A DNA stretch of 64,000 bases, taken from contig CACYCS010000004.1 of NCBI GenBank assembly GCA_902773005.1, forward strand, positions 9,378 to 73,377, in the 5' to 3' direction. Every line of letters begins with the position of its first letter. Position 1 is the stretch's first letter. Shown here piece after piece: positions 1-64,000 of this stretch. Origin of the DNA: an uncultured Erysipelotrichaceae bacterium (lineage in GTDB: Bacteria; Bacillota_I; Bacilli_A; RFN20; CAG-826). The translations under genes and the position numbers were made by a program. The notes under the pieces are model-generated. The model was not told the origin of the DNA. It did not search any database and saw nothing but the letters and a program-made list of their open reading frames with translations.

Positions 1-436
1 TGAGTGGCTGTTCATTATCCTCGTCGGAAATGCGGTTGGGGCGTTTGCCATCGGCTTCCTGATCTATGGCCTCACCTTCATAGATCAAGGCTCCTCGTTT
101 AGCGTTGCGGTTGCCTCGACCGGGCATTCTAGAGCGATGGCATTCGATTTTGAGAACATCTTCAATATGTCATATAAAAGCGTTCTCTGTGGGATGCTTG
201 TCTATATCGCGATCTATCTTTTCAACCGCCTGCCCAATCACTTTGGCAAAGTGGTCGGCGTTGTCGTTCCGATCGCTTTCTTCGTCTTTTGCGGATTTCA
301 GCACTGCGTGGCCAATATGTTCTATATCGTTGCTTCCGGCGAATGGAACGCCAACGCCTTCGTTGGCCTATTGATCTGTATTTTGGGGAATTCCCTTGGG
401 GCGCTTGCCCTCGATCTGTTCGTCAAATACGAATAG
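1..436 (+). CDS. Formate/nitrite transporter family protein (5' truncated by window)
   Basis: Frame is open from position 2 (EWLFIILVGNAVGA...). Contains FNT motifs FVFCGFQHCVANMFY and ILGNSLGA; hydrophobic. Confidence 0.8.
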   Translation, partial: EWLFIILVGNAVGAFAIGFLIYGLTFIDQGSSFSVAVASTGHSRAMAFDFENIFNMSYKSVLCGMLVYIAIYLFNRLPNHFGKVVGVVVPIAFFVFCGFQHCVANMFYIVASGEWNANAFVGLLICILGNSLGALALDLFVKYE

Positions 437-529
437 GCGTTTTACCATGATATTTGTAATCCGTGCCCTTAAAACAACCAAGTGGGACCCATTTTGAGGC
501 AAAATAAGGCTACGTTGTAATATGTGGTC

Positions 530-1276
530 GTGAAGAAATCCATCCTTTTTATTCTTTTCGCGGTAACCGTGTCTTCCATGACGGTCGGATGTAATCTCAC
601 AGCCGAAGCAAAGGACAGGCACCCCGAAACCCGTTTGGCGAAAGACGATGAGAAGCTCATCGATTTCTCAAAGGGCTGGTCAAAGGACTTCATGTTGGCG
701 AACGGTTATCGAAATGGCGACCCGTTTGGCTGCTACTGGTCTAAGGATGCCGCTAGCGTTAAGGATGGGAAGCTGGAGTTAAGCCTCTACGAGAAGGACG
801 GGAACTTCTATGGCGCGGAATACCGCTCCTACAAAAACGCCTTCCATTACGGGTTCTATGCAATCCGGATGAAAGCCGCGGATTGTCCCGGGGTCATCAG
901 TTCCTTCTTCACCTACACCAATCGCCCTGCATGGGATGAGATTGACATTGAGTTCCTTGGCAAAAACATGCGCCAAGTCCAATTCAATTACTACACGCAA
1001 GGCGTAGGTGGCCACGAAAAGCTCGTTGATCTAGGCTTCGACGCTTCCAAGGAATTCCATGAATATGGATTCCATTGGATCGAAGGCTCGATCGCGTGGT
1101 ATGTCGATGGAAAACGGGTGCACATCGCAGCCGAATCCATCCCGAGCAACTCCCAGCAGATCATGATGAACCTTTGGAATTGCAGGGGGCACGATTCCTG
1201 GAGCGGCAAGTTCGATCCGAGCAAGCTGCCCGTGAAATCGGAATACGAGTTCATCGCTTATTCCCCGGAAGCGTGA
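530..1276 (+). CDS. GH16 endo-1,3-1,4-beta-glucanase (lichenase-type), exported
   Basis: Catalytic WDEIDIEFLGK, QFNYY, LGFDAS.EFHEYGFHW; N-terminal signal or lipobox. GTG 530 preferred because TAATAT lies at 518-523; GTG 524 is the alternative. Confidence 0.9.
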   Translation: MKKSILFILFAVTVSSMTVGCNLTAEAKDRHPETRLAKDDEKLIDFSKGWSKDFMLANGYRNGDPFGCYWSKDAASVKDGKLELSLYEKDGNFYGAEYRSYKNAFHYGFYAIRMKAADCPGVISSFFTYTNRPAWDEIDIEFLGKNMRQVQFNYYTQGVGGHEKLVDLGFDASKEFHEYGFHWIEGSIAWYVDGKRVHIAAESIPSNSQQIMMNLWNCRGHDSWSGKFDPSKLPVKSEYEFIAYSPEA

Positions 1277-1321
1277 AGCGACGCGCCGAGGGAAAATACT
1301 TTTTCAGGAGGTCAAATTGAA

Positions 1322-3805
1322 ATGAAAAAGAAATCGCTTTTGCCGCTAGTAGCAAGCGCATTGTTGCTTGCCGCCTGCGGTGGTGGAAAAGTCGTTTATT
1401 CTAGTGTCGACCCTTTGGCTGGCGACAAGATCGGCGACTTCTCCGAAGGAAAGCCTGACGACATCTTTGCGTCCGACGGCTGGAGCAATGGCGCGAATTT
1501 CAACTGCGTCTGGAAAGAGGAAAACGTCACGTTCTCCGATAGCAAGATGCATCTTGCCATCAAAAACGAAGAGGCGAAGGATAACGACAAGACCTATCCT
1601 TATACCGCGGGCGAAGCAAGGACCCACAAGCTCTATGGCTATGGCGACTTCTCGGTCAGGATGAAACCGACTAGCATCGTCGGCACCGTCTCCACCTTCT
1701 TTGTCTACACCGGCGAATGGGATGTCGTGGATGGCCAAAAGCACAAGCACGACGAAATCGACATCGAGTTCCTCGGCAAAGACACCACCAAGGTCCAGTT
1801 CAACTATTTCGTCGGCGGCAAAGGCGGACATGAATACATGTACGACCTCGGATTCGACGCCTCCAAGGAATTCCATGATTATGGATTCCGCTGGGAGAAG
1901 GACACCATCACCTGGATCATCGACGGCAAGACCGCCTATCAGGTCAAGAAGGATGCCAAAAACCCAGAACTACCTTCCACCGCTGGCAGAATCATGACCA
2001 ACTACTGGCCCGCAGCCGAGGCTGGCTGGGCTGGCAAGTTCGAGGGCGCGACCGCGGATACCGTCGATTATGAATGGATCAAAACCTCCGCAACCGGCTC
2101 CTATTGCGATGGCGAGGAGCCTGCGCCTGAGCCCGTGGAGTTCGATTGGGCAAGCGTTGCCGAGACCGATCTCACCTTCTCGACCGGCGACACCGAGACC
2201 TATCACATCACCAAAGAAGATAAAGTGACCACCGTCACCTACGAGAAAGCCAAAGGCTGGGTTAACCTTGGTGCTGGCATCGCCGATGCCGCTAAGCCCA
2301 ATACCGCGGTCAACTTCACCTTGAAGAACAATAGCGCAGCCGCGACTAGCGTCCGCGTCGACGTCCAAGGCACCACCAAAGTCGGCAATTCCGATTGCCT
2401 TAATACCTCCGCCTATGCCAAAGGACATAGCGAGATGTACACCAACATGGAGTGGGGCGGCTCTGAATTCAAACTCGGCGGGAACGAAGAGCTCGCGGTC
2501 ACCGTCAACTACGATCCGACCGGCGAGAAAGGCCTGCCGAAGTCCCTCCTGTTCTATTTCGACTCCATGCAAGCGGACGAGAAAGTCCATGAAGGCGGCA
2601 GCGTCTCCATCAGCAAGGTCCGTTTCGCCAACCCGAGTGGCGAAGCGCCCGTTTACCCAGTTGATCCAGTCGTCTCCGAGCCGATCGTGAGCGAGCCGAC
2701 TGTGAGTGAGCCCCAAGAGTCCGCTGAGCCCCAGGAATACGTTCCGATGGAAGGCGCCCTCGATTTCACCTTCACCGCGACCGACCTTTACACCATCACC
2801 CCAGCCAACCAGGCCACAAAGTCACTTGACGTTGCCTATAGCAAAATATTGGGCAACACCTATGCGACCATCTCTAGCTCCGCCCCTGCGATTCCTAGCG
2901 CCGCGACCGAGTTCGGCGTGAGCCTCGTCAATAACGGAACCGCAGCAGCCAAGATCCGCGTCGACATCCAAGGCACCACCAGAGTCGGCAACACCGCCGC
3001 GATCAACACCTCTGCTTCGGCTGCTGGCCACACCGATGTCTGGACCGACTCCGAATGGGGTGGATCCTCCATCACCATTGCCCCGAAAGAAGAGGCGAGG
3101 TTCGTCGTGAGCTTCGATCAGACGACCGAAAGGGGTGCCGCTACCTGCGTCATCTTCTTCATCGACTCCTTCCAGGGCGACACCACTGAGCGTTCTGGCA
3201 ACATCACTCTCCGCGACTTCACCTTCAATGCCGCGCAGCCCGAAGTTCCTGAGCAATCCGTCGAGCCTGTGCAGTCCGTCGAGCCTGAGCAGTCCGCTGA
3301 GCCCCAGGGCTACGTTCCGATGGAAGGCGCCCTCGACTTCGAGTTCAACGGCAATCCCGCTTACACGGTTACTCCCTCTGGCGAGTCCTCTAAATCCTTC
3401 GATGTCTCTTATCTCAATTTAGCAGGCAACACCTACGCGAACATCTCTAGCTCTTCTCCTGCGATTCCCTCGACCGCAACCAAATTTGCCGTAAGCCTCA
3501 CCAATAACGGCGACTCCAACGCGAAGATCCGCGTCGACATCCAAGGCACCACCAGAGTCGGCAACACCGCCGCGATCAACACCTCTGCTTCGGCTGCGGG
3601 CCACACCGATGTCTGGACCGATTCCGAATGGGGCGGATCGTCGATCACGGTCATTCCTGGCGAAACCGCTAGGTTCGTCGTGAGCTTCGATCAGGCGACC
3701 GAGAGGGGTGCCGCTACCTGCGTCATCATCTTCATCGACTCCTTCCAGGGCGACACCACCGAGCGTTCTGGCAACATCAACCTCCGCGATTTCATCTTCG
3801 AATGA
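1322..3805 (+). CDS. GH16 beta-glucanase lipoprotein with three C-terminal repeat domains
   Basis: Lipobox LLAAC; HDEIDIEFLGKDTTKVQFNYF; P/E/S linkers; three related ~160-aa beta-rich domains; SD AGGAGG upstream. Confidence 0.9.
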   Translation: MKKKSLLPLVASALLLAACGGGKVVYSSVDPLAGDKIGDFSEGKPDDIFASDGWSNGANFNCVWKEENVTFSDSKMHLAIKNEEAKDNDKTYPYTAGEARTHKLYGYGDFSVRMKPTSIVGTVSTFFVYTGEWDVVDGQKHKHDEIDIEFLGKDTTKVQFNYFVGGKGGHEYMYDLGFDASKEFHDYGFRWEKDTITWIIDGKTAYQVKKDAKNPELPSTAGRIMTNYWPAAEAGWAGKFEGATADTVDYEWIKTSATGSYCDGEEPAPEPVEFDWASVAETDLTFSTGDTETYHITKEDKVTTVTYEKAKGWVNLGAGIADAAKPNTAVNFTLKNNSAAATSVRVDVQGTTKVGNSDCLNTSAYAKGHSEMYTNMEWGGSEFKLGGNEELAVTVNYDPTGEKGLPKSLLFYFDSMQADEKVHEGGSVSISKVRFANPSGEAPVYPVDPVVSEPIVSEPTVSEPQESAEPQEYVPMEGALDFTFTATDLYTITPANQATKSLDVAYSKILGNTYATISSSAPAIPSAATEFGVSLVNNGTAAAKIRVDIQGTTRVGNTAAINTSASAAGHTDVWTDSEWGGSSITIAPKEEARFVVSFDQTTERGAATCVIFFIDSFQGDTTERSGNITLRDFTFNAAQPEVPEQSVEPVQSVEPEQSAEPQGYVPMEGALDFEFNGNPAYTVTPSGESSKSFDVSYLNLAGNTYANISSSSPAIPSTATKFAVSLTNNGDSNAKIRVDIQGTTRVGNTAAINTSASAAGHTDVWTDSEWGGSSITVIPGETARFVVSFDQATERGAATCVIIFIDSFQGDTTERSGNINLRDFIFE
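2718..3802 (+). repeat. Intragenic tandem domain duplication (two ~510-bp copies, offset 573 bp)
   Basis: agtccgctgagccccagg...gttccgatggaaggcgccctcga starts at 2718 and 3291. Long identical stretches, e.g. aagatccgcgtcgacatccaaggcaccaccagagtcggcaacaccgccgcgatcaacacctctgcttcggctgc. Confidence 0.95.
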
Positions 3806-3823
3806 TCCACTAAGGATCAATCT

Positions 3824-3861
3824 AACCTCCTGACGTTTCTATTTGCCTCAGGAGGTTTTTC
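3824..3861 (+). terminator. Rho-independent terminator
   Basis: aacctcctga / tcaggaggtt stem followed by a T run after the GH16 genes. Confidence 0.8.
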
Positions 3862-3904
3862 TTCACCCTTTGCGCACCGCAAAGCAAACAACTATCATTA
3901 CCAT

Positions 3905-4525
3905 ATGACTGAACTAGAGAAAATGCTTTCCGGAAAGATCTATGACTGCGCCGATCCGGAGATTGCCGCTTTGCAGCGGAAACTGAACCTATTGAACGAG
4001 GAATGGAACGCTACGCCATCTTCTTCGCCTAGGAAACAAGAGATATTCAAGGAGCTTGCCCCAAACATCCATCCGTCTTGCTTCATCCGCTCACCGGTTT
4101 ACTTCGATTATGGCTGCAACATCTATATGGGCGAGAATAGCTATGCGAACTACAACCTCACGGCACTAGACGTATGCCCGATCTATATCGGCAAAGGCGT
4201 CCATATCGGAAGCGGGGTATCCCTCATCACCCCATTGCATCCCCTAGATGCGGAAGACCGTGCGATATACCGCAATGAGAAAGGCGTGCTAACCGATCAA
4301 GAATATGGCGCCTCCATCACGATCGGCGATCATTGCTGGATCGCATCCAATGCCACGATCCTCCCAGGCGTGACCATTGGGAAGAATTCGATCATCGGCG
4401 CGGGCTCCGTCGTCACCCACGATATCCCAGAAGGCGTCATTGCCGTCGGCAATCCAGCAAGGATACTTCGCAAAATCACCGAGCAGGACAAACTGAAATA
4501 TCACCCTGAATTATTCGCAGAATAA
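3905..4525 (+). CDS. Sugar O-acetyltransferase (maltose/galactoside acetyltransferase family)
   Basis: MTELEKMLSGKIY Mac-like N-terminus, FDYGCNIYMG, hexapeptide repeats IGKNSIIGAGSVVTHDIP, VGNPAR. Confidence 0.9.
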   Translation: MTELEKMLSGKIYDCADPEIAALQRKLNLLNEEWNATPSSSPRKQEIFKELAPNIHPSCFIRSPVYFDYGCNIYMGENSYANYNLTALDVCPIYIGKGVHIGSGVSLITPLHPLDAEDRAIYRNEKGVLTDQEYGASITIGDHCWIASNATILPGVTIGKNSIIGAGSVVTHDIPEGVIAVGNPARILRKITEQDKLKYHPELFAE

Positions 4526-4623
4526 GGGGGACGTGTATCGATTTTCGATGCTTCTAGGGCATCTAGGATGCAACTGATGCCCCATGAATGTAAAATGGTC
4601 ATGCTTGCTAGGAGGTCCTAGGC

Positions 4624-6450
4624 ATGGAAAAGAAGAAGCATATTGCATTTTGGATTTTATTCCCCATTGGGTTTCTGATTCTCGCCGCTATTGCGGTGTT
4701 CATTTTGGATCTAACCAATGGCCCACTTGCATTGTTCGTCATTGAACTGATTATCCTCGCTGCCCTCGCGGTCACTAGCATATTGCTCATCAATCGCAGA
4801 GCGATCCTCCGCGCGGTTCCTTGGGCCGTCGCCTTCATGATGACCGTCGTGCTCTGCATGTTTTCAAAGCCCATTGTCCGCGAGACCAATGCGACATTGA
4901 CGGACAAATTTGAGACGACGAACGCCTTGACGCTCGCTAATGGCGAAGTCAAAGGCGCATACACCGCCGACAAAGAAGTCGAAGTCTACGCTGGCATACC
5001 ATATGCAAAAGCCCCAGTAGGCGAGCTCCGCTGGAAGGAACCGCAACCCATCGAAAACTGGGAAGGAGTTAGGGATTGCACGAAATTCCACGCGAAATCG
5101 ATGCAGCCTGGATCGAATCCCATCATGAACTCTTTGGTCGAGATCTATGCCCAAAAGTCCTGGCATCCCACTTTCAGAACCGGAACCATCGAGCCGCGGA
5201 GTGAGGATTCCCTATACCTTAATATATGGCGCCCAGCCAAATTCACTGGCGAATTGCCAATTCTAGTCTATATCCACGGTGGCTCTTTGACTTCTGGCTC
5301 AAGCGCCTTCAGCGACTATAACGGCGAGACCTTCGCCCGCAATGGGGTTATCACGATCACCATCGCATATCGCTTAGGCGTGTTTGGCTATTTCGCCCAT
5401 CCTGACCTCAAGGCGGAATCGCCTAACGGCACGACTGGCAACTACGGCCTGCTCGACCAGATTCAAGCCCTGAAGTGGGTCAATGAAAACGCATCCTACT
5501 TCGGCGGAGACAAGAATAACATCACGATCGCTGGCGAATCCGCGGGCAGCTCAAGTGTCTCCGCGATCTGCGCTTCGCCACTAGCCAAAGGCTTATTCCG
5601 TCGCGCAATCGGCGAATCTAGCTCTGTCGTCGCACCCCATGTCCCGCACACGTTCAGGACGCTTGATAAAGCCTATGAAACCGCGGACAAGATCTTGAAA
5701 GAGCAGAATTGCTCCTCCATTACGGAGTTGCGCAAGGTTTCTGCAGAGAAGCTCGTCGGTACCGCATATAGCAACGACTGCATGGTCGTAGACGGTTATG
5801 CGCTTCCGAAGATGCCTTACGAGATCTATCAGGACGGGAATAACAACGAGGAGGCACTACTGAACGGCTACAACGTCAAAGAAGCCGATGCCTTTGTCGT
5901 TCCGAAGTTCCTCACTAGCCCCACGAACAAAAACAATATCCGCGAGAGGTTAGCCGATTATTTCGACGCCGAAGCAGCGGATCAGTTCTTAGAAAGGTAT
6001 CGCGACCGCATCGAAAGCGATGCCTTTGGGACCTTCAATGACATCATTTCCCATTACTGGTTCATGCAACCCCATTTCGAGTGGTCGACCATCGCTCGCG
6101 ACAAAGGGGTGAACGTATACCGCTATCAATTCACGAAGGAGAACGGCTATTACGGCACATACCATTCGGGCGAAATGATCTATTGCTATGGAAACGTCGG
6201 GCGTGCGCACCAATTCGCCTATGACGATAGCGATTATGCGCTATCGAAAACAATGGTCAGCTATTGGACGAATTTCGCGAAGACGGGAAACCCTAATGGC
6301 GATAGCCTTCCGATTTGGAGCCCATGGGATCCCGTTAGTAATAAACTGCAGGAACTAGGAACGAACATTGGCCCAATCGAGGAGCGAGCGCTGCCCTCAT
6401 ACAAAATCCTGAGCGATTACGTCGCAAGGAAGGAAGCATCACAAAAATAA
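4624..6450 (+). CDS. Carboxylesterase type B (pNB-esterase-like), membrane-anchored
   Basis: GIPYAKAPVGELRW, SEDSLYLNIW, HGG oxyanion motif, GESAG nucleophile, YWTNFAKTGNPN; three N-terminal TM segments. Confidence 0.9.
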   Translation: MEKKKHIAFWILFPIGFLILAAIAVFILDLTNGPLALFVIELIILAALAVTSILLINRRAILRAVPWAVAFMMTVVLCMFSKPIVRETNATLTDKFETTNALTLANGEVKGAYTADKEVEVYAGIPYAKAPVGELRWKEPQPIENWEGVRDCTKFHAKSMQPGSNPIMNSLVEIYAQKSWHPTFRTGTIEPRSEDSLYLNIWRPAKFTGELPILVYIHGGSLTSGSSAFSDYNGETFARNGVITITIAYRLGVFGYFAHPDLKAESPNGTTGNYGLLDQIQALKWVNENASYFGGDKNNITIAGESAGSSSVSAICASPLAKGLFRRAIGESSSVVAPHVPHTFRTLDKAYETADKILKEQNCSSITELRKVSAEKLVGTAYSNDCMVVDGYALPKMPYEIYQDGNNNEEALLNGYNVKEADAFVVPKFLTSPTNKNNIRERLADYFDAEAADQFLERYRDRIESDAFGTFNDIISHYWFMQPHFEWSTIARDKGVNVYRYQFTKENGYYGTYHSGEMIYCYGNVGRAHQFAYDDSDYALSKTMVSYWTNFAKTGNPNGDSLPIWSPWDPVSNKLQELGTNIGPIEERALPSYKILSDYVARKEASQK

Positions 6451-6478
6451 CGCAGGCGTGTATTCGAATTCGCCTGCG
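6451..6478 (-). terminator. Terminator hairpin (T-tract on minus strand)
   Basis: cgcaggcg / cgcctgcg stem preceded by aaaaataa on the + strand. Confidence 0.6.
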
Positions 6479-6484
6479 CCAAGG

Positions 6485-6758
6485 CTATTTGATGATGACG
6501 TTTCTGCGCCTAGGATCGATGACCTTGATCTTAGGCTTTTCTTTTGTGCGCACAGCCGAGATAACGATTTGATCTTTATCGCATTGGACGTGGAACGCGG
6601 TGAAGCTATGGTTCCCTTCCTGCAATGGGGGATTCTCCGTCGTCCAATAGATACGAGGATTCAAATTTCCCTTCGTTCCATCAAGAAATTGCTTTAGCAA
6701 CTCCTTGAAAGCCGTTTCCGGGTCGCGCGAAGTGAATCGGATATTTTCAAAAAATCAT
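6485..6758 (-). pseudogene. Possible small gene with a +1 frameshift in a T6 run near its start
   Basis: Minus strand reads ATG ATT TTT TGA. Removing one T joins this to the open frame ending at TAG 6485 (~90 aa). A minus-oriented terminator follows. Confidence 0.3.
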
Positions 6759-6794
6759 TTTGGTCTAGAATATTTGGCCGAAAGGAGTCAATCA

Positions 6795-7250
6795 ATGAAA
6801 AAACTAAAAGATCTCGGGCCAATCATCTTCATCGGAGGCGTCGTCGTTGCGATTATTGCCTTTGTCCTCTTGTTGGCGACCCCAGCGGTTGTCGCTGGCA
6901 ATGATTATGTCAGCGTGAACATGAGCGGAACCTTGGTAGTTTTCGGCAATGAGTATGCTAATCCGGTCGGCGTAGCGCTTGCAGCTTGGATCCTTCTGCT
7001 CATCGCCCTTGTCGCCGGTTTGGCAGTCATCGTCCTTGATCTGCTCAAGATCAAGCTTCCCGCCATTGCTTTCCTTGGCATCAAGCTATTGGTCGCCGTT
7101 CTCTTCTTGGTCGCCGGTATCCTCGTATTCACTGTCGCCTCTGCGGTGGGTGGCGGGTCGCTCGGCGCTGGCTGGCTCATCGGCGGAATCCTTCTCATCC
7201 TCGGATTCGTTGCCTGTGTTTGCCCTGTCGTCCTTAACTTCGTCAAGTAA
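6795..7250 (+). CDS. Hypothetical 4-TM membrane protein
   Basis: SD AAAGGAG, ATG 6795, four hydrophobic segments, followed by a terminator. Confidence 0.8.
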   Translation: MKKLKDLGPIIFIGGVVVAIIAFVLLLATPAVVAGNDYVSVNMSGTLVVFGNEYANPVGVALAAWILLLIALVAGLAVIVLDLLKIKLPAIAFLGIKLLVAVLFLVAGILVFTVASAVGGGSLGAGWLIGGILLILGFVACVCPVVLNFVK

Positions 7251-7258
7251 GTTTTGGA

Positions 7259-7310
7259 CCTATAACGAAAAGTGTCGCCCTTACGCTGGACGGCACTTTT
7301 TCGTTATAGG
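7259..7310. terminator. Bidirectional terminator between convergent genes
   Basis: cctataacgaaaagtgtc / ggcactttttcgttatagg inverted repeat. Confidence 0.8.
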
Positions 7311-7313
7311 ACC

Positions 7314-9293
7314 TTAGATTGCGTGAACCGCAAGGTATTGTACATAGACGGCGTTCGTGATGTTGGTGATCTCGATTTTCACTTTCCCAGTCGCTGGCGT
7401 CTCTAGCATCTGGCCAACTGTCACGGTCGTTTTGTTATCGACGTAGGTCATCCTGAATGATCCGACGGCTACATCGCCAACCGACATTGCGACGTTATAA
7501 GTGCAATTGGCTGCGGTTGCCCCGGAAAGGTAGACGCCCGTCACGGTCGATTTCCCGAAATAGGAGAAGGCCGAAGTTGTCTCAAAAGTGAGTTTTGTAA
7601 CTGGTGCGGAAGCGGTTCCGAATTTGCATCCTAGTGCAGCGGAATTTGACTGAACGGATCCGCTTTGGAAAGTGACGTCCCAGTTGACTCCATCGAAATC
7701 GAGCGTATGCGTGACACCGTTTTCGGCTGCGATACCCGCGAAATCGTTGCCGGTCGACTTTGCGGTCACTTTGTGGTTCCATGTCGCGGATTGGATGGGA
7801 TCGGTTTCAACTAGGACATTGTATTCGATGTCGTTGATCGGCGTTTTGATGGTCAATGTTTGATTCCCGCCGAAAGCGAATTCCCCTCCGTCGGTTGCGC
7901 CTTCAACGGTGAATCCGGTGAATGGAGTTTCATTGAGATTATGGTCCACAGCGACTAGGGAGATATCGCTAAGATGGAAAATGTCGTCGTCATCATATTG
8001 GCGCTTGGCGGTGTCTATGGCGTAGTGGTGCACGCCTTGCTGATTTATTCCTAGGGATTCGTAGCTTGAAAGTAGATCTGATAGGGAACCGGCCTGTTCT
8101 TTCTTATCGCCAAAGACATAATCGACTAGCCCAGGGAAATCGACATATGGGTTTCGGTTGCCTTGCGCGACGTTATGGGTTGGATCGTTATGGACGTTAG
8201 GGATATAGCCATAAACGGATTCGTTGTGCTGGTACTCGTTTAAATCGACTGGGAATTCGCTCCAGGACAATAGTTCGGACAGATGGCCAATCGCGAATGC
8301 ACAGTCTTCGCCCGAAACGTAAGGAACGTCCTCTTCGACGATCTGAAGTCCGCCCATCATAATGTCGTTTTTCGAGTCGTATTCATCTTCGCAATACATG
8401 GTTGCCATATAGAAGATTGCACGTGATAACCTTCCTTTGTCGTGATCGGCTGGCTCGAATGTGACGGAGTCGTAGCAATAGCCATCTTTCTTATCGGATG
8501 TGCGACGATCGGTAAAGCTCGGCGCAGAAGGATTGGCAACGCCATAGTTCTTATTACCGCGCGATGTATTTCCATTTTCCGTTGAAGCGAAAAGATTATG
8601 GAAATCGGTTGCACGTCCTAGCTCTTTGACCGCGTTCCCGGTCGTTGATCCCGTCATGAGGGACGCGCACCAAGCGTGCTCTCTTTGCCATTTGCCGGTT
8701 GAGGTCTTTAGCATTGGCGAATCCGAATACACGGGGTCGACAAATTCGTGGTCATAAAGATATTCGTCTGCCTCAGAATTGGAGACCCAGTTCGTGACGG
8801 AACCCGCATATGTCAAAGGTTGATAGGTACCGCCGTGGATGATTTCGTGTAGCTTCGCCTTAAGGTCATCCCCATCGTCCCATGTGCTTAAGGAGGCATA
8901 ATATCCGCCATAGATTTCGTGCGGATCGAGGTGAACTTCAGGTTCGCTTGATTGAACCGGCTCCTCGCTTATAACAATGGGATCCTCGCTCGAGATGCTT
9001 GGCTGTTCAGATGAAACAACGATCTCGCTTGGAACAGCTTCTTCGCTAGAAAGCGATTCGAAAGGCTGCTCACTCGAAACTTCGATCTGTGTTGAAGAAG
9101 TTTTAGGCGGCTCGCTGCTTGAAATAGCGGGAGCGGGCGAAGACTTCTCTGGAATTGAAGGAGATTGCGAAACTTCCTCTGAAACTGGCGCTTCGTTAGA
9201 GGAATCTGGAAGCAAAGAAAATGGCGTGCTTGGCGCGCCGCAGGACGCAAGACCCAAGAGAAGCAGTGGAATCGTCGCCAAAAATCTTTTCAT
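7314..9293 (-). CDS. Endonuclease I family extracellular nuclease lipoprotein
   Basis: Lipobox LASC, Ser/Glu/Pro linker, WQREHAW, TDFHNLF, NTSRGN, KGRLSRAIFYM, QGNRNPYVDFP; beta-rich C-terminal domain. Confidence 0.85.
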   Translation of the reverse strand: MKRFLATIPLLLLGLASCGAPSTPFSLLPDSSNEAPVSEEVSQSPSIPEKSSPAPAISSSEPPKTSSTQIEVSSEQPFESLSSEEAVPSEIVVSSEQPSISSEDPIVISEEPVQSSEPEVHLDPHEIYGGYYASLSTWDDGDDLKAKLHEIIHGGTYQPLTYAGSVTNWVSNSEADEYLYDHEFVDPVYSDSPMLKTSTGKWQREHAWCASLMTGSTTGNAVKELGRATDFHNLFASTENGNTSRGNKNYGVANPSAPSFTDRRTSDKKDGYCYDSVTFEPADHDKGRLSRAIFYMATMYCEDEYDSKNDIMMGGLQIVEEDVPYVSGEDCAFAIGHLSELLSWSEFPVDLNEYQHNESVYGYIPNVHNDPTHNVAQGNRNPYVDFPGLVDYVFGDKKEQAGSLSDLLSSYESLGINQQGVHHYAIDTAKRQYDDDDIFHLSDISLVAVDHNLNETPFTGFTVEGATDGGEFAFGGNQTLTIKTPINDIEYNVLVETDPIQSATWNHKVTAKSTGNDFAGIAAENGVTHTLDFDGVNWDVTFQSGSVQSNSAALGCKFGTASAPVTKLTFETTSAFSYFGKSTVTGVYLSGATAANCTYNVAMSVGDVAVGSFRMTYVDNKTTVTVGQMLETPATGKVKIEITNITNAVYVQYLAVHAI

Positions 9294-9336
9294 GGCCTAA
9301 TTATCGCATGGGAGAATTTTTCGAAAAACAAATTTA

Positions 9337-9840
9337 TTAGACTACGGCCTTTTTCCTGGCCCAGTAGATACGGCTTTCTACGTATTTGACAATCATGATG
9401 ATCAACGCGGCGAATTCGCATGCGATTGAGAAATAGAAGCCAGGGGCATAAGTGAGCCCTGCAAGGGGGATGCTGCTATTTGTTAGGGAGATAAATAGAG
9501 GGGACATGAACTCTAGAGCCATGCCAGCGACGAGCAATATCAAACCGATCATGAGCTGATGGGGAAGGTTTTTGCCTAGCATCGCGCTGATGAATGCAAG
9601 CACATAAAGCTGGATCATGATGATCAAGGGGATATTCGGCGAGAAATAGAACGAATAGGAGTCGATGGTCAAAGGGCCTCCGAAATAGACGCTGAATGAA
9701 GAGAATGGAACCAGTTTGTCGTCCATTGTCCACGCTCCCGCGATAGGGAGAAGGGCAAGCACGGCCCCAGCCATGATGAAAAACGCGGCGAGATAAACAA
9801 GCGCTCCGCGATTCTTTTCCTCTTTGATCCTGCTGGCCAT
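9337..9840 (-). CDS. Hypothetical 4-TM membrane protein
   Basis: 167-aa ORF with four hydrophobic segments; TATAAT shortly upstream. Confidence 0.75.
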   Translation of the reverse strand: MASRIKEEKNRGALVYLAAFFIMAGAVLALLPIAGAWTMDDKLVPFSSFSVYFGGPLTIDSYSFYFSPNIPLIIMIQLYVLAFISAMLGKNLPHQLMIGLILLVAGMALEFMSPLFISLTNSSIPLAGLTYAPGFYFSIACEFAALIIMIVKYVESRIYWARKKAVV

Positions 9841-9952
9841 AATGTCGATATTATACGCTTTACGCGCGATGATGGGAGACTATGAATCTAGGGGTGCTTT
9901 CCGCTCTTCTTCCTTTTATTTGCGCAGCAAAAGGGCCAAGATATTATTCGAC

Positions 9953-11587
9953 ATGGAACTTAAGTATTTTCAAAGCCGCGTCGTCTACCAAATCTATCCA
10001 CGTTCCTTCTGCGATTCCAATGGTGACGGCATCGGCGATATCCCGGGCATCATAAGCAAACTCGATTATCTTCATCAACTAGGGGTGGGCATCATTTGGC
10101 TAAGCCCTGTTTACGCAACGGAAAACCACGACTTTGGCTATGACGTAACCGACTATAAAGCCATCAACCCCGAATATGGGACGATGGAAGACATGGATAA
10201 CCTGATTGCTGAAGCTATGAAGCGTGGCATCAGAATCGTCATGGATTTGGTCGTGAATCACACCTCCGATAAGCATCAATGGTTTTTGGAATCCAAAAAG
10301 CCCGAAAGCAAATACCACAACTACTACTATTGGAGAAAAGGCAGGAAGAACAACACCAGACCTCCCAATAACTGGACATCGAATTTCGGTGGTCCAGCAT
10401 GGAAATTCGACAAGGATGTAGGCGAATGGTACCTCCATCTTTTCGCCGAGGGACAGCCTGATCTCGATTGGCATAACCCCGAGGTGATGGAAGAGGTCGA
10501 GGATATCCTTCGCTTTTGGCTTAATCGCGGCGTATATGGATTCCGATGTGATGTCATTAACGAAATCTGGAAAGAAACGCTGGACGATGGAAAACATCAA
10601 CCGTTCGGATTCTTGGTCGGGAAAGAGCATTACTTGTCCAAAAACGGCAATCATGAGATTCTGAGACGGCTCTACGATGATGTGTTCAGCAAGTACGACT
10701 GCATGACCGTCGGGGAATGCGGATATGTGAATTATGAATCCGCGAATCGTTTCACCGATCACGAGTTGGATATGGTCTTCTCTTTTGACCATATGTATTT
10801 AGATCGTCGATTTGCACCCGTATTCAAAAAGAAATACGATCCAGCGAAAATGAAACAGGTCCTCGTCGGATGGCAAAAGAATTTGGATTGGAACACCCTG
10901 TTTTTTGAGAACCACGACCAAATACGAAGCCTAGGGAGATACACCTCTCTTAAATACAAAGATCTCGGCGCGAAGATGCTTGCTACTGTACTAATGACAC
11001 TACGCGGGACCCCGTTTATCTACCAGGGCGAGGAATTCGGCATGGTTGACTATCCGATGTTCACGCCTGACCAATATGTCGACATCGTTGACAAGTATGT
11101 CTATAAGACAGCGAAAAAGCTAATTCGAATTGAAAAAGTCGCGAGGAGATTGGTTCATAACATGAACCGGGATAACGCGAGAATCCCCGTTCAATGGAAC
11201 AGCTCAGTTTCCGCTGGATTCTCGTCTTCGAAATCGACGTGGCTTCCAGTGCATCCCAATTACAAAGAATGCAATGCGGCGAAGGCCGATGCCGACCCAA
11301 AATCGATCTTGAATTACTATCGCGCGATCATCAAGATGCGTAACGCCGACCCAATCCTAATCGCCGGATCCTTCAAAGAGATCGCCGCGCCAAAGCAGAT
11401 TTTGGCTTTTGAAAGAGCGTTCAATGGCGAGTCCGAGAAGGTCTTCATCAACCTTTCTGAGAAGGAAGTAGAACTTGGCTTCAACCTCGCGTCATATGGT
11501 CAGAAAATCTTGCTGAGCAACTATGAGGATGCCTCGTTAACAGAAAAGGCCACTTTGCGTCCTTATGAAGCAATTATCCTAAAATAA
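9953..11587 (+). CDS. GH13 alpha-glucosidase / oligo-1,6-glucosidase
   Basis: VVYQIYPRSFCDSNGDGIGD, MDLVVNHTSD, GFRCDVIN, TVGE, ENHDQ, YQGEE, RDNARIP. Confidence 0.92.
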   Translation: MELKYFQSRVVYQIYPRSFCDSNGDGIGDIPGIISKLDYLHQLGVGIIWLSPVYATENHDFGYDVTDYKAINPEYGTMEDMDNLIAEAMKRGIRIVMDLVVNHTSDKHQWFLESKKPESKYHNYYYWRKGRKNNTRPPNNWTSNFGGPAWKFDKDVGEWYLHLFAEGQPDLDWHNPEVMEEVEDILRFWLNRGVYGFRCDVINEIWKETLDDGKHQPFGFLVGKEHYLSKNGNHEILRRLYDDVFSKYDCMTVGECGYVNYESANRFTDHELDMVFSFDHMYLDRRFAPVFKKKYDPAKMKQVLVGWQKNLDWNTLFFENHDQIRSLGRYTSLKYKDLGAKMLATVLMTLRGTPFIYQGEEFGMVDYPMFTPDQYVDIVDKYVYKTAKKLIRIEKVARRLVHNMNRDNARIPVQWNSSVSAGFSSSKSTWLPVHPNYKECNAAKADADPKSILNYYRAIIKMRNADPILIAGSFKEIAAPKQILAFERAFNGESEKVFINLSEKEVELGFNLASYGQKILLSNYEDASLTEKATLRPYEAIILK

Positions 11588-11720
11588 CGGGATTCTACTA
11601 ATTTATTCAAAAATTTTGCAGGGTTTTTGCCTGAAAAAGTTTTTTCAGGCCTTGCTGGTTTTGATATGGCCTTTCTTTGCATCTCGCCCCATAATATTGC
11701 CAGCAAAGGAGGCGGCGCAA

Positions 11721-12491
11721 ATGGATGATGCCACAATCGAGATAAGGCACCTGCATAAAACCTTCCCCCTTACTCGAAAGCAAAGGAAGGAAAAGCATAC
11801 CGAAGCAACCCGCTTGACCGCGGTCAACGACATTTCGCTTACCCTTCGTTCGGGCGAAATTTATGGTTTGCTTGGCCCCAATGGCGCAGGCAAAACGACA
11901 ACGCTTCGAATGCTTTCCTCTCTTATTGACCCCGACTCTGGAGAAGTGCTTTTCCATGGCCAAAACATCAAGGATAACATCGGCGAATATCGCAAGAGAG
12001 TTTCCTTTCTTACCTCTGAACTCAAACTAGATGATTTCTTCACCCCTGATTATACCTTCCACTACATGGGAGAGCTATTTGGGGTGAGCAAGGACGAGAT
12101 CTTATCTCGTAAGAAAGCCCTGTTCGATAAATTTGGAATCAACGACTTTGCGAATGTGCAGATCAAGAATCTTTCGACCGGAATGAAACAGAAAGCCTCT
12201 TTGGCCATCGCCTTATGCCATGACCCTGAAGTCATCATTTTCGATGAGCCGACCAACGGGCTAGATATCATTGCATCGCGCGACGTCGAGAACTTCCTCA
12301 TAGACCTTAGGAAAGAAGGCAAAACAATCATCGTCTCAACCCATATCTTCTCGCTCGTCGAGAAACTTTGCGATAGGGTTGGCATCATTGCTAACGGAAG
12401 CCTTGTCCTTGAAGGCGAAATGCGAGAAGTGACGAAGGAAAAATCTTTGGAGAACGTGTTCTTTGACCTTCTTGAGGAGGGAAGAATATGA
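11721..12491 (+). CDS. ABC transporter ATP-binding protein (NatA-like)
   Basis: GPNGAGKTT, LSTGMKQK, IIFDEPT, H-loop; SD AAGGAGG before ATG 11721. Confidence 0.92.
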   Translation: MDDATIEIRHLHKTFPLTRKQRKEKHTEATRLTAVNDISLTLRSGEIYGLLGPNGAGKTTTLRMLSSLIDPDSGEVLFHGQNIKDNIGEYRKRVSFLTSELKLDDFFTPDYTFHYMGELFGVSKDEILSRKKALFDKFGINDFANVQIKNLSTGMKQKASLAIALCHDPEVIIFDEPTNGLDIIASRDVENFLIDLRKEGKTIIVSTHIFSLVEKLCDRVGIIANGSLVLEGEMREVTKEKSLENVFFDLLEEGRI

Positions 12492-13666
12492 AAGGATTCC
12501 GCACCGTCTTCCTCAAGGAACTCAAAAGGTTCTTCACGGATACCCGCATGCTTTTCGCTCTTTTCTTCCCGGGCATCCTCATCTTCATTCTCTATAGCTT
12601 TATGGGCAATTTCTTTGCTGGCGTCACAACCAAGATGGCGACCGTGACTGATAGCACCTATGTCGTGGCCTATAGCGATAATTGCGGCGCGGAAACGCCG
12701 ACCGTGGTCTCGTATTTCGAGGCCTATGTCGGAAGCGTTGAACCCTCTAATCGCGTTGAAAAGCACGCCTACAACATCTCGGAACTATCTGAGGCGAAGC
12801 AAATGATCCTCGACGGAAGATACGATGTTGTAATTGCTTTCTCGGAGAACTTTGAGAACGAAGTCAAAACATCGAAGAACAACCACATTGATCTTTATTA
12901 CGATGGTGCCTCCAAGAAATCAACCGCTGCATATAACGTCATCGCTTCCGCAGTGGCGTCGGCTTACAACAATTACGTCGTTAATCTTTCCGAGGACGAT
13001 CGCCTTATTCCACCAAACATCACTGGCAGCGATTTCCTTGGCGCGCAGATTATCGCATTCATCGTTCCGATGATAACTACCTCACTCCTTTTCTCGACCG
13101 TCATCTCCATCGCGCCCGATGCGGTTGCAGGCGAAAAGGAAAGGGGAACGATGGCCTCGATGCTTTTAACGCCAGTGAAGCGGAGAGACATCGCTCTTGG
13201 CAAGGCCTTTGCTTTAATGACGACTGCAGTGGCTTCGGGGCTTGTGTCGTTTGTCGGTATCGTCACCTCGATTCCGAACCTTCTAAAAACGACGAGCCTA
13301 TCCATACCGATTTGGGGTTATGTGCTCGTTGCGTTCCTCGTCGTGACAACGCTTGCGCTATTCGTGGGAATTGGGTTGCTGGTTTCGACATTGGCCAAGT
13401 CAACGAAAGAAGCGAATTCCTACCTCGGCCCTTTGACGGTTGTGTTCTTGGCTATCTCCATCGTCCCAGCGGTTGTCAATACGACTTCCATTGGGTTTGC
13501 ATTCGTCCCGTTCCTTAATATTGTATCGTGCATGTCTACGCTGCTTTCTGGACAGGTACCGATTGCATACTTCCTGGTCACGATCGGGGTATCTGCATTC
13601 ATCACGGCCGGGATCATATTCGCGGTTGCGAAATTGTTCGATTCCGAGCGCGTCATGGTCAAATAA
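12488..13666 (+). CDS. ABC-2 type permease (NatB-like)
   Basis: ATGA overlap with the ATPase; AGEKERGTMASMLLTPV motif; one TM, an extracellular loop, then five TM. Confidence 0.9.
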   Translation: MKGFRTVFLKELKRFFTDTRMLFALFFPGILIFILYSFMGNFFAGVTTKMATVTDSTYVVAYSDNCGAETPTVVSYFEAYVGSVEPSNRVEKHAYNISELSEAKQMILDGRYDVVIAFSENFENEVKTSKNNHIDLYYDGASKKSTAAYNVIASAVASAYNNYVVNLSEDDRLIPPNITGSDFLGAQIIAFIVPMITTSLLFSTVISIAPDAVAGEKERGTMASMLLTPVKRRDIALGKAFALMTTAVASGLVSFVGIVTSIPNLLKTTSLSIPIWGYVLVAFLVVTTLALFVGIGLLVSTLAKSTKEANSYLGPLTVVFLAISIVPAVVNTTSIGFAFVPFLNIVSCMSTLLSGQVPIAYFLVTIGVSAFITAGIIFAVAKLFDSERVMVK

Positions 13667-13706
13667 CAAATACACGGGTCCCTCGGATTGAGGGGCCCGT
13701 TGCATT

Positions 13707-14486
13707 TTATCTACCGCAATCGTAGAAATCTAATTCGTCTTGGAACGGCAATGACCATTCGTAGCTTGTGAGGAACTCGCCGTTATAGTAGACGCCTTTG
13801 CCAGCCATGAAATCGTAGTAATCGCACTCGATGTTTTGCGTGTCTAGCGTCAGAATCGCTCTCCCAAAGGTAACACATGGGAAATTGATTTCGTTGAGGG
13901 TCTCCCTTAGCCTCCACACGGCATCGCGGTAGAGCCTTTTGGATTTGTCGAGGTCTTTGTCAGGCCAAAGCGCGGTGATCGCGTCTCCCATTGAAAGGCT
14001 TTTGCCTCTTAAAGCAAGGAGCAGCGCGAATAGCTCCTTGGATTTGGAGGAAGTGAATGCGATGACGCGCCCGTTCATGAAGCATTCGAACGAGCCGAAC
14101 ATTTTGACGACCAAGGTCTGCTTTCTCTCCCCGAACAGATTCAGGTGCCTTTCGAGTTCAATAACCTTATATGGCTTATAGATGATGCCGATCGTGTTCT
14201 TTTTGAGATCGTCTGGTATATCGGCATTCGTGATGACTAAGCCGGTGATGAAACTGATCTTGATGTCAGGAACGATTTCCACGATTTTCCTCGCGAGATC
14301 GAACCCATTGATGTTAGGCATGCTGATATCGAGGAATGCCCCATCCAGATAGTTTGATCTGCAGTACTTGAGGATTGCCTCTGGATCGTCTTTGAAAAAA
14401 CGATATTCGACCTGCTGATTGGTGATAATCTGCCCCAAAAAGACATTCAGGGCGTTGATTTCGTCGTCAACAACGATAATTCTCAT
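13707..14486 (-). CDS. Response regulator (receiver plus SARP-like output domain)
   Basis: IVVDDE, FLDISMPNING, KP; C-terminal FGSFECF..G..F.SSKSKELFALL...LWPD. Confidence 0.85.
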   Translation of the reverse strand: MRIIVVDDEINALNVFLGQIITNQQVEYRFFKDDPEAILKYCRSNYLDGAFLDISMPNINGFDLARKIVEIVPDIKISFITGLVITNADIPDDLKKNTIGIIYKPYKVIELERHLNLFGERKQTLVVKMFGSFECFMNGRVIAFTSSKSKELFALLLALRGKSLSMGDAITALWPDKDLDKSKRLYRDAVWRLRETLNEINFPCVTFGRAILTLDTQNIECDYYDFMAGKGVYYNGEFLTSYEWSLPFQDELDFYDCGR

Positions 14487-15892
14487 TTTTTAGTCTCCCC
14501 CTTCAAAATCCTCTTCGGAATTTTGATCGTAACGGTGGTGCCTTCGCCAGCTTTGCTGGTGATTTGGACGTCCGCGTTCAAAAGCAATTTGAACCTATCG
14601 GACGCGTTTTTGATACCCTGGCTCTTCGTTTTGATCGAATTGACGTCAAAACCCACCCCGTTATCGATGATTTTCAATATGTATTCGTGCTCCATCTCCT
14701 CGGAGCTGATTTCAATATAGCCTCCTTCGCGACTTGTGATTTGGCTATAGCGGATCGCGTTTTCCACGAAAGGCTGAAGCGAAAGGGTAGGAACGTCGAA
14801 ATCATAGTTTTCGACGTTGAAGATTACGTTGGGCTTTCTTTCATACCCCAAACTCGCAAGTTCAAGGTAATAGGTGATGTTCTCTAGTTCCGTCGATAGC
14901 GGGACGAGATAGACGTCGCTTGCGACAACGTTGGCTCTGAGGTGCTTGGACAAAAGATCGATTGCCCTATCCCCTTCTTCTGGGCTCTTGCGATAGATTA
15001 CTTTGATGTGGTTGAGAACGTTGAAGAAGAAATGGGGGTTGATTTGCTCCCTCAGGATTTTCGTTTGCAGCGCCTCTAGGTCGGACTTATAGATTTCCGC
15101 CCTATTTGCCGATTTCGTGACGCGGATCGTGAAGACGGTATAAATGACAAGGAACATCAACCCAGCAGCAACGATATAACCAGATGCCAAGCCATAGGGA
15201 TAGGCGCGATAACTCGAAACGGTGAGAATGCCAATCGAGGTTTCCGACGCGACCAGAAGCGCGGCGATGATGAAGGAGATATAGAACGTAAGGTCGTCTT
15301 TCATGCGAATGGTTCCCGACATGAAAAGCGCGGTGAAGACGATTGCTGACGTCCACGCGGCTAGCCATATGACTATGTATTCCAATTTCCATATCGATAG
15401 GATGGCACCTACGATAACGGTGACGGTAAAAACGAAAAAGCCGCTTATCGTTATCCAGTTCCTCCTGAGCTCGGGCAAATAGTTCTGCAGGATATAACGG
15501 CTAAAGAAAACGCAAAACAGCCCATAGAAAAGGATGTTGAACATTCGGAATAAATCTAGCGCAAATTCGGAAGTGATCTTGTCGGAGAAATAAGATTTCG
15601 CTTCAGGAAGGGTGAGCAAGTAGAAAAGCAAAGAGAGCGCGACCATGAAGGTATTCCATGTCGCTGCTTTGTTGAAGAAATTGGCGGCGAACTCAAATAC
15701 GACATCGATTACGATAACGACGATGGCGATGGTCCAAATGGTATATGCGAAAGATAGCGGGGTTTCGCTTGCGTTATCGCTCAAAGCCAGGCGAATAAAG
15801 CAAAAGACGATAGCGGTAGCCACCGTTAGGATGCATAAAGTCGCCGTGATGAACGGCGGGATTCTCACTTTTTCTACTTTGGTTTCAGCCAC
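14483..15892 (-). CDS. LytS/YesM-type membrane sensor histidine kinase
   Basis: QINPHFFFNVLN, LQPFVENAIRY, DNGVGF; multiple TM. Probable GTG start at 15892 overlaps the macro-gene stop; the ORF extends to 15940. Confidence 0.88.
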   Translation of the reverse strand: MAETKVEKVRIPPFITATLCILTVATAIVFCFIRLALSDNASETPLSFAYTIWTIAIVVIVIDVVFEFAANFFNKAATWNTFMVALSLLFYLLTLPEAKSYFSDKITSEFALDLFRMFNILFYGLFCVFFSRYILQNYLPELRRNWITISGFFVFTVTVIVGAILSIWKLEYIVIWLAAWTSAIVFTALFMSGTIRMKDDLTFYISFIIAALLVASETSIGILTVSSYRAYPYGLASGYIVAAGLMFLVIYTVFTIRVTKSANRAEIYKSDLEALQTKILREQINPHFFFNVLNHIKVIYRKSPEEGDRAIDLLSKHLRANVVASDVYLVPLSTELENITYYLELASLGYERKPNVIFNVENYDFDVPTLSLQPFVENAIRYSQITSREGGYIEISSEEMEHEYILKIIDNGVGFDVNSIKTKSQGIKNASDRFKLLLNADVQITSKAGEGTTVTIKIPKRILKGETKK

Positions 15893-16379
15893 GGATGGTC
15901 TCCATCGCTTCATCATAAGCCTCGCGAACATCGAAACCAAAACAATAGACAGTGATGTCCAAATCAGGTGCCTTGCTTAACTCTTGAAGCGCGATCGGCG
16001 CGGCTTTCTGCACAGGATAGCCATAGATCCCAGTAGAAATGGAGGGGACGGCAATTGTTTTAATGCCATTCTCGCGCGCAACGCGGATAATGCTTCGATA
16101 TACCTCGCGAAGCTTTGCCTCGGGCTCACGCTCCAAATAGTAGTTTGGCCCGACGGCGTGAATAATGTATTTGGTGTGAAGGTTGAAGCCGGGGGTGATT
16201 CTTGCGTCCCCCGTTGGGCATGGGCGGACTTTGACGCAGGCCTCGAGCAATTCCTCAAAGCCGGCACCCTCGTAGATTGCTCCACAAACTCCGCCGCCAG
16301 GCGCCAATGCCGAATTTGCCGCGTTTACAAGCGCGTCGCCTTCAAATTCTGTTATGTCCCCACTAACAATTTTTATCAT
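15885..16379 (-). CDS. Macro domain protein (ADP-ribose binding/hydrolase, YmdB-like)
   Basis: GDIT, ALVNAAN, GGGVCGAIY, IIHAVGP, PSISTGIYGYP. Confidence 0.93.
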   Translation of the reverse strand: MIKIVSGDITEFEGDALVNAANSALAPGGGVCGAIYEGAGFEELLEACVKVRPCPTGDARITPGFNLHTKYIIHAVGPNYYLEREPEAKLREVYRSIIRVARENGIKTIAVPSISTGIYGYPVQKAAPIALQELSKAPDLDITVYCFGFDVREAYDEAMETIRG

Positions 16380-16482
16380 TGTTAGATAATGATAAACCTT
16401 AGACGGGGTTAAGGAAGAATGAATTCGTTGAAAAAAGGCGGCGCTTTTTTGCTGCGCCGCCGTAATCCGTTGGGTACGTGTA

Positions 16483-17922
16483 TCAGTTATCGGACCTTGC
16501 GAAGCCGTTCTTCATGTTGCAACTGGCCGTGAAGAGGACGTTAGAGAGGCAAGCGTCTGTCAGCTTTTTGGTTTTCGCCGCGATTTGAGCGTTTGCGTGG
16601 TTTAGCAGGCTGAGATCGCTGCTCTTCGAGTATTCGGTGTCGGTCTCTTTGGTAAGGTGAAGCGCCTCGGATTGCAGAGCCTCTTGATAACGTTCCACAT
16701 GGATGATGCATGTGCCGAAATGCGCATCGGTCAACGCGCCGATGATGCGGTTTGCCCAATAGAAGTTGTCCGTTGATGGAGTGAGGGTCGTGTTGCCGAA
16801 ATAGGCGGGGATGGTATCGACATTCGCGTAAATAGGTACGAAGGCATTGAATGGATTGCTGCCAAAGGAGAACCATTCGATCGCCGCGATTTCGGAGGGG
16901 ACGTATGGCCTGATTTGGTTCAAATGCACGAAGCTTGTGCGCGAGATGCCAATGGGGCGGAACTGTCCGCGCTCCTTTTCGTCGCCAAAGCGCGCATAGG
17001 GATCATACGGGGTTCCTTGATAATGCGAGGATAGCAGATACTTTACGTCTTCGACGGTGATTTTCCTTTCGGGGACGAGGCTCCATGGAATGTCGTCGGA
17101 AAGAGGGGTGTAGTCTGCATTTGGCCCGTCCCATTTAAAGGTGCGTGGGTTGAGGTAGCGCGCGATATACCAAGCCCTCGGGGTATTGTAGACGTGATCC
17201 GAATCGGAGTGGCTTCCAAAAGCCAAACGCGGATTGAATTTCCCGTCGAGGTTCAAATCGAGGTGGTTGCTCTCCACGAATTCTCTGAGGTCTTTGGAAC
17301 ACATATATTCTTGTTGCGCGCCGTATGCATCGTCCCAATCGAATTCATCGAGCCCGAATTGGTTGGGCATGACGACGTAACGATCGTCTGGAACGCGTCT
17401 AGCAATGAAATGGTGCCCACCGATGGTTTCAACCCACCAGATCTCGTCCTTATCGGAGAAGGCGATTCCGTTGGACTCATACGTGCCATATTTTTCAAGC
17501 AGTTCGCCTAGGCGGATTACGCCTTCTCGTGCGCTATGAATATAAGGCAAGGTGATGACGACAAGGTCCTCCTCACCTATGCCGCCCTTTTTAAGCAATG
17601 GGTCCGCTGCTAGGACGCGCTCATTGGTTGTGATTGTTTCGGTTGCGGTCATGGCAACGTTTTCGGCGTTGATTCCATCCGCTGCCCAAATGCCAACAAT
17701 TTGATTCACGCTTGGCATGGAAGTATAGCGAAGCGGGTTGTCCGGGAGGTCGATTTCAATCTTCCCGATTTTAGATTTGTATTTGCGGGGCTGCTTTTCA
17801 GGAAGAACGACGACTAGCTTCTTTTCGTGGAACTGTCCGGTAGGGCAGTCGTCGTTTCTTGCAGTCATCGTTGAGCCATCATAGGAGGCTTTCTTGCCTA
17901 CGAGGATTGTTGTGCATGCCAT
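16483..17922 (-). CDS. C69 family dipeptidase (PepD-like)
   Basis: N-terminal ACTTILVGKKASYDGSTMTARNDD, YNTPRAW, LSSHYQGTPYDPY. Confidence 0.93.
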   Translation of the reverse strand: MACTTILVGKKASYDGSTMTARNDDCPTGQFHEKKLVVVLPEKQPRKYKSKIGKIEIDLPDNPLRYTSMPSVNQIVGIWAADGINAENVAMTATETITTNERVLAADPLLKKGGIGEEDLVVITLPYIHSAREGVIRLGELLEKYGTYESNGIAFSDKDEIWWVETIGGHHFIARRVPDDRYVVMPNQFGLDEFDWDDAYGAQQEYMCSKDLREFVESNHLDLNLDGKFNPRLAFGSHSDSDHVYNTPRAWYIARYLNPRTFKWDGPNADYTPLSDDIPWSLVPERKITVEDVKYLLSSHYQGTPYDPYARFGDEKERGQFRPIGISRTSFVHLNQIRPYVPSEIAAIEWFSFGSNPFNAFVPIYANVDTIPAYFGNTTLTPSTDNFYWANRIIGALTDAHFGTCIIHVERYQEALQSEALHLTKETDTEYSKSSDLSLLNHANAQIAAKTKKLTDACLSNVLFTASCNMKNGFARSDN

Positions 17923-17994
17923 AATTCAATATTCCTTTCAGGCGGGATTCCGCCGAGCGGGATAAGTATAGTCCAAATGAATGGGGCATAGCGA

Positions 17995-18042
17995 AATGAC
18001 ACAATCCATATCGATCGCGCATCGGCGGCAAATCAAGTATGA
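17995..18042 (+). repeat. 48-bp direct repeat, left copy
   Basis: aatgacacaatccatatcgatcgcgcatcggcggcaaatcaagtatga, identical to 20011-20058. Confidence 0.97.
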
Positions 18043-18185
18043 CACCTGAATTTGGGATTCACCCCCCAAATTGTGGTGTTAAAACCCAAAAACGGGTATT
18101 AAGGATAGAAGCGTTTGCTTAGTGTGGCACATCTGTGCCCCCTTCTTTGGTTTAATAAGATATAAGCGTCCAAGGAGAAACTATT

Positions 18186-19874
18186 ATGGGCAGAATCAGC
18201 GAATCATTGAAAAAGAATATCAACATCATCCGTGAGGTCGACCGTAGAATACGGGCCAATGAGCCGGTCGACATGACGCTGGCTTTCGAACTTGAAAATG
18301 CTTTTCGCAAGATCAATTATTTTACCAATTACTGCGTCGTCAATGCCCCTGACAGCATGGAATCGCTTGGACGTTTCGTGAGCAGCGGCGAACTGGAAAA
18401 CTTCAATTTGCCAGAGAACCTCGAAGAAAAACTTGCCCAATGGGAGGAAGGACTAGACGAAGCAGAGGCCGAGTATGTCTTTAATCGCCTGGCGACCCAA
18501 GACGCCATTCCGCCTTTTGTTCCTGACCTTCACGAACCCAATTCCACCAACTACATCAATTACGTCAAAGAAGTCATCGATGGCGTCGCCTCGTTCTCTA
18601 GCCGTGCGCACCTTGGCATTAGCGAGGAAGGCTTCAAGAAAATCATGGTCGACATCCAGCAGGATTTCATCAAAACATCGCTGGAACAAGACTATATCTA
18701 TGATGAAAATAACGAAGTGGAAGCCTACGCTTTTGAATTGGCGGAAAGGCCTTTCCAAGCTCCGCTTAGAGACCACCGCGACGAACTTGACCTTGCCGAC
18801 CAACGGGAATTCATGACCGACGCGAATTTAATGCTACAAGAACGTAACGAGGCCGCTGGACATCCAAACCCTCTCGCCGCATTGCAGCATCATCAGCGCA
18901 TGGCAAAATTTTTGTTGCCCATCCAAGAATGCGATTCAAAACCCAAAGACCTCGCCGAAGTCGTCCAGAAATCCGTCATGGACTTCCAACGTGTGGCTCG
19001 TTCTGCCGCAAATAGCGGTCGAAGAGACTTCCCCACGACGGCAGAATTCCTATCTCTGGCGCGAGACCGCGTGGAAGCGGCAGTGCTTGATCGCTGCGTC
19101 GAACTTGGCGATGACCCCAACAGTGTCTTCCTCAAACAATTCTTGAAAAACCCGGTCGAAGCAATGACCAAATATTACGAGAATGCGCCGTATAGCCGTG
19201 AGGCTGAAGAAAATACCCGCATCCAGCAAAACCTTGATTCCATGCGGTCACAGCAAAGGAGTTACAATGATTTCCGCCAAGGCAAAGTCGACCGTTATGA
19301 TGCCTTTATGCAGGATCGCCGCAACCGCGCCGACCGCTTCATCCGCGAATCGATTCCGAGTTTCAACCCCGCGACCTTCAAAAGCCAATACAGAGGCGGC
19401 ATCTTTGAACGCGCCCTTCATCGCACTTCTCCCGAATGGCAAAACGTCTCTGCCTTCATGGAGAATTGGTCCACCCAGGGCCCAGAAAATGGTAACCTCG
19501 ACAAAGCTAGCGACCTTGCCACGAAGTACCTGCAGCACAAATTCCCTGGCGTCGACCCCAAAGACATCACCGTCGAGATGTGCGAATCCTTGGACGCCAC
19601 CGGGCGTAGCCGTTCTTTGTTCTGCCTCACCGTCATCGATTCCGTCGATGCTGCTAAGGCCGAGACCATGAACGAGCGCATCGCGGAGAGCAACCGCAAG
19701 ATAAGAGAGCTCCGCGCCTTAGTCGATCGCCCCGCCGCCAACTTCCAACAGCAGCTCGCTAACGACCTCGCTAACGAAGAAGTTGCCGAAAACAACAACG
19801 AGATTCAAAACAACAACGAAATCCATAACGAAAACGAGATCCAAAATAACGATATTGAGGCCAACATCGACTAG
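18186..19874 (+). CDS. Hypothetical 562-aa soluble protein with Asn-rich tail
   Basis: SD AAGGAG, long ORF, no TM or signal peptide, no recognisable motif. Confidence 0.85.
   Translation: MGRISESLKKNINIIREVDRRIRANEPVDMTLAFELENAFRKINYFTNYCVVNAPDSMESLGRFVSSGELENFNLPENLEEKLAQWEEGLDEAEAEYVFNRLATQDAIPPFVPDLHEPNSTNYINYVKEVIDGVASFSSRAHLGISEEGFKKIMVDIQQDFIKTSLEQDYIYDENNEVEAYAFELAERPFQAPLRDHRDELDLADQREFMTDANLMLQERNEAAGHPNPLAALQHHQRMAKFLLPIQECDSKPKDLAEVVQKSVMDFQRVARSAANSGRRDFPTTAEFLSLARDRVEAAVLDRCVELGDDPNSVFLKQFLKNPVEAMTKYYENAPYSREAEENTRIQQNLDSMRSQQRSYNDFRQGKVDRYDAFMQDRRNRADRFIRESIPSFNPATFKSQYRGGIFERALHRTSPEWQNVSAFMENWSTQGPENGNLDKASDLATKYLQHKFPGVDPKDITVEMCESLDATGRSRSLFCLTVIDSVDAAKAETMNERIAESNRKIRELRALVDRPAANFQQQLANDLANEEVAENNNEIQNNNEIHNENEIQNNDIEANID
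19791..19859 (+). repeat. Degenerate 18-bp tandem repeat encoding NNNEIQ-like units
   Basis: aacaacaacgagattcaa / aacaacaacgaaatccat / aacgaaaacgagatccaa / aataacgatattgag. Confidence 0.8.
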
Positions 19875-19896
19875 TTATCGTTAAGACTCACGTGCT

Positions 19897-19938
19897 ACCA
19901 AAAAGGGAAGGAATGCAAAGACGCCTTCCTTTTTTGGT
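19897..19938 (+). terminator. Rho-independent terminator
   Basis: accaaaaagggaagg / ccttccttttttggt. Confidence 0.8.
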
Positions 19939-20010
19939 TAACAATGTTAATAGCCTTGTTCGAAAACTACCTGCAGCCCAAGCTTTGTGGTGTTAAATCC
20001 CAAAAGCGGG

Positions 20011-20058
20011 AATGACACAATCCATATCGATCGCGCATCGGCGGCAAATCAAGTATGA
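20011..20058 (+). repeat. 48-bp direct repeat, right copy (contains ruvX promoter region)
   Basis: Identical to 17995-18042; continues into TATGAT at 20054-20059. Confidence 0.97.
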
Positions 20059-20066
20059 TATGCTCC

Positions 20067-20501
20067 ATGAAAAAGTATCTGCTCGCACTGGATTTAGGTA
20101 AAGGGTCGCTCGGATTAGCGCTATCGCGCAGTGGAGAATTCATTGCGCCGCTTAAGGAAATAAGGTTCCCTGCCACCCACTATGAATACGCCATTGCGCA
20201 CCTTCGGGAACTTCTGATGATAGAGAAGGTTGAAACGTTTGTTTTGGGCCTGCCTCTTTTTCCTTCGGGAGACGAGTGCGAAATGACGCCGATCGTAAAG
20301 CGATTTGCCACTCTTTTGGAGCAGAACTTCCCAAATATCGAAATCGTTTTCCAAGACGAGAGGAATTCTACCGTCGAAGCAGCGGCGATGTTGCGCGAAG
20401 CGGGCAAAAACGCGAAGAAAGCAAAAGGAAGCATTGATTCGGCCGCAGCCTACATCATTTTGAAGAGATATTTATCTTCGATTGGTCAATACGAGGACTA
20501 A
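20067..20501 (+). CDS. ruvX: RuvX/YqgF family nuclease (pre-16S rRNA nuclease / Holliday-junction resolvase-like)
   Basis: YLLALDLG...GLALS, VLGLP, QDERNST, IDSAAAYIILKRYL. Confidence 0.9.
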   Translation: MKKYLLALDLGKGSLGLALSRSGEFIAPLKEIRFPATHYEYAIAHLRELLMIEKVETFVLGLPLFPSGDECEMTPIVKRFATLLEQNFPNIEIVFQDERNSTVEAAAMLREAGKNAKKAKGSIDSAAAYIILKRYLSSIGQYED

Positions 20502-20692
20502 ATTAGTAGCAACGCTTCAAAAAAGACGCGATATATGTTTGATTTTTACTTCGTAACTCGATGGCGAAAAACAAGACATATATCCGCTAAAATTTCAAAC
20601 CATGCGACACGTGCATTCGATTTTAAAATTCCCGTTGTTGAATATCTACTTGTGCGCGAGTAATATTTGTAAATGAATAAGGAGGACTTTAT

Positions 20693-22081
20693 ATGTCCAA
20701 ACAAAATGGCAAGAAGAAAAGTTTCTCCACCAAGGTGCTTCTAGTTGGAATTATTTTCCTGCTTCTTTCCTTGGTGTGGCTTAATCTCACTGCCGCTGTC
20801 AAGATGGCACCGTTTGATGTCGCGACCAGTGGTGGAGAGCACTGGGGCGTCGCTGCTGGAACCTTCTGGTTCTGGAGAATGTTCGCCGCCGATCCTGGCT
20901 GGAGTGGAACCGGCCAAATGCATTGGGGCAATGAGGATATTTGGTCCCTTCTCATCGTTACCTTCTGCTACGTTATTTCGATTCTGTTCGTTCTTGGCGT
21001 GGTCTTTGCGATCATCGGCAAGAAGGTCAAGAAGAACCTTCCCGCCCTTCTCGGCTTGTTGCTTGCTGGCTGGTACCTCGCCTACATCTGCGCGATGATC
21101 ATCGTTCCTCTCAACCGTGGCTGGATCTGGCGCAGTGCTTACTTTGAATGGATGGTCGTCGCCGTTCTCGCGATCATCTCCTTCCTCTCTTTCGCTCTCG
21201 TCCCCGTTCTGAACCTCTTGAACGCCGCCGCTGATGCCGTCAAGAAGGAAGAACCTCAGGAAGAAGAGAAGAAAAAAGAAGAAGAACCCGTTGGCCTCAC
21301 CGAAGACGAGGTCCGCGAAATCGTCCGCGACGAGCTTGGCAAGCAAGAGAAAGCCGAAGAAGAGCCCGCCGAGGAAGAGCCTGAAGAAGGTATGACCGAA
21401 GACCAGGTCCGCGAAATCGTCCGCGAAGAGCTCTCTCACTACGAAGTGGTTACTGAAGATGAGCCCGAGGAAGAAAAGCCCGCCGAAGACGAGAATCTCG
21501 CTAAAGAAGAGGTTGTCGAGGAAGAGCCCGCTGCTGAAGAGCCTGTCAAAGAAGAACCCGCCGAAGAAGAACCCGCCGAGGAAGCCGAAGAAGAGGCTGA
21601 CGAGGAAGAGGGCGACGACGAAGAAGGCGAAGAAGAGGGCGACGAAGCTGAGGCCGAAGGTGAAGCTGGACCGGACGATCCGTTCGCCAAGCTCCGCACC
21701 AAGAGGCGTCGCGCTTCCTTCGAGACCAAACTCAAGAAGAGCGAAGAAGATCTCCGCCACAAATACTATGATCTTCGCGACTACATCAAGTCCTATGGCG
21801 TGAATCCTCGCATCTCGATCCCAGGCGTCACCTTCTCTGCCCACCGCGAGAAATTTGTGTTCCTTACCATCAACGGCAAGCACATCAAAGCCTGCTTCGC
21901 CCTCAATCCTGATGATTACGCGAACACCCCGATCCCTGTCGATCGCAACGAAGCGAAGAAGTATGAGGATCTCCCGCTCGCCTTCAAGGTGAAGTCGGAT
22001 CTCTCCTTCCGCCGCGCTTGCAAGCTCGTCGACGACCTCATGGCCGCCAAGGGCATCGGTAAGCCGGAAGAGAAGAAGTAA
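20693..22081 (+). CDS. Membrane protein with acidic linker and C-terminal globular domain
   Basis: SD AAGGAGG; four TM, a ~150-aa Glu-rich linker with a duplicated TED(E/Q)VREIVR(D/E)EL motif, then a ~120-aa basic domain. Confidence 0.85.
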   Translation: MSKQNGKKKSFSTKVLLVGIIFLLLSLVWLNLTAAVKMAPFDVATSGGEHWGVAAGTFWFWRMFAADPGWSGTGQMHWGNEDIWSLLIVTFCYVISILFVLGVVFAIIGKKVKKNLPALLGLLLAGWYLAYICAMIIVPLNRGWIWRSAYFEWMVVAVLAIISFLSFALVPVLNLLNAAADAVKKEEPQEEEKKKEEEPVGLTEDEVREIVRDELGKQEKAEEEPAEEEPEEGMTEDQVREIVREELSHYEVVTEDEPEEEKPAEDENLAKEEVVEEEPAAEEPVKEEPAEEEPAEEAEEEADEEEGDDEEGEEEGDEAEAEGEAGPDDPFAKLRTKRRRASFETKLKKSEEDLRHKYYDLRDYIKSYGVNPRISIPGVTFSAHREKFVFLTINGKHIKACFALNPDDYANTPIPVDRNEAKKYEDLPLAFKVKSDLSFRRACKLVDDLMAAKGIGKPEEKK

Positions 22082-22086
22082 TTCTC

Positions 22087-22145
22087 CCAAAGCAAAAAAG
22101 ACGCAGGAAGTTGGAACCAATCCAACGACCTGCGTTTTTGCTTTG
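22087..22145 (+). terminator. Long terminator hairpin
   Basis: caaagcaaaaaagacgcagg..gttgga / tccaac..cctgcgtttttgctttg. Confidence 0.75.
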
Positions 22146-22339
22146 CGGCTCACTGCGTCAAAGAAGCAATAGATAATAGGGTAACGATGGATTTTCGGGA
22201 ATGGGTTAGTACACCCCCAACTTTTTCGAAGGACTTCTTACAATGAATTTCAAATGCGATAAAGCAAAAATATGCGCGGTTCTCCATTCTCGAATTTGCC
22301 GCTTTGTGAGACAATCTACACATGAGGTGAATAAACAAC

Positions 22340-24193
22340 ATGCATTGCGAAACAAAACTCTCTGAAGGCCTTTATTACATCGGCGGATCCGATCGCAGGA
22401 TTCATCTGTTCGAGAACGTCTATCCGCTCGACAACGGGGCCAGCTACAACTCTTATCTCTATCTCGATGAGAAGACCCTTCTTCTCGACACCGTGGACGC
22501 CGCCGTCTCAAGCGTTTTCTATGACAACCTGGCGTTCCTTCTTGGCGACAGGAAGCTCGATTACCTGGTCGTGAACCACATGGAGCCTGACCATGCCGCC
22601 AATATCGGCGAGCTATTGCTCCGCCACCCCGAGACCAAAGTGGTCGTGAACGCGCTCAGCAAGAAATTCCTGCTCAATTTCTTCCCGGACATCAAATGCG
22701 AATTCGTCATCGTCAAAGAAGGTGACAAACTTTCCATCGGCAAACACGAATTCACTTTCGTCATGGCCCAGATGGTCCACTGGCCCGAGGTCATGTTCAC
22801 CTATGAACTCACCGAGAAGGTTCTCTTCTCTGCGGATGCATTTGGCACGTTTGGCGCCATCGCGGGCAACGTGGTTGCGGACCGTTCTACTTACACCAAG
22901 GAATTCATCGCCGAGGCGCGCCGCTACTACACGAACATCGTCGGCAAATACGGCGATCAGGTCGTGAATGTCCTTAAGAAAGCCGCCGATCTTGAAATCT
23001 CGATGATCTGCCCGCTTCATGGCCCTGTCCACAAAGGAAACCTGAACTTTATCCTCGACCCTTATAAACTCTGGGCGACCTATACCCCGGAAGATCCTGA
23101 TGGCGTCATGATCGCCTATTCTTCCGTTTATGGCGATACCGCGAACGCCGCCGACATCCTTGCAACCAAACTGGCAGCCAAAGGGGTTCGCAACCTCGTT
23201 GTCTATGACGTCTCCAAAACCGACTCCAGCTATCTGATCGCTGAAGCTTTCCGCGTGAAGACAATCGTCTTGGCCGCGACCACTTATAACGCGGGCGTCT
23301 TCGTGAAAATGGAGGACTTCCTCCACGATCTTGCAAACCACAAGATTCGCAACAGGACCGTCGCCTTCATCGAGAATGGCTCCTGGGCGCCTGCGGCAAA
23401 AGCCAACATGCAGAAGATCCTCGAAGGGCTTGATCTGACCTATCTCTCAGAGACGCTTACCATCGCGTCCTCACTCAAGGATTCGCAGCTTGGCGCGCTC
23501 GATGCCATCGCTGAAGCCGTCACCGCAACCGTCCGCCCGAACGAGAAGAAAGCGGAAGAAGGCGGAATCATCGATGCGGCGGCAATGTTCAAATTGTCCT
23601 ATGGCCTATTTGCCGTGTTCACCAAAGACGAAAAAGGCAAAGACAATGCCTCCATCAACAATTCCTTCTTCCAGGTGTCCAGCAATAATGTCATGCTCTG
23701 CGTGAACAAAGCCAATTACACCGCCGACACGATCAACGCGACCAAGAAGTTCACCGTTTCGGTTCTCACGGAATCCGTCGACTTCCCGCTGTTCAAGCGC
23801 TTTGGCTTTGCATCGGGTCGCGATTCCGACAAGATGGCTGGCATCGAAGATCGCCTCGAAAGGGCCCAAAGCGGCATCTATTACCTCACCAAGGACTCCA
23901 ACGCGATGTTCTCTTGCGAAGTCGCGCAGATCATCGATTGTGGGTCTCATTACCTCTATATCTGCAACATCGTCGAGTCCAAGGTGCTTAATAACGATCC
24001 TTCCGTGACCTACGCATTCTACTTCGCGAACATTAAACCCAAGCCGATCCCCGCGCCTCCCGCCAAAGAGAAGAAGGTCGGCTGGATGTGCAAGATCTGC
24101 GGCTACGTCTATGTTGGCGAAACTCTTCCGCCCGATTACGTTTGCCCGCTTTGCAAACACCCTGCAACCGATTTCGAAAAGGTTGAGATCTAA
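22340..24193 (+). CDS. Flavodiiron protein (FprA) with fused flavin reductase and rubredoxin domains
   Basis: NHMEPDH, VHWPE, SADAFG, PLHGP; flavodoxin YSSVYGDT; flavin reductase AMFKLSYGL...DCGSH; rubredoxin CKICGYVY...CPLCK. Confidence 0.93.
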   Translation: MHCETKLSEGLYYIGGSDRRIHLFENVYPLDNGASYNSYLYLDEKTLLLDTVDAAVSSVFYDNLAFLLGDRKLDYLVVNHMEPDHAANIGELLLRHPETKVVVNALSKKFLLNFFPDIKCEFVIVKEGDKLSIGKHEFTFVMAQMVHWPEVMFTYELTEKVLFSADAFGTFGAIAGNVVADRSTYTKEFIAEARRYYTNIVGKYGDQVVNVLKKAADLEISMICPLHGPVHKGNLNFILDPYKLWATYTPEDPDGVMIAYSSVYGDTANAADILATKLAAKGVRNLVVYDVSKTDSSYLIAEAFRVKTIVLAATTYNAGVFVKMEDFLHDLANHKIRNRTVAFIENGSWAPAAKANMQKILEGLDLTYLSETLTIASSLKDSQLGALDAIAEAVTATVRPNEKKAEEGGIIDAAAMFKLSYGLFAVFTKDEKGKDNASINNSFFQVSSNNVMLCVNKANYTADTINATKKFTVSVLTESVDFPLFKRFGFASGRDSDKMAGIEDRLERAQSGIYYLTKDSNAMFSCEVAQIIDCGSHYLYICNIVESKVLNNDPSVTYAFYFANIKPKPIPAPPAKEKKVGWMCKICGYVYVGETLPPDYVCPLCKHPATDFEKVEI

Positions 24194-24327
24194 TCCATTC
24201 GCCCCGGCCTAGAACGTCGGGGCTTTTAAATTCTGCGGTCGCTAGTTCATCGCGAATATAGTGATCGCTATAGCACACGCGCATATGTTTCATTTCGATG
24301 GCCGTTTTCTTGTATAATATCCGCGTT

Positions 24328-24693
24328 ATGAGTCAAGAACAGCAACCTGACATCATCGAAGCCGAAGTGGTCGACGAGAGGCTTGATGCGCCCAAAAAGG
24401 ACGCCAAGCCCCATAAGCCGATTCACGAGTATTCGCGCCAGATACGCTTCTGGAACTTAATGGCCGAGATGTTTACGCGATACGGGCCATCGTTACTGAT
24501 ACTCGGGGCGTTAGCGGGGCTTGCCTTTAGCATCCTTACGAGCCAGACCGGCTATCAGGGATTCTTCTTCGTCTGCATGATCATCGGATGGAGCCTATGC
24601 GGCGCAGGGGTGCTTGCAACCATATTTGCATTTATCGCGAGAGCCGTCCTCCATAGATACATGTCCCTTGACCCTAATTTCTCAGGTGATTAA
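24328..24693 (+). CDS. Hypothetical 2-TM membrane protein
   Basis: ATG 24328 just after TATAAT; two hydrophobic helices; abuts the next gene. Confidence 0.7.
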   Translation: MSQEQQPDIIEAEVVDERLDAPKKDAKPHKPIHEYSRQIRFWNLMAEMFTRYGPSLLILGALAGLAFSILTSQTGYQGFFFVCMIIGWSLCGAGVLATIFAFIARAVLHRYMSLDPNFSGD

Positions 24694-24696
24694 GCC

Positions 24697-25401
24697 ATGC
24701 CGAATATCGTCGTCAAAGATCTAAAGAAATTCTATAACGTTGGAACCGAAGCCGAAGTGCACGCTCTCGATGGCGTGTCCTTCGATGTGGAACCAGGCGA
24801 GTTCATCGTCATTTTAGGCGCTTCCGGCGCAGGGAAATCCACTTTGCTCAATATCTTGGGCGGCATGGACCAAGCTACTTCAGGTGAATATCTCCTTTCG
24901 GGCGAAAACGTCGTGAAATATAACGACAAAAAGCTGCAGGAGCTCCGGCGCAAGAAGATTGGGTTCGTGTTCCAGTTCTATAACCTGATGCCAAATCTCA
25001 CAGCGCTAGAGAACGTTGCGCTGTCCGCTTCCGTGGCGGAGAATCCCTTCGACGCAGAAGAAACATTGAAAGACGTGGGCCTTAAAGGAAGGCTCCATAA
25101 TTTCCCAAGCCAGCTTTCGGGCGGCGAGCAGCAGCGCGTCGCGATCGCAAGGGCTTTGGTGAAGAATCCGGAGCTGCTCCTTTGCGATGAGCCGACTGGA
25201 GCGCTCGATTCCAAAACCGGTGCCGCGATCCTTTCGCTTCTAATGGAATTAGCCGAAAGGTATAAGAAAACCGTTCTTGTCGTTACCCATAACGCGAAGA
25301 TCGCAGACGTTGCAAAACGCGTCATGCGGATCGCTGACGGGAAGATCGTGGAAGACATCCATAACCCATCGCCAAAGAAAGTCGATGAGATTTCATGGTG
25401 A
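24697..25401 (+). CDS. ABC transporter ATP-binding protein (LolD/MacB-like)
   Basis: GASGAGKST, IGFVFQFYNL, LSGGEQQRVAIARAL, LLCDEPTGALD, VTH. Confidence 0.93.
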   Translation: MPNIVVKDLKKFYNVGTEAEVHALDGVSFDVEPGEFIVILGASGAGKSTLLNILGGMDQATSGEYLLSGENVVKYNDKKLQELRRKKIGFVFQFYNLMPNLTALENVALSASVAENPFDAEETLKDVGLKGRLHNFPSQLSGGEQQRVAIARALVKNPELLLCDEPTGALDSKTGAAILSLLMELAERYKKTVLVVTHNAKIADVAKRVMRIADGKIVEDIHNPSPKKVDEISW

Positions 25402-25422
25402 TGGAGTAGTATTATTGCATTC

Positions 25423-26934
25423 ATGGCAAATGAAGAAGTGAAAAGAAAAGCCTCCGATGACCGTTTTGATACGGTGCTCGGGTTTTTGGGAATCGAGGCG
25501 ATTGCCCTCGTTTGCTTTGGCTTTGCTGGAACCACGGGTTTGACTTTCCTTAGGGCGATCGGGTTCTGCATCGCTTTGTTCTTGTTCCCTTATGCCAAGC
25601 GGATGCTTGATATGCAAAAGGCAAACAAGAAGGTGTTCCTGCCTTTGATCCCTGTGGGCGCGACCGTGATTTTGCTTGGCTTCTCCGGCTTCTGGATGAG
25701 CCTCTATTCCGGGAATGCGTTCTCGGGGGTATTCGATGCTCTTTTGGTCGTTTTAGGCGTCACGGGGTTCTTCTTTTTGGGTTTAGGACTCAAAAGCATC
25801 CCGTGGATGAAGATGGAATATATCCTTCTTGGAATCCTTGGAGGGCTTGCCTTACTAGTTCTCATCACCATGTTCTATTCCGTGGTCCGTTATGGCCTAT
25901 TCTATGGCGCTAGATTCAAGGGGCTTGTCTATTACTATGATGGCGTGGTCTTCCAGATCGCGAACGAAGCCAAGTATCTCGATGGCTTCAAATTCCGTGA
26001 GGTGTCCCTCAATTTCGCCAAGTGGGGTGGGTTCGTCCTTGCTAGCGCGGGCGCTGGACTATTCGCGAGAAGCTTCAAGGAAGATCGTCGCAGGTTCTTG
26101 ATCCTTGCGGCGTTCGCGCTTCTAGGGATCATCGATTTGGTGATCGTGCCCTTTGTTCCCGGCCTCATTCTTCTTATCCCCGTCTATTTGGTCGGCCTAT
26201 TGGTTGCCTATTTCCATAAGGTGGAGGAATCCTCCCCAAGAGCCAAGGAAATCGGAAACAGGGTCATGACGATTCTCTTCTTTGTATTGTTAGGCTTGGT
26301 GGTCGTTGGATTGATCGTCTTGTTCGCGGACGTCTATGTGGGATTCGATAAATCGTTCCTCGCGAAGCTTCCCCTTATCGGTAGGTTCTTCGGCGAAGGA
26401 TCGCGCACCGAGAAGCTTGAGAACGCAATCTCTTCCACCTTCTTCTCGACTACCGCTTCTGGAGCGAGGGTGCTGAACTTCGGGTCGCTCCTATTTGGCA
26501 TGCAGGCAACATATGTATTCGATTTGCCGTTCTTCGAATTCAATGTGCTTTGGCAGAATGGCTTGCTTGCCTTCGCAGGCGTCATCTATTGCATTTTCTA
26601 TTTCATGAAGCGAATCAGGCATTATGTCTTCGACGATACCCAAGGAAAGCTGAAGGACAAACTCATCGTCGTTACCATGATCCTTGGCATGTTCCTCTAT
26701 TTCTCATTCTTAAGTGACGAAATGCCATTAAGGCATCCAGAAGGACTCAATGAGATATTCTCCAGCCATTCGACTACGTTGATGGCCTTCACGCGCAGCA
26801 ATTCGATCCTCTTGCTCTTCTTCCTGCTTGGACTTACTTTCTCTATCGAGCCAAAGTATCGCGGCGCGATAGAAGAGACCGTTCTCGAGAGCGACGAGAA
26901 AACCGTTTCGAAGGAGGCAAGCCCCAATGAATAA
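25423..26934 (+). CDS. Polytopic membrane protein (possible Wzy/O-antigen ligase-like)
   Basis: About 12 TM segments with a late extracytoplasmic loop, next to the polysaccharide cluster; function is inference. Confidence 0.6.
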   Translation: MANEEVKRKASDDRFDTVLGFLGIEAIALVCFGFAGTTGLTFLRAIGFCIALFLFPYAKRMLDMQKANKKVFLPLIPVGATVILLGFSGFWMSLYSGNAFSGVFDALLVVLGVTGFFFLGLGLKSIPWMKMEYILLGILGGLALLVLITMFYSVVRYGLFYGARFKGLVYYYDGVVFQIANEAKYLDGFKFREVSLNFAKWGGFVLASAGAGLFARSFKEDRRRFLILAAFALLGIIDLVIVPFVPGLILLIPVYLVGLLVAYFHKVEESSPRAKEIGNRVMTILFFVLLGLVVVGLIVLFADVYVGFDKSFLAKLPLIGRFFGEGSRTEKLENAISSTFFSTTASGARVLNFGSLLFGMQATYVFDLPFFEFNVLWQNGLLAFAGVIYCIFYFMKRIRHYVFDDTQGKLKDKLIVVTMILGMFLYFSFLSDEMPLRHPEGLNEIFSSHSTTLMAFTRSNSILLLFFLLGLTFSIEPKYRGAIEETVLESDEKTVSKEASPNE

Positions 26935-27862
26935 AAAACTAAAGGCCGCATTCGCCTTCTTAACCTTGGCTTCCCTTGCTAGCTGCACCGATACGAGCGA
27001 ACTCTATGGCGGTGCGCAGTATATCGGCGGAGACTTCTTGAAGAACCATTACTCCACTTGGGATAAAGGTCTGAAGGAAGCATCCATTGAAAGGCATGTC
27101 GCGATCGAAAACGAACGCACGGGGTACTTCAATGGCAAAGAAACCAAGGATCCAAATAGCCCAGAAGACTATTATGGCTTAGGCCAAGCAGCCGCATGGC
27201 ATCCAAACGATTTCAAGAACTCGAAGGGCGAGATCTATAACTGGGCTCCCGATATTCTTCCAGGTACTGGCATCGGCGAATGGCGCGACCAAAGCGCCCT
27301 CTATGACGTTGCCTATGGCCAGACGAAGAAGCTCTCGCTTATCAACCCAGCTTTCAGCCGTGGCTATCTATCAAAACTCTATAATGGCCAAGTCCGTTGC
27401 AATGCGTGGAGTTCCTATTCCCTTGTGGAGCTCGATAAAACCGGATACGGAACGATATTCCCCTCCGAGCTATTGAACGCCAATTCGTTCAGCTTCGCCA
27501 TTAGAGGCGGCTCTGATACGCCTTCCGTTGGCCGCGTGTCCACGTTTAACCTCCACGTGACCTTCTATAAGTACGGCGCGGATAGGACGAGTTATGTTGG
27601 CACGACGATCGACATGATGAACGTGAAGATGCAGACGAACCGCTCTGCCGAAATCACCTCGCTCATCGGATTCTATTTCGAGGACATCAATTATGATCCT
27701 AAAGGCGTCGTCGGTATGTCGATGACCTTCGATTTGGTTGAGGACGTGTATCGAAATGGAGATGTGACGATTTATCCTTCCGATGATTTCTCCGACGATA
27801 ACGAATACCACATCGGACTCATCCTGCTCGAGGTATTCTTCCCTGATTCCACCTGGAATTGA
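26927..27862 (+). CDS. Hypothetical lipoprotein
   Basis: Lipobox LASC, SD AAGGAGG, 8-nt overlap with the upstream gene. Confidence 0.8.
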   Translation: MNKKLKAAFAFLTLASLASCTDTSELYGGAQYIGGDFLKNHYSTWDKGLKEASIERHVAIENERTGYFNGKETKDPNSPEDYYGLGQAAAWHPNDFKNSKGEIYNWAPDILPGTGIGEWRDQSALYDVAYGQTKKLSLINPAFSRGYLSKLYNGQVRCNAWSSYSLVELDKTGYGTIFPSELLNANSFSFAIRGGSDTPSVGRVSTFNLHVTFYKYGADRTSYVGTTIDMMNVKMQTNRSAEITSLIGFYFEDINYDPKGVVGMSMTFDLVEDVYRNGDVTIYPSDDFSDDNEYHIGLILLEVFFPDSTWN

Positions 27863-27895
27863 CCAATATGTGAAAAGGCAGCGCGCGCTGCCTTT

Positions 27896-28807
27896 TCATT
27901 TCTTCATATAGGCTGAGATATCAAGCCATTCGCCCATCTGGAAGTCGCATTTATCGTCGTCCAGGATGAGCGTCCCCTTCGCGGGAGTAAACGTCATTTC
28001 CGAGAAATATATCTTTCCATCGATATCGTAGAAATCGCACCGAACAAACGGAAAATCCCTGCAAAGGTCCTCTGCAATAGCAATCATTTCGTCGAAATTC
28101 GCAGGCCTTTCAGGTTTGATGTCCGCTTTTTTCCAGCCATTGAATTGACTGCCGTCGAAGTCGGTCCAGTCGGTATATAACTCGGTGTAACGGATGTCTT
28201 TGCCACGCCCAGTGACGACATAGAGATTCCTTGCTTTGCCGTTATAGACGTGAAGCTTATACTCGGTTGGGAGCGCATCTAGGCCACCAACGAACTGCTC
28301 GATGATGATCTGCGGTTTGATCTTGCTGTAATGGCGCTCCATCGTGAACTTGCCATAGTCCGTTGAGAGCCATTTGTTGAACTTCTTTGCCGCTTCTTCT
28401 TTGTTGAGCGTCGATTTGTCGCGGACGAGGATATTGAATCCGCTCGCGTGACTGCACTTCATCACGAAATGTCCGGGCAACTTATCGAAGTCGATGTCCT
28501 CGAATCTATCGTAAACGCCATAGATGGGAATAAGGGTATTCTCGTAGCCTTTTTCCTTCACGTATTCGCGCACTCCAACACGTCCTGCGCATTTGCTCAC
28601 CAAGTCCCATTTCGGATACACGTATAGCCTCAAATACTGTAGCTTCTCCGTGTAGCGCGTCGGGTTTTTGAGGTTGCAGGGGTGGTGGGTGATGTATTTG
28701 TATTGCAGCTTCACGTAGAGGGTGGGGCTAATTGCCTTCACGATGCCGCGAAAAGGAACGGCAATCATCCGCTTCAGTTTGTTTTCTTTGAGATTGGGAT
28801 TACCCAT
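27896..28807 (-). CDS. TupA-like ATP-grasp protein (polysaccharide modification)
   Basis: NLKNPTRYTEKLQYL, FVMKCSHASG, PQIIIEQF, EYK, FPFVRCDFY, IYFSEMTFTP. Confidence 0.85.
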   Translation of the reverse strand: MGNPNLKENKLKRMIAVPFRGIVKAISPTLYVKLQYKYITHHPCNLKNPTRYTEKLQYLRLYVYPKWDLVSKCAGRVGVREYVKEKGYENTLIPIYGVYDRFEDIDFDKLPGHFVMKCSHASGFNILVRDKSTLNKEEAAKKFNKWLSTDYGKFTMERHYSKIKPQIIIEQFVGGLDALPTEYKLHVYNGKARNLYVVTGRGKDIRYTELYTDWTDFDGSQFNGWKKADIKPERPANFDEMIAIAEDLCRDFPFVRCDFYDIDGKIYFSEMTFTPAKGTLILDDDKCDFQMGEWLDISAYMKK

Positions 28808-30359
28808 TGTTCTGCTGCGCCTCCTTTCGGTGACTTGGCAAGAAGGAAGACACGAGCTTTTCCTTCAAGAGCAATAGACCGATGACGTAGATGATGGCGT
28901 CCCCTGCGACACAGATAAGAAGATCAAGAATATAGCCGATCCAAAGGGTATCGCCGCTAAAGGGAAGCGCCTTAAGAATCACCGGGCTAAGGAAGAACGT
29001 CAAAATACCAATTACGAGACCCATGGCAATGATTTTGAGGTTATTCCAATTGAATATGGCACTTCTTGAGTATTGCCAGGATTTCCAAATCAAGAAAGCC
29101 ACAAGGACGACGTCCGTTGATCCCGTCGCGATGGCTACGCCTACGGCAGGGTGCTCGGGGAAGGCGAATATCCCAAGAAGCAACGACAACGTCACATTGC
29201 AAACTACCCCGATGAGCATCGCGTAGAGGTAGATTTTCTCGCGCTTCATCGGGAGCAAGATTTCGGTATAGATGTTGTCGCAGATGGAGTAGGTGAGCAT
29301 CATGATCGAAAGAATCGGAAGGACCAGGTTTGCGTCTTTGTAGGTGGCCGTGAAGTCAGAACCGGAAATCAATGACGTCACCGGCGTCGCCAAAGTCGAC
29401 ATGGTCGCGATCGCCGGAACCGCGATGAAGAAAGTGATGTTCAGCGAATAGTTGATTAGATTCTGGAAGAAGCGCTTGTCCGCCTTCTCATAGTAATAGG
29501 ATGCCCTAGGCATGAACACCATATATAAAGAGGTGATTAAGGTAATCACGATATCGATGCCTTTCACGCCGACGGAATAGGCGCCAACGGAGGCTTTTGT
29601 TGGGTCAATAAAGCCGAGCAGGAACTCATCGGTTTGGTTATAAAGGGTCAGCGAGAAACTGATCAAAGCCATCGTGACCAGCGTTTTGAGGAGTGGCCTG
29701 AAGTTATATGGTGCGGTCTTTTTAAAACTCACGTACCGCGGCAACAATATGGAATTTGACACCGCGGTGATGATCGTTCCCGAAATCGCGATCAACGCAT
29801 AGATATAGAGGTAATCCTCGTGATAGCTGCTGTCTTTGACGAATAGGAACGTCATCATTGCAGCGAACGCCGTGGCGAGGATCGTCCTGACCGTGATGTA
29901 GAAATGCTTCTCCAAAGCAATGTAGACCCACTCAAACGCGAAAGCGCCGACCAAGAAATTGATGGAAAGCAGGAAGATGATTTCTTTTGCCGTATACAAA
30001 TCAGGAACCGAAAACACCGCGGCGCACATAAGCGCAAAGCTAATGACGGTCATGATGGCTTGCAACAAGAAGAATTCCTGCACCTTATGGCTAAATGCCA
30101 CGGGGTCATCCTTGACCTTCGCGCATTCCCTGATCGCAAGATTAGGAATCGAGATTTTGGATAGAATCACGAAGTAATAGACAAAGGTATTCGCCCAGGT
30201 ATATAGGCCGAATGCCTGGTCAGAAAGGACCCTTGCCACATATGGGAAGGTGATGAACGAAAGGATCGTCATCGTCAAGGTGCGTATCAAATTGATGACG
30301 ACGTTCGCCCTAACCGTATAGGCGAGGTTCGTATTTTGGGTCTTCGCGGTTTCGGCCAT
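28800..30359 (-). CDS. Polysaccharide flippase (Wzx/MOP family)
   Basis: ITFPYVARVL, YFVILSKISIP, LYNQTD..LG, VGAYSVG; about 14 TM. Confidence 0.88.
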   Translation of the reverse strand: MAETAKTQNTNLAYTVRANVVINLIRTLTMTILSFITFPYVARVLSDQAFGLYTWANTFVYYFVILSKISIPNLAIRECAKVKDDPVAFSHKVQEFFLLQAIMTVISFALMCAAVFSVPDLYTAKEIIFLLSINFLVGAFAFEWVYIALEKHFYITVRTILATAFAAMMTFLFVKDSSYHEDYLYIYALIAISGTIITAVSNSILLPRYVSFKKTAPYNFRPLLKTLVTMALISFSLTLYNQTDEFLLGFIDPTKASVGAYSVGVKGIDIVITLITSLYMVFMPRASYYYEKADKRFFQNLINYSLNITFFIAVPAIATMSTLATPVTSLISGSDFTATYKDANLVLPILSIMMLTYSICDNIYTEILLPMKREKIYLYAMLIGVVCNVTLSLLLGIFAFPEHPAVGVAIATGSTDVVLVAFLIWKSWQYSRSAIFNWNNLKIIAMGLVIGILTFFLSPVILKALPFSGDTLWIGYILDLLICVAGDAIIYVIGLLLLKEKLVSSFLPSHRKEAQQNNG

Positions 30360-30543
30360 AAACTAGGATATTATAATCCTTAGTTTAAGTTTTTCGAGCC
30401 GTGGGCAATTTTATGACGGCCTCTTCGTCGTTAGTCAAGGAAAATAAGCGATACGTGTATGCGTTTTTGCCTGATGCAAACCACATTGGATACGCATGAT
30501 CTTCTATCGTTCTTCGATCGTGCGTGCGATAATACCAGCCGAG

Positions 30544-31740
30544 ATGAAAATCCTTGTCGTTTGTCAGTTCTATTATCCGGAGACGTTTTCGATTACTTCA
30601 ATCTGCGAAGGCTGGGCCAAACAAGGCCATGATGTCCAAGTCGTAACGGGCCTTCCAAATTATGGCTTCGATCGGATCCTACAAGGCTATGAGAACATCC
30701 ATGACGAGGTAATCAATGGAGTTCGCGTTCATCGCTGCAAGTTGTATCCCCGTGGCAAATCGAGGATGTCCATCATCAAGAATTACTTGTCGTTTTGGAA
30801 AAGCAGCAAGAAGTATATCCGCCATATGAAGGAGGAATTCGACGTCGTTTACTCGATGTCGCTGTCCCCAATCATCTCCGTCGTAGGCGCGAACATCTAT
30901 GCCAAGAAGCATCATGTTCCCCATGTGCTGCATTGCCTAGACCTATGGCCGGAATCGACTGTAGTGACGCATGCCATCAAAAAGGAAAGTCTGCTTTATC
31001 GAGTGCTCTTCGTATGGAGCAAGTCGATCTACAAGAAAGCGGACAAGATATTGATCTCCTCCCCATCGTTCAAGGACTACTTCAGCGATGTGCTGAAACT
31101 CGATACATCAAATATCGTTGAGGCGTATCAACCGCCTTTGATCGTTCCCCAAAAAGGCGAGGATATCAAATACGACCACGCATACAACATCGTCTATGCT
31201 GGCAACATCGGTTCGATCCAAATGGTCGAAGAACTCACAAAAGCCATGGTGACCGCATCCAAAGAATGCGATGTCGCACTTCACCTTATCGGCATGGGCG
31301 CAAAGCAAAACGAAGTGCAAAACATTGTCCAAGAGAATCACCTAGAAGATCGCGTTTTCTATTACGGTCCGAAAGCCAGGGCAATCACGACGGCATACTT
31401 CAAGAATGCCACCGCGCTTGTCGTGACCCTCCGCGAAGGCGGTTTCGTTGGAAGAACCATTCCGAATAAACTCACTAGCTCCCTTCATTATGGGCGTCCG
31501 ATTTTGGCCTGCATCACCGGTGATGGACGCAAGGTATTGGAAGAATCGCAGGGTGCCGTATTCGCTGAAAATGAGACCGCTGAGGGCCTATCCGATGCGA
31601 TTATTAGGCTATGCAAAATGAGTGAAAATGAGCGGAATACTCTTGGTAAAAATAACGAAAAATATTTTGAAGAGCGCTACGCTTTCGATAAATTACTAGA
31701 TAGGATTACTTCCGAATTAGAGTCTGCAAAAAAGAGGTAA
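30544..31740 (+). CDS. GT4 glycosyltransferase (WbuB-like)
   Basis: MKILVVCQFYYPE, VTGLPNY, DLWPES, YAGNIG, TIPNKL. Confidence 0.9.
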   Translation: MKILVVCQFYYPETFSITSICEGWAKQGHDVQVVTGLPNYGFDRILQGYENIHDEVINGVRVHRCKLYPRGKSRMSIIKNYLSFWKSSKKYIRHMKEEFDVVYSMSLSPIISVVGANIYAKKHHVPHVLHCLDLWPESTVVTHAIKKESLLYRVLFVWSKSIYKKADKILISSPSFKDYFSDVLKLDTSNIVEAYQPPLIVPQKGEDIKYDHAYNIVYAGNIGSIQMVEELTKAMVTASKECDVALHLIGMGAKQNEVQNIVQENHLEDRVFYYGPKARAITTAYFKNATALVVTLREGGFVGRTIPNKLTSSLHYGRPILACITGDGRKVLEESQGAVFAENETAEGLSDAIIRLCKMSENERNTLGKNNEKYFEERYAFDKLLDRITSELESAKKR

Positions 31741-32827
31741 AATCTTCGCCGATTGCCTTAAAACCTAGAACTGACGCGAGTTTCTTGGCCGCGCAGTTTT
31801 CTTTTAAGCCCATTAATTTGCCATTTTTATCTAGGTGATCAGCAAGGAATTTCGTAAGCTCCGCCCCGTCTTCGATCCAGTTGACGTCGTCCGGATAGGC
31901 CTTCTTCAGGTCTTCCGACTTCGTGGAGACGATTGGATTTCCTGTGGCAAGGTATTCGATGACTTTTGACGGAATCGATACATCATCGAGGTCTTTTCGA
32001 TAAAGCCTTGGATTGATTAAAAGTGATGCACCGCACTCGAGATCCCAATTTTCTTCCTTGCTGATTTGGCCAAGGAAGTGGATTCTCGGATTGGCATTGC
32101 TAGCCTCCTTGGCCTCTTTCTCATAAGCCCCATGCCCTGCAATGACTAAATCGTAGTCAGGCTTAAGGGCGTTGTATGCATCGATCATCGCTTTGGTGCC
32201 GTCTTTGATAAACAGGGCTCCGCCATAATAGAAATATGGTGCGCGGCCTATACTTTCCTTTTTCTCCGGGAACTCCGCGACGCCCATCCTTATTAATGAA
32301 GGCGCGCCGCGTTTATTAAACAACTTGTTCAGCCCTTCCGTTAGGCAGAAGTAACCATCGCAATTTGAGGAAAGCGAAACCAGGAGGTCAGAGTAGGACT
32401 TTTTGGTTCCCGTCAGATTGTAGGGGCTGTCGGTGCAGATCGCGACGAGCTTTGCGCCTGTTGCCTTGGCCGCCTTTTTCGCCGCTTTGGCCAATGTGAT
32501 GCTCAAAGAGTCATAGATAACGATATCGACCGGAGTGGCGACCTGCTTGGCGGTTCTTCCAGGGGCCAAGATGGCGCGGGCGATTTTGTTGTTTCCCGAG
32601 TCTACATAACGATAAGTGAGACCGTTTTCGTTACGTTCTCCTTCTGAAATTAAGCCTTCACGATTCGGAATGAGCGAGATGACCTGAACTTCTGCAAAAG
32701 GAGCGATGGCGTTTATCAACCTGCCATGAAAGTTTTGACCTGCTGGGTTGGGCTTGGTGGCCGCTTTCGCTTCGAGAAGCTGGAAATCCTTCGGCAATAT
32801 GTGACTTGTGAAATAAGCGATTCTCAT
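31706..32827 (-). CDS. Glycosyltransferase (GT-B/GT4-like)
   Basis: YYGGAL, IAGHG, LLINPR, PSKVIEYLATGNPIVST. Confidence 0.85.
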   Translation of the reverse strand: MRIAYFTSHILPKDFQLLEAKAATKPNPAGQNFHGRLINAIAPFAEVQVISLIPNREGLISEGERNENGLTYRYVDSGNNKIARAILAPGRTAKQVATPVDIVIYDSLSITLAKAAKKAAKATGAKLVAICTDSPYNLTGTKKSYSDLLVSLSSNCDGYFCLTEGLNKLFNKRGAPSLIRMGVAEFPEKKESIGRAPYFYYGGALFIKDGTKAMIDAYNALKPDYDLVIAGHGAYEKEAKEASNANPRIHFLGQISKEENWDLECGASLLINPRLYRKDLDDVSIPSKVIEYLATGNPIVSTKSEDLKKAYPDDVNWIEDGAELTKFLADHLDKNGKLMGLKENCAAKKLASVLGFKAIGEDFTSFLQTLIRK

Positions 32828-33921
32828 TGCTTTAGGTATTCCTCAAAGAAGCGAAGGTGAAACTCCGCGGTTTTCTCGATTGTATTCTCGCGCGCCGTGG
32901 CGAGCGCTCCCTCCGCTAGTTTAGGATCAAGGGAGTTTTCTATGGCTTTCACGATACCTTCTTTGTCGCCAAGCTTCACAAGGTATCCGTTGTAGCCGTC
33001 TTTGATGAGGTTTGACCCCGCGTTAACGCATTCTGGGCAAACGACCGGTAGCCCTTGGCTCATCGCTTCGTTGATGACGTGCCCATAGATATCCTCTTTG
33101 GACAAGAAGACGAATGAATCCGCGCCGCGGAAACAAGTAAGCATATCCTTATGGTTTAGATAGCCCATTAGATGAACGTTAGGCAGGCCTAATGATTCGA
33201 TTTGCTTCAATAGGCTTTCCTTTAATGGGCCATCTCCAGCGATATATAGGTGATAATCTTGCGGAAGCGAAGCCCACGCATCGATCAGTTCTGAGAAGTT
33301 TTTCCGTTCAATCAGCTGGCCTGAAGAAATGAACGTTTTGCTTCCGACCATTCTGAATTTAGTTTTCGTAGCTTCTTTCTGCGACTTGGTATATGGAGCA
33401 AGCAATACTTGGTCTTCGAAGACCGTGGAGTAGGGGAAATAATGGATTTTGGATTCATCCGCTCCGTAATGGGTCAGATATTTGCCTGAACGAAGATCGG
33501 GTGCCAAGTATGATTTTGCCCCGGGGATGTATTTCTTCTTGAGGTATTTTTTGATGAAGTTGTCCTTTGCCGGGACGATTCCTCCGTTGATTGCGAACAC
33601 GTAAGGGATCTTGTGCCTTCTGCAATAACGAATCACAACCCGTTCGGCATACATTCTCCAACCATTGATGACGACGATGTCGAATTGGTCGGACTTCAAT
33701 ATTTTTAGGGGCTCCCTAGTGAAACTATTCAAAGTGCCTAGCTTGATGGAATTACAGACATGGGCTTTGAATCCCGTTGCTTTCTCAGAATAGAAAGTAG
33801 CATTCCTATCTCCTTCTGAAGCGCGTTCAAAAACAACCGTCAGGTCAATCGACTGTCCTAGCAAATTGAAAAGGTCGACCTTGTAAGGCGCTGGATGGTT
33901 AAAGAGCCAGTAGACTTTCAT
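32824..33921 (-). CDS. GT4 glycosyltransferase
   Basis: NHPAPYK, GQLIERKN, AGDGP, EDIYGHVINEAMSQGLPVV. Confidence 0.9.
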   Translation of the reverse strand: MKVYWLFNHPAPYKVDLFNLLGQSIDLTVVFERASEGDRNATFYSEKATGFKAHVCNSIKLGTLNSFTREPLKILKSDQFDIVVINGWRMYAERVVIRYCRRHKIPYVFAINGGIVPAKDNFIKKYLKKKYIPGAKSYLAPDLRSGKYLTHYGADESKIHYFPYSTVFEDQVLLAPYTKSQKEATKTKFRMVGSKTFISSGQLIERKNFSELIDAWASLPQDYHLYIAGDGPLKESLLKQIESLGLPNVHLMGYLNHKDMLTCFRGADSFVFLSKEDIYGHVINEAMSQGLPVVCPECVNAGSNLIKDGYNGYLVKLGDKEGIVKAIENSLDPKLAEGALATARENTIEKTAEFHLRFFEEYLKQ

Positions 33922-33981
33922 CGCGGATATTCTACTCTCAAAATGAGGAAACCCCTAAACCAAGATGGTAAGATAGTCTCC

Positions 33982-34647
33982 ATGATAGCTTCTTGGAAAG
34001 AATTCTTCGACTACGTGAAGAGCGAGCCTTATTCCGCTAGTCTCCATCAATTTCTGGATTACGAGTATTCTCATGGGACGGTTTATCCACCCCGTGACAT
34101 GGTTTTTCAGGCGTTTAAACTGACCGATCCCAAAGATTTGAAGGTCGTGATCATTGGGCAAGATCCTTATCACGAACCGAATCAGGCAATGGGGCTATCC
34201 TTCTCCGTTCCAAAAGGAGTTCCTCTTCCTCCCTCCCTAATCAATATATATAAGGAGATTGAGAACGACATCGGCTGCAAGATGGATTTCACTTCAGGTG
34301 ATCTAACCTGTTGGGCAAAGCAAGGCGTCCTGCTTCTCAACGCATACTTAAGCGTGCGCGCCTCGAGCCCGCTTTCTCATAGGCGCGAGGAGTATGAGAA
34401 GTTCATTTTTGACTGCATGGATTATTTGGATTCCTTAGACCAGCCGATCGTGTTCTTACTTTGGGGTGGATTTGCGAAGCGCTACATTGCGAAAATCCAT
34501 AATCCCGCCCACGCAGTGCTTACCTCTGTTCATCCGTCTCCATTATCCGCAAACCGCGGAGGGTGGTTCGGGAATCATCATTTTTCCAAGTGTAATAGCT
34601 ATCTCTCTAGCCATGGCGTCACACCGATAACTTGGCAAAATATTTGA
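33982..34647 (+). CDS. ung: Uracil-DNA glycosylase family 1
   Basis: VVIIGQDPYH, GLSFSV, PPSLINIYKE, VLLLN, HPSPLS. Confidence 0.96.
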   Translation: MIASWKEFFDYVKSEPYSASLHQFLDYEYSHGTVYPPRDMVFQAFKLTDPKDLKVVIIGQDPYHEPNQAMGLSFSVPKGVPLPPSLINIYKEIENDIGCKMDFTSGDLTCWAKQGVLLLNAYLSVRASSPLSHRREEYEKFIFDCMDYLDSLDQPIVFLLWGGFAKRYIAKIHNPAHAVLTSVHPSPLSANRGGWFGNHHFSKCNSYLSSHGVTPITWQNI

Positions 34648-34711
34648 GATTTGCGGAAAAACATTGTTTTCTAAATCGAAATTGCGCGCTTTTTTCGGTT
34701 GTATGTCTCCC

Positions 34712-34739
34712 TTGACTTACAGGTCTTCCTCGCTAGACT
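34712..34739 (+). promoter_or_regulatory. Sigma-A type promoter of the TPP riboswitch transcript
   Basis: TTGACT-16 nt-TAGACT directly before the aptamer. Confidence 0.7.
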
Positions 34740-34743
34740 TATA

Positions 34744-34833
34744 TGCGACCGGAGCTGATTCGAATCGGCTGAGAGGAACCGTGTGACGGTTCGACGGATG
34801 TACCTGATCCCGATAATGCGGGCGTAGGCAAGA
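34744..34833 (+). ncRNA. TPP riboswitch
   Basis: Conserved GCTGAGA and ACCTGATCCCGATAATGCGGGCGTAGG motifs, paired P2/P3 stems, upstream of thiT. Confidence 0.92.
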
Positions 34834-34879
34834 ACAAAATCATTTTGCCTTCAGGTACCTATGCTTGGAGGCATTTTCT

Positions 34880-35944
34880 ATGGAGAAAGAAAAAGGGTTT
34901 CGCGCTTGGGGCTGGATTGGCTCCATTGTCGCGGCAGTGGGCGCCGTCCTATTTATGCTCGCCCCTGTTATCAATTTCGAAACGAAGTATTACGTAGGTG
35001 AAGAAAAGATAAAGAACTATTTCACGGTGACCCTTGGAGGGATGTTTGATAGTAGCGTGACCCGCCCATGGATCATGACCGTTATCCTTGTCTTAATTGG
35101 ATTGAGCGTCCTTTTCATCGCTTTGTCTGGAATCCTCAAGATCAAAGGCAAGAACGCTAAGCTTGCGTCAAATTTCGCGGCCGCATCTGCTTTTGGCTTC
35201 GCAATTGCTCTGTGCTTTATCTTTGCTTCGAAAGAGATCTTCACCTACTATGCGGATGGCTTGATCGAGAACTTCAACGGAGCTTCCCTTGGCTGGGGCT
35301 CGGCTGCTAGCATGGTTCTAATCGCAATCGCGATGATGCTATCCCTTACTTCGTCTTCCTATGGCGAAACCGATAGCGTCCGCACCATCGCGGAAGACGG
35401 CATCTTCATCGCCGCCGCCTTCGTCCTCTCTTACATTAAGATTCCTATGCAAACCAATGGAGGGTCGGTCAATTTCCAGATGCTTCCATTGATGCTTATC
35501 GCCCTTCGTCGTGGACCGCTCCATGGCTTTGTCGCAAGCGGCCTAGTCTATGGCTTGCTCACCTGCCTTACCGATGGATATGGATTCGCGACCTATCCAT
35601 TCGATTACTTGATCGGCTTTGGATCGGCTGGAGTCATTGGCTTCTTCTCACCCCTTATTCTCGGCGTAAAGCAAGAAAACTATAACTGGAAGGGCGTTCT
35701 TTGGATCGTTGTCGGCGGCGTCGCCTCGACCGCTGTTCGCTTCATTGGAAGCACCGCCTCGTCCATGATCATCTACGATTATCCCTTTGATGCCGCTTGC
35801 ATTTACAACGCGATTTACATCCCTGTTTCCGGTGCGATTTCGGTTGCCGTGCTCCTCGCTCTTTATGGTCCGTTGCTCCGCATTAACCGCATGTTCCCGG
35901 CCAACAAGAAGAGGCTTGGAAGCACCGCTGCGCAAGAAGAGTAA
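34880..35944 (+). CDS. thiT: ECF thiamine S-component ThiT with N-terminal 4-TM extension
   Basis: C-terminal half GGSVNFQMLPLMLIALRRG..GF..GLVYGLL...FDYLIGF...RF; downstream of the TPP riboswitch. Confidence 0.85.
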   Translation: MEKEKGFRAWGWIGSIVAAVGAVLFMLAPVINFETKYYVGEEKIKNYFTVTLGGMFDSSVTRPWIMTVILVLIGLSVLFIALSGILKIKGKNAKLASNFAAASAFGFAIALCFIFASKEIFTYYADGLIENFNGASLGWGSAASMVLIAIAMMLSLTSSSYGETDSVRTIAEDGIFIAAAFVLSYIKIPMQTNGGSVNFQMLPLMLIALRRGPLHGFVASGLVYGLLTCLTDGYGFATYPFDYLIGFGSAGVIGFFSPLILGVKQENYNWKGVLWIVVGGVASTAVRFIGSTASSMIIYDYPFDAACIYNAIYIPVSGAISVAVLLALYGPLLRINRMFPANKKRLGSTAAQEE

Positions 35945-36023
35945 CCCGTTTGCCAATAAAAAATACAAGTTATTTTTTCCTCCGCGTGTTATAGTCCTCT
36001 AGTCCCACTAGGAGGATTTACCC

Positions 36024-37217
36024 ATGGCAGAAGAAGAAAAGGTAGAGATTGTTCCCGAAGAAAAACCCGCCGAAGATCGCTTCGACGATGATTTCGTAGA
36101 CGATAAAGCCGCGGAAGCCCAAGCTGCGAAAGAAGCCGCAGCCGCTGCGGAAGCCGCCCAAAAAGCCGCCCAGGAAGAGCAAGAGAAGAAAGAGGAGATT
36201 GACCTTCATTACGTCGAGGAAGAAGAAGGCGCGGTCGCCGTCGATAATGCCCAGCCTGCCGAAAAGCCCGCCGAGCCACAAGCCGTTCGTCCTGAACCTG
36301 GCCCAGAGGGCCCCTATGGTGATGAACGGTTCCAGAAAATCGAAGATGCCCGCATCGGGCTTCAGAAGATCGTTAAGAAATGGGCCATTTGGAAGGTTGT
36401 CGTCGTTCTTGCTTTATTCGCGGATATCTTCTGCGCGTGGCTACTTCCCCGCAACTTGTTGGGCGATGATCAGCAGGTTGTCAAAGTCGTTATTGGCATC
36501 TCCTGCACCGTCGTTGGCCTAGTCGGTTATTTCCTCTTCCAATTCTTCAATAAAAAAGCCGAGAAAAAGGCGATGCGCGCCTTCGTCAAAGTGTTCTACG
36601 AAATGCAGAATGATTACGTTTTCGAAGACACGGGTGCCTCCAATTTCGTTGGAGACGTCGATTCGAAGGTCAGCAAAGAGGAATTCGCGGAGATGGATAT
36701 CTACCCGAATGTCTCGCAGATCGGATCTCGTTCGAACATGACGTTCACCTATAACGGAATGGACTGCGCCATTGCCGATCTCGCGGCTCAAAAAGACAAT
36801 GGCAAATACCTACAGACCATCTTCGTTGGCAAATATCTCCGCACCCACAACACCGCGACCGTCTCCGAAGAAGGCATCGCCATCTATTTCAAAGGCGGCG
36901 ACCGCGCCATTCCGCCGGAAGGCATCAAGAATCGCCCGATTATCGAAAACAACAAACGCTACATCATCGTCGGCTCAAACGCGGATAAGCATCTATTGAG
37001 TCCGAAGTTCCGCGCGGCGATGAAAGAGATCAGAACCGACAAGCTTCTCGTCGATGTCGCGATTCTCATCAAGCCTGGCAAAACCTATTGGGGCCTTGGC
37101 TATGAGGATACCTTGATGATTCTTCCTGATCGCAGCCGATTCAACCCGACCTATATTCAGGAATTCAAGGGACAGCTCAAGCAAATCCTTGATCTCGCGG
37201 CAATGCTGAACGAATAG
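36024..37217 (+). CDS. Hypothetical 2-TM protein with acidic N-terminus
   Basis: SD AGGAGG, 397-aa ORF, terminator follows. Confidence 0.8.
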   Translation: MAEEEKVEIVPEEKPAEDRFDDDFVDDKAAEAQAAKEAAAAAEAAQKAAQEEQEKKEEIDLHYVEEEEGAVAVDNAQPAEKPAEPQAVRPEPGPEGPYGDERFQKIEDARIGLQKIVKKWAIWKVVVVLALFADIFCAWLLPRNLLGDDQQVVKVVIGISCTVVGLVGYFLFQFFNKKAEKKAMRAFVKVFYEMQNDYVFEDTGASNFVGDVDSKVSKEEFAEMDIYPNVSQIGSRSNMTFTYNGMDCAIADLAAQKDNGKYLQTIFVGKYLRTHNTATVSEEGIAIYFKGGDRAIPPEGIKNRPIIENNKRYIIVGSNADKHLLSPKFRAAMKEIRTDKLLVDVAILIKPGKTYWGLGYEDTLMILPDRSRFNPTYIQEFKGQLKQILDLAAMLNE

Positions 37218-37230
37218 ATCCACATACAGT

Positions 37231-37267
37231 AAAATGGGAATCCATCACTAACTGGGTTCCCATTTTT
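37231..37267 (+). terminator. Rho-independent terminator
   Basis: aaaatgggaatcca / tgggttcccatttt. Confidence 0.75.
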
Positions 37268-37387
37268 ATCACACTCAAGCGCAAGAAATAGGTGCAAGGA
37301 ACTCGCATATCGGCAAACTCCTCGTTTCTTTATGCGCGCCCACGCACTATAATTTTTGCGAAGGGCAAAAGGCCCCGCTCCCTTTGT

Positions 37388-37966
37388 ATGGCATATAGTA
37401 ACGATCCAAGATTTCCGCGCTGGATCAAGGTCCAGGCGTACAAGCATGACGGCTTGCTGCATCGGCAATGGTCGCCAGCTTTTCTTGTTGAGGAAACCTC
37501 TGAATATTGGGCCCTCGCAAGCAAAACGAGCCTAGTCACCGAAGGCGACGGCCGCAAATGGATCACGAAGGAGAATGCGGTGTTCTTGCTTTTCAAGCAC
37601 CGCTGGATGAATGTGATCGCGATGTTCAAGGAAAATCGCGGCATCTGCTATTACGTGAACATCGCTACCCCAACCATATTGGACCACGGCTACCTCAAAT
37701 ACATCGATTACGACCTCGATATCAAACTTTATCCCGACCACATCGAGAAAACGCTCGATGAAAATGAGTACGCGCGCCACATCCAGACTTATGGCTACCC
37801 TCGCGACTTAAGCGCTGCGATTGAGCGCTCCGCCGAGGAAGTCAAAACCATGATCGCCGAAGGGAGATTCCCCTTCATCGATTCGGAGATCACCGATCTT
37901 TATCACAAGTTCCTCGACATGAATAAACCCTTCATCGGACGGGGAAATAACAATCAGAAGAGATAA
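37388..37966 (+). CDS. DUF402 / YgaC-like nucleoside tri-diphosphate phosphatase
   Basis: VQAYKHDG.LHRQW, EGDGRKWITKE, YYVNIATP, KYIDYDLDIK, LDENEY. Confidence 0.88.
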   Translation: MAYSNDPRFPRWIKVQAYKHDGLLHRQWSPAFLVEETSEYWALASKTSLVTEGDGRKWITKENAVFLLFKHRWMNVIAMFKENRGICYYVNIATPTILDHGYLKYIDYDLDIKLYPDHIEKTLDENEYARHIQTYGYPRDLSAAIERSAEEVKTMIAEGRFPFIDSEITDLYHKFLDMNKPFIGRGNNNQKR

Positions 37967-37968
37967 CC

Positions 37969-38451
37969 ATGGAAGCAAAGCTTCGTACGACGAAAAAAGA
38001 AGAGACCAAGTCCCTTGGCGCGTTTTGTGCCCGCTTCTTTAGGAGCGGGGACGTCGTTTTGCTAAAAGGCGACCTAGGCGCAGGCAAGACAACCTTCACC
38101 GGAGGCGTCGCAAAGGGTCTAGGCATCGAAGAAGATGTCATTTCGCCCACTTTCAACATCATGAAGTGCTATTTCAAGGGGAGCCTGCCGATGTATCACA
38201 TCGACGCGTATCGCCTTGAGAATCAGAACACGGAAATCGGCTTGGACGAATACATCGAAGGCGATGGGGTATGCCTCATCGAATGGCCGATGTACATCGA
38301 AAAGCTATTGCCTGACGAATTCTTGGAGATCTCGCTCCATAACGTAGGAGGCGACGAAAGGGAAATCGTTTTCCGTAGTGATTCGCCGCGCTTCGACGAA
38401 CTCATCAAATCGCTGCAAGAGGAGTTTTATGAAAATCGCATTGCTGCTTGA
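37969..38451 (+). CDS. tsaE: t6A biosynthesis ATPase TsaE
   Basis: GDLGAGKTTF, SPTF, YHIDAYRL, IEWP. Confidence 0.96.
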   Translation: MEAKLRTTKKEETKSLGAFCARFFRSGDVVLLKGDLGAGKTTFTGGVAKGLGIEEDVISPTFNIMKCYFKGSLPMYHIDAYRLENQNTEIGLDEYIEGDGVCLIEWPMYIEKLLPDEFLEISLHNVGGDEREIVFRSDSPRFDELIKSLQEEFYENRIAA

Positions 38452-39490
38452 TTCCTCGGAAAAGAATCTGACGGTTGGCATCTCTAGCGAGGGTAAAGTC
38501 ATCGACTACGTAAGCTATGAGTCCTGGCAACGCCAAAGCGAACTCATGGTCAAAGAGGTCGACACCATCCTCAAAAAGAACGGGTGCACTCGCGATGACA
38601 TCGCTTTCGTGTCCTGCGCCAAAGGCCCAGGGTCCTATACTGGCGTCCGCATCGCCCTCACGATTGCCAAAACCGTCGCGTTCGCATTGAACGTTCCGCT
38701 ATATCTAAGCTCTTCGCTCGAAGTGCTTAAAAAAGGCGATGAGCCTTCCCTTTGCCTTTCTAATGCCCGCGGCAAAAGAAGCTATTTCGGCGTCTATTCC
38801 AATGGGGAATGCCTAGTCCCTGATTGCATCAAGGACAACTCCGAAGTCCTCGCCTATATCGATGAACATCCTGAGCTCACTCCGTGTGGCGACCTCGGCT
38901 ACTTGGGCTTAGAGGGGTATCGTTCCGACATTGTGACGAACCTCGCAGAAGCAATCGACGAGGGACATGTATGCGAAAATGCTCTTGGAGCAAAGCCGAT
39001 CTACCTCAAAGACGACTACGACCAAGGCAAGTTCAAGACCATCGTTAGACGCACCATCCCTAGCGACCTCTCCTCGATCATGGCCATCGAGAACGCTTCG
39101 ATCAAGAATCCATATTCCGAGCAGCAGATGCTATATGAATTGACCGAGAACCCGGTCGCATATCTATACTCCGCCGTGGTGGATTCCGAAGTGGTGGGGT
39201 TCATCGACTTCATGATCACCTTCAATTCCGCGACCATCACCCAAATCGCGGTCAAAGAGGAATTCCGCAGCAAAGGCATCGGCAATTTGCTTCTTGGCCA
39301 GATGCTCAAAGACTGCCGCGCGCAGGCAGAGCCCGTGGAATACATCACCCTTGAAGTAAGGCAAAGCAACGTCAGAGCCCAAAAGTTCTATAAGAAGCAC
39401 AAATTCGAGCAGATCGTCGTCAAGAAGTCCTATTACGATGACGGCGAGGATGCCATTTACATGGTCAGGAGCATCATCAGCGATGTCTAA
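38429..39490 (+). CDS. tsaB: TsaB-RimI-like acetyltransferase fusion
   Basis: N-terminal LLLDSS, GPGSYTGVRI; C-terminal GNAT IAV..EFRSKGIG, LEVRQSN..AQKFY, YYDDGEDA. Confidence 0.9.
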   Translation: MKIALLLDSSEKNLTVGISSEGKVIDYVSYESWQRQSELMVKEVDTILKKNGCTRDDIAFVSCAKGPGSYTGVRIALTIAKTVAFALNVPLYLSSSLEVLKKGDEPSLCLSNARGKRSYFGVYSNGECLVPDCIKDNSEVLAYIDEHPELTPCGDLGYLGLEGYRSDIVTNLAEAIDEGHVCENALGAKPIYLKDDYDQGKFKTIVRRTIPSDLSSIMAIENASIKNPYSEQQMLYELTENPVAYLYSAVVDSEVVGFIDFMITFNSATITQIAVKEEFRSKGIGNLLLGQMLKDCRAQAEPVEYITLEVRQSNVRAQKFYKKHKFEQIVVKKSYYDDGEDAIYMVRSIISDV

Positions 39491-40502
39491 GATCTTAGCA
39501 ATTGAATCTAGCTGCGACGAAACCGCAGTTGCGATCACCGATGACGGCAAGCTATTGGCTAACGTCGTCGCCACCCAGATTTCCGTTCATGAGAAATTCG
39601 GCGGGGTCATGCCCGAGATCGCGTCCCGCCTCCACACGGAGAATATTTCGGTCTGCCTAAGCGAGGCCTTGGATCAAGCCAAATTGAAGCTTGAGGACAT
39701 CGACGCATTTGCCGTGACGAGAGGCCCTGGACTTATCGGTTGCCTCCACGTGGGACTACAAGCCGCGAAAACCCTCGCGATGCTTTACGATAAGCCACTC
39801 ATCCCCGTCCATCATCTCGCTGGCCATATCTATGCGAACGAATACGTCGGCGAATTCAAATTCCCGATGCTCTGCGTCGTCGTTTCCGGTGGCAACACTG
39901 AGCTTGTGATCATGAAGGACCACATGGACTTCGAGATCGTCGGCGAAACCAAAGACGATGCGGTGGGGGAGTGCTACGACAAGGTGGCCAGAGTCCTAGG
40001 CCTACCTTATCCAGGCGGACTACCAATCGATCAGCATGCCAAAAACGGCAAGCATACCTACGATTTGCCTATCCCGAATGCCGGGGCGGGCAAATATGAC
40101 TTCTCCTATTCTGGACTAAAGACCTCGGTCATCAATCTTGTGAACTCACTCAAGATGAAGGGAACGCCAGTCAATGTCGATGACATGGCGAGGTCATTCC
40201 AAGACGTCGCGATCTCCATGGTCGTTGAGAAATCGCTTGCCGCGGCATTCGATTACGGCGTCAAACAAATCGTATTGGCGGGGGGCGTGAGCGCGAATTC
40301 GTACCTGCGAGAGCAGATGAAGTCGCGCCTAGATAATTCGGGGATCGAACTCATCATCCCGCCGCTATGGTGCACGACCGATAATGCGGCGATGATCGCC
40401 AAAGTCGCCGAAAGGCTCTATGAAAAGAAGGTGTTCGCCCCATTGACCCTTGGGGTCGACCCAAACTGGAAAATCGATCATTGGGACAAATTCGACGAAT
40501 GA
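39483..40502 (+). CDS. tsaD: t6A biosynthesis protein TsaD
   Basis: ILAIESSCDET, GGVMPEIASRLH, GPGL, HHLAGH, VSGG, GGVSAN, TDNAAMIA. Confidence 0.96.
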   Translation: MSKILAIESSCDETAVAITDDGKLLANVVATQISVHEKFGGVMPEIASRLHTENISVCLSEALDQAKLKLEDIDAFAVTRGPGLIGCLHVGLQAAKTLAMLYDKPLIPVHHLAGHIYANEYVGEFKFPMLCVVVSGGNTELVIMKDHMDFEIVGETKDDAVGECYDKVARVLGLPYPGGLPIDQHAKNGKHTYDLPIPNAGAGKYDFSYSGLKTSVINLVNSLKMKGTPVNVDDMARSFQDVAISMVVEKSLAAAFDYGVKQIVLAGGVSANSYLREQMKSRLDNSGIELIIPPLWCTTDNAAMIAKVAERLYEKKVFAPLTLGVDPNWKIDHWDKFDE

Positions 40503-40541
40503 GGCCCTCCACAAATATTAATTGAAAGGTATAGTAAAGCC

Positions 40542-41936
40542 ATGCAAATCAAAGCCATCACCGTTTCCGAACTCTATGAGAGGTTCTCCAAAGGAGAGGA
40601 CCTCACCTCCCTTGGGGAAATCGTCATCGAAGGATGGGTCAGGACCAATCGCGATTCTGGATCCATCGGCTTCATCGCCCTCAATGACGGCTCTTGCTTC
40701 AAGAACATTCAGGTCGTCTATAACGACAAGCTTCCAACTCACGACGAGGTCGCTCACCTCATCACCGGCGCGGCGATACTCGTGAAGGGGCCGATCGTTT
40801 TGACCCCCGAGATGAAGCAACCGTTTGAGATTCACGCTTCCGAAGTTGAAGTCCTTGGCCAAGTCGACCCCGACTATCCGCTTCAGAAGAAGAGGCATAG
40901 CTTCGAATATCTCCGCGAAATCGCTTATCTTAGGCCGCGCACCAACACGTTTGCCGCGCTTTATCGCGTGAGAAGCGTTTTGGCCCTAGGCATCCACGAA
41001 TTCTTCCAGAATAAGGGCTTCGTTTACGTCCATACTCCTGAGATCACCGCCAATGACGCCGAAGGCGCAGGCCAGGTCTTTACCATCATGACCCCCGATG
41101 AGAAGGGTAAGCTTTCCGAGACCGACTTTTTCGGCAAGAAGGCTTCTTTGACCGTCTCTGGCCAACTCCACGTCGAAGCTTTCGCGCTTGCCTTCCGCGA
41201 CGTTTATACCTTCGGTCCGACCTTCCGCGCCGAGAAATCGAACACCCCTCGCCACGCATCCGAATTCTGGATGATCGAGCCTGAGATTGCATTCGCCGAT
41301 CTAGAGGACGACATGGACCTCATGGAAGAGACCATCAAGTTCTGCATCCGTTACGTCCTCGACAAGTGCCCGGACGAGATGGCGTTCTTCAACCAGATGA
41401 TCGCCCCCGGCCTATTCGATAAACTCAACCACGTTTTAGAGACCCCGTTCACCAGAATGGATTACACCAAAGGCATTGAACTCCTTCAGGAAGCGGTCAA
41501 GAAAGGCCATAAGTTCGAATACTCGGATATCGAGTGGGGCATGGACCTCCAGTCGGAGCATGAGCGTTATCTAACCGAGGAAGTGGTCAAAGGACCGATG
41601 TTCCTCATCAACTATCCGAAAGAGATCAAGGCTTTCTACATGAGAGAGAACGACGATGGCAAGACCGTCGCCGCATGCGACTGCCTAGTTCCAGGAGAAG
41701 GCGAGATCATCGGCGGCTCCCAGCGCGAGGAACGTTATGACATCCTCAAGGCCAAAATGGACAAAATCGGCAACACGGCTGGCCTAGAATGGTATCTGAA
41801 CCTCCGCAAATACGGCGGATGCATCCACTCGGGCTTCGGCATCGGATTCGACCGTTTGCTCATGTATCTCACCGGCGTCACGAACATCCGCGACACCGAA
41901 CCCTATCCGCGCACAAGCTCGCAGCTTAAGTACTGA
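40542..41936 (+). CDS. asnS: Asparagine-tRNA ligase
   Basis: GWVRT, YPLQKK, LTVSGQL, GPTFRAEKSNT.RH..EFWMIEPE, EIIGGSQRE, HSGFGIGFDR. Confidence 0.96.
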   Translation: MQIKAITVSELYERFSKGEDLTSLGEIVIEGWVRTNRDSGSIGFIALNDGSCFKNIQVVYNDKLPTHDEVAHLITGAAILVKGPIVLTPEMKQPFEIHASEVEVLGQVDPDYPLQKKRHSFEYLREIAYLRPRTNTFAALYRVRSVLALGIHEFFQNKGFVYVHTPEITANDAEGAGQVFTIMTPDEKGKLSETDFFGKKASLTVSGQLHVEAFALAFRDVYTFGPTFRAEKSNTPRHASEFWMIEPEIAFADLEDDMDLMEETIKFCIRYVLDKCPDEMAFFNQMIAPGLFDKLNHVLETPFTRMDYTKGIELLQEAVKKGHKFEYSDIEWGMDLQSEHERYLTEEVVKGPMFLINYPKEIKAFYMRENDDGKTVAACDCLVPGEGEIIGGSQREERYDILKAKMDKIGNTAGLEWYLNLRKYGGCIHSGFGIGFDRLLMYLTGVTNIRDTEPYPRTSSQLKY

Positions 41937-42130
41937 TGGAAGAGACAAATCTACTAGGAAATGAGGAACTCGACGTTCAGGAGAACGCGTTCCATGACAC
42001 CCGTCCCATTCCCATTGCGGAGAGGGAGCGGAAGCAAACCGCCAAGAAGCGTGTCTTTTTCCTGCTGCTCATTCTGATTTTCATCATGGTCGGGCTTATC
42101 ATCTGGGAAGTTGCGAGCATGCTCGTTTGA
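41936..42130 (+). CDS. Small hypothetical tail-anchored membrane protein
   Basis: TGATG overlap with asnS; single C-terminal TM. Confidence 0.65.
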   Translation: MEETNLLGNEELDVQENAFHDTRPIPIAERERKQTAKKRVFFLLLILIFIMVGLIIWEVASMLV

Positions 42131-42139
42131 GGGCTCCCC

Positions 42140-42601
42140 ATGGCAAGGCGTCCCGCGATTCAAAACCAGCAAGCGGCCCACAAGGTCGCCCCCTCCATCG
42201 TTTTCGGCAGGGTGTGCTTGATCGTTGGATGCCTTTTGTTTTTGGTTGCAACGGGTTTTACGATCTACCGCTACGCTGGGAAATTCATGGACGGATCCTT
42301 CGATTGGTCAAAGCCTAGGGACGCGATTGAAATACTGCTCACGCCAGTGGTCTGCATCTTCATGATTGTGGCATCCATTGGGGGCGTGTCATTTGTTTTC
42401 GACAAAGGACCCTTCATTTCCGTCGCGGCTTTTGCTGCGTTTGCGTCCCTCATCGTGTTCATCATCTACCTCGTTTTCGACATCCGAGATTTGACGGTCG
42501 ATTGGGATTGGGCGACGTTTGGATTATCATTGCTTGATGTCGAATTGTCCGCTTTCGTGTATTTTATTGGGTGGTTCTTCGCGAAGAACTGGTTGGACTG
42601 A
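42140..42601 (+). CDS. Hypothetical 4-TM membrane protein
   Basis: 153-aa hydrophobic ORF in operon context. Confidence 0.7.
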   Translation: MARRPAIQNQQAAHKVAPSIVFGRVCLIVGCLLFLVATGFTIYRYAGKFMDGSFDWSKPRDAIEILLTPVVCIFMIVASIGGVSFVFDKGPFISVAAFAAFASLIVFIIYLVFDIRDLTVDWDWATFGLSLLDVELSAFVYFIGWFFAKNWLD

Positions 42602-42759
42602 TGAAAAAGAGAAAACTGATCATATTGCTATTGCTCGCTGGGGCGATGGGAACTGCTGGATGTTCCAAGTCCAGCGATAAGAAAAAATGCGACGACAATG
42701 GGGTTTGCCACATTGGTTACGTCGCAGTTCCTAAACTTCCGTCCTATTTTAATCGCTAG
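42601..42759 (+). CDS. Small putative lipoprotein (52 aa)
   Basis: TGATG overlap; MKKRKLIILLLLAGAMGTAGC signal with lipobox. Confidence 0.55.
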   Translation: MKKRKLIILLLLAGAMGTAGCSKSSDKKKCDDNGVCHIGYVAVPKLPSYFNR

Positions 42760-43417
42760 GCGGAGGCGGTTCGCCACCTTTGACTTGAATATCCCTCGTT
42801 GCTTTATAGTCTTCGAGGGATTTTTCAAACACCGTTCTCGCGCGGCGAAGAATCATCACGTGACGGGAAAGATATGCCTGGCATACGACGGCATAGTAGA
42901 CGATCGCGACAATCCAAATGATGAAGCAAAGATAAGACGGGATATGCTCGACTAAGAATTCAGGCGTGTGGGTTACGCTTGGCCAGCGCGACAATAGGCT
43001 TAGGCCGAAGACGTTCACGAAGAGGCCTTCTTCCTCCCAATCGTAAGCGAAGAATAGATCGCTGATATCGTGGAATGGATTGATGCCCCAATTGTCGGTT
43101 GCGGCGCAGGTGATGACCCAAATCACGAGGCCGACTACCGCAATTAGGAACGGGATAAGCGATTGGCGATAGAAGAGCCTGTTGTTCTTCTTTTTGCCGA
43201 AGCGCTTGAATTCCTTGGGCGAATTGACGACATGGGCCACCGTAACGTTATACATCATGTTGTCAGCGCGCTTCATTTGGAAGGCCATGGTTTTCCTGAC
43301 CGCGAAGCCAATCAAAGCGATGATGATGAAAACGATGACGGCGATGATGAGGAAGATGATGAGGGCGCGGCGATCGGCATCGGACATCGCGCCGCTAGCT
43401 GCAGCGAATAAGCTCAT
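42749..43417 (-). CDS. Hypothetical 3-TM membrane protein
   Basis: ATGA overlap with the upstream gene, SD AAGGAGG. Confidence 0.75.
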   Translation of the reverse strand: MSLFAAASGAMSDADRRALIIFLIIAVIVFIIIALIGFAVRKTMAFQMKRADNMMYNVTVAHVVNSPKEFKRFGKKKNNRLFYRQSLIPFLIAVVGLVIWVITCAATDNWGINPFHDISDLFFAYDWEEEGLFVNVFGLSLLSRWPSVTHTPEFLVEHIPSYLCFIIWIVAIVYYAVVCQAYLSRHVMILRRARTVFEKSLEDYKATRDIQVKGGEPPPPSD

Positions 43418-43929
43418 TTGTCGCCCTCCTTTCCTTGCTTCGCGGGCTCTTCTTTCTTCGGAATCGCGGGGAGAGGATTTGGCTCGGAGCCTGCGTTATT
43501 TTGATTCGTGATCTGCTGAGTCCCCTGATTCTGGAGGGCGGGGTTAGGCTGCTGGAGATAAGGGTTTTGCTGCTGATATGGGTTCGGCTGCTGCAAATAT
43601 GGATTCTGAGGGTTTGGAATGGGCTGTCCGGGCTGTTGGTAGTAGTTATTCTGAATATAGATTTGCTTCGATTGGTCGACTTCTTGAATCGGCTGCTCTT
43701 GCTTGGCGTCTTCTTGGGCGTAGGCCTTCTTGAGGATCTCATATGCCTTCTCGTCTTCCGGCAAAGGAGGGAAGAGCTTTTTGCCGCGGAAGAAGTTCAC
43801 GATCATGATGATGAACTGGACGAAGAAATTGAACACGCCGAAAACGCCGATGAGGGCGATGACGACCAGAATGAACGGGAACAACAATGCCCAAAGGATC
43901 CCGAGGCCGAACTGCTTAAGCACGTTCAT
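43414..43929 (-). CDS. Hypothetical membrane protein with Q/P/N-rich tail (NPYLQQP repeats)
   Basis: ATGA overlap; N-terminal TM hairpin; low-complexity tail. Confidence 0.75.
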   Translation of the reverse strand: MNVLKQFGLGILWALLFPFILVVIALIGVFGVFNFFVQFIIMIVNFFRGKKLFPPLPEDEKAYEILKKAYAQEDAKQEQPIQEVDQSKQIYIQNNYYQQPGQPIPNPQNPYLQQPNPYQQQNPYLQQPNPALQNQGTQQITNQNNAGSEPNPLPAIPKKEEPAKQGKEGDK

Positions 43930-44840
43930 GGCAATATTTTAGGGTCCTCCCTTTTGAGTCTCAATAGGATTAGATTGATCAATTGGGCTAAGCCCACGCC
44001 TAAGGCAATGAATCCTAGAAGCGCGAGTCCGCCATGCGGCGCGGCCGAGCGATATAATCCTGCATAAAGGAATAAGCCGGCCACCGCAAAGATCCCCAAA
44101 AACAAATAGGAGATTTTGCGGTTTTCCTGGACCAGTTCGACGATGCAAAGAACGCCCCAATAGACGGAGAAGCCAAAAGCAAGCAAACCATAAGGCGGCA
44201 AGAAGAACGCGAGAATTGAAGCCGCCCCTCCAGACAGGATTGCGAGGATCGGCGATCCCCATTTGAAGGAGATGATCTCCTCAATCGGCTCAAACCTTTG
44301 CATTTGAATAAAGATGAAAAGGTGGGCGATGGCCATCTGAGCCAAAGAATAGCCATAGATGAATAGCGGGAAGCCGATTACGGCGCCTTCTTTGTCGGAG
44401 AGCCCCACCAAAGCAAGGAGGCTATCCTGAACATCGACCTCCAATAACGCCTTCACCAAAAGCATCGAAGCATAGAAAAGCCCGAAGGACAAAACGGAGC
44501 AAATAAACAAAACGAATGAGGACGTGAGTCTGTTTTTGATGCCAAAGCCATATGCGGCGCCTACGAGCAACGACGGGATTACATAGAACAAAGTGTTGCT
44601 GATATTCCACGCAGAAACTGCTAAGCAGACACCTGCGGAGGCAACAAGGTATATGGGGAAGTATTTTGCTTTGCAATAGAAAGAAGCGACGGCTGAGGTA
44701 AGAGGTATCACAAGCATCAGGATAAGCGCTGAAGCGGGGAGCAAGGCAGAGACGAGCGAAAGCACGGCATCGATTCCCGCGCAGATGGCGAGGAATGCGA
44801 TGTTCTCGACTGGCGTTTCGCGCTTTCTGAATACCGACAT
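43926..44840 (-). CDS. Hypothetical polytopic membrane protein
   Basis: 304 aa, about 9 TM; first gene of a three-gene coupled operon. Confidence 0.75.
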   Translation of the reverse strand: MSVFRKRETPVENIAFLAICAGIDAVLSLVSALLPASALILMLVIPLTSAVASFYCKAKYFPIYLVASAGVCLAVSAWNISNTLFYVIPSLLVGAAYGFGIKNRLTSSFVLFICSVLSFGLFYASMLLVKALLEVDVQDSLLALVGLSDKEGAVIGFPLFIYGYSLAQMAIAHLFIFIQMQRFEPIEEIISFKWGSPILAILSGGAASILAFFLPPYGLLAFGFSVYWGVLCIVELVQENRKISYLFLGIFAVAGLFLYAGLYRSAAPHGGLALLGFIALGVGLAQLINLILLRLKREDPKILP

Positions 44841-44990
44841 AGCATCATTTTAATCCGAAAACGAATACACGGGGTGTCCGAATGACAAAATGGTCCCTTG
44901 TTTGGTCCGCCGCTTCACCGCTTAAGGAATTTCCAAAAATCCTCCTTTCCTTATTTATAAGGAATAGGAGAAATTGTAATATATAAAGGT

Positions 44991-49332
<4,342 letters not shown>

Positions 49333-49373
49333 AGTTGTATACTACCCTTATCTAGTGAAAGGAACTAGGTCAT

Positions 49374-49670
49374 ATGAAGCAGATTACAAAGGAAGTACTT
49401 CATGACGCGGCCAACCGTCTCCTCTTCGATATGTCGGACGAGGAGCTTGACACGCTCATGGAGGAATTCAAAATCCTGACCCAGCAAATGGAAACGATTG
49501 GACATATCGAAGGGCTTGAATCCTACGCCCCCATGACTTTCCCGTTTGACTGCATGGTCGATTATCTCCGCGAGGATGTCGCGGAAGAGCCGCTTCCAAG
49601 GGAAGAGGCCCTCAAGAATGCTGGCAGCGTAATGGACAACCAGATCAAGCTGCCGAAGGTGGTCATCTGA
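49374..49670 (+). CDS. gatC: Asp/Glu-tRNA amidotransferase subunit C
   Basis: 98 aa, LRED motif, ALKNA, position before gatA. Confidence 0.88.
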   Translation: MKQITKEVLHDAANRLLFDMSDEELDTLMEEFKILTQQMETIGHIEGLESYAPMTFPFDCMVDYLREDVAEEPLPREEALKNAGSVMDNQIKLPKVVI

Positions 49671-51142
49671 TGAATTACCTAGATCTTACTATCGCGGAGA
49701 TTCACCGCGCATTGCTCGAAAAGAAAGTCACGCCTCTCGAGCTGACCAAAGAAGCCCTTGAAAGGGCGAAGGCGAACAAAGAAAACGCCTTTGAGACCAT
49801 CTGTGAGAAAGAGGCGCTCGAATTTGCTGCCACTTTGACGGAGCCCGAAGAGGATAACCTCCTTTGGGGCATCCCTTATGTCGCAAAGGACAACTTCTCG
49901 ACCAAGGGCATCGAGACCACTGCATCCAGCAATATCCTGAACGGGTATGTTCCGCTATTCGATGCCACCGTCATCAAGAAGCTGCGCGAGAAAAAGGCGA
50001 TTCTCATTGCAAAGACCACCCTCGATGAACTTGCGATGGGCGGAAGCGGCACAACTGGCCACAAAGGCATCACCTATAACCCATACGATCCGGAGCACAA
50101 ACATCAAATCGGCGGATCTAGCTGCGGTTCCGCGGTCTGCGTTGCTGCAGGCATCGTCCCATTCGCCCTCGGCTCCGATACGGGTGACTCCGTAAGAAAG
50201 CCTGCCTCCTATGGCGGACTCGTCGGCATGAAGCCCACCTGGGGCAGAATTTCGAGGTATGGTTTGTTCCCATTCGCCCCCTCCCTTGACCACGTCGCAT
50301 ATTTCACTCGCTCAGCCGAGGATAGCGCCATCGTTCTCCAAGCCCTTGCTGGACGCGATGAATATGACAGCACCTCCTCCTTCAAACCGGTCGAGGACTA
50401 TTCGGCGAAGCTAGGCGAATCGCTTAAGGGCAAGCGCATCGCGGTCATCCAGGAAATCCTCGATTCCATTTCGAACAAAGAGCTCCTCGATGCGTTCCGT
50501 AAATCCGTCGAAGCGATGAAAGCAGCGGGGGCGTGCGTCGATTATGTCCATTTCCCACTTGATCTATTGAAGTCGATTTACGCGACTTACATCGTGATTT
50601 CCTGCGCCGAGGCAACGAGCAACAACGCGAACCTCGACGGCATCAAATTCGGACCGTTCCGCGGTGGCAAGACCTATCAGGAGGTCATGTTCAATGCGAG
50701 AACCCAAGGCTTCTCCGAACTCATCAAAAGGCGCTTCGTCATCGGTTCGTTCGCCCTTATGAGCGAGAACCAGCAAGAACTCTTCATCAGAGCGCAGCGC
50801 AACCGCGCCAAGATCGTCGAGGCGACGAACAACATCCTCAAGGAATATGACGCGATCCTCGCGCCCGCCTCGCCGACGACCGCACCGGTGCTTGGCTCTA
50901 GTTCAAGCGACAAGCTCTCCAACGAATATCTAATCGCCGACAATTTCATGGCAATGGGCAACTTCGCTGGTCTGCCTTCTGTCACCGTGCCACTCACCTT
51001 CATCGATGGCTTGCCAATCGGAGTGAACTTCACGAGCAAGGCCTTTGATGAAGCGGGACTATTCTCAATCATTCAAGCCTATGAGGACATCACCGGCCTC
51101 AAAGGCATTTCCACCAACGTCAGAAAGGAGGCCAAACTATGA
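49670..51142 (+). CDS. gatA: Asp/Glu-tRNA amidotransferase subunit A
   Basis: Amidase signature KDNF, DELAMG, GGSSCGSA, GSDTGDSVRKPA, KPTWGRISRYG. Confidence 0.95.
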   Translation: MNYLDLTIAEIHRALLEKKVTPLELTKEALERAKANKENAFETICEKEALEFAATLTEPEEDNLLWGIPYVAKDNFSTKGIETTASSNILNGYVPLFDATVIKKLREKKAILIAKTTLDELAMGGSGTTGHKGITYNPYDPEHKHQIGGSSCGSAVCVAAGIVPFALGSDTGDSVRKPASYGGLVGMKPTWGRISRYGLFPFAPSLDHVAYFTRSAEDSAIVLQALAGRDEYDSTSSFKPVEDYSAKLGESLKGKRIAVIQEILDSISNKELLDAFRKSVEAMKAAGACVDYVHFPLDLLKSIYATYIVISCAEATSNNANLDGIKFGPFRGGKTYQEVMFNARTQGFSELIKRRFVIGSFALMSENQQELFIRAQRNRAKIVEATNNILKEYDAILAPASPTTAPVLGSSSSDKLSNEYLIADNFMAMGNFAGLPSVTVPLTFIDGLPIGVNFTSKAFDEAGLFSIIQAYEDITGLKGISTNVRKEAKL

Positions 51143-52569
51143 ACTTCGAAGCCATCATCGGACTTGAGATCCACGTCGAGATGAAGACGAAGTCGAAGAT
51201 GTTCTCGGCTTCTCCGAATTCCTTCTCCCGCGAACCCAATACTGAGATCACCGTCCTCGATATGGCTTATCCTGGCGCGATGCCGCGCCCGAATAAGCAG
51301 GCGGTCATCAACGCGATCCGCGTCGCGAACGCCTTGCACATGACCATCGACCAGGACGTCTATTTCGACCGCAAGAACTATTTCTATGCCGACCTTCCCA
51401 AGGGATTCCAGATCACCCAGCAATTCCGCCCGATCGGAAGCCACGGGTATCTCGATGTCCTCGATAAGGAAGGCAACACCAAGCGCATCAAGATCGAGCG
51501 CATCCACATGGAAGAGGACACCTGCAAGCAGCTCCATTTCGCGGACTATTCGCTACTAGACTATAACCGCGCTGGCGTCCCGCTCATCGAGATCGTTTCC
51601 GAACCCGATATCCGTTCTGGCACCGAGGCCATGCATTACGTCGAGGCGATCCGCAACATCGTCGTCTATTCGCAAACGAGCGACGGCAAGATGGAAGAAG
51701 GATCCCTCCGCTGCGACGTCAATATCTCCCTCCGCCCTTATGGCTCCAATAAGTTCGGAACCAAGGTCGAGATTAAGAACATCAACTCGCTTAAGAACAT
51801 CGAGCAGGCCCTCGACTATGAGATTCAGCGTCAAAGCGCCTGCATTCTCGCTGGCATTCCCATTCAGCAAGAGACTAGAAGGTTTGATGAGGCAAGCGGC
51901 AAGACGGTCCTCATGCGCGTCAAAACCGATGCGGTGGACTACAAATACTTCTGCGAGCCTAACATTGCCCCGATCCATCTTTCGGATGAATTCGTGAAGA
52001 ATGCAATCGATACCTGCCCTGAGCTTTATGACGCCAAAAAGGAACGCTACCTCAAAGCAGGCCTATCCGACAAAGATGCCGAGATCATTCTCAGCAACAT
52101 CGACATGGCTGCTTATTTCGAGAAAGCCATCGAAGGCGCCAAAAGCGTCAAGACGGTCGCGAACTTCCTGATCGTTGAGGTGAATGGCTATCTCAATAAG
52201 TCTGGCTGCCCGATTACCGAATTCCCGCTTCAGGCCAAGGATCTGACCGAGATCAGCAACATGCAGGAAGATGGCTTCACCCACAAGCAGTGCACTGACA
52301 TCTTCAACTATTGCCTCGAAAACGAAGGCACGTCCCCCGCGGATGCGAAAGCAGCCCTCAAAATCGAGAAGCAGATTTCCGATGATGGAGCCGTGCTTGA
52401 ATTCGTCACCGCAGTTCTTGACGCCAACCCGCAGTCCATCGAAGACTTCAAGGCTGGCAAAGACAGGGCGATCGGCTTCTTGATCGGCCAAGTCATGAAG
52501 ATGGCCAAGGGCAAGGTCAATCCCGCCGCCGTCGCGAAGGTCATGAACATCGAAATCAGGAAGAGGTAA
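51139..52569 (+). CDS. gatB: Asp/Glu-tRNA amidotransferase subunit B
   Basis: IGLEIHVE, FDRKNYFYADLPKGFQITQ, HMEED, DYNRAGVPLIEIVSEPD, LRCDVNIS. Confidence 0.97.
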   Translation: MNFEAIIGLEIHVEMKTKSKMFSASPNSFSREPNTEITVLDMAYPGAMPRPNKQAVINAIRVANALHMTIDQDVYFDRKNYFYADLPKGFQITQQFRPIGSHGYLDVLDKEGNTKRIKIERIHMEEDTCKQLHFADYSLLDYNRAGVPLIEIVSEPDIRSGTEAMHYVEAIRNIVVYSQTSDGKMEEGSLRCDVNISLRPYGSNKFGTKVEIKNINSLKNIEQALDYEIQRQSACILAGIPIQQETRRFDEASGKTVLMRVKTDAVDYKYFCEPNIAPIHLSDEFVKNAIDTCPELYDAKKERYLKAGLSDKDAEIILSNIDMAAYFEKAIEGAKSVKTVANFLIVEVNGYLNKSGCPITEFPLQAKDLTEISNMQEDGFTHKQCTDIFNYCLENEGTSPADAKAALKIEKQISDDGAVLEFVTAVLDANPQSIEDFKAGKDRAIGFLIGQVMKMAKGKVNPAAVAKVMNIEIRKR

Positions 52570-52575
52570 TCTCCG

Positions 52576-53418
52576 ATGGCCGATGAAGTGAAGCAAATAC
52601 AAAAGTACCTGAACGATCTCGTCGACTTTTCGTTGCCCCAATACAAAGAGCTTCCTTCGGTTGAACTCTACATGGAGCAGATCCTGAAATACATCAACGG
52701 GATCCTCGCTACCCTCTCGCCCCAGCAGGAAAAGCAGCTCACATCCTTCATGGTCAATAACTACGTGAAGGCCAAGATGATCGCTGAGCCCGTGAAGAAA
52801 AAATACAATCAGGAACAGATTGGATACCTTATCGCCATCTGCCTCATGAAATCCACGATCGCGATGTCCGACATGTCCTTGCTCATCGAGCTAGACAAAG
52901 GCATCTCGAGGGATAAGAAAAGGATCTATGAGTTCTGGTGCAAGATGGAGACATCCGTCTTGTCCAACTCCGCGAAGAGGGCCAAAGTCAAAATCGATGA
53001 CATCGAATCGCGATACGAGAAGGAAATCGCCGAGAAGAACCCTAACGCAGAGGATAACGTTACCGATGCGCTAGGACTGCTCGCCCTTCGCCTTTCGATC
53101 CAAGCCACTGCCGACAAGCTCCTATCTGACTACATCCTGCAGATGATTCGCCGCAGGGTCCATCCGGATGAGAAGGACGTCAATAGCGTCATCTCCTCGA
53201 AAACCGCCAAGCACGAAGAACAGCTCGGCGAGAAGGAAGCAGCCATCATCAGCGATACCATCGGCAAGAGACGGAAAACGGAGCAAAAAGCCGAAAAGCA
53301 AGAGGCGAAAGCCAAAAAAGAAGCGACCCCTGTCGCGAATTCCAAGAATTCTAAGGGTGCTCAGCCCAAGGATAATAAAACCGGCAAGCCCACCGCAAAG
53401 GGCAAAACAAAGAAGTAA
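52576..53418 (+). CDS. DUF1836 domain protein with Lys-rich tail
   Basis: LP.YKELPSVELYMEQ, LTSFMVNNYVK, PVKKKY. Confidence 0.85.
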   Translation: MADEVKQIQKYLNDLVDFSLPQYKELPSVELYMEQILKYINGILATLSPQQEKQLTSFMVNNYVKAKMIAEPVKKKYNQEQIGYLIAICLMKSTIAMSDMSLLIELDKGISRDKKRIYEFWCKMETSVLSNSAKRAKVKIDDIESRYEKEIAEKNPNAEDNVTDALGLLALRLSIQATADKLLSDYILQMIRRRVHPDEKDVNSVISSKTAKHEEQLGEKEAAIISDTIGKRRKTEQKAEKQEAKAKKEATPVANSKNSKGAQPKDNKTGKPTAKGKTKK

Positions 53419-53428
53419 GGAGAAAATC

Positions 53429-54439
53429 ATGCGCGTTCTAGTGACTGGTGGAACCGGGTTCATCGGCTCCGAAACTGTGATCAAATTGATCGAAAACAAA
53501 TACGAGGTCGTCATCGTCGACAACCTCTCCAATTCCAAGGAGGCCGTCCTCGATCGCATCGAGACCATCACTGGCGTCCGTCCGACGTTCTACAAAGTCG
53601 ATTGCTGCGATTATGAAGCGTTCCGCGGCGTGTTCGAAAAAGAGAAATTCGAGGCCGTCATCCATTTCGCGGGTCTTAAGGCCGTCGGCGAATCCGTCGT
53701 GAAGCCGATCGAATACTATGCGAACAACCTCGGCAGCACCTCGAATCTATTGCTCCTTATGAAGGAGTTCGGCGTGAAGAGCATCGTCTTCTCGTCCTCC
53801 GCGACCGTCTATGGCATCCCGAAGAGAGTTCCGCTATTCGAAGATGACCCCGTTCTCTCCGCGACCAACCCCTATGGCGAGACCAAGGTCATGATCGAGC
53901 GCATCCTAGAAGATGCTTGTGCCGCTGATAAGAACCTGAACGCCGCGCTTCTTCGTTACTTCAACCCGATCGGCGCGCATCCTTCTGGTCTTCTCGGTGA
54001 AGATCCTAATGGCATCCCCAACAACCTCATGCCGTATATCACTCAGGTCGCCATTGGTAAGCGCGATCATCTCCGCATCTGGGGCAATACCTATCCCACC
54101 CCTGATGGAACTGGCGTCCGCGATTACATTCACGTCGTCGATTTGGCGGAAGGCCATGTCGCGACCCTCAAGAAGCTTGTGACCAATCCTGGCCTAGTCG
54201 TATATAACCTCGGCACCGGCAAAGGAACCTCGGTTCTTGAAATGGTTAACGCCTTTGAAAAAGCGACTGGTGTGAAGATTCCTTACACCATCGAAGAACC
54301 GCGTCCAGGCGACGTTGCGGCGAATTACGCGAACTGCGATAAGGCCGCGAAGGAACTTGGCTGGAAAGCAAAATACGATATCTTTGATGCTTGCAGAGAT
54401 GCCTATAACTTCCAGCAGAAGAATCCAAACGGAATTTAA
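53429..54439 (+). CDS. galE: UDP-glucose 4-epimerase
   Basis: VTGGTGFIGS, HFAGLKAVGES, FSSSATVYG, YGETK, LRYFNPIGAH; SD AAGGAG before ATG 53429. Confidence 0.97.
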   Translation: MRVLVTGGTGFIGSETVIKLIENKYEVVIVDNLSNSKEAVLDRIETITGVRPTFYKVDCCDYEAFRGVFEKEKFEAVIHFAGLKAVGESVVKPIEYYANNLGSTSNLLLLMKEFGVKSIVFSSSATVYGIPKRVPLFEDDPVLSATNPYGETKVMIERILEDACAADKNLNAALLRYFNPIGAHPSGLLGEDPNGIPNNLMPYITQVAIGKRDHLRIWGNTYPTPDGTGVRDYIHVVDLAEGHVATLKKLVTNPGLVVYNLGTGKGTSVLEMVNAFEKATGVKIPYTIEEPRPGDVAANYANCDKAAKELGWKAKYDIFDACRDAYNFQQKNPNGI

Positions 54440-54449
54440 TTGAAGATAT

Positions 54450-54492
54450 AACTAAAGTGCGAGGCATGAGTTGATTGCCCCGCGTTTTAGTT
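54450..54492 (+). terminator. Terminator-like hairpin after galE
   Basis: aactaaagtgcgaggca / tgccccgcgttttagtt imperfect stem. Confidence 0.6.
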
Positions 54493-54604
54493 TGGTCAGC
54501 CCGAATAACGATATGCCCTTCAAAGCCGTCCAATACGATCGTTGAACAGTGGCTGTCTAGGTGTTATATTTGGCCTGAAGGATCGCATATGGGAGGCATT
54601 TTGT

Positions 54605-54883
54605 ATGAAAAATAGAATAATTGCGTCATCCGTTATTGGCTTCTTGTCTTTGGGCCTCATGCTTGCATCCGCCGGTCTTTTATGGCTTGCTCTAGGACTG
54701 CTTCTTGGGGAGCCATCCGATCCTAATCAAGTAAGCTCAATAACCGCACAGGCGCTGTGGAAATATGTGATTCCACCTGCTACTGGCATAATTGTCTTTG
54801 GAGTGATGCTTGCTATTTGCATTGTCAAACTCGTCAGGCTGATCCGAGAAGCCAAAAAATCGAAAGTCATTGCAAACGCGTAA
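54605..54883 (+). CDS. Small hypothetical 2-TM protein
   Basis: SD GGGAGG, ATG 54605, two hydrophobic helices. Confidence 0.7.
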   Translation: MKNRIIASSVIGFLSLGLMLASAGLLWLALGLLLGEPSDPNQVSSITAQALWKYVIPPATGIIVFGVMLAICIVKLVRLIREAKKSKVIANA

Positions 54884-55009
54884 AGGCGAATAGAGGCGAG
54901 GCTACCATGCTTCGTCTTTTTCGTCACATAACAAAAATGGTAATCAACCATGGGACTTTGTAATATCATTAAGCCAACGTGATTCATTATGAATCGGAAT
55001 TAGTCTTCG

Positions 55010-56236
55010 ATGATCTACGCTTGCTTTCACGAGAAAACCTCACCTGATACCGCTCTATGTTTTGGTGGTGAGTTTTCTGAAGCTTCGCTCCTTGGCAATA
55101 GCTGTGTTCCGTCCGAGCGTGTGCTTTCTATTCTGAGGCTCGAAAACATTGGCCTCTATGATGGTTCTTTTGCGGTCAACGATGTTGAATTGCTAGGAGA
55201 AGAGAAACCGTCGATTAAGATCATCGACACCTCGTTGCCACTAAGAAGAGATGTTGAGACAGGCGATTACGCTCTGAATGCAGCCCTAGATAAATTCGCG
55301 AGCGAGAACGGCATCCGCCATGCTGTCGCATATCGTTTTAGAACGATCATACAGATGGTTTACGCGGACCTTCAAACCAAACCCTTATATCTGCTTCTTG
55401 ATCTAGGGGGCTCCCGTCCTGAAGAACAACTTTTGGTAACCGAATTCATAGCAAAGGTTTTCTTGCTCGGCCGAATTTTGATACACGCCCCTTCTATTTC
55501 GATGAATTACCACGCCGATTTAGTGCCGCTTTCGCGCATCGTCGCCGATGTCTTTGTTCCCAAGCAACCCGCCTTGGACATGGAACATCTTGCCTTTGGC
55601 GCATCTAGCAACGAAATCGCTGGTATCAAGCCTTCCGTAGCGGGTGAGATTGCTCAAAAAGAAGTCCCGAATGAAACGAATCCAGCCAAGGATCCCTTGG
55701 CCGCTCAACCGCAGCGAGAGTACAAGGTAGAAAGCAATCCGTCCATCTTTGAAAATGAGGAGAAACCCGCAAAACGAGGATTCTTTGGGAAAATTGCAGC
55801 GTTTTTCAAGAGAATTCCAGCCCCTACGATGGACTTGATTCTCAACATACTGTTCGCGGTTTTGTTCACGGGTCTTGCTATTGCGGTCTGCCCGATTAAC
55901 TTCGCCTTCTCTTCCGAGGGTTCCAGCACGATGCTTGTCGTATGCATTATCGTTTGCTTCGTGTTCCTGATTATGGCTCAGATTCCTATTGCTTCGATCT
56001 ATCAGGCCGACAAGGAACAAATGAACCCATTCAAAGCGAAACCCTTCATGATTGTGGGCGTCATATTCTCGTTAATAGGTATCCTTGCTGGAGTACTTAT
56101 GATGGTTATCGGCAAGTCCAAGGGTTGGGATTCCTCCAAAGCGCTCCCGTTCTATATCGCTTACTTCCTTTATCCGGTCTTCCTTACCGCTTACACTGCA
56201 GTTACCGTCTATCGAAAAACCCACCCGAAGAAGTAA
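55010..56236 (+). CDS. Hypothetical protein with C-terminal 4 TM
   Basis: 408-aa ORF: soluble N-terminus, linker, four TM. Confidence 0.75.
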   Translation: MIYACFHEKTSPDTALCFGGEFSEASLLGNSCVPSERVLSILRLENIGLYDGSFAVNDVELLGEEKPSIKIIDTSLPLRRDVETGDYALNAALDKFASENGIRHAVAYRFRTIIQMVYADLQTKPLYLLLDLGGSRPEEQLLVTEFIAKVFLLGRILIHAPSISMNYHADLVPLSRIVADVFVPKQPALDMEHLAFGASSNEIAGIKPSVAGEIAQKEVPNETNPAKDPLAAQPQREYKVESNPSIFENEEKPAKRGFFGKIAAFFKRIPAPTMDLILNILFAVLFTGLAIAVCPINFAFSSEGSSTMLVVCIIVCFVFLIMAQIPIASIYQADKEQMNPFKAKPFMIVGVIFSLIGILAGVLMMVIGKSKGWDSSKALPFYIAYFLYPVFLTAYTAVTVYRKTHPKK

Positions 56237-56309
56237 CAAAAATCTATAAATTGGCATGCGTAAGTTATAGGATAGTCGCATGCCAATTTTTGGTATCCTA
56301 CTTCACATA

Positions 56310-56810
56310 ATGGAAGTCGCGAAGACTCCGATCATCGTCACCATTGCAACCATTGCTGGTTCTGCCCTCGTTTTCGTTTTGGCCCGCGTCGCTCAGCGCA
56401 TCTATCGAAGCGAGGATTTTGTCCTGTATGCCAGAAAGATGGTCCTGCTAGAGAAGGATGTTCTCAAGCTTCAAATCTTCTTCGATAACGATACGAAAAA
56501 GGAAAAGGAATTCCGTGCGCTTTGCCTATATGGAGTAAGCGGCAAATCCTTCACCAAGATCACCGAGGTCAAAGACCTTCCAATCGCCTCCGACCATTCT
56601 TCGGCTTTCATCGAGTCCCGCCACGGATCATACGATTTCAAAGTTCCTCCATATACGAAATTTCAGGCAGTCGTGGATCTTCGATTGCCCGAGGAGATGA
56701 ACTACGATTCCTATAAGCTTGGATGCGTGTCCGAAAAAGGGACGCTTCTTCTAGCGGATTTCGATATTCGAAGCGATGCCAATCAAGAGATCGTCTTCAA
56801 GCGTTCCTAG
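56310..56810 (+). CDS. Hypothetical membrane-anchored protein
   Basis: N-terminal TM then a beta-rich domain. Confidence 0.65.
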   Translation: MEVAKTPIIVTIATIAGSALVFVLARVAQRIYRSEDFVLYARKMVLLEKDVLKLQIFFDNDTKKEKEFRALCLYGVSGKSFTKITEVKDLPIASDHSSAFIESRHGSYDFKVPPYTKFQAVVDLRLPEEMNYDSYKLGCVSEKGTLLLADFDIRSDANQEIVFKRS

Positions 56811-57538
56811 TCTTCTTTTCGTTCGTCACTGCCATCACCATAAGTTTCGCGGAATCTTGCCGCGAAGGATGGCTTTTCGCCATTCATAGTCAAATGGCTG
56901 ACATCCCCAAAGGTGGAAATCCTCCAGCTTGCGATGCCTTTCTCACGCTCCTCGGTTGAGAGAATGGTTACTCCAGTAGGCTGACAAACGAACCCGTGCC
57001 ATAGCACCATGGGACTGCAATTGATGAGGTGCGAAAGCAGTACGCACATGACGCCAAAATGGCAAAAGAGGACAAGCGTGTCTCTATTTTCGCGGACTAC
57101 CGCATAATTCCGCCCATTTCTTTGGTACCCATTTTCAAGCAGCAATTGATCAAGTCCGTTGATCCTCTCATCGTATAGCGGCTTCAGGTCCGGGCTGTTC
57201 CTGAAGATGTCGTTCTCCATCCAGGTATCGATGGAATAGAATCGCGGATCTTTCGTCCATTCGCTCGGTAGCCAATCCCATGTCACATCCGATTGATCCT
57301 CGTGTATCGCGGTGGAATCAAATTCCCTAAGCCAAGCGAGGGTAGTGGGGGTTAGGCTTGTTTTGGATAAGCCGATTTTCGCTGTAAGGGCTGCGCGCCC
57401 CAAAGGAGAGGCGTAAGCGCGGTCGATCTTCTCGCCTTTTAGACGTTCGGCAAGAAGAGTTGCTTCCTTGATCCCTCTCTCTGTCAGGGAATCGTGTTCG
57501 TAATCTGGGTCGCCATGGCGAATGATGATCAGTCTCAT
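56807..57538 (-). CDS. Histidine phosphatase superfamily protein
   Basis: IIRHGDPDY, SPLGRA..TA, LREF, FCHFG. Confidence 0.9.
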   Translation of the reverse strand: MRLIIIRHGDPDYEHDSLTERGIKEATLLAERLKGEKIDRAYASPLGRAALTAKIGLSKTSLTPTTLAWLREFDSTAIHEDQSDVTWDWLPSEWTKDPRFYSIDTWMENDIFRNSPDLKPLYDERINGLDQLLLENGYQRNGRNYAVVRENRDTLVLFCHFGVMCVLLSHLINCSPMVLWHGFVCQPTGVTILSTEEREKGIASWRISTFGDVSHLTMNGEKPSFAARFRETYGDGSDERKED

Positions 57539-57607
57539 GACCCCTATTATACTCGGGTGAGCGACTTGCTATGGAATAGCACTTCGAATTTGAGTACGAT
57601 ATCTCTA

Positions 57608-58732
57608 ATGAAAATCGCGATCGCCGGATGCGGATATGTGGGGCTGTCCATCGGGACGCTTCTTTGCGCTCGCCACGATATTTCGTTTGTCGATATCAGC
57701 CAGTCCAGAATCGAGCAGCTTAAGTCATTTGTTTCGCCGATCCGCGATCCGGAGATAGAGCGCGTCTTTGCGGATCGCCCCCATTTCCTCGCCACCACGG
57801 ATCCATCAATTGGATATTCGGCCGCTCGGTTGATCTTCATCTGCGTTCCAACCGATTATTCCGAGGAAGCGGGCAAATTCGATACTTCGAAAATCGAAAG
57901 CGCGTTAGAGGCGATCGACCGCGTCAATCAAGACGCCGTCATCTGCATCAAATCCACGGTACCCATTGGATACACGAGGACTTTGGCGACCAAATATCCT
58001 GGGCATACCGTTTTGTTCAGTCCAGAGTTCCTTCGCGAAGGCAAGGCGCTTGAAGATAACCGCAACCCCTCTAGAATCGTCGTTGGACATGGAAAGGCGG
58101 AAGAAACCGCTAAGAAGGTTGCGGACCTATTGAAGGAAAACGCATGCACGTCCCCCACGGTTTTGATATGCGATTACGAAGAGGCGGAATCGATCAAGCT
58201 CTTTAGCAACACCTACCTTGCGATGAGAATCGCTTTCTTCAATGAACTTGATACCTATGCCAAAACCAAAGGCTTTGACGCCAATACAATCATCAAAGGC
58301 GTGAGCCTAGACCCGCGAATTGGCGATTTCTATAACCATCCATCCTTTGGCTATGGAGGATATTGTTTGCCAAAAGACACCAAGCAGCTCTTATCCAGCT
58401 ATGGGGATATTCCAGCAGATTTAATTAGCGCCACCATCGAAAGCAACAAAGACAGGAAGCGGTTTATCCTTAGGAAAGCCAAAGAGCTTGCCAAGGGTAA
58501 GAAAGTCGCGATAGACCGCCTTATCTCCAAACCCGGAAGCGACAACTACCGCCAATCCCCTGCGGTTGAGATATTGGAGGCACTTGTGGAACAAGATTAC
58601 GACGTTTACCTGTATGAGCCCTTGGTCAATGAAGCTTTATTTCATGGCGCGAAAGTCATTAAGGACTATGAGGAGTTCAAGGAACTTGATGCGTTGAAGC
58701 TCAGGCCACTGCTCAACGAAATCGGTTGGTAA
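57608..58732 (+). CDS. ugd: UDP-glucose 6-dehydrogenase family
   Basis: IAGCGYVGLS, CVPTDY, IKSTVPIG, SPEFLREG, KLFSNTYLA, GYGGYCLPKDTKQL. Confidence 0.92.
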   Translation: MKIAIAGCGYVGLSIGTLLCARHDISFVDISQSRIEQLKSFVSPIRDPEIERVFADRPHFLATTDPSIGYSAARLIFICVPTDYSEEAGKFDTSKIESALEAIDRVNQDAVICIKSTVPIGYTRTLATKYPGHTVLFSPEFLREGKALEDNRNPSRIVVGHGKAEETAKKVADLLKENACTSPTVLICDYEEAESIKLFSNTYLAMRIAFFNELDTYAKTKGFDANTIIKGVSLDPRIGDFYNHPSFGYGGYCLPKDTKQLLSSYGDIPADLISATIESNKDRKRFILRKAKELAKGKKVAIDRLISKPGSDNYRQSPAVEILEALVEQDYDVYLYEPLVNEALFHGAKVIKDYEEFKELDALKLRPLLNEIGW

Positions 58733-58808
58733 GCGTTTTCCTTATCGTTTCGTTATGCGCATGCGTGCGCAATACGGCATAATTTAGGTTGTAGGAGGAA
58801 TTAAACCT

Positions 58809-59753
58809 ATGGTGAATCTTAGAAAAGTAGCGGTCATCGGCTGCGGCAACGTCGGAGCCTCGATCGCATTCCACATCGTGGAGAGGTCCATGTTCTCGGA
58901 AATGGTCCTCATCGACATCAACAAAGAAAAGACGGAAGGCGAGGCAATGGACCTTAGCCATGGCCTTCCTTATGTTGCCCCGATGGAGATCTATGCCGGC
59001 GATTACAAAGACATCGCCGATGCCGCGATCATCATCATTACTAGCGGCGCCGCGCAGAAGCCCGGTGAGACCCGCATCGACTTGGTCAAGAAGAACAGCG
59101 CCATCATGGCTTCGATCATTGACCAGATCGCGGCGGTTAAGCCCGAAGGCATTCTGCTTATCGTCTCTAACCCCGTCGACGTTTTGACTCACGTTGCCTT
59201 GAAACGCAGTGGCCTGCCGAAGAACAGGGTCTTCGGAAGCGGAACCGTTTTGGATACCGCCCGCTTGAAATACCTTCTCGCCTCGCGCCTCCATGTCGAT
59301 AGTCGCAATGTCCATACCGTCATTATCGGCGAGCATGGCGATACCGAATTCCCCGTCAATAGCATCGCCAATGTCTCAGGCATTCCTCTATACGACTTCT
59401 TCGCCCTTGAGAATCAAGATGGCTACGAAGCGATGCTTGCTGAGATTCAGGAAGACGTCAGGACCTCAGCCTACGAGATCATCAAGAAGAAAGGCGCGAC
59501 CTACTATGGCATCGCCATGGCGGTCGGCAAGATCTGCCGTTCCATCGTTAGCGACGAGAAGTCAATGCTCCCCGTCTCCGTGGAACTCGAAGGCGAATAT
59601 GGTCTCTCCGGACTCTCCATCTCCGTGCCTTGCATCGTCGGCAAAAACGGCGTTGAGCAGGTTCTTGAGATGCCGCTTAACGTTCAGGAGAGGCGCGAAT
59701 TGAAGAAGTCCGCCGACTCTTTGAAGAAAGTCATCGCTTCCATCGATCAGTAA
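58809..59753 (+). CDS. ldh: L-lactate dehydrogenase
   Basis: IGCGNVG, GAAQKPGETRIDL, SNPVD, GSGTVLDTAR, GEHGD, KGATYYGI. Confidence 0.96.
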   Translation: MVNLRKVAVIGCGNVGASIAFHIVERSMFSEMVLIDINKEKTEGEAMDLSHGLPYVAPMEIYAGDYKDIADAAIIIITSGAAQKPGETRIDLVKKNSAIMASIIDQIAAVKPEGILLIVSNPVDVLTHVALKRSGLPKNRVFGSGTVLDTARLKYLLASRLHVDSRNVHTVIIGEHGDTEFPVNSIANVSGIPLYDFFALENQDGYEAMLAEIQEDVRTSAYEIIKKKGATYYGIAMAVGKICRSIVSDEKSMLPVSVELEGEYGLSGLSISVPCIVGKNGVEQVLEMPLNVQERRELKKSADSLKKVIASIDQ

Positions 59754-59793
59754 AAAAATCCGGGGTTGGAAATTCACTCCGCCGAATTGCGTT

Positions 59794-59905
59794 TATAATG
59801 TAGGCGTTCCCCATCCCTGACATGTCGATCATCGACCTCCCCTTTTGATGTCATCGCATTGAAATATGCGAAGCCAAATAAGCTCATCAACAAGAGGAGG
59901 TTTTC
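59794..59905 (+). promoter_or_regulatory. -10 box and structured 5' leader with anti-SD
   Basis: TATAAT at 59794-59799; acctccccttttgatg (59835-59850) is complementary to catcaacaagaggaggt (59885-59901). Confidence 0.6.
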
Positions 59906-60619
59906 ATGTTGCCTGAACAATCTTTGAACATCTATTGCGATGAATCCTGCCATCTGATTGGCGATAGCTCCAGAGTCATGGGGCTAGGCGCGATCGGATG
60001 CCTTGAATCCCAAAAAGAAGCGGTGGTGGATATGATTCACCGCATCAAGGACTATTACGGATATAGCTTCGCTGAAATCAAATGGTCCCAGATCACCACG
60101 AACCAAGTTCCGATGATCAAAACGTTAATCGACTACTTTTTCAAGTGCCCCTATCTTTCCTTTCGCGCGATCATCATCCCCAATAAGCGCGAAGTCGCGC
60201 AGGACAAAACGGTCGTGCAGTTCGACGAGTGGTATTACAAGATGTACTACCAGCTGCTTATCGTGATGCTTGACCGCTACCCCCGGGGCAACAACATCTT
60301 CATCGACCGAAAGGACACCCAAGGCAAAGCCAAGATCAAAAAGCTCTTCGAGATTCTTTCGCGAGCAACCAATGGCGAGGAGGCGGTGGATGGCATCGTT
60401 GAAATCGATTCCCATTGCTCCGACTTGCTTCAGGTAAGCGACCTATTTACCGGGATGCTCGTTTTCCATAAGCGCGGGCTATCCAAACGAGGGAATCCCG
60501 CGAAGGTCGCGGTGCTTAACCATTTGCTTACCAAGGTGTCGGTGGATTACAGCACGCCGCCAGACGAGAAAAAGTTTAATTTGTTCTATTGGGAGGGTGC
60601 ATCTCATGTTCGAGGATGA
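59906..60619 (+). CDS. DUF3800-family protein (RNase H-like acidic motifs)
   Basis: NIYCDESCHL, EIKW, YYKMYY, IFIDRKD, LLQVSDL (QxxD), KFNLFYW. Confidence 0.82.
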   Translation: MLPEQSLNIYCDESCHLIGDSSRVMGLGAIGCLESQKEAVVDMIHRIKDYYGYSFAEIKWSQITTNQVPMIKTLIDYFFKCPYLSFRAIIIPNKREVAQDKTVVQFDEWYYKMYYQLLIVMLDRYPRGNNIFIDRKDTQGKAKIKKLFEILSRATNGEEAVDGIVEIDSHCSDLLQVSDLFTGMLVFHKRGLSKRGNPAKVAVLNHLLTKVSVDYSTPPDEKKFNLFYWEGASHVRG

Positions 60620-61190
60620 TTACGTGTTTTTCCGCAAATACTTGGCAAATCTTAATCGGTTTAACCTTTGCGGAACTACTTATGCCCCTTTTGTTTCGCA
60701 AGATAAAGACCTTTGGAACCTCATGGATAGGCCTGACATCTTTTGGCATCTAGTGACCTCTTCCAAGACGAAGGATTGCACGAACAATTCACCTATTGTC
60801 CCTTGCTGCAACACCCTTGAGATGTCGGGGTGCGACGAGATATCCGAAGCAAATGACGTGCTTCATTGCATCTCGCGCGTGCCTTGCCCTTATCGCGCGA
60901 GAGGGATGAGATCCCTCAAATTGATCATGGATAGCTTGGCTTATGGCAATGTACACGGCATCTCAGCTGCGCTATACAAAGATCAGTCAGGCGCGAAGAA
61001 GATGGTGATCCGCCGCAAATGCGGATGCCTCGATTACGTTTGCATCTTCAAGTGCTACCCATACCGATATGAGGCCAAAGGAACGGTTAGGCCGATCAGG
61101 CTTATCACCGCGTTCCCGCTTGCCTATCGATCGATGATCAGAAAGTTCGACAAGATCATCGGCGAGCAGGGCTTAACGATCGAGCAATGA
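60606..61190 (+). CDS. Cys-rich hypothetical partner of the DUF3800 gene
   Basis: 14-nt overlap with the upstream gene, SD GGGAGG; FWHLVT and LITAFP motifs; 10 Cys. Confidence 0.75.
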   Translation: MFEDDYVFFRKYLANLNRFNLCGTTYAPFVSQDKDLWNLMDRPDIFWHLVTSSKTKDCTNNSPIVPCCNTLEMSGCDEISEANDVLHCISRVPCPYRARGMRSLKLIMDSLAYGNVHGISAALYKDQSGAKKMVIRRKCGCLDYVCIFKCYPYRYEAKGTVRPIRLITAFPLAYRSMIRKFDKIIGEQGLTIEQ

Positions 61191-61351
61191 CCTTTCGCTT
61201 GCCTCGTAGTGGATAATTCGCAGGGGTCGTGGATCTATTTTCGCTTTCCCAAAGTGGCTCAAAGGACAAATATGCCAAATCGAAGTTTCACGCATCCCCA
61301 TAAATGGGATATAATCCCAATCGGTATCAAACGAAAGGAACCAATATCAAA

Positions 61352-62059
61352 ATGATCAAATTAGTGCTGATCCGCCACGGCCAGTCCGAATGGAACCTCA
61401 AGAACCTCTTCACCGGCTGGACCGATGTCGAGCTTTCCGAGCAGGGCGTCCGCGAAGCTCACGAAGCCGGCAAGCTTCTCAAAGAAAAGGGCTATACCTT
61501 CGACGTCGCTTTCTCCTCTACCCTTAAGCGCGCCAACAACACCATGGACTTCGCTCTTGGTGAGATGGGGCTAGACAAGCTTCCGAAGTTCTATTCCTGG
61601 AGACTCAACGAGCGTCATTACGGTGCTCTTCAGGGCTTGAACAAAGCTGAATCCGCTTTGAAGTGGGGCGATGAGCAAGTCCATCTCTGGAGGCGTTCCG
61701 CCGACGTTCCTCCTCTAGCGCTTACCAAAGATGATGAAAGGTGGCCTGGCAACCAAAAGAAGTATCAGGATCTTATCGCCAAGGGAGAGATGACCCTTGA
61801 TGATTGCCCATTGACCGAGTGCCTTATCGACACCGCCAAGCGCGTCAAACCCTATTGGGACGAGAAGATCGCGCCGGAGATCAAAGCAGGCAAGAAGGTC
61901 CTCATCGCTGCCCATGGCAACTCGCTTCGCGCCATTGTCATGATGCTTGAGAATCTCACCCCTGAGCAGATCGTCTCCGTCGAAATCCCGACCGGCAAAC
62001 CGCTTGTTTATGAGCTTGACGAGAAAGACCTCAAGGTTCTCAACAAGTATTACCTCTAA
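61352..62059 (+). CDS. gpmA: 2,3-BPG-dependent phosphoglycerate mutase
   Basis: [47 protein letters not shown]. Confidence 0.97.
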
Positions 62060-62082
62060 TATTTGCTAAGACAATATTCTCT

Positions 62083-62110
62083 AAAAGTCGCGAACTGATC
62101 GCGGCTTTTT
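62083..62110 (+). terminator. Rho-independent terminator
   Basis: aaaagtcgcga / tcgcggctttt. Confidence 0.8.
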
Positions 62111-62128
62111 ATCATTCAGCCATTCTTC

Positions 62129-62266
62129 AAAGTATGAAGGAGTATGAAAGAATCATAAAAGTATGAAAGAGTATGAAAGAATCCTAAAAGTATGAAGAAG
62201 TATGAAAGAACTTGAAAAGTATGAAGGAGTATGAAAAAATTTTAAAAGTATGAAGGAGTATGAAAG
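62129..62266 (+). repeat. Tandem array of five 29-bp units with ten AGTATGAA boxes
   Basis: AGTATGAA starts at 62131, 62141, 62160, 62170, 62189, 62199, 62218, 62228, 62247 and 62257. Confidence 0.97.
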
Positions 62267-62276
62267 GAACGACGAT

Positions 62277-63329
62277 ATGAAGGACTACCAGAATAACCCA
62301 TTTACCTTGTCTTTCGGCAACAAGCCAATCAAATACATCGCGAGGGTCAGCGAGAAAAGAGAGCTTATTGAAAACATAACGAACGACCCTCCGCTATCTC
62401 ATTATTATGTGATTACTGGCGTGCGTGGTTCAGGAAAAACAGTTCTTTTGACGTCGCTTTCCAAATATTTTGAGAATCTCGATGACTATGTTGTAGTTGA
62501 ATTGAATCCTTCGGACGATTTAAGAGAATCCCTTGCTGCCAAACTCTATTCTAAATGCCTTGTGAAGCGGCTGTTTGTAGAAAAGACGCTGAGCCTTTCC
62601 TTCACAGGCGTCACGTTCTCGCTTAGCGGTAAGAACCCTGTCTTTAATATCGATGATCTTTTGGACAGAATGTTCCAAGAGCTTGAGAAACAAAATAAAA
62701 AAGTGCTCGTTCTAATTGATGAAGCCACGAACAGTAATTACCTAAAACAATTTGCCTTATCGAGCCAAATCCTCATTAGACGAGATTATTCCTTATTCGT
62801 TGTTATGACTTGTCTATATGAGAACATCAGCGCAATTGAAAGCGAGAATAATCTGACCTTTTTAGCCAGAGCGCCTCGCGTTGTTGTTGCTCCTCTGAGC
62901 ATTCCGGCAATCGCGAATTCCTATTACGAGATATTCGATATCGATAATAATCAGGCAATCGAACTTGCAAAGCTCACCAAGGGATACGCTTTCGCTTTCC
63001 AGCTTCTTGGCTATCTTTTCTTTGAGAGCCACGATAAAGCAATTACAGCATCATTACTAAATGAGTTTGATCAGTACTTGGAAGAATTCGTATATCAACA
63101 AATATGGAAGGGTCTTTCACAAGTCGAAAAGAAAATACTCAAGAGCTTTGCTTCGGATGGACCGGTTCGAGTTTCAACAATTATGGAAAGTGCCGGGATG
63201 AAAAAGGAGTCCTTCTCAAAGTATAGAGACAGGTTGATAAAGAAAGGCATTGTATTCGCACCATCGCATGGCGAGCTTGCATTTACTTTGCCCCGTTTTG
63301 AAGTGTTTGTCTCAACGAGACTGTACTAA
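62277..63329 (+). CDS. AAA+ ATPase with C-terminal winged-helix domain
   Basis: NPFTLSFG, Walker A GVRGSGKT, Walker B VLVLIDEA, TKGYAFAFQLLG, wHTH-like FSKYRDRLIKKGIV. Alternative in-frame start at 62250. Confidence 0.88.
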   Translation: MKDYQNNPFTLSFGNKPIKYIARVSEKRELIENITNDPPLSHYYVITGVRGSGKTVLLTSLSKYFENLDDYVVVELNPSDDLRESLAAKLYSKCLVKRLFVEKTLSLSFTGVTFSLSGKNPVFNIDDLLDRMFQELEKQNKKVLVLIDEATNSNYLKQFALSSQILIRRDYSLFVVMTCLYENISAIESENNLTFLARAPRVVVAPLSIPAIANSYYEIFDIDNNQAIELAKLTKGYAFAFQLLGYLFFESHDKAITASLLNEFDQYLEEFVYQQIWKGLSQVEKKILKSFASDGPVRVSTIMESAGMKKESFSKYRDRLIKKGIVFAPSHGELAFTLPRFEVFVSTRLY

Positions 63330-63499
63330 AAAACGCCGAACTCGTCCGTCCAGCGCACTTCCTTTCTGCATCGGCAGATGGAATGTCATTATCATAATTG
63401 AATTTGGGAATTTGACAATAGGATTTCCAGCACCGACAGATAGATTTTCGGTCTGTTTATCGTCTGTGCCATAACGCTTTGCAGGGCTCGATCATAGAA

Positions 63500-63527
63500 T
63501 TGACTGTTCGCCCCCCAAACCTATAAT
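63500..63527 (+). promoter_or_regulatory. Sigma-A type promoter
   Basis: TTGACT-16 nt-TATAAT upstream of SD AGGAGG and ATG 63577. Confidence 0.75.
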
Positions 63528-63576
63528 AAAACAAACGGTTGCTTGCTTATGGGGTTGTAGGAGGCAATTTATCTTT

Positions 63577-64000
63577 ATGAAAAGGATTGCGATTTGTCTA
63601 ATTTCGAGTTGCTTTTTGGCTTCGTGCTCGACGCCAGTAACGATTTCAAGCTCGAACCCGACATCCATCTCAGCTGAAAAGGATATATCCATCACGATCT
63701 CGGTTGCTGACGAGGCTGAGCACAGACTTGCTAAGACCATGGTTTCCGATTTCATCGCTTCCAAAAACTATGGATTTGACGTTGAAGTGCAGTTTTTCCC
63801 TGCCTATGCCGAATCACACGGCAAGTCCGCCTTTGAAGAAGCTGACATTCTCTATGCTGACGTCGAGGCCATCTCAGCTAACATAGACGCAGGCATTGAA
63901 TTCGAACCGATCGATGCCAAAGCGTACCAAGACACTGAGTTCTATGCGGAATCTGAATTCAAGGAGGATGGGACATACTTTTGTTATCCTTTCTCAGTTG
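63577..64000 (+). CDS. Lipoprotein, possibly an extracellular solute-binding protein (3' truncated)
   Basis: MKRIAICLISSCFLASC lipobox; frame open to the window end (...ADILYAD...EDGTYFCYPFSV); absent from the supplied ORF track. Confidence 0.75.
   Translation, partial: MKRIAICLISSCFLASCSTPVTISSSNPTSISAEKDISITISVADEAEHRLAKTMVSDFIASKNYGFDVEVQFFPAYAESHGKSAFEEADILYADVEAISANIDAGIEFEPIDAKAYQDTEFYAESEFKEDGTYFCYPFSV

Follow-up and report, generated by a model that had tools for sequence, protein, structure and literature searches.

A single-gene cassette between exact 48-bp direct repeats upstream of ruvX looks like an ordinary integrated element without a recombinase gene of its own

The DNA analysed here, a 64-kb stretch referred to as the window, carries between the genes pepD and ruvX a cassette that consists of one gene (the cargo gene) and its flanks, enclosed by two copies of a 48-bp sequence, with pepD transcription pointing away from the cassette. 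The main features, from left to right, are as follows:

16483..17922, minus strand: pepD, C69 family dipeptidase, left neighbor (Pfam PF03577, E=2e-174; NCBIfam NF033678, E=3.6e-194)
17923..17994, no strand assigned: single-copy 72-nt segment from the pepD start to the left repeat, containing the pepD ribosome-binding region
17995..18042, plus strand: left 48-bp direct repeat, candidate attL core; exact repeat, the next base, C, giving the hexamer TATGAC
18186..19874, plus strand: cargo gene, 562-aa protein, the one long ORF of the interior; AAGGAG at 18172-18177, 8 nt before the ATG
19897..19938, no strand assigned: terminator-like hairpin with A-run and T-run flanks (fold -12.0 kcal/mol, z -4.8; 0/200 shuffles as stable)
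20011..20058, plus strand: right 48-bp direct repeat, candidate attR core; exact, the next base, T, giving TATGAT at 20054-20059
20067..20501, plus strand: ruvX, YqgF-type putative Holliday junction resolvase (Pfam PF03652, E=9.9e-30; TIGR00250)

The two 48-mers, identified by a repeat search of the window, are direct copies identical at 48/48 positions and lie 2016 nt apart from start to start; a pattern search with the 48-mer gave 2 matches at up to 3 mismatches, with 0 expected from 100 shuffles, in full agreement with the exact direct repeats described in a first-pass annotation of this DNA. The interior between them is 1968 nt, such that the unit of one repeat plus interior is 2016 nt, and the only other exact repeats of at least 30 nt in the whole window lie in GH16 genes (2951-3759). 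The 60-nt flanks of the two 48-mers are mutually dissimilar (514/1000 and 549/1000 shuffles score equally high), and the repeat borders are thus sharp; a decayed longer duplication is ruled out, because the sequence beyond the 48 bp is unrelated. The single-copy segment at 17923-17994 likewise shows no relation to what lies left of the right repeat. Comparison of the 48-mer with its own reverse complement revealed no evident inverted-repeat core with a 6-8-nt spacer (76/1000 shuffles as high). The 7-mer ATGACAC, of which there are 5 in the whole window, occurs at 17996, 18039 and 20012, i.e. at both repeat starts and at the junction of the left repeat with the insert. We judged it unlikely to be the true crossover core, because this would need a prior 43-nt tandem duplication in the target and because the intergenic region of the relative described below is shorter than the single-copy reconstruction.

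The repeats lie in an intergenic promoter region, neither at a gene end nor in a tRNA; no tRNA genes were found in the 64-kb window, nor any Rfam families in 17800-20200, bar a chance-level snoRNA match (E=0.69). The start of ruvX is most likely the ATG at 20067 rather than that at 20055, since the N-termini of its relatives begin with the residues encoded from 20067; with this predicted start, the repeat stops 8 nt before the start codon and contains no coding sequence. There is no Shine-Dalgarno sequence before ruvX, a -10-like hexamer, TATGAT, ends 7 nt 5' of the ATG, and the mRNA may be leaderless. In an upstream survey of 56 genes, several genes of this genome proved to have no Shine-Dalgarno sequence and TATAAT 7-11 nt before the ATG, a leaderless pattern with which TATGAT as the putative -10 box of ruvX suggestively fits. 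The complete hexamer is present at the right repeat copy only, the copy whose 48 nt stop 8 nt short of the ruvX ATG. The first-pass annotation had placed the end of the repeat inside the ruvX -10 box; the difference between TATGAT on the right and TATGAC on the left stands, whereas a consensus scan listed no promoter at the TATGAT box.

The description of the interior as one orphan gene with its own Shine-Dalgarno sequence and terminator also holds, given the single 562-aa ORF, the AAGGAG and the hairpin at 19897-19938, the A-run and T-run flanks of which suggest that it is possibly bidirectional. The C-terminal tail of the cargo protein is rich in N, D and E and is encoded by 18-nt repeats; the protein is acidic (pI 4.78), the range for it and 12 homologs being pI 4.6-5.1. 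Searches of Pfam, NCBIfam, PHROG and PADLOC gave no match to the cargo protein, its 20-sequence profile gave 0 matches at E<=1 to PDB sequences, and the ESM Atlas gave no usable match with either the whole protein or residues 240-500. Phage and plasmid collections, searched with the cassette as DNA and as protein (tblastn included), gave no match. A word-indexed search returned 5 clusters of the cargo family and a further search 58 representative clusters at E<=1e-3, with 13 invariant columns in an alignment of 20 sequences; by comparison, 286 of the 315 scored RuvX candidates reached E<=1e-20. By these searches the cargo family is an uncharacterised and sparsely distributed one. The cassette is host-like in GC content (0.51) and in codon usage, in which it is at rank 40 of 57 genes, and hence carries no foreign signature. 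That the cargo protein is itself a hidden recombinase was judged unlikely on the acidity of the protein and its 12 homologs, and its conserved residues do not appear to follow the residue order of tyrosine recombinases.

The ends of the insert are structured, with the following additional features:

18042..18079, no strand assigned: imperfect palindrome abutting the left repeat, with 15-nt arms (13 paired) and an 8-nt spacer
18043..18068, minus strand: end motif, inverted and degenerate, at the outermost left of the insert (local alignment 17/21, one gap)
18071..18099, plus strand: end motif B, left subterminal, 29 nt, 90% identity to the right copy
18126..18149, plus strand: small GC hairpin with a T-rich run after it, lying 5' of the cargo ribosome-binding site; a terminator-like match
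19985..20013, plus strand: end motif B', adjoining the right repeat with a 3-nt overlap

The direct pair of end motifs aligns at 24/26 positions (score 42; 0/2000 shuffles as high), and we give its length as 26-29 nt, the 29-nt extension being that at 90% identity. It occurs exactly twice in the 64-kb window, at 18071 and 19985, with no third copy, so that the motif picked out at first pass is both confirmed and extended. Neither copy has a counterpart in any of 40 pepD loci of related genomes. The order differs by side, the repeat preceding the motif on the left and the motif preceding the repeat on the right. The palindrome at 18042-18079, to which the inverted motif copy at the far left gives rise, folds as DNA with -12.8 kcal/mol (z -2.9; 2/200 shuffles as stable) and has no partner at the right end of the insert, which folds no better than shuffles (z -0.05). 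Were the motifs, about 10% diverged, and the repeats of common origin, a perfect 48/48 match would be improbable (0.9^48, about 0.6% by our own arithmetic); the 48-mers thus look younger than the end motifs, or the motifs look like degenerate putative binding sites.

The inverted copy at 18043-18068 and the right-end motif together form an imperfect terminal inverted repeat of the 1968-nt insert, with a 9-nt perfect core (9/2000 and 9/5000 shuffles score as high). Inverted and extra subterminal motif copies occur at some transposon ends, and the terminal inverted repeat with the extra subterminal copy on the left would suit a non-autonomous element transposed in trans, for which a 48-nt staggered target cut followed by gap repair would have left a 48-bp target-site duplication. 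We consider such a transposition very improbable: the inverted repeat is a weak one, no further copy of the end motif exists in the 64 kb, the window encodes no transposase or Cas1-like gene, and a 48-bp duplication exceeds those of every transposon family known to us. A literature search on long target duplications and promoter duplication, judged by title and abstract, found nothing relevant, and the repeat itself is the one observation that speaks for the 48-bp target duplication offered by the first-pass annotation. DDE-type integrative elements, according to the account of them in PMC5704250, make 8-bp repeats.

Comparison with relatives bears directly on how the locus arose. The RuvX of one relative, P0063, is 85% identical and 191 aa long, with a 47-residue N-terminal extension, of which residues 1-18 match the plus-strand translation of the antisense pepD start (score 55), i.e. 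of 17923-17994, and residues 41-70 of the protein match the repeat end and ruvX (score 128). The P0063 ORF therefore reads from antisense pepD directly into ruvX, implying that the pepD and ruvX starts are about 112 nt apart there, compared with a predicted 128 nt here after removal of one repeat and the interior. The intergenic region of the relative covers the whole reconstructed empty site with no scar. As read from this ORF, the P0063 locus is an empty site, as had been foreseen from the clean pepD-ruvX region that excision would leave, and an insertion-type polymorphism at the divergent pepD/ruvX intergenic region is supported by the sequence comparison. A PepD search of genome contigs gave 81 matched stretches, from which 40 loci were confirmed (best identity 67%); in this set, from which the species of the window is absent, ruvX, the cargo gene or other window neighbors were near pepD in 0/40 loci (tblastn, E<=1e-5). 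Among the listed relatives, RuvX P0065 and PepD P0185 are both given at 13302 nt and so probably share one contig, and the cargo homolog P0004 is listed with 14736 nt and RuvX P0066 with 14737 nt, one nt apart.

The same comparisons can be set against the possibility that the cargo gene has long resided between pepD and ruvX and was lost in the 85% relative, the 48-bp repeat having arisen by local duplication or gene conversion and having been kept identical as upstream regulatory sequence of both copies. The 90%-identity clusters have 21 members for the cargo protein, 17 for PepD and 9 for RuvX, such that the cargo gene, as populated as its neighbors, seems common in its species rather than rare; a 49-aa fragment, P0015, 85% identical to the cargo N-terminus, shows a second lineage with the gene, and the host-like composition would fit long residence. 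We nevertheless hold this to be distinctly unlikely, given that the nearest full-length cargo homolog outside the species is only 45% identical, whereas the RuvX and PepD relatives are at 84-85%, that the repeat borders are sharp with no decayed similarity beyond them, that the opposite order of motif and repeat on the two sides is not a product of conversion, and that the scar-free intergenic region of the relative spans the entire reconstructed empty site.

The explanation that we prefer, tentatively and at a little short of an even chance, is that a circle of about 2 kb integrated by conservative recombination across the 48-bp identity, leaving attL and attR, with a recombinase that is absent or acts in trans, as for the cis-mobilizable elements termed CIMEs. 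A circular DNA of about 2.0 kb, bearing the single cargo gene as well as a 48-bp match to the sequence just upstream of ruvX, would have recombined conservatively with the identical chromosomal 48 bp between pepD and ruvX, leaving one 48-bp copy on each side, such that pepD and ruvX would both have retained their upstream sequence. On this view, putative binding sites for the recombinase or accessory proteins, the arms of a former attP, are represented by the 26-29-nt motifs together with the palindrome. The element would be either a decayed remnant reduced to its att sites plus the cargo gene, or a minimal cassette whose recombinase is encoded elsewhere. The existence of a circular intermediate, the placing of the crossover within the 48 bp, the function of the motifs and the recombinase type are all inferences; a tyrosine recombinase is the most likely, a choice that the long identity favors.

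For integration we count the exact, sharp-bordered repeat, the empty site of the relative, the structured ends, the sparse cargo family and the published ranges for att sites and CIMEs. Against it we count the promoter site without a tRNA, the lack of an inverted-repeat core in the 48 bp, the host-like composition, the absence of a phage or plasmid match and of the end motif elsewhere in the window, and that the cargo gene seems common in its species. Pfam detected no recombinase, relaxase, transposase or Cas1-like domains among the 57 ORFs of at least 90 aa in the 64-kb window, consistent with the earlier description of a cassette without transposase or integrase. The non-coding ends of the insert are only 143 and 136 nt, which leaves no space for an integrase remnant, and the cassette contains no ICE or IME gene remnants. 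The absence of a recombinase domain and the lack of room for a remnant both count against integration.

The absence of a recombinase can also be taken at face value, i.e. the insertion may have required no dedicated enzyme, having arisen either by RecA-dependent single-crossover (Campbell-type) recombination of a circle with a 48-bp segment, or by a template switch during replication or repair, in which about 2 kb was copied from another location and synthesis then restarted 48 bp behind the point of departure, such that the insertion became flanked by a local duplication. A source within this genome or a related one would agree with the host-like GC content and codon usage, and ATGACAC at 17996, 18039 and 20012 could act as microhomology. 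We regard such an insertion as unlikely: 48 bp is a short substrate for RecA recombination, a circle with the 48-bp segment would already have had to be excised from a site of this kind, and the 26-29-nt direct motif, its inverted copy and the palindrome at the ends are left unexplained.

A further observation counted against integration comes from P0001, a 98%-identical cargo copy listed on an 18,644-nt Logan contig. As described in PMC12424806, Logan contigs are non-branching paths at k=31, with no 31-mer occurring twice in a contig; when the window is checked for break points at k=31, the cargo gene falls on a fragment of about 2 kb, provided that both 48-mers are exact. If the 'longest_contig' column has the meaning that we give it, the two 48-mers cannot both be exact in that sample. 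Assembly also has to be considered for the window itself, since the layout of chromosome, repeat, loop, repeat and chromosome is what a de Bruijn graph loop yields, and the species-level PepD and RuvX representatives in other data sets are on contigs of only 1772 and 1537 nt; the shared 48-mer might have allowed a separate 2-kb circle, or sequence from another strain, to be threaded into the chromosome. Such an artefact appears highly improbable, because the cargo gene is seen in other samples and a 48-bp repeat is shorter than usual reads, which therefore span it; moreover, a free circle with 48 bp in common with the chromosome would be nothing other than this element in its excised state.

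A more ambitious form of the integration reading, about which we are very doubtful, is that of a minimal promoter-carrying cassette with one gene and an attachment region of about 130 nt, in which the 48-bp ruvX-upstream copy is bracketed by inverted 26-nt putative protein-binding motifs, shuttled between RF39-like Bacilli by a recombinase encoded elsewhere. In a bolder variant an integrase would cut with a 48-nt stagger, and the 48-bp repeat would be the genuine target duplication that results. If true, the promoter-carrying cassette would represent an integron-like cassette economy without the integron platform, in which a divergent promoter is targeted and rebuilt on both sides.

If the preferred reading of conservative circle integration is right, the cassette is one more small att-flanked islet, mainly of descriptive value; recent surveys indicate that att-flanked small elements are very common, and the method of one survey, as described, is unable to find solitary elements. 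The region upstream of ruvX would then be an integration site in poorly known uncultured gut Bacilli (a literature search on ruvX as an integration site with direct repeats and an integrase found none), and the end motif would be searchable. The element, inside a divergent promoter, would silence neither neighbor, apparently by duplicating the sequence between both core promoters. The locus also gives a genomic setting for the uncharacterised, sparse cargo family with its 58 representative clusters. Were cassettes bounded by the same motif to turn up at further promoters, or carrying different cargo, the locus would gain in weight, as a cassette system relying on a recombinase in trans would then be indicated.

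Among known systems, integron cassettes are likewise single-gene units without a recombinase, which move as a circle via a recombinase in trans, as the present cassette may do. Integron cassettes, however, share only a few bases at their borders, compared with the 48-bp flanking identity here, and the present cassette brings a ribosome-binding site and terminator of its own, lacks an attC-type folded site at its right end (z -0.05) and has neither intI nor attI in its window. Xer-dependent elements (IMEX, pdif modules) and pseudo-SCC also have no recombinase of their own, being bounded by sites for one encoded elsewhere. A dif site comprises two inverted 11-nt arms and a 6-nt spacer, whereas the 48-mer has no significant 11-6-11 dyad symmetry (76/1000 shuffles as high), and the cassette lies at a promoter locus, not at the chromosome dimer-resolution site or the rlmH 3' end. 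The location upstream of a candidate promoter recalls the DDE elements of the TnGBS and ISLre2 types, which insert just upstream of promoters such that the downstream gene is still expressed; their DDE transposase, clear inverted repeats and short duplications contrast with the lack of a transposase and the 48-bp repeat seen here. The usual DDE target-site duplication is a few to about 15 bp, and the 48-bp repeat is thus not the short duplication of a non-autonomous DDE transposon (MITE-like, with cargo).

The IMEs and genomic islets with tyrosine integrases are closer, in that the target would be restored by a long, identical candidate att core, beside which lie repeated motifs, as for arm-type sites (this role of the motifs being putative here), although the cassette has no integrase gene and one gene in total. 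According to PMC5704250, the att direct repeats of tyrosine recombinases span 8-60 bp and integration at 5' gene ends is rarer but known. The closest resemblance is to the CIMEs of Firmicutes, decayed ICEs or IMEs described (PMC5704250, PMC6323972) as having lost their integration and transfer genes while keeping attL and attR. The cassette differs from these in being solitary, with no tandem ICE or IME in the 64 kb, in lying in a promoter/5' region whereas the described sites are mostly 3' gene ends or tRNA genes, in having no known related full-length element or integrase, and in its host, an uncultured member of the RF39-like Bacilli rather than Streptococcus. It is like them in carrying cargo only, with no integrase, relaxase, coupling-protein or T4SS genes, in apparently leaving the neighboring target gene intact, in its 48-bp flanking direct repeats, within the published 8-60 bp (PMC5704250), and in its size of 2.0 kb, within the 1.2-13 kb given for cargo CIMEs, which are seemingly highly prevalent (PMC7563491). 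The 'unrecognised mechanism' invoked by the first-pass annotation is hence not needed, att-flanked CIMEs with repeats and sizes in these ranges being, on these published accounts, an established class.

The 48-bp direct repeat between pepD and ruvX encloses a single gene, here termed the cargo, and the two exact repeat copies lie 2016 nt apart, start to start.

Features of the pepD-ruvX locus
16483-17922, minus strand: C69 dipeptidase gene (pepD), left neighbour (Pfam E=2e-174)
17995-18042: left copy of the 48-bp repeat
Between the repeat copies, 1968 nt: insert interior, with a single long ORF
18186-19874, plus strand: cargo ORF, 562 aa, preceded by AAGGAG
19897-19938: A-run/stem/T-run hairpin 3' of the cargo ORF (-12.0 kcal/mol, z -4.8)
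20011-20058: right copy of the 48-bp repeat
Right neighbour: ruvX (Pfam E=9.9e-30)

The first-pass annotation had described an exact repeat flanking one gene with its own Shine-Dalgarno site and terminator, and both parts of that description are borne out, the latter by the AAGGAG upstream and the terminator-like hairpin downstream of the ORF. At up to three mismatches the 48-mer has two matches in the window and none in 100 shuffles; the 64 kb contain no other exact repeat of at least 30 nt except those inside two GH16 genes (2951-3759). Its borders are abrupt, with the 60-nt left flanks of the two copies aligning no better than shuffles (514 of 1000 as high) and the right flanks likewise (549 of 1000). 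The GH16 genes are in tandem (524-3805); within the second, segments of 132-300 nt recur at a spacing of 573 nt with 75-93% identity and include exactly repeated runs as long as 74 nt. One gene from pepD, a stand-alone macro-domain protein (15885-16379, minus strand; Pfam E=3.8e-37) has a weak PADLOC match to DarG (E=2.7e-5).

The ORF finder places the ruvX start within the repeat, at 20055; the RuvX relatives P0065-P0072 (representatives of protein clusters from the homologue searches) have N-termini corresponding to a start at the in-frame ATG 20067, and the 48-mer therefore stops 8 nt before the ruvX start codon. No Shine-Dalgarno site was found upstream of 20067, and an AGGAGG match of at least 5/6 at the usual spacing precedes only 16 of 56 genes in the window. 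Among the genes lacking such a site, several carry TATAAT at a distance of 7-11 nt from the ATG (on the minus strand, 9337-9840, 28800-30359 and 56807-57538), and TATGAT, ending 7 nt ahead of the ruvX ATG, follows the same pattern, which suggests a leaderless ruvX transcript. More generally, the scarcity of Shine-Dalgarno sites and the TATAAT near ATG suggest that leaderless mRNAs are frequent in this organism. The proposal that the repeat ends in the ruvX -10 box, such that ruvX keeps its promoter, holds in part: with the next base, the right copy reads TATGAT and the left TATGAC, as annotated, but the consensus promoter scan, for want of a recognisable -35 hexamer, listed no promoter there. 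That TATGAT forms part of the ruvX promoter is plausible.

An empty-site allele had been suggested as something to seek in relatives, and one can be read from P0063, a RuvX relative (85% identical, 191 aa) with a 47-residue N-terminal extension that is, judged by its alignments, read-through of upstream DNA. Residues 1-18 align (score 55) to the plus strand as translated through the start of antisense pepD, and residues 41-70 (score 128) to the translated repeat end, 8-nt linker and ruvX. Counting codons puts ~112 nt between the start codons of pepD and ruvX in that genome, compared with 128 nt (72+48+8) predicted for the window after removing one repeat copy and the interior; pepD and ruvX are therefore direct divergent neighbours there, making the 2-kb unit an insertion/deletion difference. 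Both ends of the 48-mer, but not its middle, are conserved at the peptide level in the P0063 genome. Another relative probably carries ruvX and pepD on one contig, given that RuvX P0065 and PepD P0185 are each listed with a longest contig of 13302 nt. The PepD search of genome_contigs gave 40 loci (best identity 67%), the window's species not among them, and at none of the 40 does ruvX or a cargo gene adjoin pepD. The named RuvX and PepD relatives are labelled 'Bacilli bacterium' and 'Candidatus Enterosoma sp.'; the pcrA-ligA-gatCAB arrangement in the window fits Bacillota. We take the host to be an uncultured, RF39-like member of the Bacilli. The listed contigs of P0004, a cargo homologue (36% identical), and of the RuvX relative P0066 (77% identical) are 14,736 and 14,737 nt long, respectively; were these versions of one contig, a diverged cargo would lie near ruvX in another species, pointing to a shared integration site.

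The cargo protein matched nothing in Pfam, NCBIfam, PHROGs or PADLOC, a 20-sequence profile matched no PDB sequence, and the ESM Atlas search gave no usable match. Exhaustive HMMER searching recovered 58 representative clusters at E<=1e-3 (24 reaching 1e-10 and 7 reaching 1e-30), and the 20-sequence alignment has 13 invariant columns, mainly in the C-terminal half; the cargo is therefore a real, constrained protein. It is acidic (pI 4.78; 12 homologues, 4.6-5.1) and hydrophilic, with an N/D/E-rich C-terminal tail encoded by 18-nt repeats, properties that make a DNA recombinase seem unlikely. The species-level cluster P0001 is 98% identical; beyond it, the nearest full-length homologue is 45% identical, compared with 84-85% for relatives of RuvX and PepD, so the family is sparse beside its neighbours. 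A 49-aa fragment, P0015, is 85% identical to the cargo N-terminus. Species-level clusters are similar in size (21 member sequences for the cargo, 17 for PepD, 9 for RuvX), which suggests that the cargo is common within the species, and its GC (0.51) and codon usage (rank 40/57) resemble those of the window at large. Another reading of the insertion/deletion difference, that the gene is an old resident which the relative has lost, is one we consider improbable.

P0001 comes from Logan only, its listed contig being 18,644 nt long. Logan contigs are non-branching paths of a k=31 graph in which all 31-mers are distinct within an accession (PMC12424806), and a k=31 graph of the window would isolate the cargo on a ~2-kb piece bounded by both 48-mers. 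If that contig encodes P0001, the 48-mers there cannot be exact copies of each other. A single substitution near the middle would be enough, which is not improbable at ~2% strain divergence, and as an argument against exact repeats in that strain this is weak. Misassembly at the repeat is the least probable account of all.

The end motif of the first-pass annotation has exactly two copies in the window (18071 and 19985) and can be lengthened to 26-29 nt (best local alignment 24/26; 0/2000 shuffles as high). Its right copy lies immediately beside the right 48-mer, and the left starts 28 nt past the left 48-mer, the intervening 28 nt holding a weaker inverted motif copy. The extreme ends therefore form an imperfect inverted repeat (17/21, one gap, 9-nt perfect core; score reached in 9/2000 shuffles of longer stretches and 9/5000 of the terminal 26 nt) and, on the left, a palindrome (18042-18079; 15-nt arms, 13 paired, 8-nt spacer, -12.8 kcal/mol, z -2.9). 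The order predicted for a circle is motif, 48-mer, inverted motif, motif, and the identity segment would thus be bracketed by repeated sites resembling an attachment region. The end motifs are ~10% diverged, the 48-mers not at all; if both had a common origin and decayed equally, 48/48 identity would have a probability of ~0.6% (0.9^48). Both 48-mers have ATGACAC at their start (17996 and 20012), and the 7-mer recurs across the left 48-mer/insert junction (18039); with five copies in the whole window, it may be a microhomology or half-site.

In agreement with the annotation of a cassette free of transposase and integrase, the 57 ORFs of at least 90 aa in the window, 13 of which are without any Pfam match, yielded no integrase, transposase, relaxase or Cas1 domain. 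The window has no tRNA gene and the locus no Rfam family, and cassette DNA and protein matched nothing in phage and plasmid collections. Elsewhere in the window, two adjacent genes (59906-61190) correspond to a candidate defence pair in PADLOC: the first matches PDC-M04A (E=6.8e-65) and has a DUF3800 domain as well, and the second matches PDC-M04B (E=1e-15). At 62124-63329, tandemly repeated 29-nt units (4.9 copies, 87% matches) run into the start of a P-loop ATPase ORF that has low GC (0.41), outlying codon usage (rank 3/57) and weak matches to anti-phage ATPase models; this may be a foreign islet. A strong ribosome-binding site precedes a 462-aa ORF (20693-22081, plus strand), whose N-terminus matches DUF6688 weakly and which includes a long region of E/P-rich repeats; a 470-aa antisense ORF (20741-22153, minus strand) covers nearly all of this ORF, and purine skew favours the plus strand.

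We tentatively favour, at somewhat below even chances, the integration of a ~2.0-kb circle through conservative recombination at the shared 48 bp. The 48-mers would be attL and attR cores, the end motifs putative protein-binding arms, and the recombinase either lost or encoded elsewhere. Recombinase-free integration or a template-switch insertion is unlikely, if the strongest of the alternatives. The boldest reading, in which a recombinase encoded elsewhere serves a system of such cassettes or the 48 bp are a genuine target duplication, is improbable.

Integration of a circle invites comparison with tyrosine-recombinase elements, for which PMC5704250 gives att repeats of 8-60 bp, one of which keeps the target gene intact, and 5' gene ends as a rarer target; the proposed integration fits that description, with a repeat length within the range, a site just 5' of ruvX and, plausibly, a target gene left intact. 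Cis-mobilizable elements (CIMEs) have lost integration and transfer genes and kept attL and attR (PMC5704250; PMC6323972), and the islet shares two of five defining features, flanking repeats and no mobility genes. Cargo-bearing CIMEs of 1.2-13 kb are described in PMC7563491, whose survey method misses stand-alone ones. Unlike an integron cassette, the islet is without an attC-like fold (z -0.05) or integrase. A DDE transposon is a poor fit, the 48-bp duplication being far too long, and transposition with a 48-nt stagger is very unlikely. By analogy, the islet may work like an att-flanked integrated element, unusual in its minimal size, stand-alone state and position inside a divergent promoter.

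Follow-up and report, generated by a model that had tools for sequence, protein, structure and literature searches.

A phased array of short direct repeats with a built-in putative promoter precedes the gene of an ATPase with a C-terminal winged helix-turn-helix (wHTH) and is common to relatives of this gene in many gut bacteria. The array is probably an operator for self-regulation, arranged around the gene's own σ70-type promoter and read by the adjacent, oligomerising ATPase_2-wHTH protein. The copy described here lies in a window of 64 kb, which is the whole stretch of DNA that was analysed. No description of such an arrangement was found in the open-access full-text literature.

A phased box array upstream of the gene

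The tandem array (62124 to 62266, plus strand) consists of five 29-bp units, each containing two AGTATGAA boxes 10 bp apart. The box is present in exactly ten copies in the window, all perfect and all on the plus strand (62131–62138, 62141–62148, 62160–62167, 62170–62177, 62189–62196, 62199–62206, 62218–62225, 62228–62235, 62247–62254 and 62257–62264), and start-to-start distances alternate between 10 and 19 bp. Sequence differences within the array are restricted to the 2-nt spacer between paired boxes and to the linker of about 9 nt. The initial annotation, which had reported ten perfect boxes with 10/19 spacing and variation confined to the linkers, was thus accurate in this respect. In 100 dinucleotide-preserving shuffles the box was found 1.35 times on average and five times at most, none of them reaching ten copies, and TRF run on the window returned a period of 29 with 4.9 copies at 62124–62266. 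When the window was searched for the box pair with up to three mismatches, seven matches were obtained (0.29 expected), all of them within the array, and no further target box pairs were detected in the 64 kb.

A degenerate sixth unit (62274 to 62293, plus strand) overlaps the start codon and contains TATGAAGGACTA at 62276–62287. It follows unit 5 after 27 nt and not 29 nt, giving a unit spacing of 29, 29, 29, 29 and 27. A-class relatives have an intact unit, which provides the ATG and the N-terminus M-x-E-Y-E. GC content across 62000–63400 is 0.37–0.42 as compared with 0.46–0.55 in the 6 kb upstream, in line with the earlier remark that the ORF is more AT-rich than its neighbours. Inspection of the window for terminal repeats or target duplications flanking the module revealed nothing convincing.

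An RNA element was considered for this region and rejected: Rfam gave no match at E values up to 1 in 61900–63700, and the fold of 62120–62290 had a z score of 0.08. Mini-ORFs or repeated Shine-Dalgarno sites were likewise rejected, with GGAG being 1 nt away from the ATG of the box and missing from the other box classes.

Putative promoter and gene start

A promoter scan yielded the σ70-like candidate TTGAAA-17-AAAAAT in unit 4, a weak match (9 of 12 consensus positions) which, unlike the promoters of most relatives, has three units upstream of it. The −35-like hexamer TTGAAA (62212 to 62217, plus strand), a consensus match only, is made by the linker of unit 3. The −10-like hexamer AAAAAT (62235 to 62240, plus strand) combines the end of box 8 with linker sequence of unit 4, and is preceded by TG at 62232–62233. 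From the position of the hexamers, transcription is predicted to start near 62247–62250. Two B-class relatives, L010 and L012, share this promoter geometry.

The gene (62277 to 63329, plus strand, stop codon included) encodes a protein of 350 aa; the start at 62278 given initially is off by one and leads into a stop-riddled frame. The sequence AAAGGAA (62263 to 62269, plus strand), 8 nt before the ATG, reads as a plausible Shine-Dalgarno site. An alternative in-frame ATG at 62250, within the last array unit, would give 359 aa, and a 359-aa protein which is 99% identical to the window protein retains this N-terminal extension.

The ATPase-wHTH protein

The window protein matches PF01637 (ATPase_2, the P-loop family known as "archaeal ATPase") at residues 41–158 with 37.1 bits (cut-off 33.2; E = 4e-9), and for most homologues the PF01637 assignment was precomputed. 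The Walker A motif GVRGSGKT (62418 to 62441, plus strand) covers residues 48–55, and the Walker B motif VLVLIDE (62706 to 62723, plus strand) residues 144–149. Among 28 sequences G48, R50, G51, G53, K54, T55 and D148 are invariant while E149 is conserved in at least 90%.

Profile matches place a wHTH at the C-terminus (63111 to 63287, plus strand; residues ~279–337). In the window protein itself, the matches of residues 279–327 to TrmB, RuvB_C, MarR and HTH_45 are all below threshold (TrmB 19.1 vs 25.6), whereas the domain is clear at the level of the family, where HTH_24 is matched by 18 of 29 members (best 1.5e-7), MarR by eight and TrmB by five. In a PDB profile search, the best match was the BlaI wHTH 1p6r (E = 0.006); the whole window protein gave P-loop-level matches only when compared with the PDB by sequence. 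The proposed identity as an ATPase with a wHTH thus holds, the latter part by family membership. The recognition helix, predicted from HMM alignments, is KKESFSKYRDRLIKKG (63201 to 63248, plus strand; residues 309–324).

Models of initiators did not reach their cut-offs. PF24389 (ORC-CDC6-like) reached 13 of the 27 bits required and no Orc1/Cdc6 model of NCBIfam matched; neither Pfam nor NCBIfam yielded a match to the Bac_DnaA ATPase domain or the domain IV HTH at E values up to 1; and Rep families were not matched, so that the protein does not classify as an iteron-type Rep. Models of STAND NTPases were all sub-threshold (nSTAND3 21.2 vs 27.2, nSTAND5 18.1 vs 34, NACHT 13.5 vs 26.7). Among PADLOC anti-phage models the best was mad8 with 22.6 bits, covering the P-loop region only, and the NCBIfam antiphage model DS41_1 scored 18.5 bits (cut-off 370). 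The 350 residues contain no extra sensor or effector domain. Longer fused relatives were not found, which is weak evidence, and no informative domain was recognised in proteins that are slightly longer. The window encodes no paralogue of the protein. The protein itself is absent from the ESM Atlas, where the homologue P0074 retrieves only its own family. For PF01637-type proteins, 2009 cluster representatives were found at E values up to 1e-3, and 567 matches were obtained in one-genome-per-species contigs.

The array is a family trait

The initial annotation had suggested that homologues be inspected for upstream arrays. With a lag-29 score of at least 12 taken as presence, 70 of the 74 upstream regions that could be used contain an array with a 29-bp period. 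Of 1924 control windows two reach this score, and one of them is a run of N. The regions lacking an array are L011, L037, L040 and L066. Four or more chained boxes are present in 69 of the 74 regions. Gaps between chained boxes (n = 388) measure 10 in 232 cases, 19 in 96 and 9 in 27, and unrestricted exact-7-mer spacings give the same 10/19 pattern. The box sequence varies by clade while the 10/19 lattice is retained.

Within-array identity, determined for 120 units from 52 loci, amounts to 0.69–0.93 at the box flanks, scored at positions outside those used for detection, versus 0.25–0.45 in the linkers. Arrays of near-identical genes differ by clean indels of 10 or 20 nt which preserve the lattice. 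Since the boxes are conserved while the linkers are randomised, recent slippage as the source of the arrays is excluded.

Of 67 loci, 57 have a best σ70-like match that overlaps with the array and is often a perfect TTGACA-17/18-TATAAT. In 38 of the 67, the first box pair is preceded at a constant distance by a TTGACA hexamer (at least five of six positions); none of 194 later pairs is preceded in this way. Among 12 distant plasmid homologues, three exceed all 663 control windows, two are in the top 5% and seven are control-like.

Box type and predicted recognition helix covary

The check proposed at the outset also concerned covariation of the box with the recognition helix of the wHTH. Columns 312 and 310 rank first and second for such covariation among 348 columns, and both are located in the predicted recognition helix; in the window, these putative specificity positions correspond to 63210–63212 and 63204–63206 (plus strand), respectively. 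The mutual information of column 312 with box class (TTATATA vs TTATAAA) is 0.85 of 0.99 bits, the next best column reaching 0.49. Residue 312 is L or M in all 25 TTATATA loci and polar (Q, K, E or S) in 18 of 19 TTATAAA loci. On a tree built without the helix columns, all five independent pairs are concordant (p = 0.06, the floor of a sign test on five pairs being 0.0625); the remaining statistics use non-independent rows.

In the window protein residue 312 is S, but in seven of eight loci sharing its GTATGAA box it is Y, and relatives with S at this position use GTGTGAA boxes. Hence no simple one-to-one code can be read from position 312. Box type differs between clades within the same host families and moves with the gene. 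In these loci, the type of box follows the predicted recognition helix of the protein encoded next to it. The initial notion of a minimal unit, made up of a protein and the array that it would bind, gains support from this covariation and from the family-wide occurrence of the arrays.

Genomic context

The gene had been described as standing alone, and no conserved partner was found: the best neighbour cluster in an all-against-all comparison, an ABC transporter, comprised 12 of ~79 loci. The neighbour scan covered the nearest downstream ORFs of 73 loci, which are heterogeneous and mutually unrelated. The unit of promoter, array and gene is found in unrelated contexts between chromosomal housekeeping genes, without replicon or mobility genes beside it, and the majority of copies are solitary genes on chromosomes. 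No copy in a phage was detected among 50,697 records. ParA-like genes adjoin distant homologues at 3 of 12 actinobacterial plasmid loci. In 579,062 bases of loci, 177 own-type box pairs are located within arrays and none outside. As to a selfish or defence role, the analysis provided weak hints only.

A model of self-regulation and its alternatives

Three functions had been offered for the unit, namely an autoregulatory filament, a cryptic origin, and a selfish or defence module. The first fits best because a σ70-like promoter is built into the array in most loci; the origin is without support, and for the third there is nothing beyond the hints just mentioned. In the proposed mechanism, each protomer would set its predicted recognition helix (residues ~309–324) on one box of 8–10 bp. 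A box pair 10 bp apart would hold two protomers and the next pair would follow at 29 bp, which would result in a lattice of ~9.7 bp with each third site empty. As all boxes have the same orientation, the protomers would have to be arranged head-to-tail, like P-loop/AAA-type oligomers. The proposed driving force of this cooperative assembly is the binding of ATP at the conserved Walker A/B site. On the window array, such a filament would extend over three units before the promoter, one unit between −35 and −10, one at the transcription start, and the degenerate unit on the start codon. A filament on the promoter would turn off transcription of the gene and thereby establish negative feedback.

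The same binding evidence would be compatible with a protein that activates its own gene in a positive feedback or bistable switch, or with an array that serves mainly as a decoy or titration store. The three units upstream of −35 in the window are placed where activators usually bind. However, the first box pair in 38 of 67 loci lies between near-consensus −35 and −10 hexamers, with the remaining boxes past the predicted start; such geometry is typical of repression, and near-consensus promoters need no activator. We regard this alternative as improbable.

Alternatively, the boxes might be read by a host factor or by RNA polymerase itself, as repeated −10-like elements or curved A-tract DNA, or might be neutral products of slippage. 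C-class boxes (TTATAAA, TTATATA) do look like −10 hexamers, and the array is rich in A-tracts with ~10-bp phasing. GTATGAA, GTGTGAA and CAGTAAA boxes, in contrast, are not −10-like, and neither a change of box type among clades of the same host families, in step with the gene, nor its covariation with wHTH residues 310 and 312 is accounted for by such a reader. Neutral slippage conflicts with conserved boxes and randomised linkers. This explanation is quite improbable.

Very improbable, too, is a cryptic replication origin in which the boxes would be iterons and the protein an Orc1/Cdc6- or DnaA-like initiator melting the adjacent DNA. A P-loop protein with a wHTH and same-orientation phased repeats beside its gene resemble initiator/origin pairs, the array is AT-rich, and ParA-like genes adjoin some of the plasmid homologues. 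According to one review, PF01637 and Cdc6 models both match some archaeal putative initiators, and putative Methanococcales initiators that match Arch_ATPase and Cdc6 models adjoin predicted origins (PMC4009838). These points are opposed by the failure of all Orc1/Cdc6, DnaA and Rep models to reach their cut-offs, and by the unrelated chromosomal housekeeping contexts lacking replicon or mobility genes. DnaA-box-like sites number 5 in the window vs 10 expected, without a cluster and with none in the array. In most loci a consensus promoter lies within the first box pair, a need of operators and not of origins. The term iteron used initially is also misleading, as the boxes appear to be operators of 8–10 bp on a ~9.7-bp lattice and not ~20-bp origin repeats.

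Least probable is a centromere-like or nucleoid-seeding site, where a filament as in parC/ParR or tubC/TubR would serve segregation or local compaction with autoregulation as a by-product: ~10-bp direct repeats over the promoter of the binder's operon are a hallmark of parC-type sites and ParA-like neighbours occur at the three plasmid loci, but a conserved motor or adaptor partner is lacking, the best neighbour cluster being the ABC transporter, and copies are mostly chromosomal single genes with none found in phages.

Significance

PF01637-type "ATP-binding proteins" are common unexplained orphan genes in gut Firmicutes. Nearly all members of the branch studied here carry their own phased putative operator, and a single position of the predicted recognition helix switches with a single box base. 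The family thereby gains its first testable molecular activity, predicted to be sequence-specific, cooperative and probably ATP-coupled DNA binding. The natural series of matched protein/box pairs lends itself to dissecting winged-helix specificity and filament phasing, and may provide a compact set of orthogonal repressor/operator parts.

It is puzzling that the unit is retained and exchanged across hosts although it seems to have no target of regulation besides itself. Regulation of itself alone has no evident use, hence part of the story is missing. A speculative extension, which we consider unlikely, is that promoter, array and gene form a self-contained, horizontally moving module which, with a single gene, defends the host or counters mobile elements and has a readable one-residue/one-base recognition code. 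Seated on a near-consensus promoter, the ATP-driven head-to-tail filament of winged-helix proteins would be a spring-loaded sentinel. Its titration or dismantling, for example by AT-rich DNA entering the cell, by a phage protein or by a shift in nucleotides, would set free a burst of the ATPase, which would then coat or silence foreign DNA.

Comparison with known systems

DnaA is an autorepressing ATPase with a C-terminal DNA-binding domain that oligomerises in a nucleotide-dependent manner on direct boxes spaced by about one helical turn, both at oriC and at the promoter of dnaA. The unit described here shares with it the combination of an ATPase and a C-terminal DNA-binding domain, and short same-orientation boxes upstream of the gene itself. 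It differs in having no match to Bac_DnaA, a winged helix of the BlaI/Lrp/MarR type and a 10/19 lattice, and in the lack of an unwinding element or origin context. Orc1/Cdc6 proteins with their ORB elements are similar in that an ATPase with a C-terminal winged helix is encoded next to repeats. ORB elements are longer and often inverted; in the present case, the model match is below cut-off and the array incorporates a promoter. Iteron plasmids (RepA, pi, TrfA) also have direct repeats directly before the gene of a winged-helix protein, but here Rep families are not matched, the boxes measure 8–10 bp instead of 17–22 bp, the location is chromosomal and an ATPase domain is present.

In STAND factors of the MalT/AfsR type, ATP-dependent multimerisation is tied to the cooperative occupation of direct repeats in promoter regions. 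Those proteins are activators of at least 900 aa with sensor domains and DNA-binding domains of the LuxR or OmpR type, whereas the window protein is 350 aa long, lacks a sensor domain and matches nSTAND3 below threshold, and the only putative target within its reach is its own gene. The parC/ParR and tubC/TubR systems have direct repeats with ~10-bp phasing around the promoter of the binder, which coats them cooperatively and represses its own synthesis. Their binders, small RHH or wHTH proteins, lack an ATPase and depend on a partner motor. In the present unit no partner is conserved, and ATPase and wHTH are combined on one chain.

Box array and start codon

Ten copies of the box AGTATGAA are present in the 64 kb window, all on the plus strand (62131-62264), and their start-to-start distance alternates between 10 and 19 bp, as the initial annotation had described; dinucleotide-preserving shuffles of the window (n = 100) contained 1.35 copies on average and never more than 5. 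Tandem Repeats Finder reported a 29-bp period with 4.9 copies (62124-62266), and a window-wide search with the box pair, allowing up to three mismatches, gave seven matches, all within the array (0.29 expected). The boxes are perfect, and variation sits in the 2-nt spacer of the box pairs and in linkers of about 9 nt, in line with its earlier assignment to the linkers.

The ORF for the ATPase_2/winged-helix protein (plus strand, 350 aa) occupies 62277-63329; the start at 62278 in the initial annotation was one base off. A degenerate sixth unit overlaps the start codon, and because it lies 27 nt rather than 29 nt past unit 5, the ATG of unit 5 (62250) is in frame with the ORF. A database protein with 99% identity is annotated from the upstream ATG, and the same nine extra residues are present. 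A leaderless 359-aa form is conceivable, as the predicted transcription start (about 62247-62250) coincides with this ATG. GC content is 0.37-0.42 over 62000-63400 versus 0.46-0.55 in the 6 kb upstream, which agrees with the AT-richness initially ascribed to the ORF. A terminator-like hairpin with a T-run is present on the minus strand (63333-63356), directly past the stop codon; the promoter/terminator scan of the window flagged no plus-strand terminator for the gene.

Protein family

By its Pfam match the window protein is assigned to PF01637 (ATPase_2; 37.1 bits, cut-off 33.2), and it also matches AAA_14. Across 28 relatives there is little or no variation in the Walker A motif (GVRGSGKT, residues 48-55) or in Walker B (D148, E149). 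The last 80 or so residues are predicted to form a winged helix-turn-helix (wHTH). The protein's own wHTH matches in Pfam are sub-threshold; among 29 family members HTH_24 was matched in 18 (best 1.5e-7), MarR in 8 and TrmB in 5, and the family profile matched best in the PDB to the wHTH of the BlaI/MecI repressors (1p6r, E 0.006), with Lrp/AsnC and MarR proteins ranking next. Models of Orc1/Cdc6, DnaA, Rep, STAND and defence systems gave no meaningful score with the window protein. The family is large, with 2009 cluster representatives at E-values of 1e-3 or lower, 306 of them at 1e-30 or lower. Most members are in Bacillota; judged by record labels, Lachnospiraceae contribute 45 of the 80 top genome loci.

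Conservation of the array

Start codons were mapped in 80 homologous loci (40-66% identity; designated by L numbers), and lag-29 self-similarity was scored over 250 nt upstream. The initial annotation had suggested looking for arrays in homologues, and they were found: 70 of the 74 upstream regions long enough for scoring, the window among them, reached a score of at least 12, versus 2 of 1924 control windows of the same loci (one a run of N, the other a chance two-copy repeat). Of the four loci missed, L011 and L040 have only the start-codon unit left, L037 has nothing array-like, and L066 scored low, yet has four boxes at 10/18/10.

Spacings of exact 7-mers across the upstream regions were 10 and 19. 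Chained boxes numbered at least four in 69 of 74 regions, with a median of 6 and a maximum of 10 (window, L053 and L063). The 388 gaps between them were 10 in 232 cases, 19 in 96 and 9 in 27; chaining admitted only gaps near multiples of 10, the exact-7-mer spacing being its unbiased counterpart. Therefore, the family has a box lattice of about 29/3 = 9.7 bp, whose third site is empty in the window and occupied in some relatives. Box sequence varies by clade, with AAAGTATGAA in the window and L001-L009, AGTGTGAA in L010, L012 and L033, AAGTTATA(A/T)A in most Lachnospiraceae and AAGATATAAA in the Butyrivibrio group; further types are ACAGTAAA, ACTATAAA and GTTGTAAA (loci not listed individually).

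Identity between units was 0.69-0.93 at core-flanking positions versus 0.25-0.45 in linkers (52 loci, 120 units), leaving out the six core positions that had served for detection. Since box flanks are alike between units and linkers have diverged, the boxes are evidently kept by selection and are not fresh duplicates. Arrays of near-identical genes differ by clean indels of 10 nt (L071 versus L073, both 3860-4010) or 20 nt (L060 versus L064/L068, about 3840-3990). Whole boxes appear to be gained or lost with phase retained, box number being plastic. At L008, about 110 nt upstream of the automatic start (4132) and past an intact two-unit array, the reading frame has an apparent one-base loss relative to L005 (ATGAAAGGAATCC versus ATGAAAGGAAATCC), which suggests a frameshift in this copy or a fault of the assembly.

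Predicted promoter within the array

In 57 of 67 loci the array and the best σ70-like match overlap; the match lies upstream of the array in 9 loci and is absent in one. Many of these promoters are perfect (TTGACA-17/18-TATAAT), the spacer being filled by the first box pair, whose second box forms the -10. TTGACA (at least 5 of 6 positions) stands 11-13 nt ahead of the first-pair core in 38 of 67 loci and ahead of none of 194 later pairs; therefore, the remaining array falls beyond the predicted start. The window repeats this geometry at unit 4: a -35-like TTGAAA (plus strand, 62212-62217; consensus match) falls in the linker of unit 3 and a -10-like AAAAAT (plus strand, 62235-62240; TG before, 17-nt spacer, 9 of 12) in that of unit 4. 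The variable linkers are thus carriers of the promoter hexamers.

A promoter within the array corresponds to an operator layout, and the near-consensus promoters point to a repressor. Of the units in the window, three precede the predicted promoter, one lies within it and one falls on the start site; L010 and L012 have the same layout. The three upstream units would suit activation by the window protein, a reading that the majority layout does not fit and that we consider unlikely.

Box class and the predicted recognition helix

When box class (named by its core) was mapped onto a 68-protein tree, 14 changes were required (minimum 8, shuffled mean 37.6), a low number expected from linkage alone. 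Of all alignment columns, residue 312 (window numbering) is the most informative about box class, whether all classes are taken together or TTATATA is set against TTATAAA; in the latter contrast its mutual information reached 0.85 of 0.99 bits (next best column 0.49). It is the third residue of the stretch aligned to the recognition helix of BlaI and HTH_24, as placed by HMM alignments. At this position 24 of the 25 TTATATA loci carry L and the other carries M; of the 19 TTATAAA loci, 18 carry Q, K, E or S, and the exception, an L, is from a mixed array.

Box class appears to covary with the gene's own predicted recognition helix, in the manner of one residue and one base, and two analyses bear on this relationship, which the initial annotation had named as a check. 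In a careful tree without columns 309-316, all five supported independent box-differing pairs differ at the residue in the same direction (sign test, p = 0.0625, the floor for n = 5). When 348 columns were ranked by excess residue sharing among same-box protein pairs of 55-85% identity, which are not independent, a flaw common to all columns, 312 came first (0.63) and 310 second (0.38; median 0.02). The window combines S312 with GTATGAA, seven clade-mates have Y, and S-bearing relatives use GTGTGAA; S312 in the window thus speaks against a simple residue-base code. Reading of the boxes by a host factor, or neutral slippage, is contradicted by the box/helix covariation and by linker divergence, and even jointly we give these two explanations less credence than activation.

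A self-contained unit

In accordance with the initial view that the gene has no partner, no conserved neighbour was found: the largest cluster, an ABC transporter, occurs at 12 of about 79 loci in varying position and strand. Among the nearest downstream ORFs of the 73 loci compared are genes as different as ThrRS, IF3, LacI regulators and glycosidases. Own-type box pairs were found 177 times within arrays and nowhere else in 579,062 bases (shuffled-box control, 3). Neighbours in the window are ordinary: a gpmA-like His_Phos_1 gene (61304-62059) upstream of the array, a DUF3800 protein gene (59906-60616), a UDP-glucose dehydrogenase gene (57494-58729) 3.5 kb upstream of the ATPase gene, a second His_Phos_1 gene (56807-57535) and a lactate dehydrogenase, for which the closest named relatives, at 62-66% identity, are encoded in genomes labelled as uncultured 'Bacilli bacterium'. 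For ORFs 60597-61187, 55010-56233 and 63577-63999, Pfam gave nothing at an E-value cut-off of 1e-5.

A cryptic replication origin, offered as an option in the initial annotation, found no support, as the window protein belongs to no initiator family, the window scan gave no DnaA-box cluster and the contexts are chromosomal housekeeping genes; we regard it as very unlikely. A centromere-like role, for which a partner is lacking, is the least probable alternative. An RNA role of the array is excluded as far as an Rfam search and RNA-fold analysis go.

L050 and L055 share 85% DNA identity exactly from the -35 hexamer to 11 nt beyond the stop and nothing else within 9 kb; the pairs L010/L033 and L021/L025 show a similar pattern. 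The unit appears to be mobile; neither a recombinase nor terminal repeats or target duplications could be found around the module. Between L004 and L009 the flanks are 85% and 79% identical (megablast), and the ATPase gene between them has no megablast match; it may have diverged faster than its surroundings or been replaced. The nearest downstream ORF is an orphan ATPase or toxin-antitoxin/Abi gene in 8 of 73 loci (L002, L033, L040, L018, L071, L012, L010, L017), namely DUF4143 plus AAA_14 in three, AAA-ATPase_like in two (one with PDDEXK_9), and ATPase_2, AbiEii and ParE in one each, which hints at small variable islands. Several copies reside at or within polysaccharide gene clusters (L048, L064, L016, also L060 and L068, L081, L087 and the window), some with Bac_transf or GT2 directly downstream; a Collinsella copy sits after a GT2, and the homologue on Pseudobutyrivibrio plasmid pNP95 is flanked by an O-antigen ligase and glycosyltransferases.

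Distant relatives

Searches with tblastn gave no phage copy of the family gene and 85 plasmid records with homologues, all below 60% identity. Three of twelve plasmid loci inspected have direct repeats of 9-12-bp period just upstream, above all 663 control windows: pNP95 (36% identity; ATACTAAAG, seven copies), Lactobacillus crispatus p1 (30%; AGTAAAATG, five to six) and Clavibacter pCI3 (24%; GAGACAA, three). Two others were in the top 5% of controls and seven could not be told apart from controls. The array is firmly established as a trait of the Firmicutes branch; outside it, its occurrence is patchy. ParA-like ATPase genes lie within 3 kb of distant homologues (24-26% identity) at three of the twelve loci, near the record start (L083:1-965, L084:5782-6447, L085:891-1667).

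A second, different direct-repeat array is present just downstream of the family gene in L012 (5176-5242; CTAGAAGT, six copies; period 23 = 11 + 12, TRF score 102), and a 498-aa paralogue (5597-7093; likewise an ATPase_2 match, 37.1 bits) follows about 355 nt after it. It is possible that further PF01637 branches also carry their own arrays.

Proposed mechanism and known systems

We consider it probable that the array is a self-regulating operator on which the protein forms a filament; DNA binding, repression, ATP dependence and filament geometry are all inferred from sequence. The wHTH of each protomer would read one box, and since the boxes are in direct orientation, protomers would pack head to tail; the conserved ATP site suggests nucleotide-coupled cooperativity. 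A filament across promoter and start site would exert negative feedback on its own gene.

As the initial annotation had supposed, no account of this arrangement was found in open-access full text (subscription literature and supplements lie outside this scope); the single passage found to bear on it deals with putative initiators of Methanococcales matching Arch_ATPase (PMC4009838). Three features would be unexpected to specialists and lend themselves to direct tests: the 10/19 lattice with its conservation, the covariation of one residue with one base, and a target confined to the gene itself. In its proposed mode of action the unit resembles DnaA bound to boxes of one orientation, Orc1/Cdc6 at ORBs, MalT-type STAND factors at direct repeats and ParR at parC, without being a member of any of these systems.
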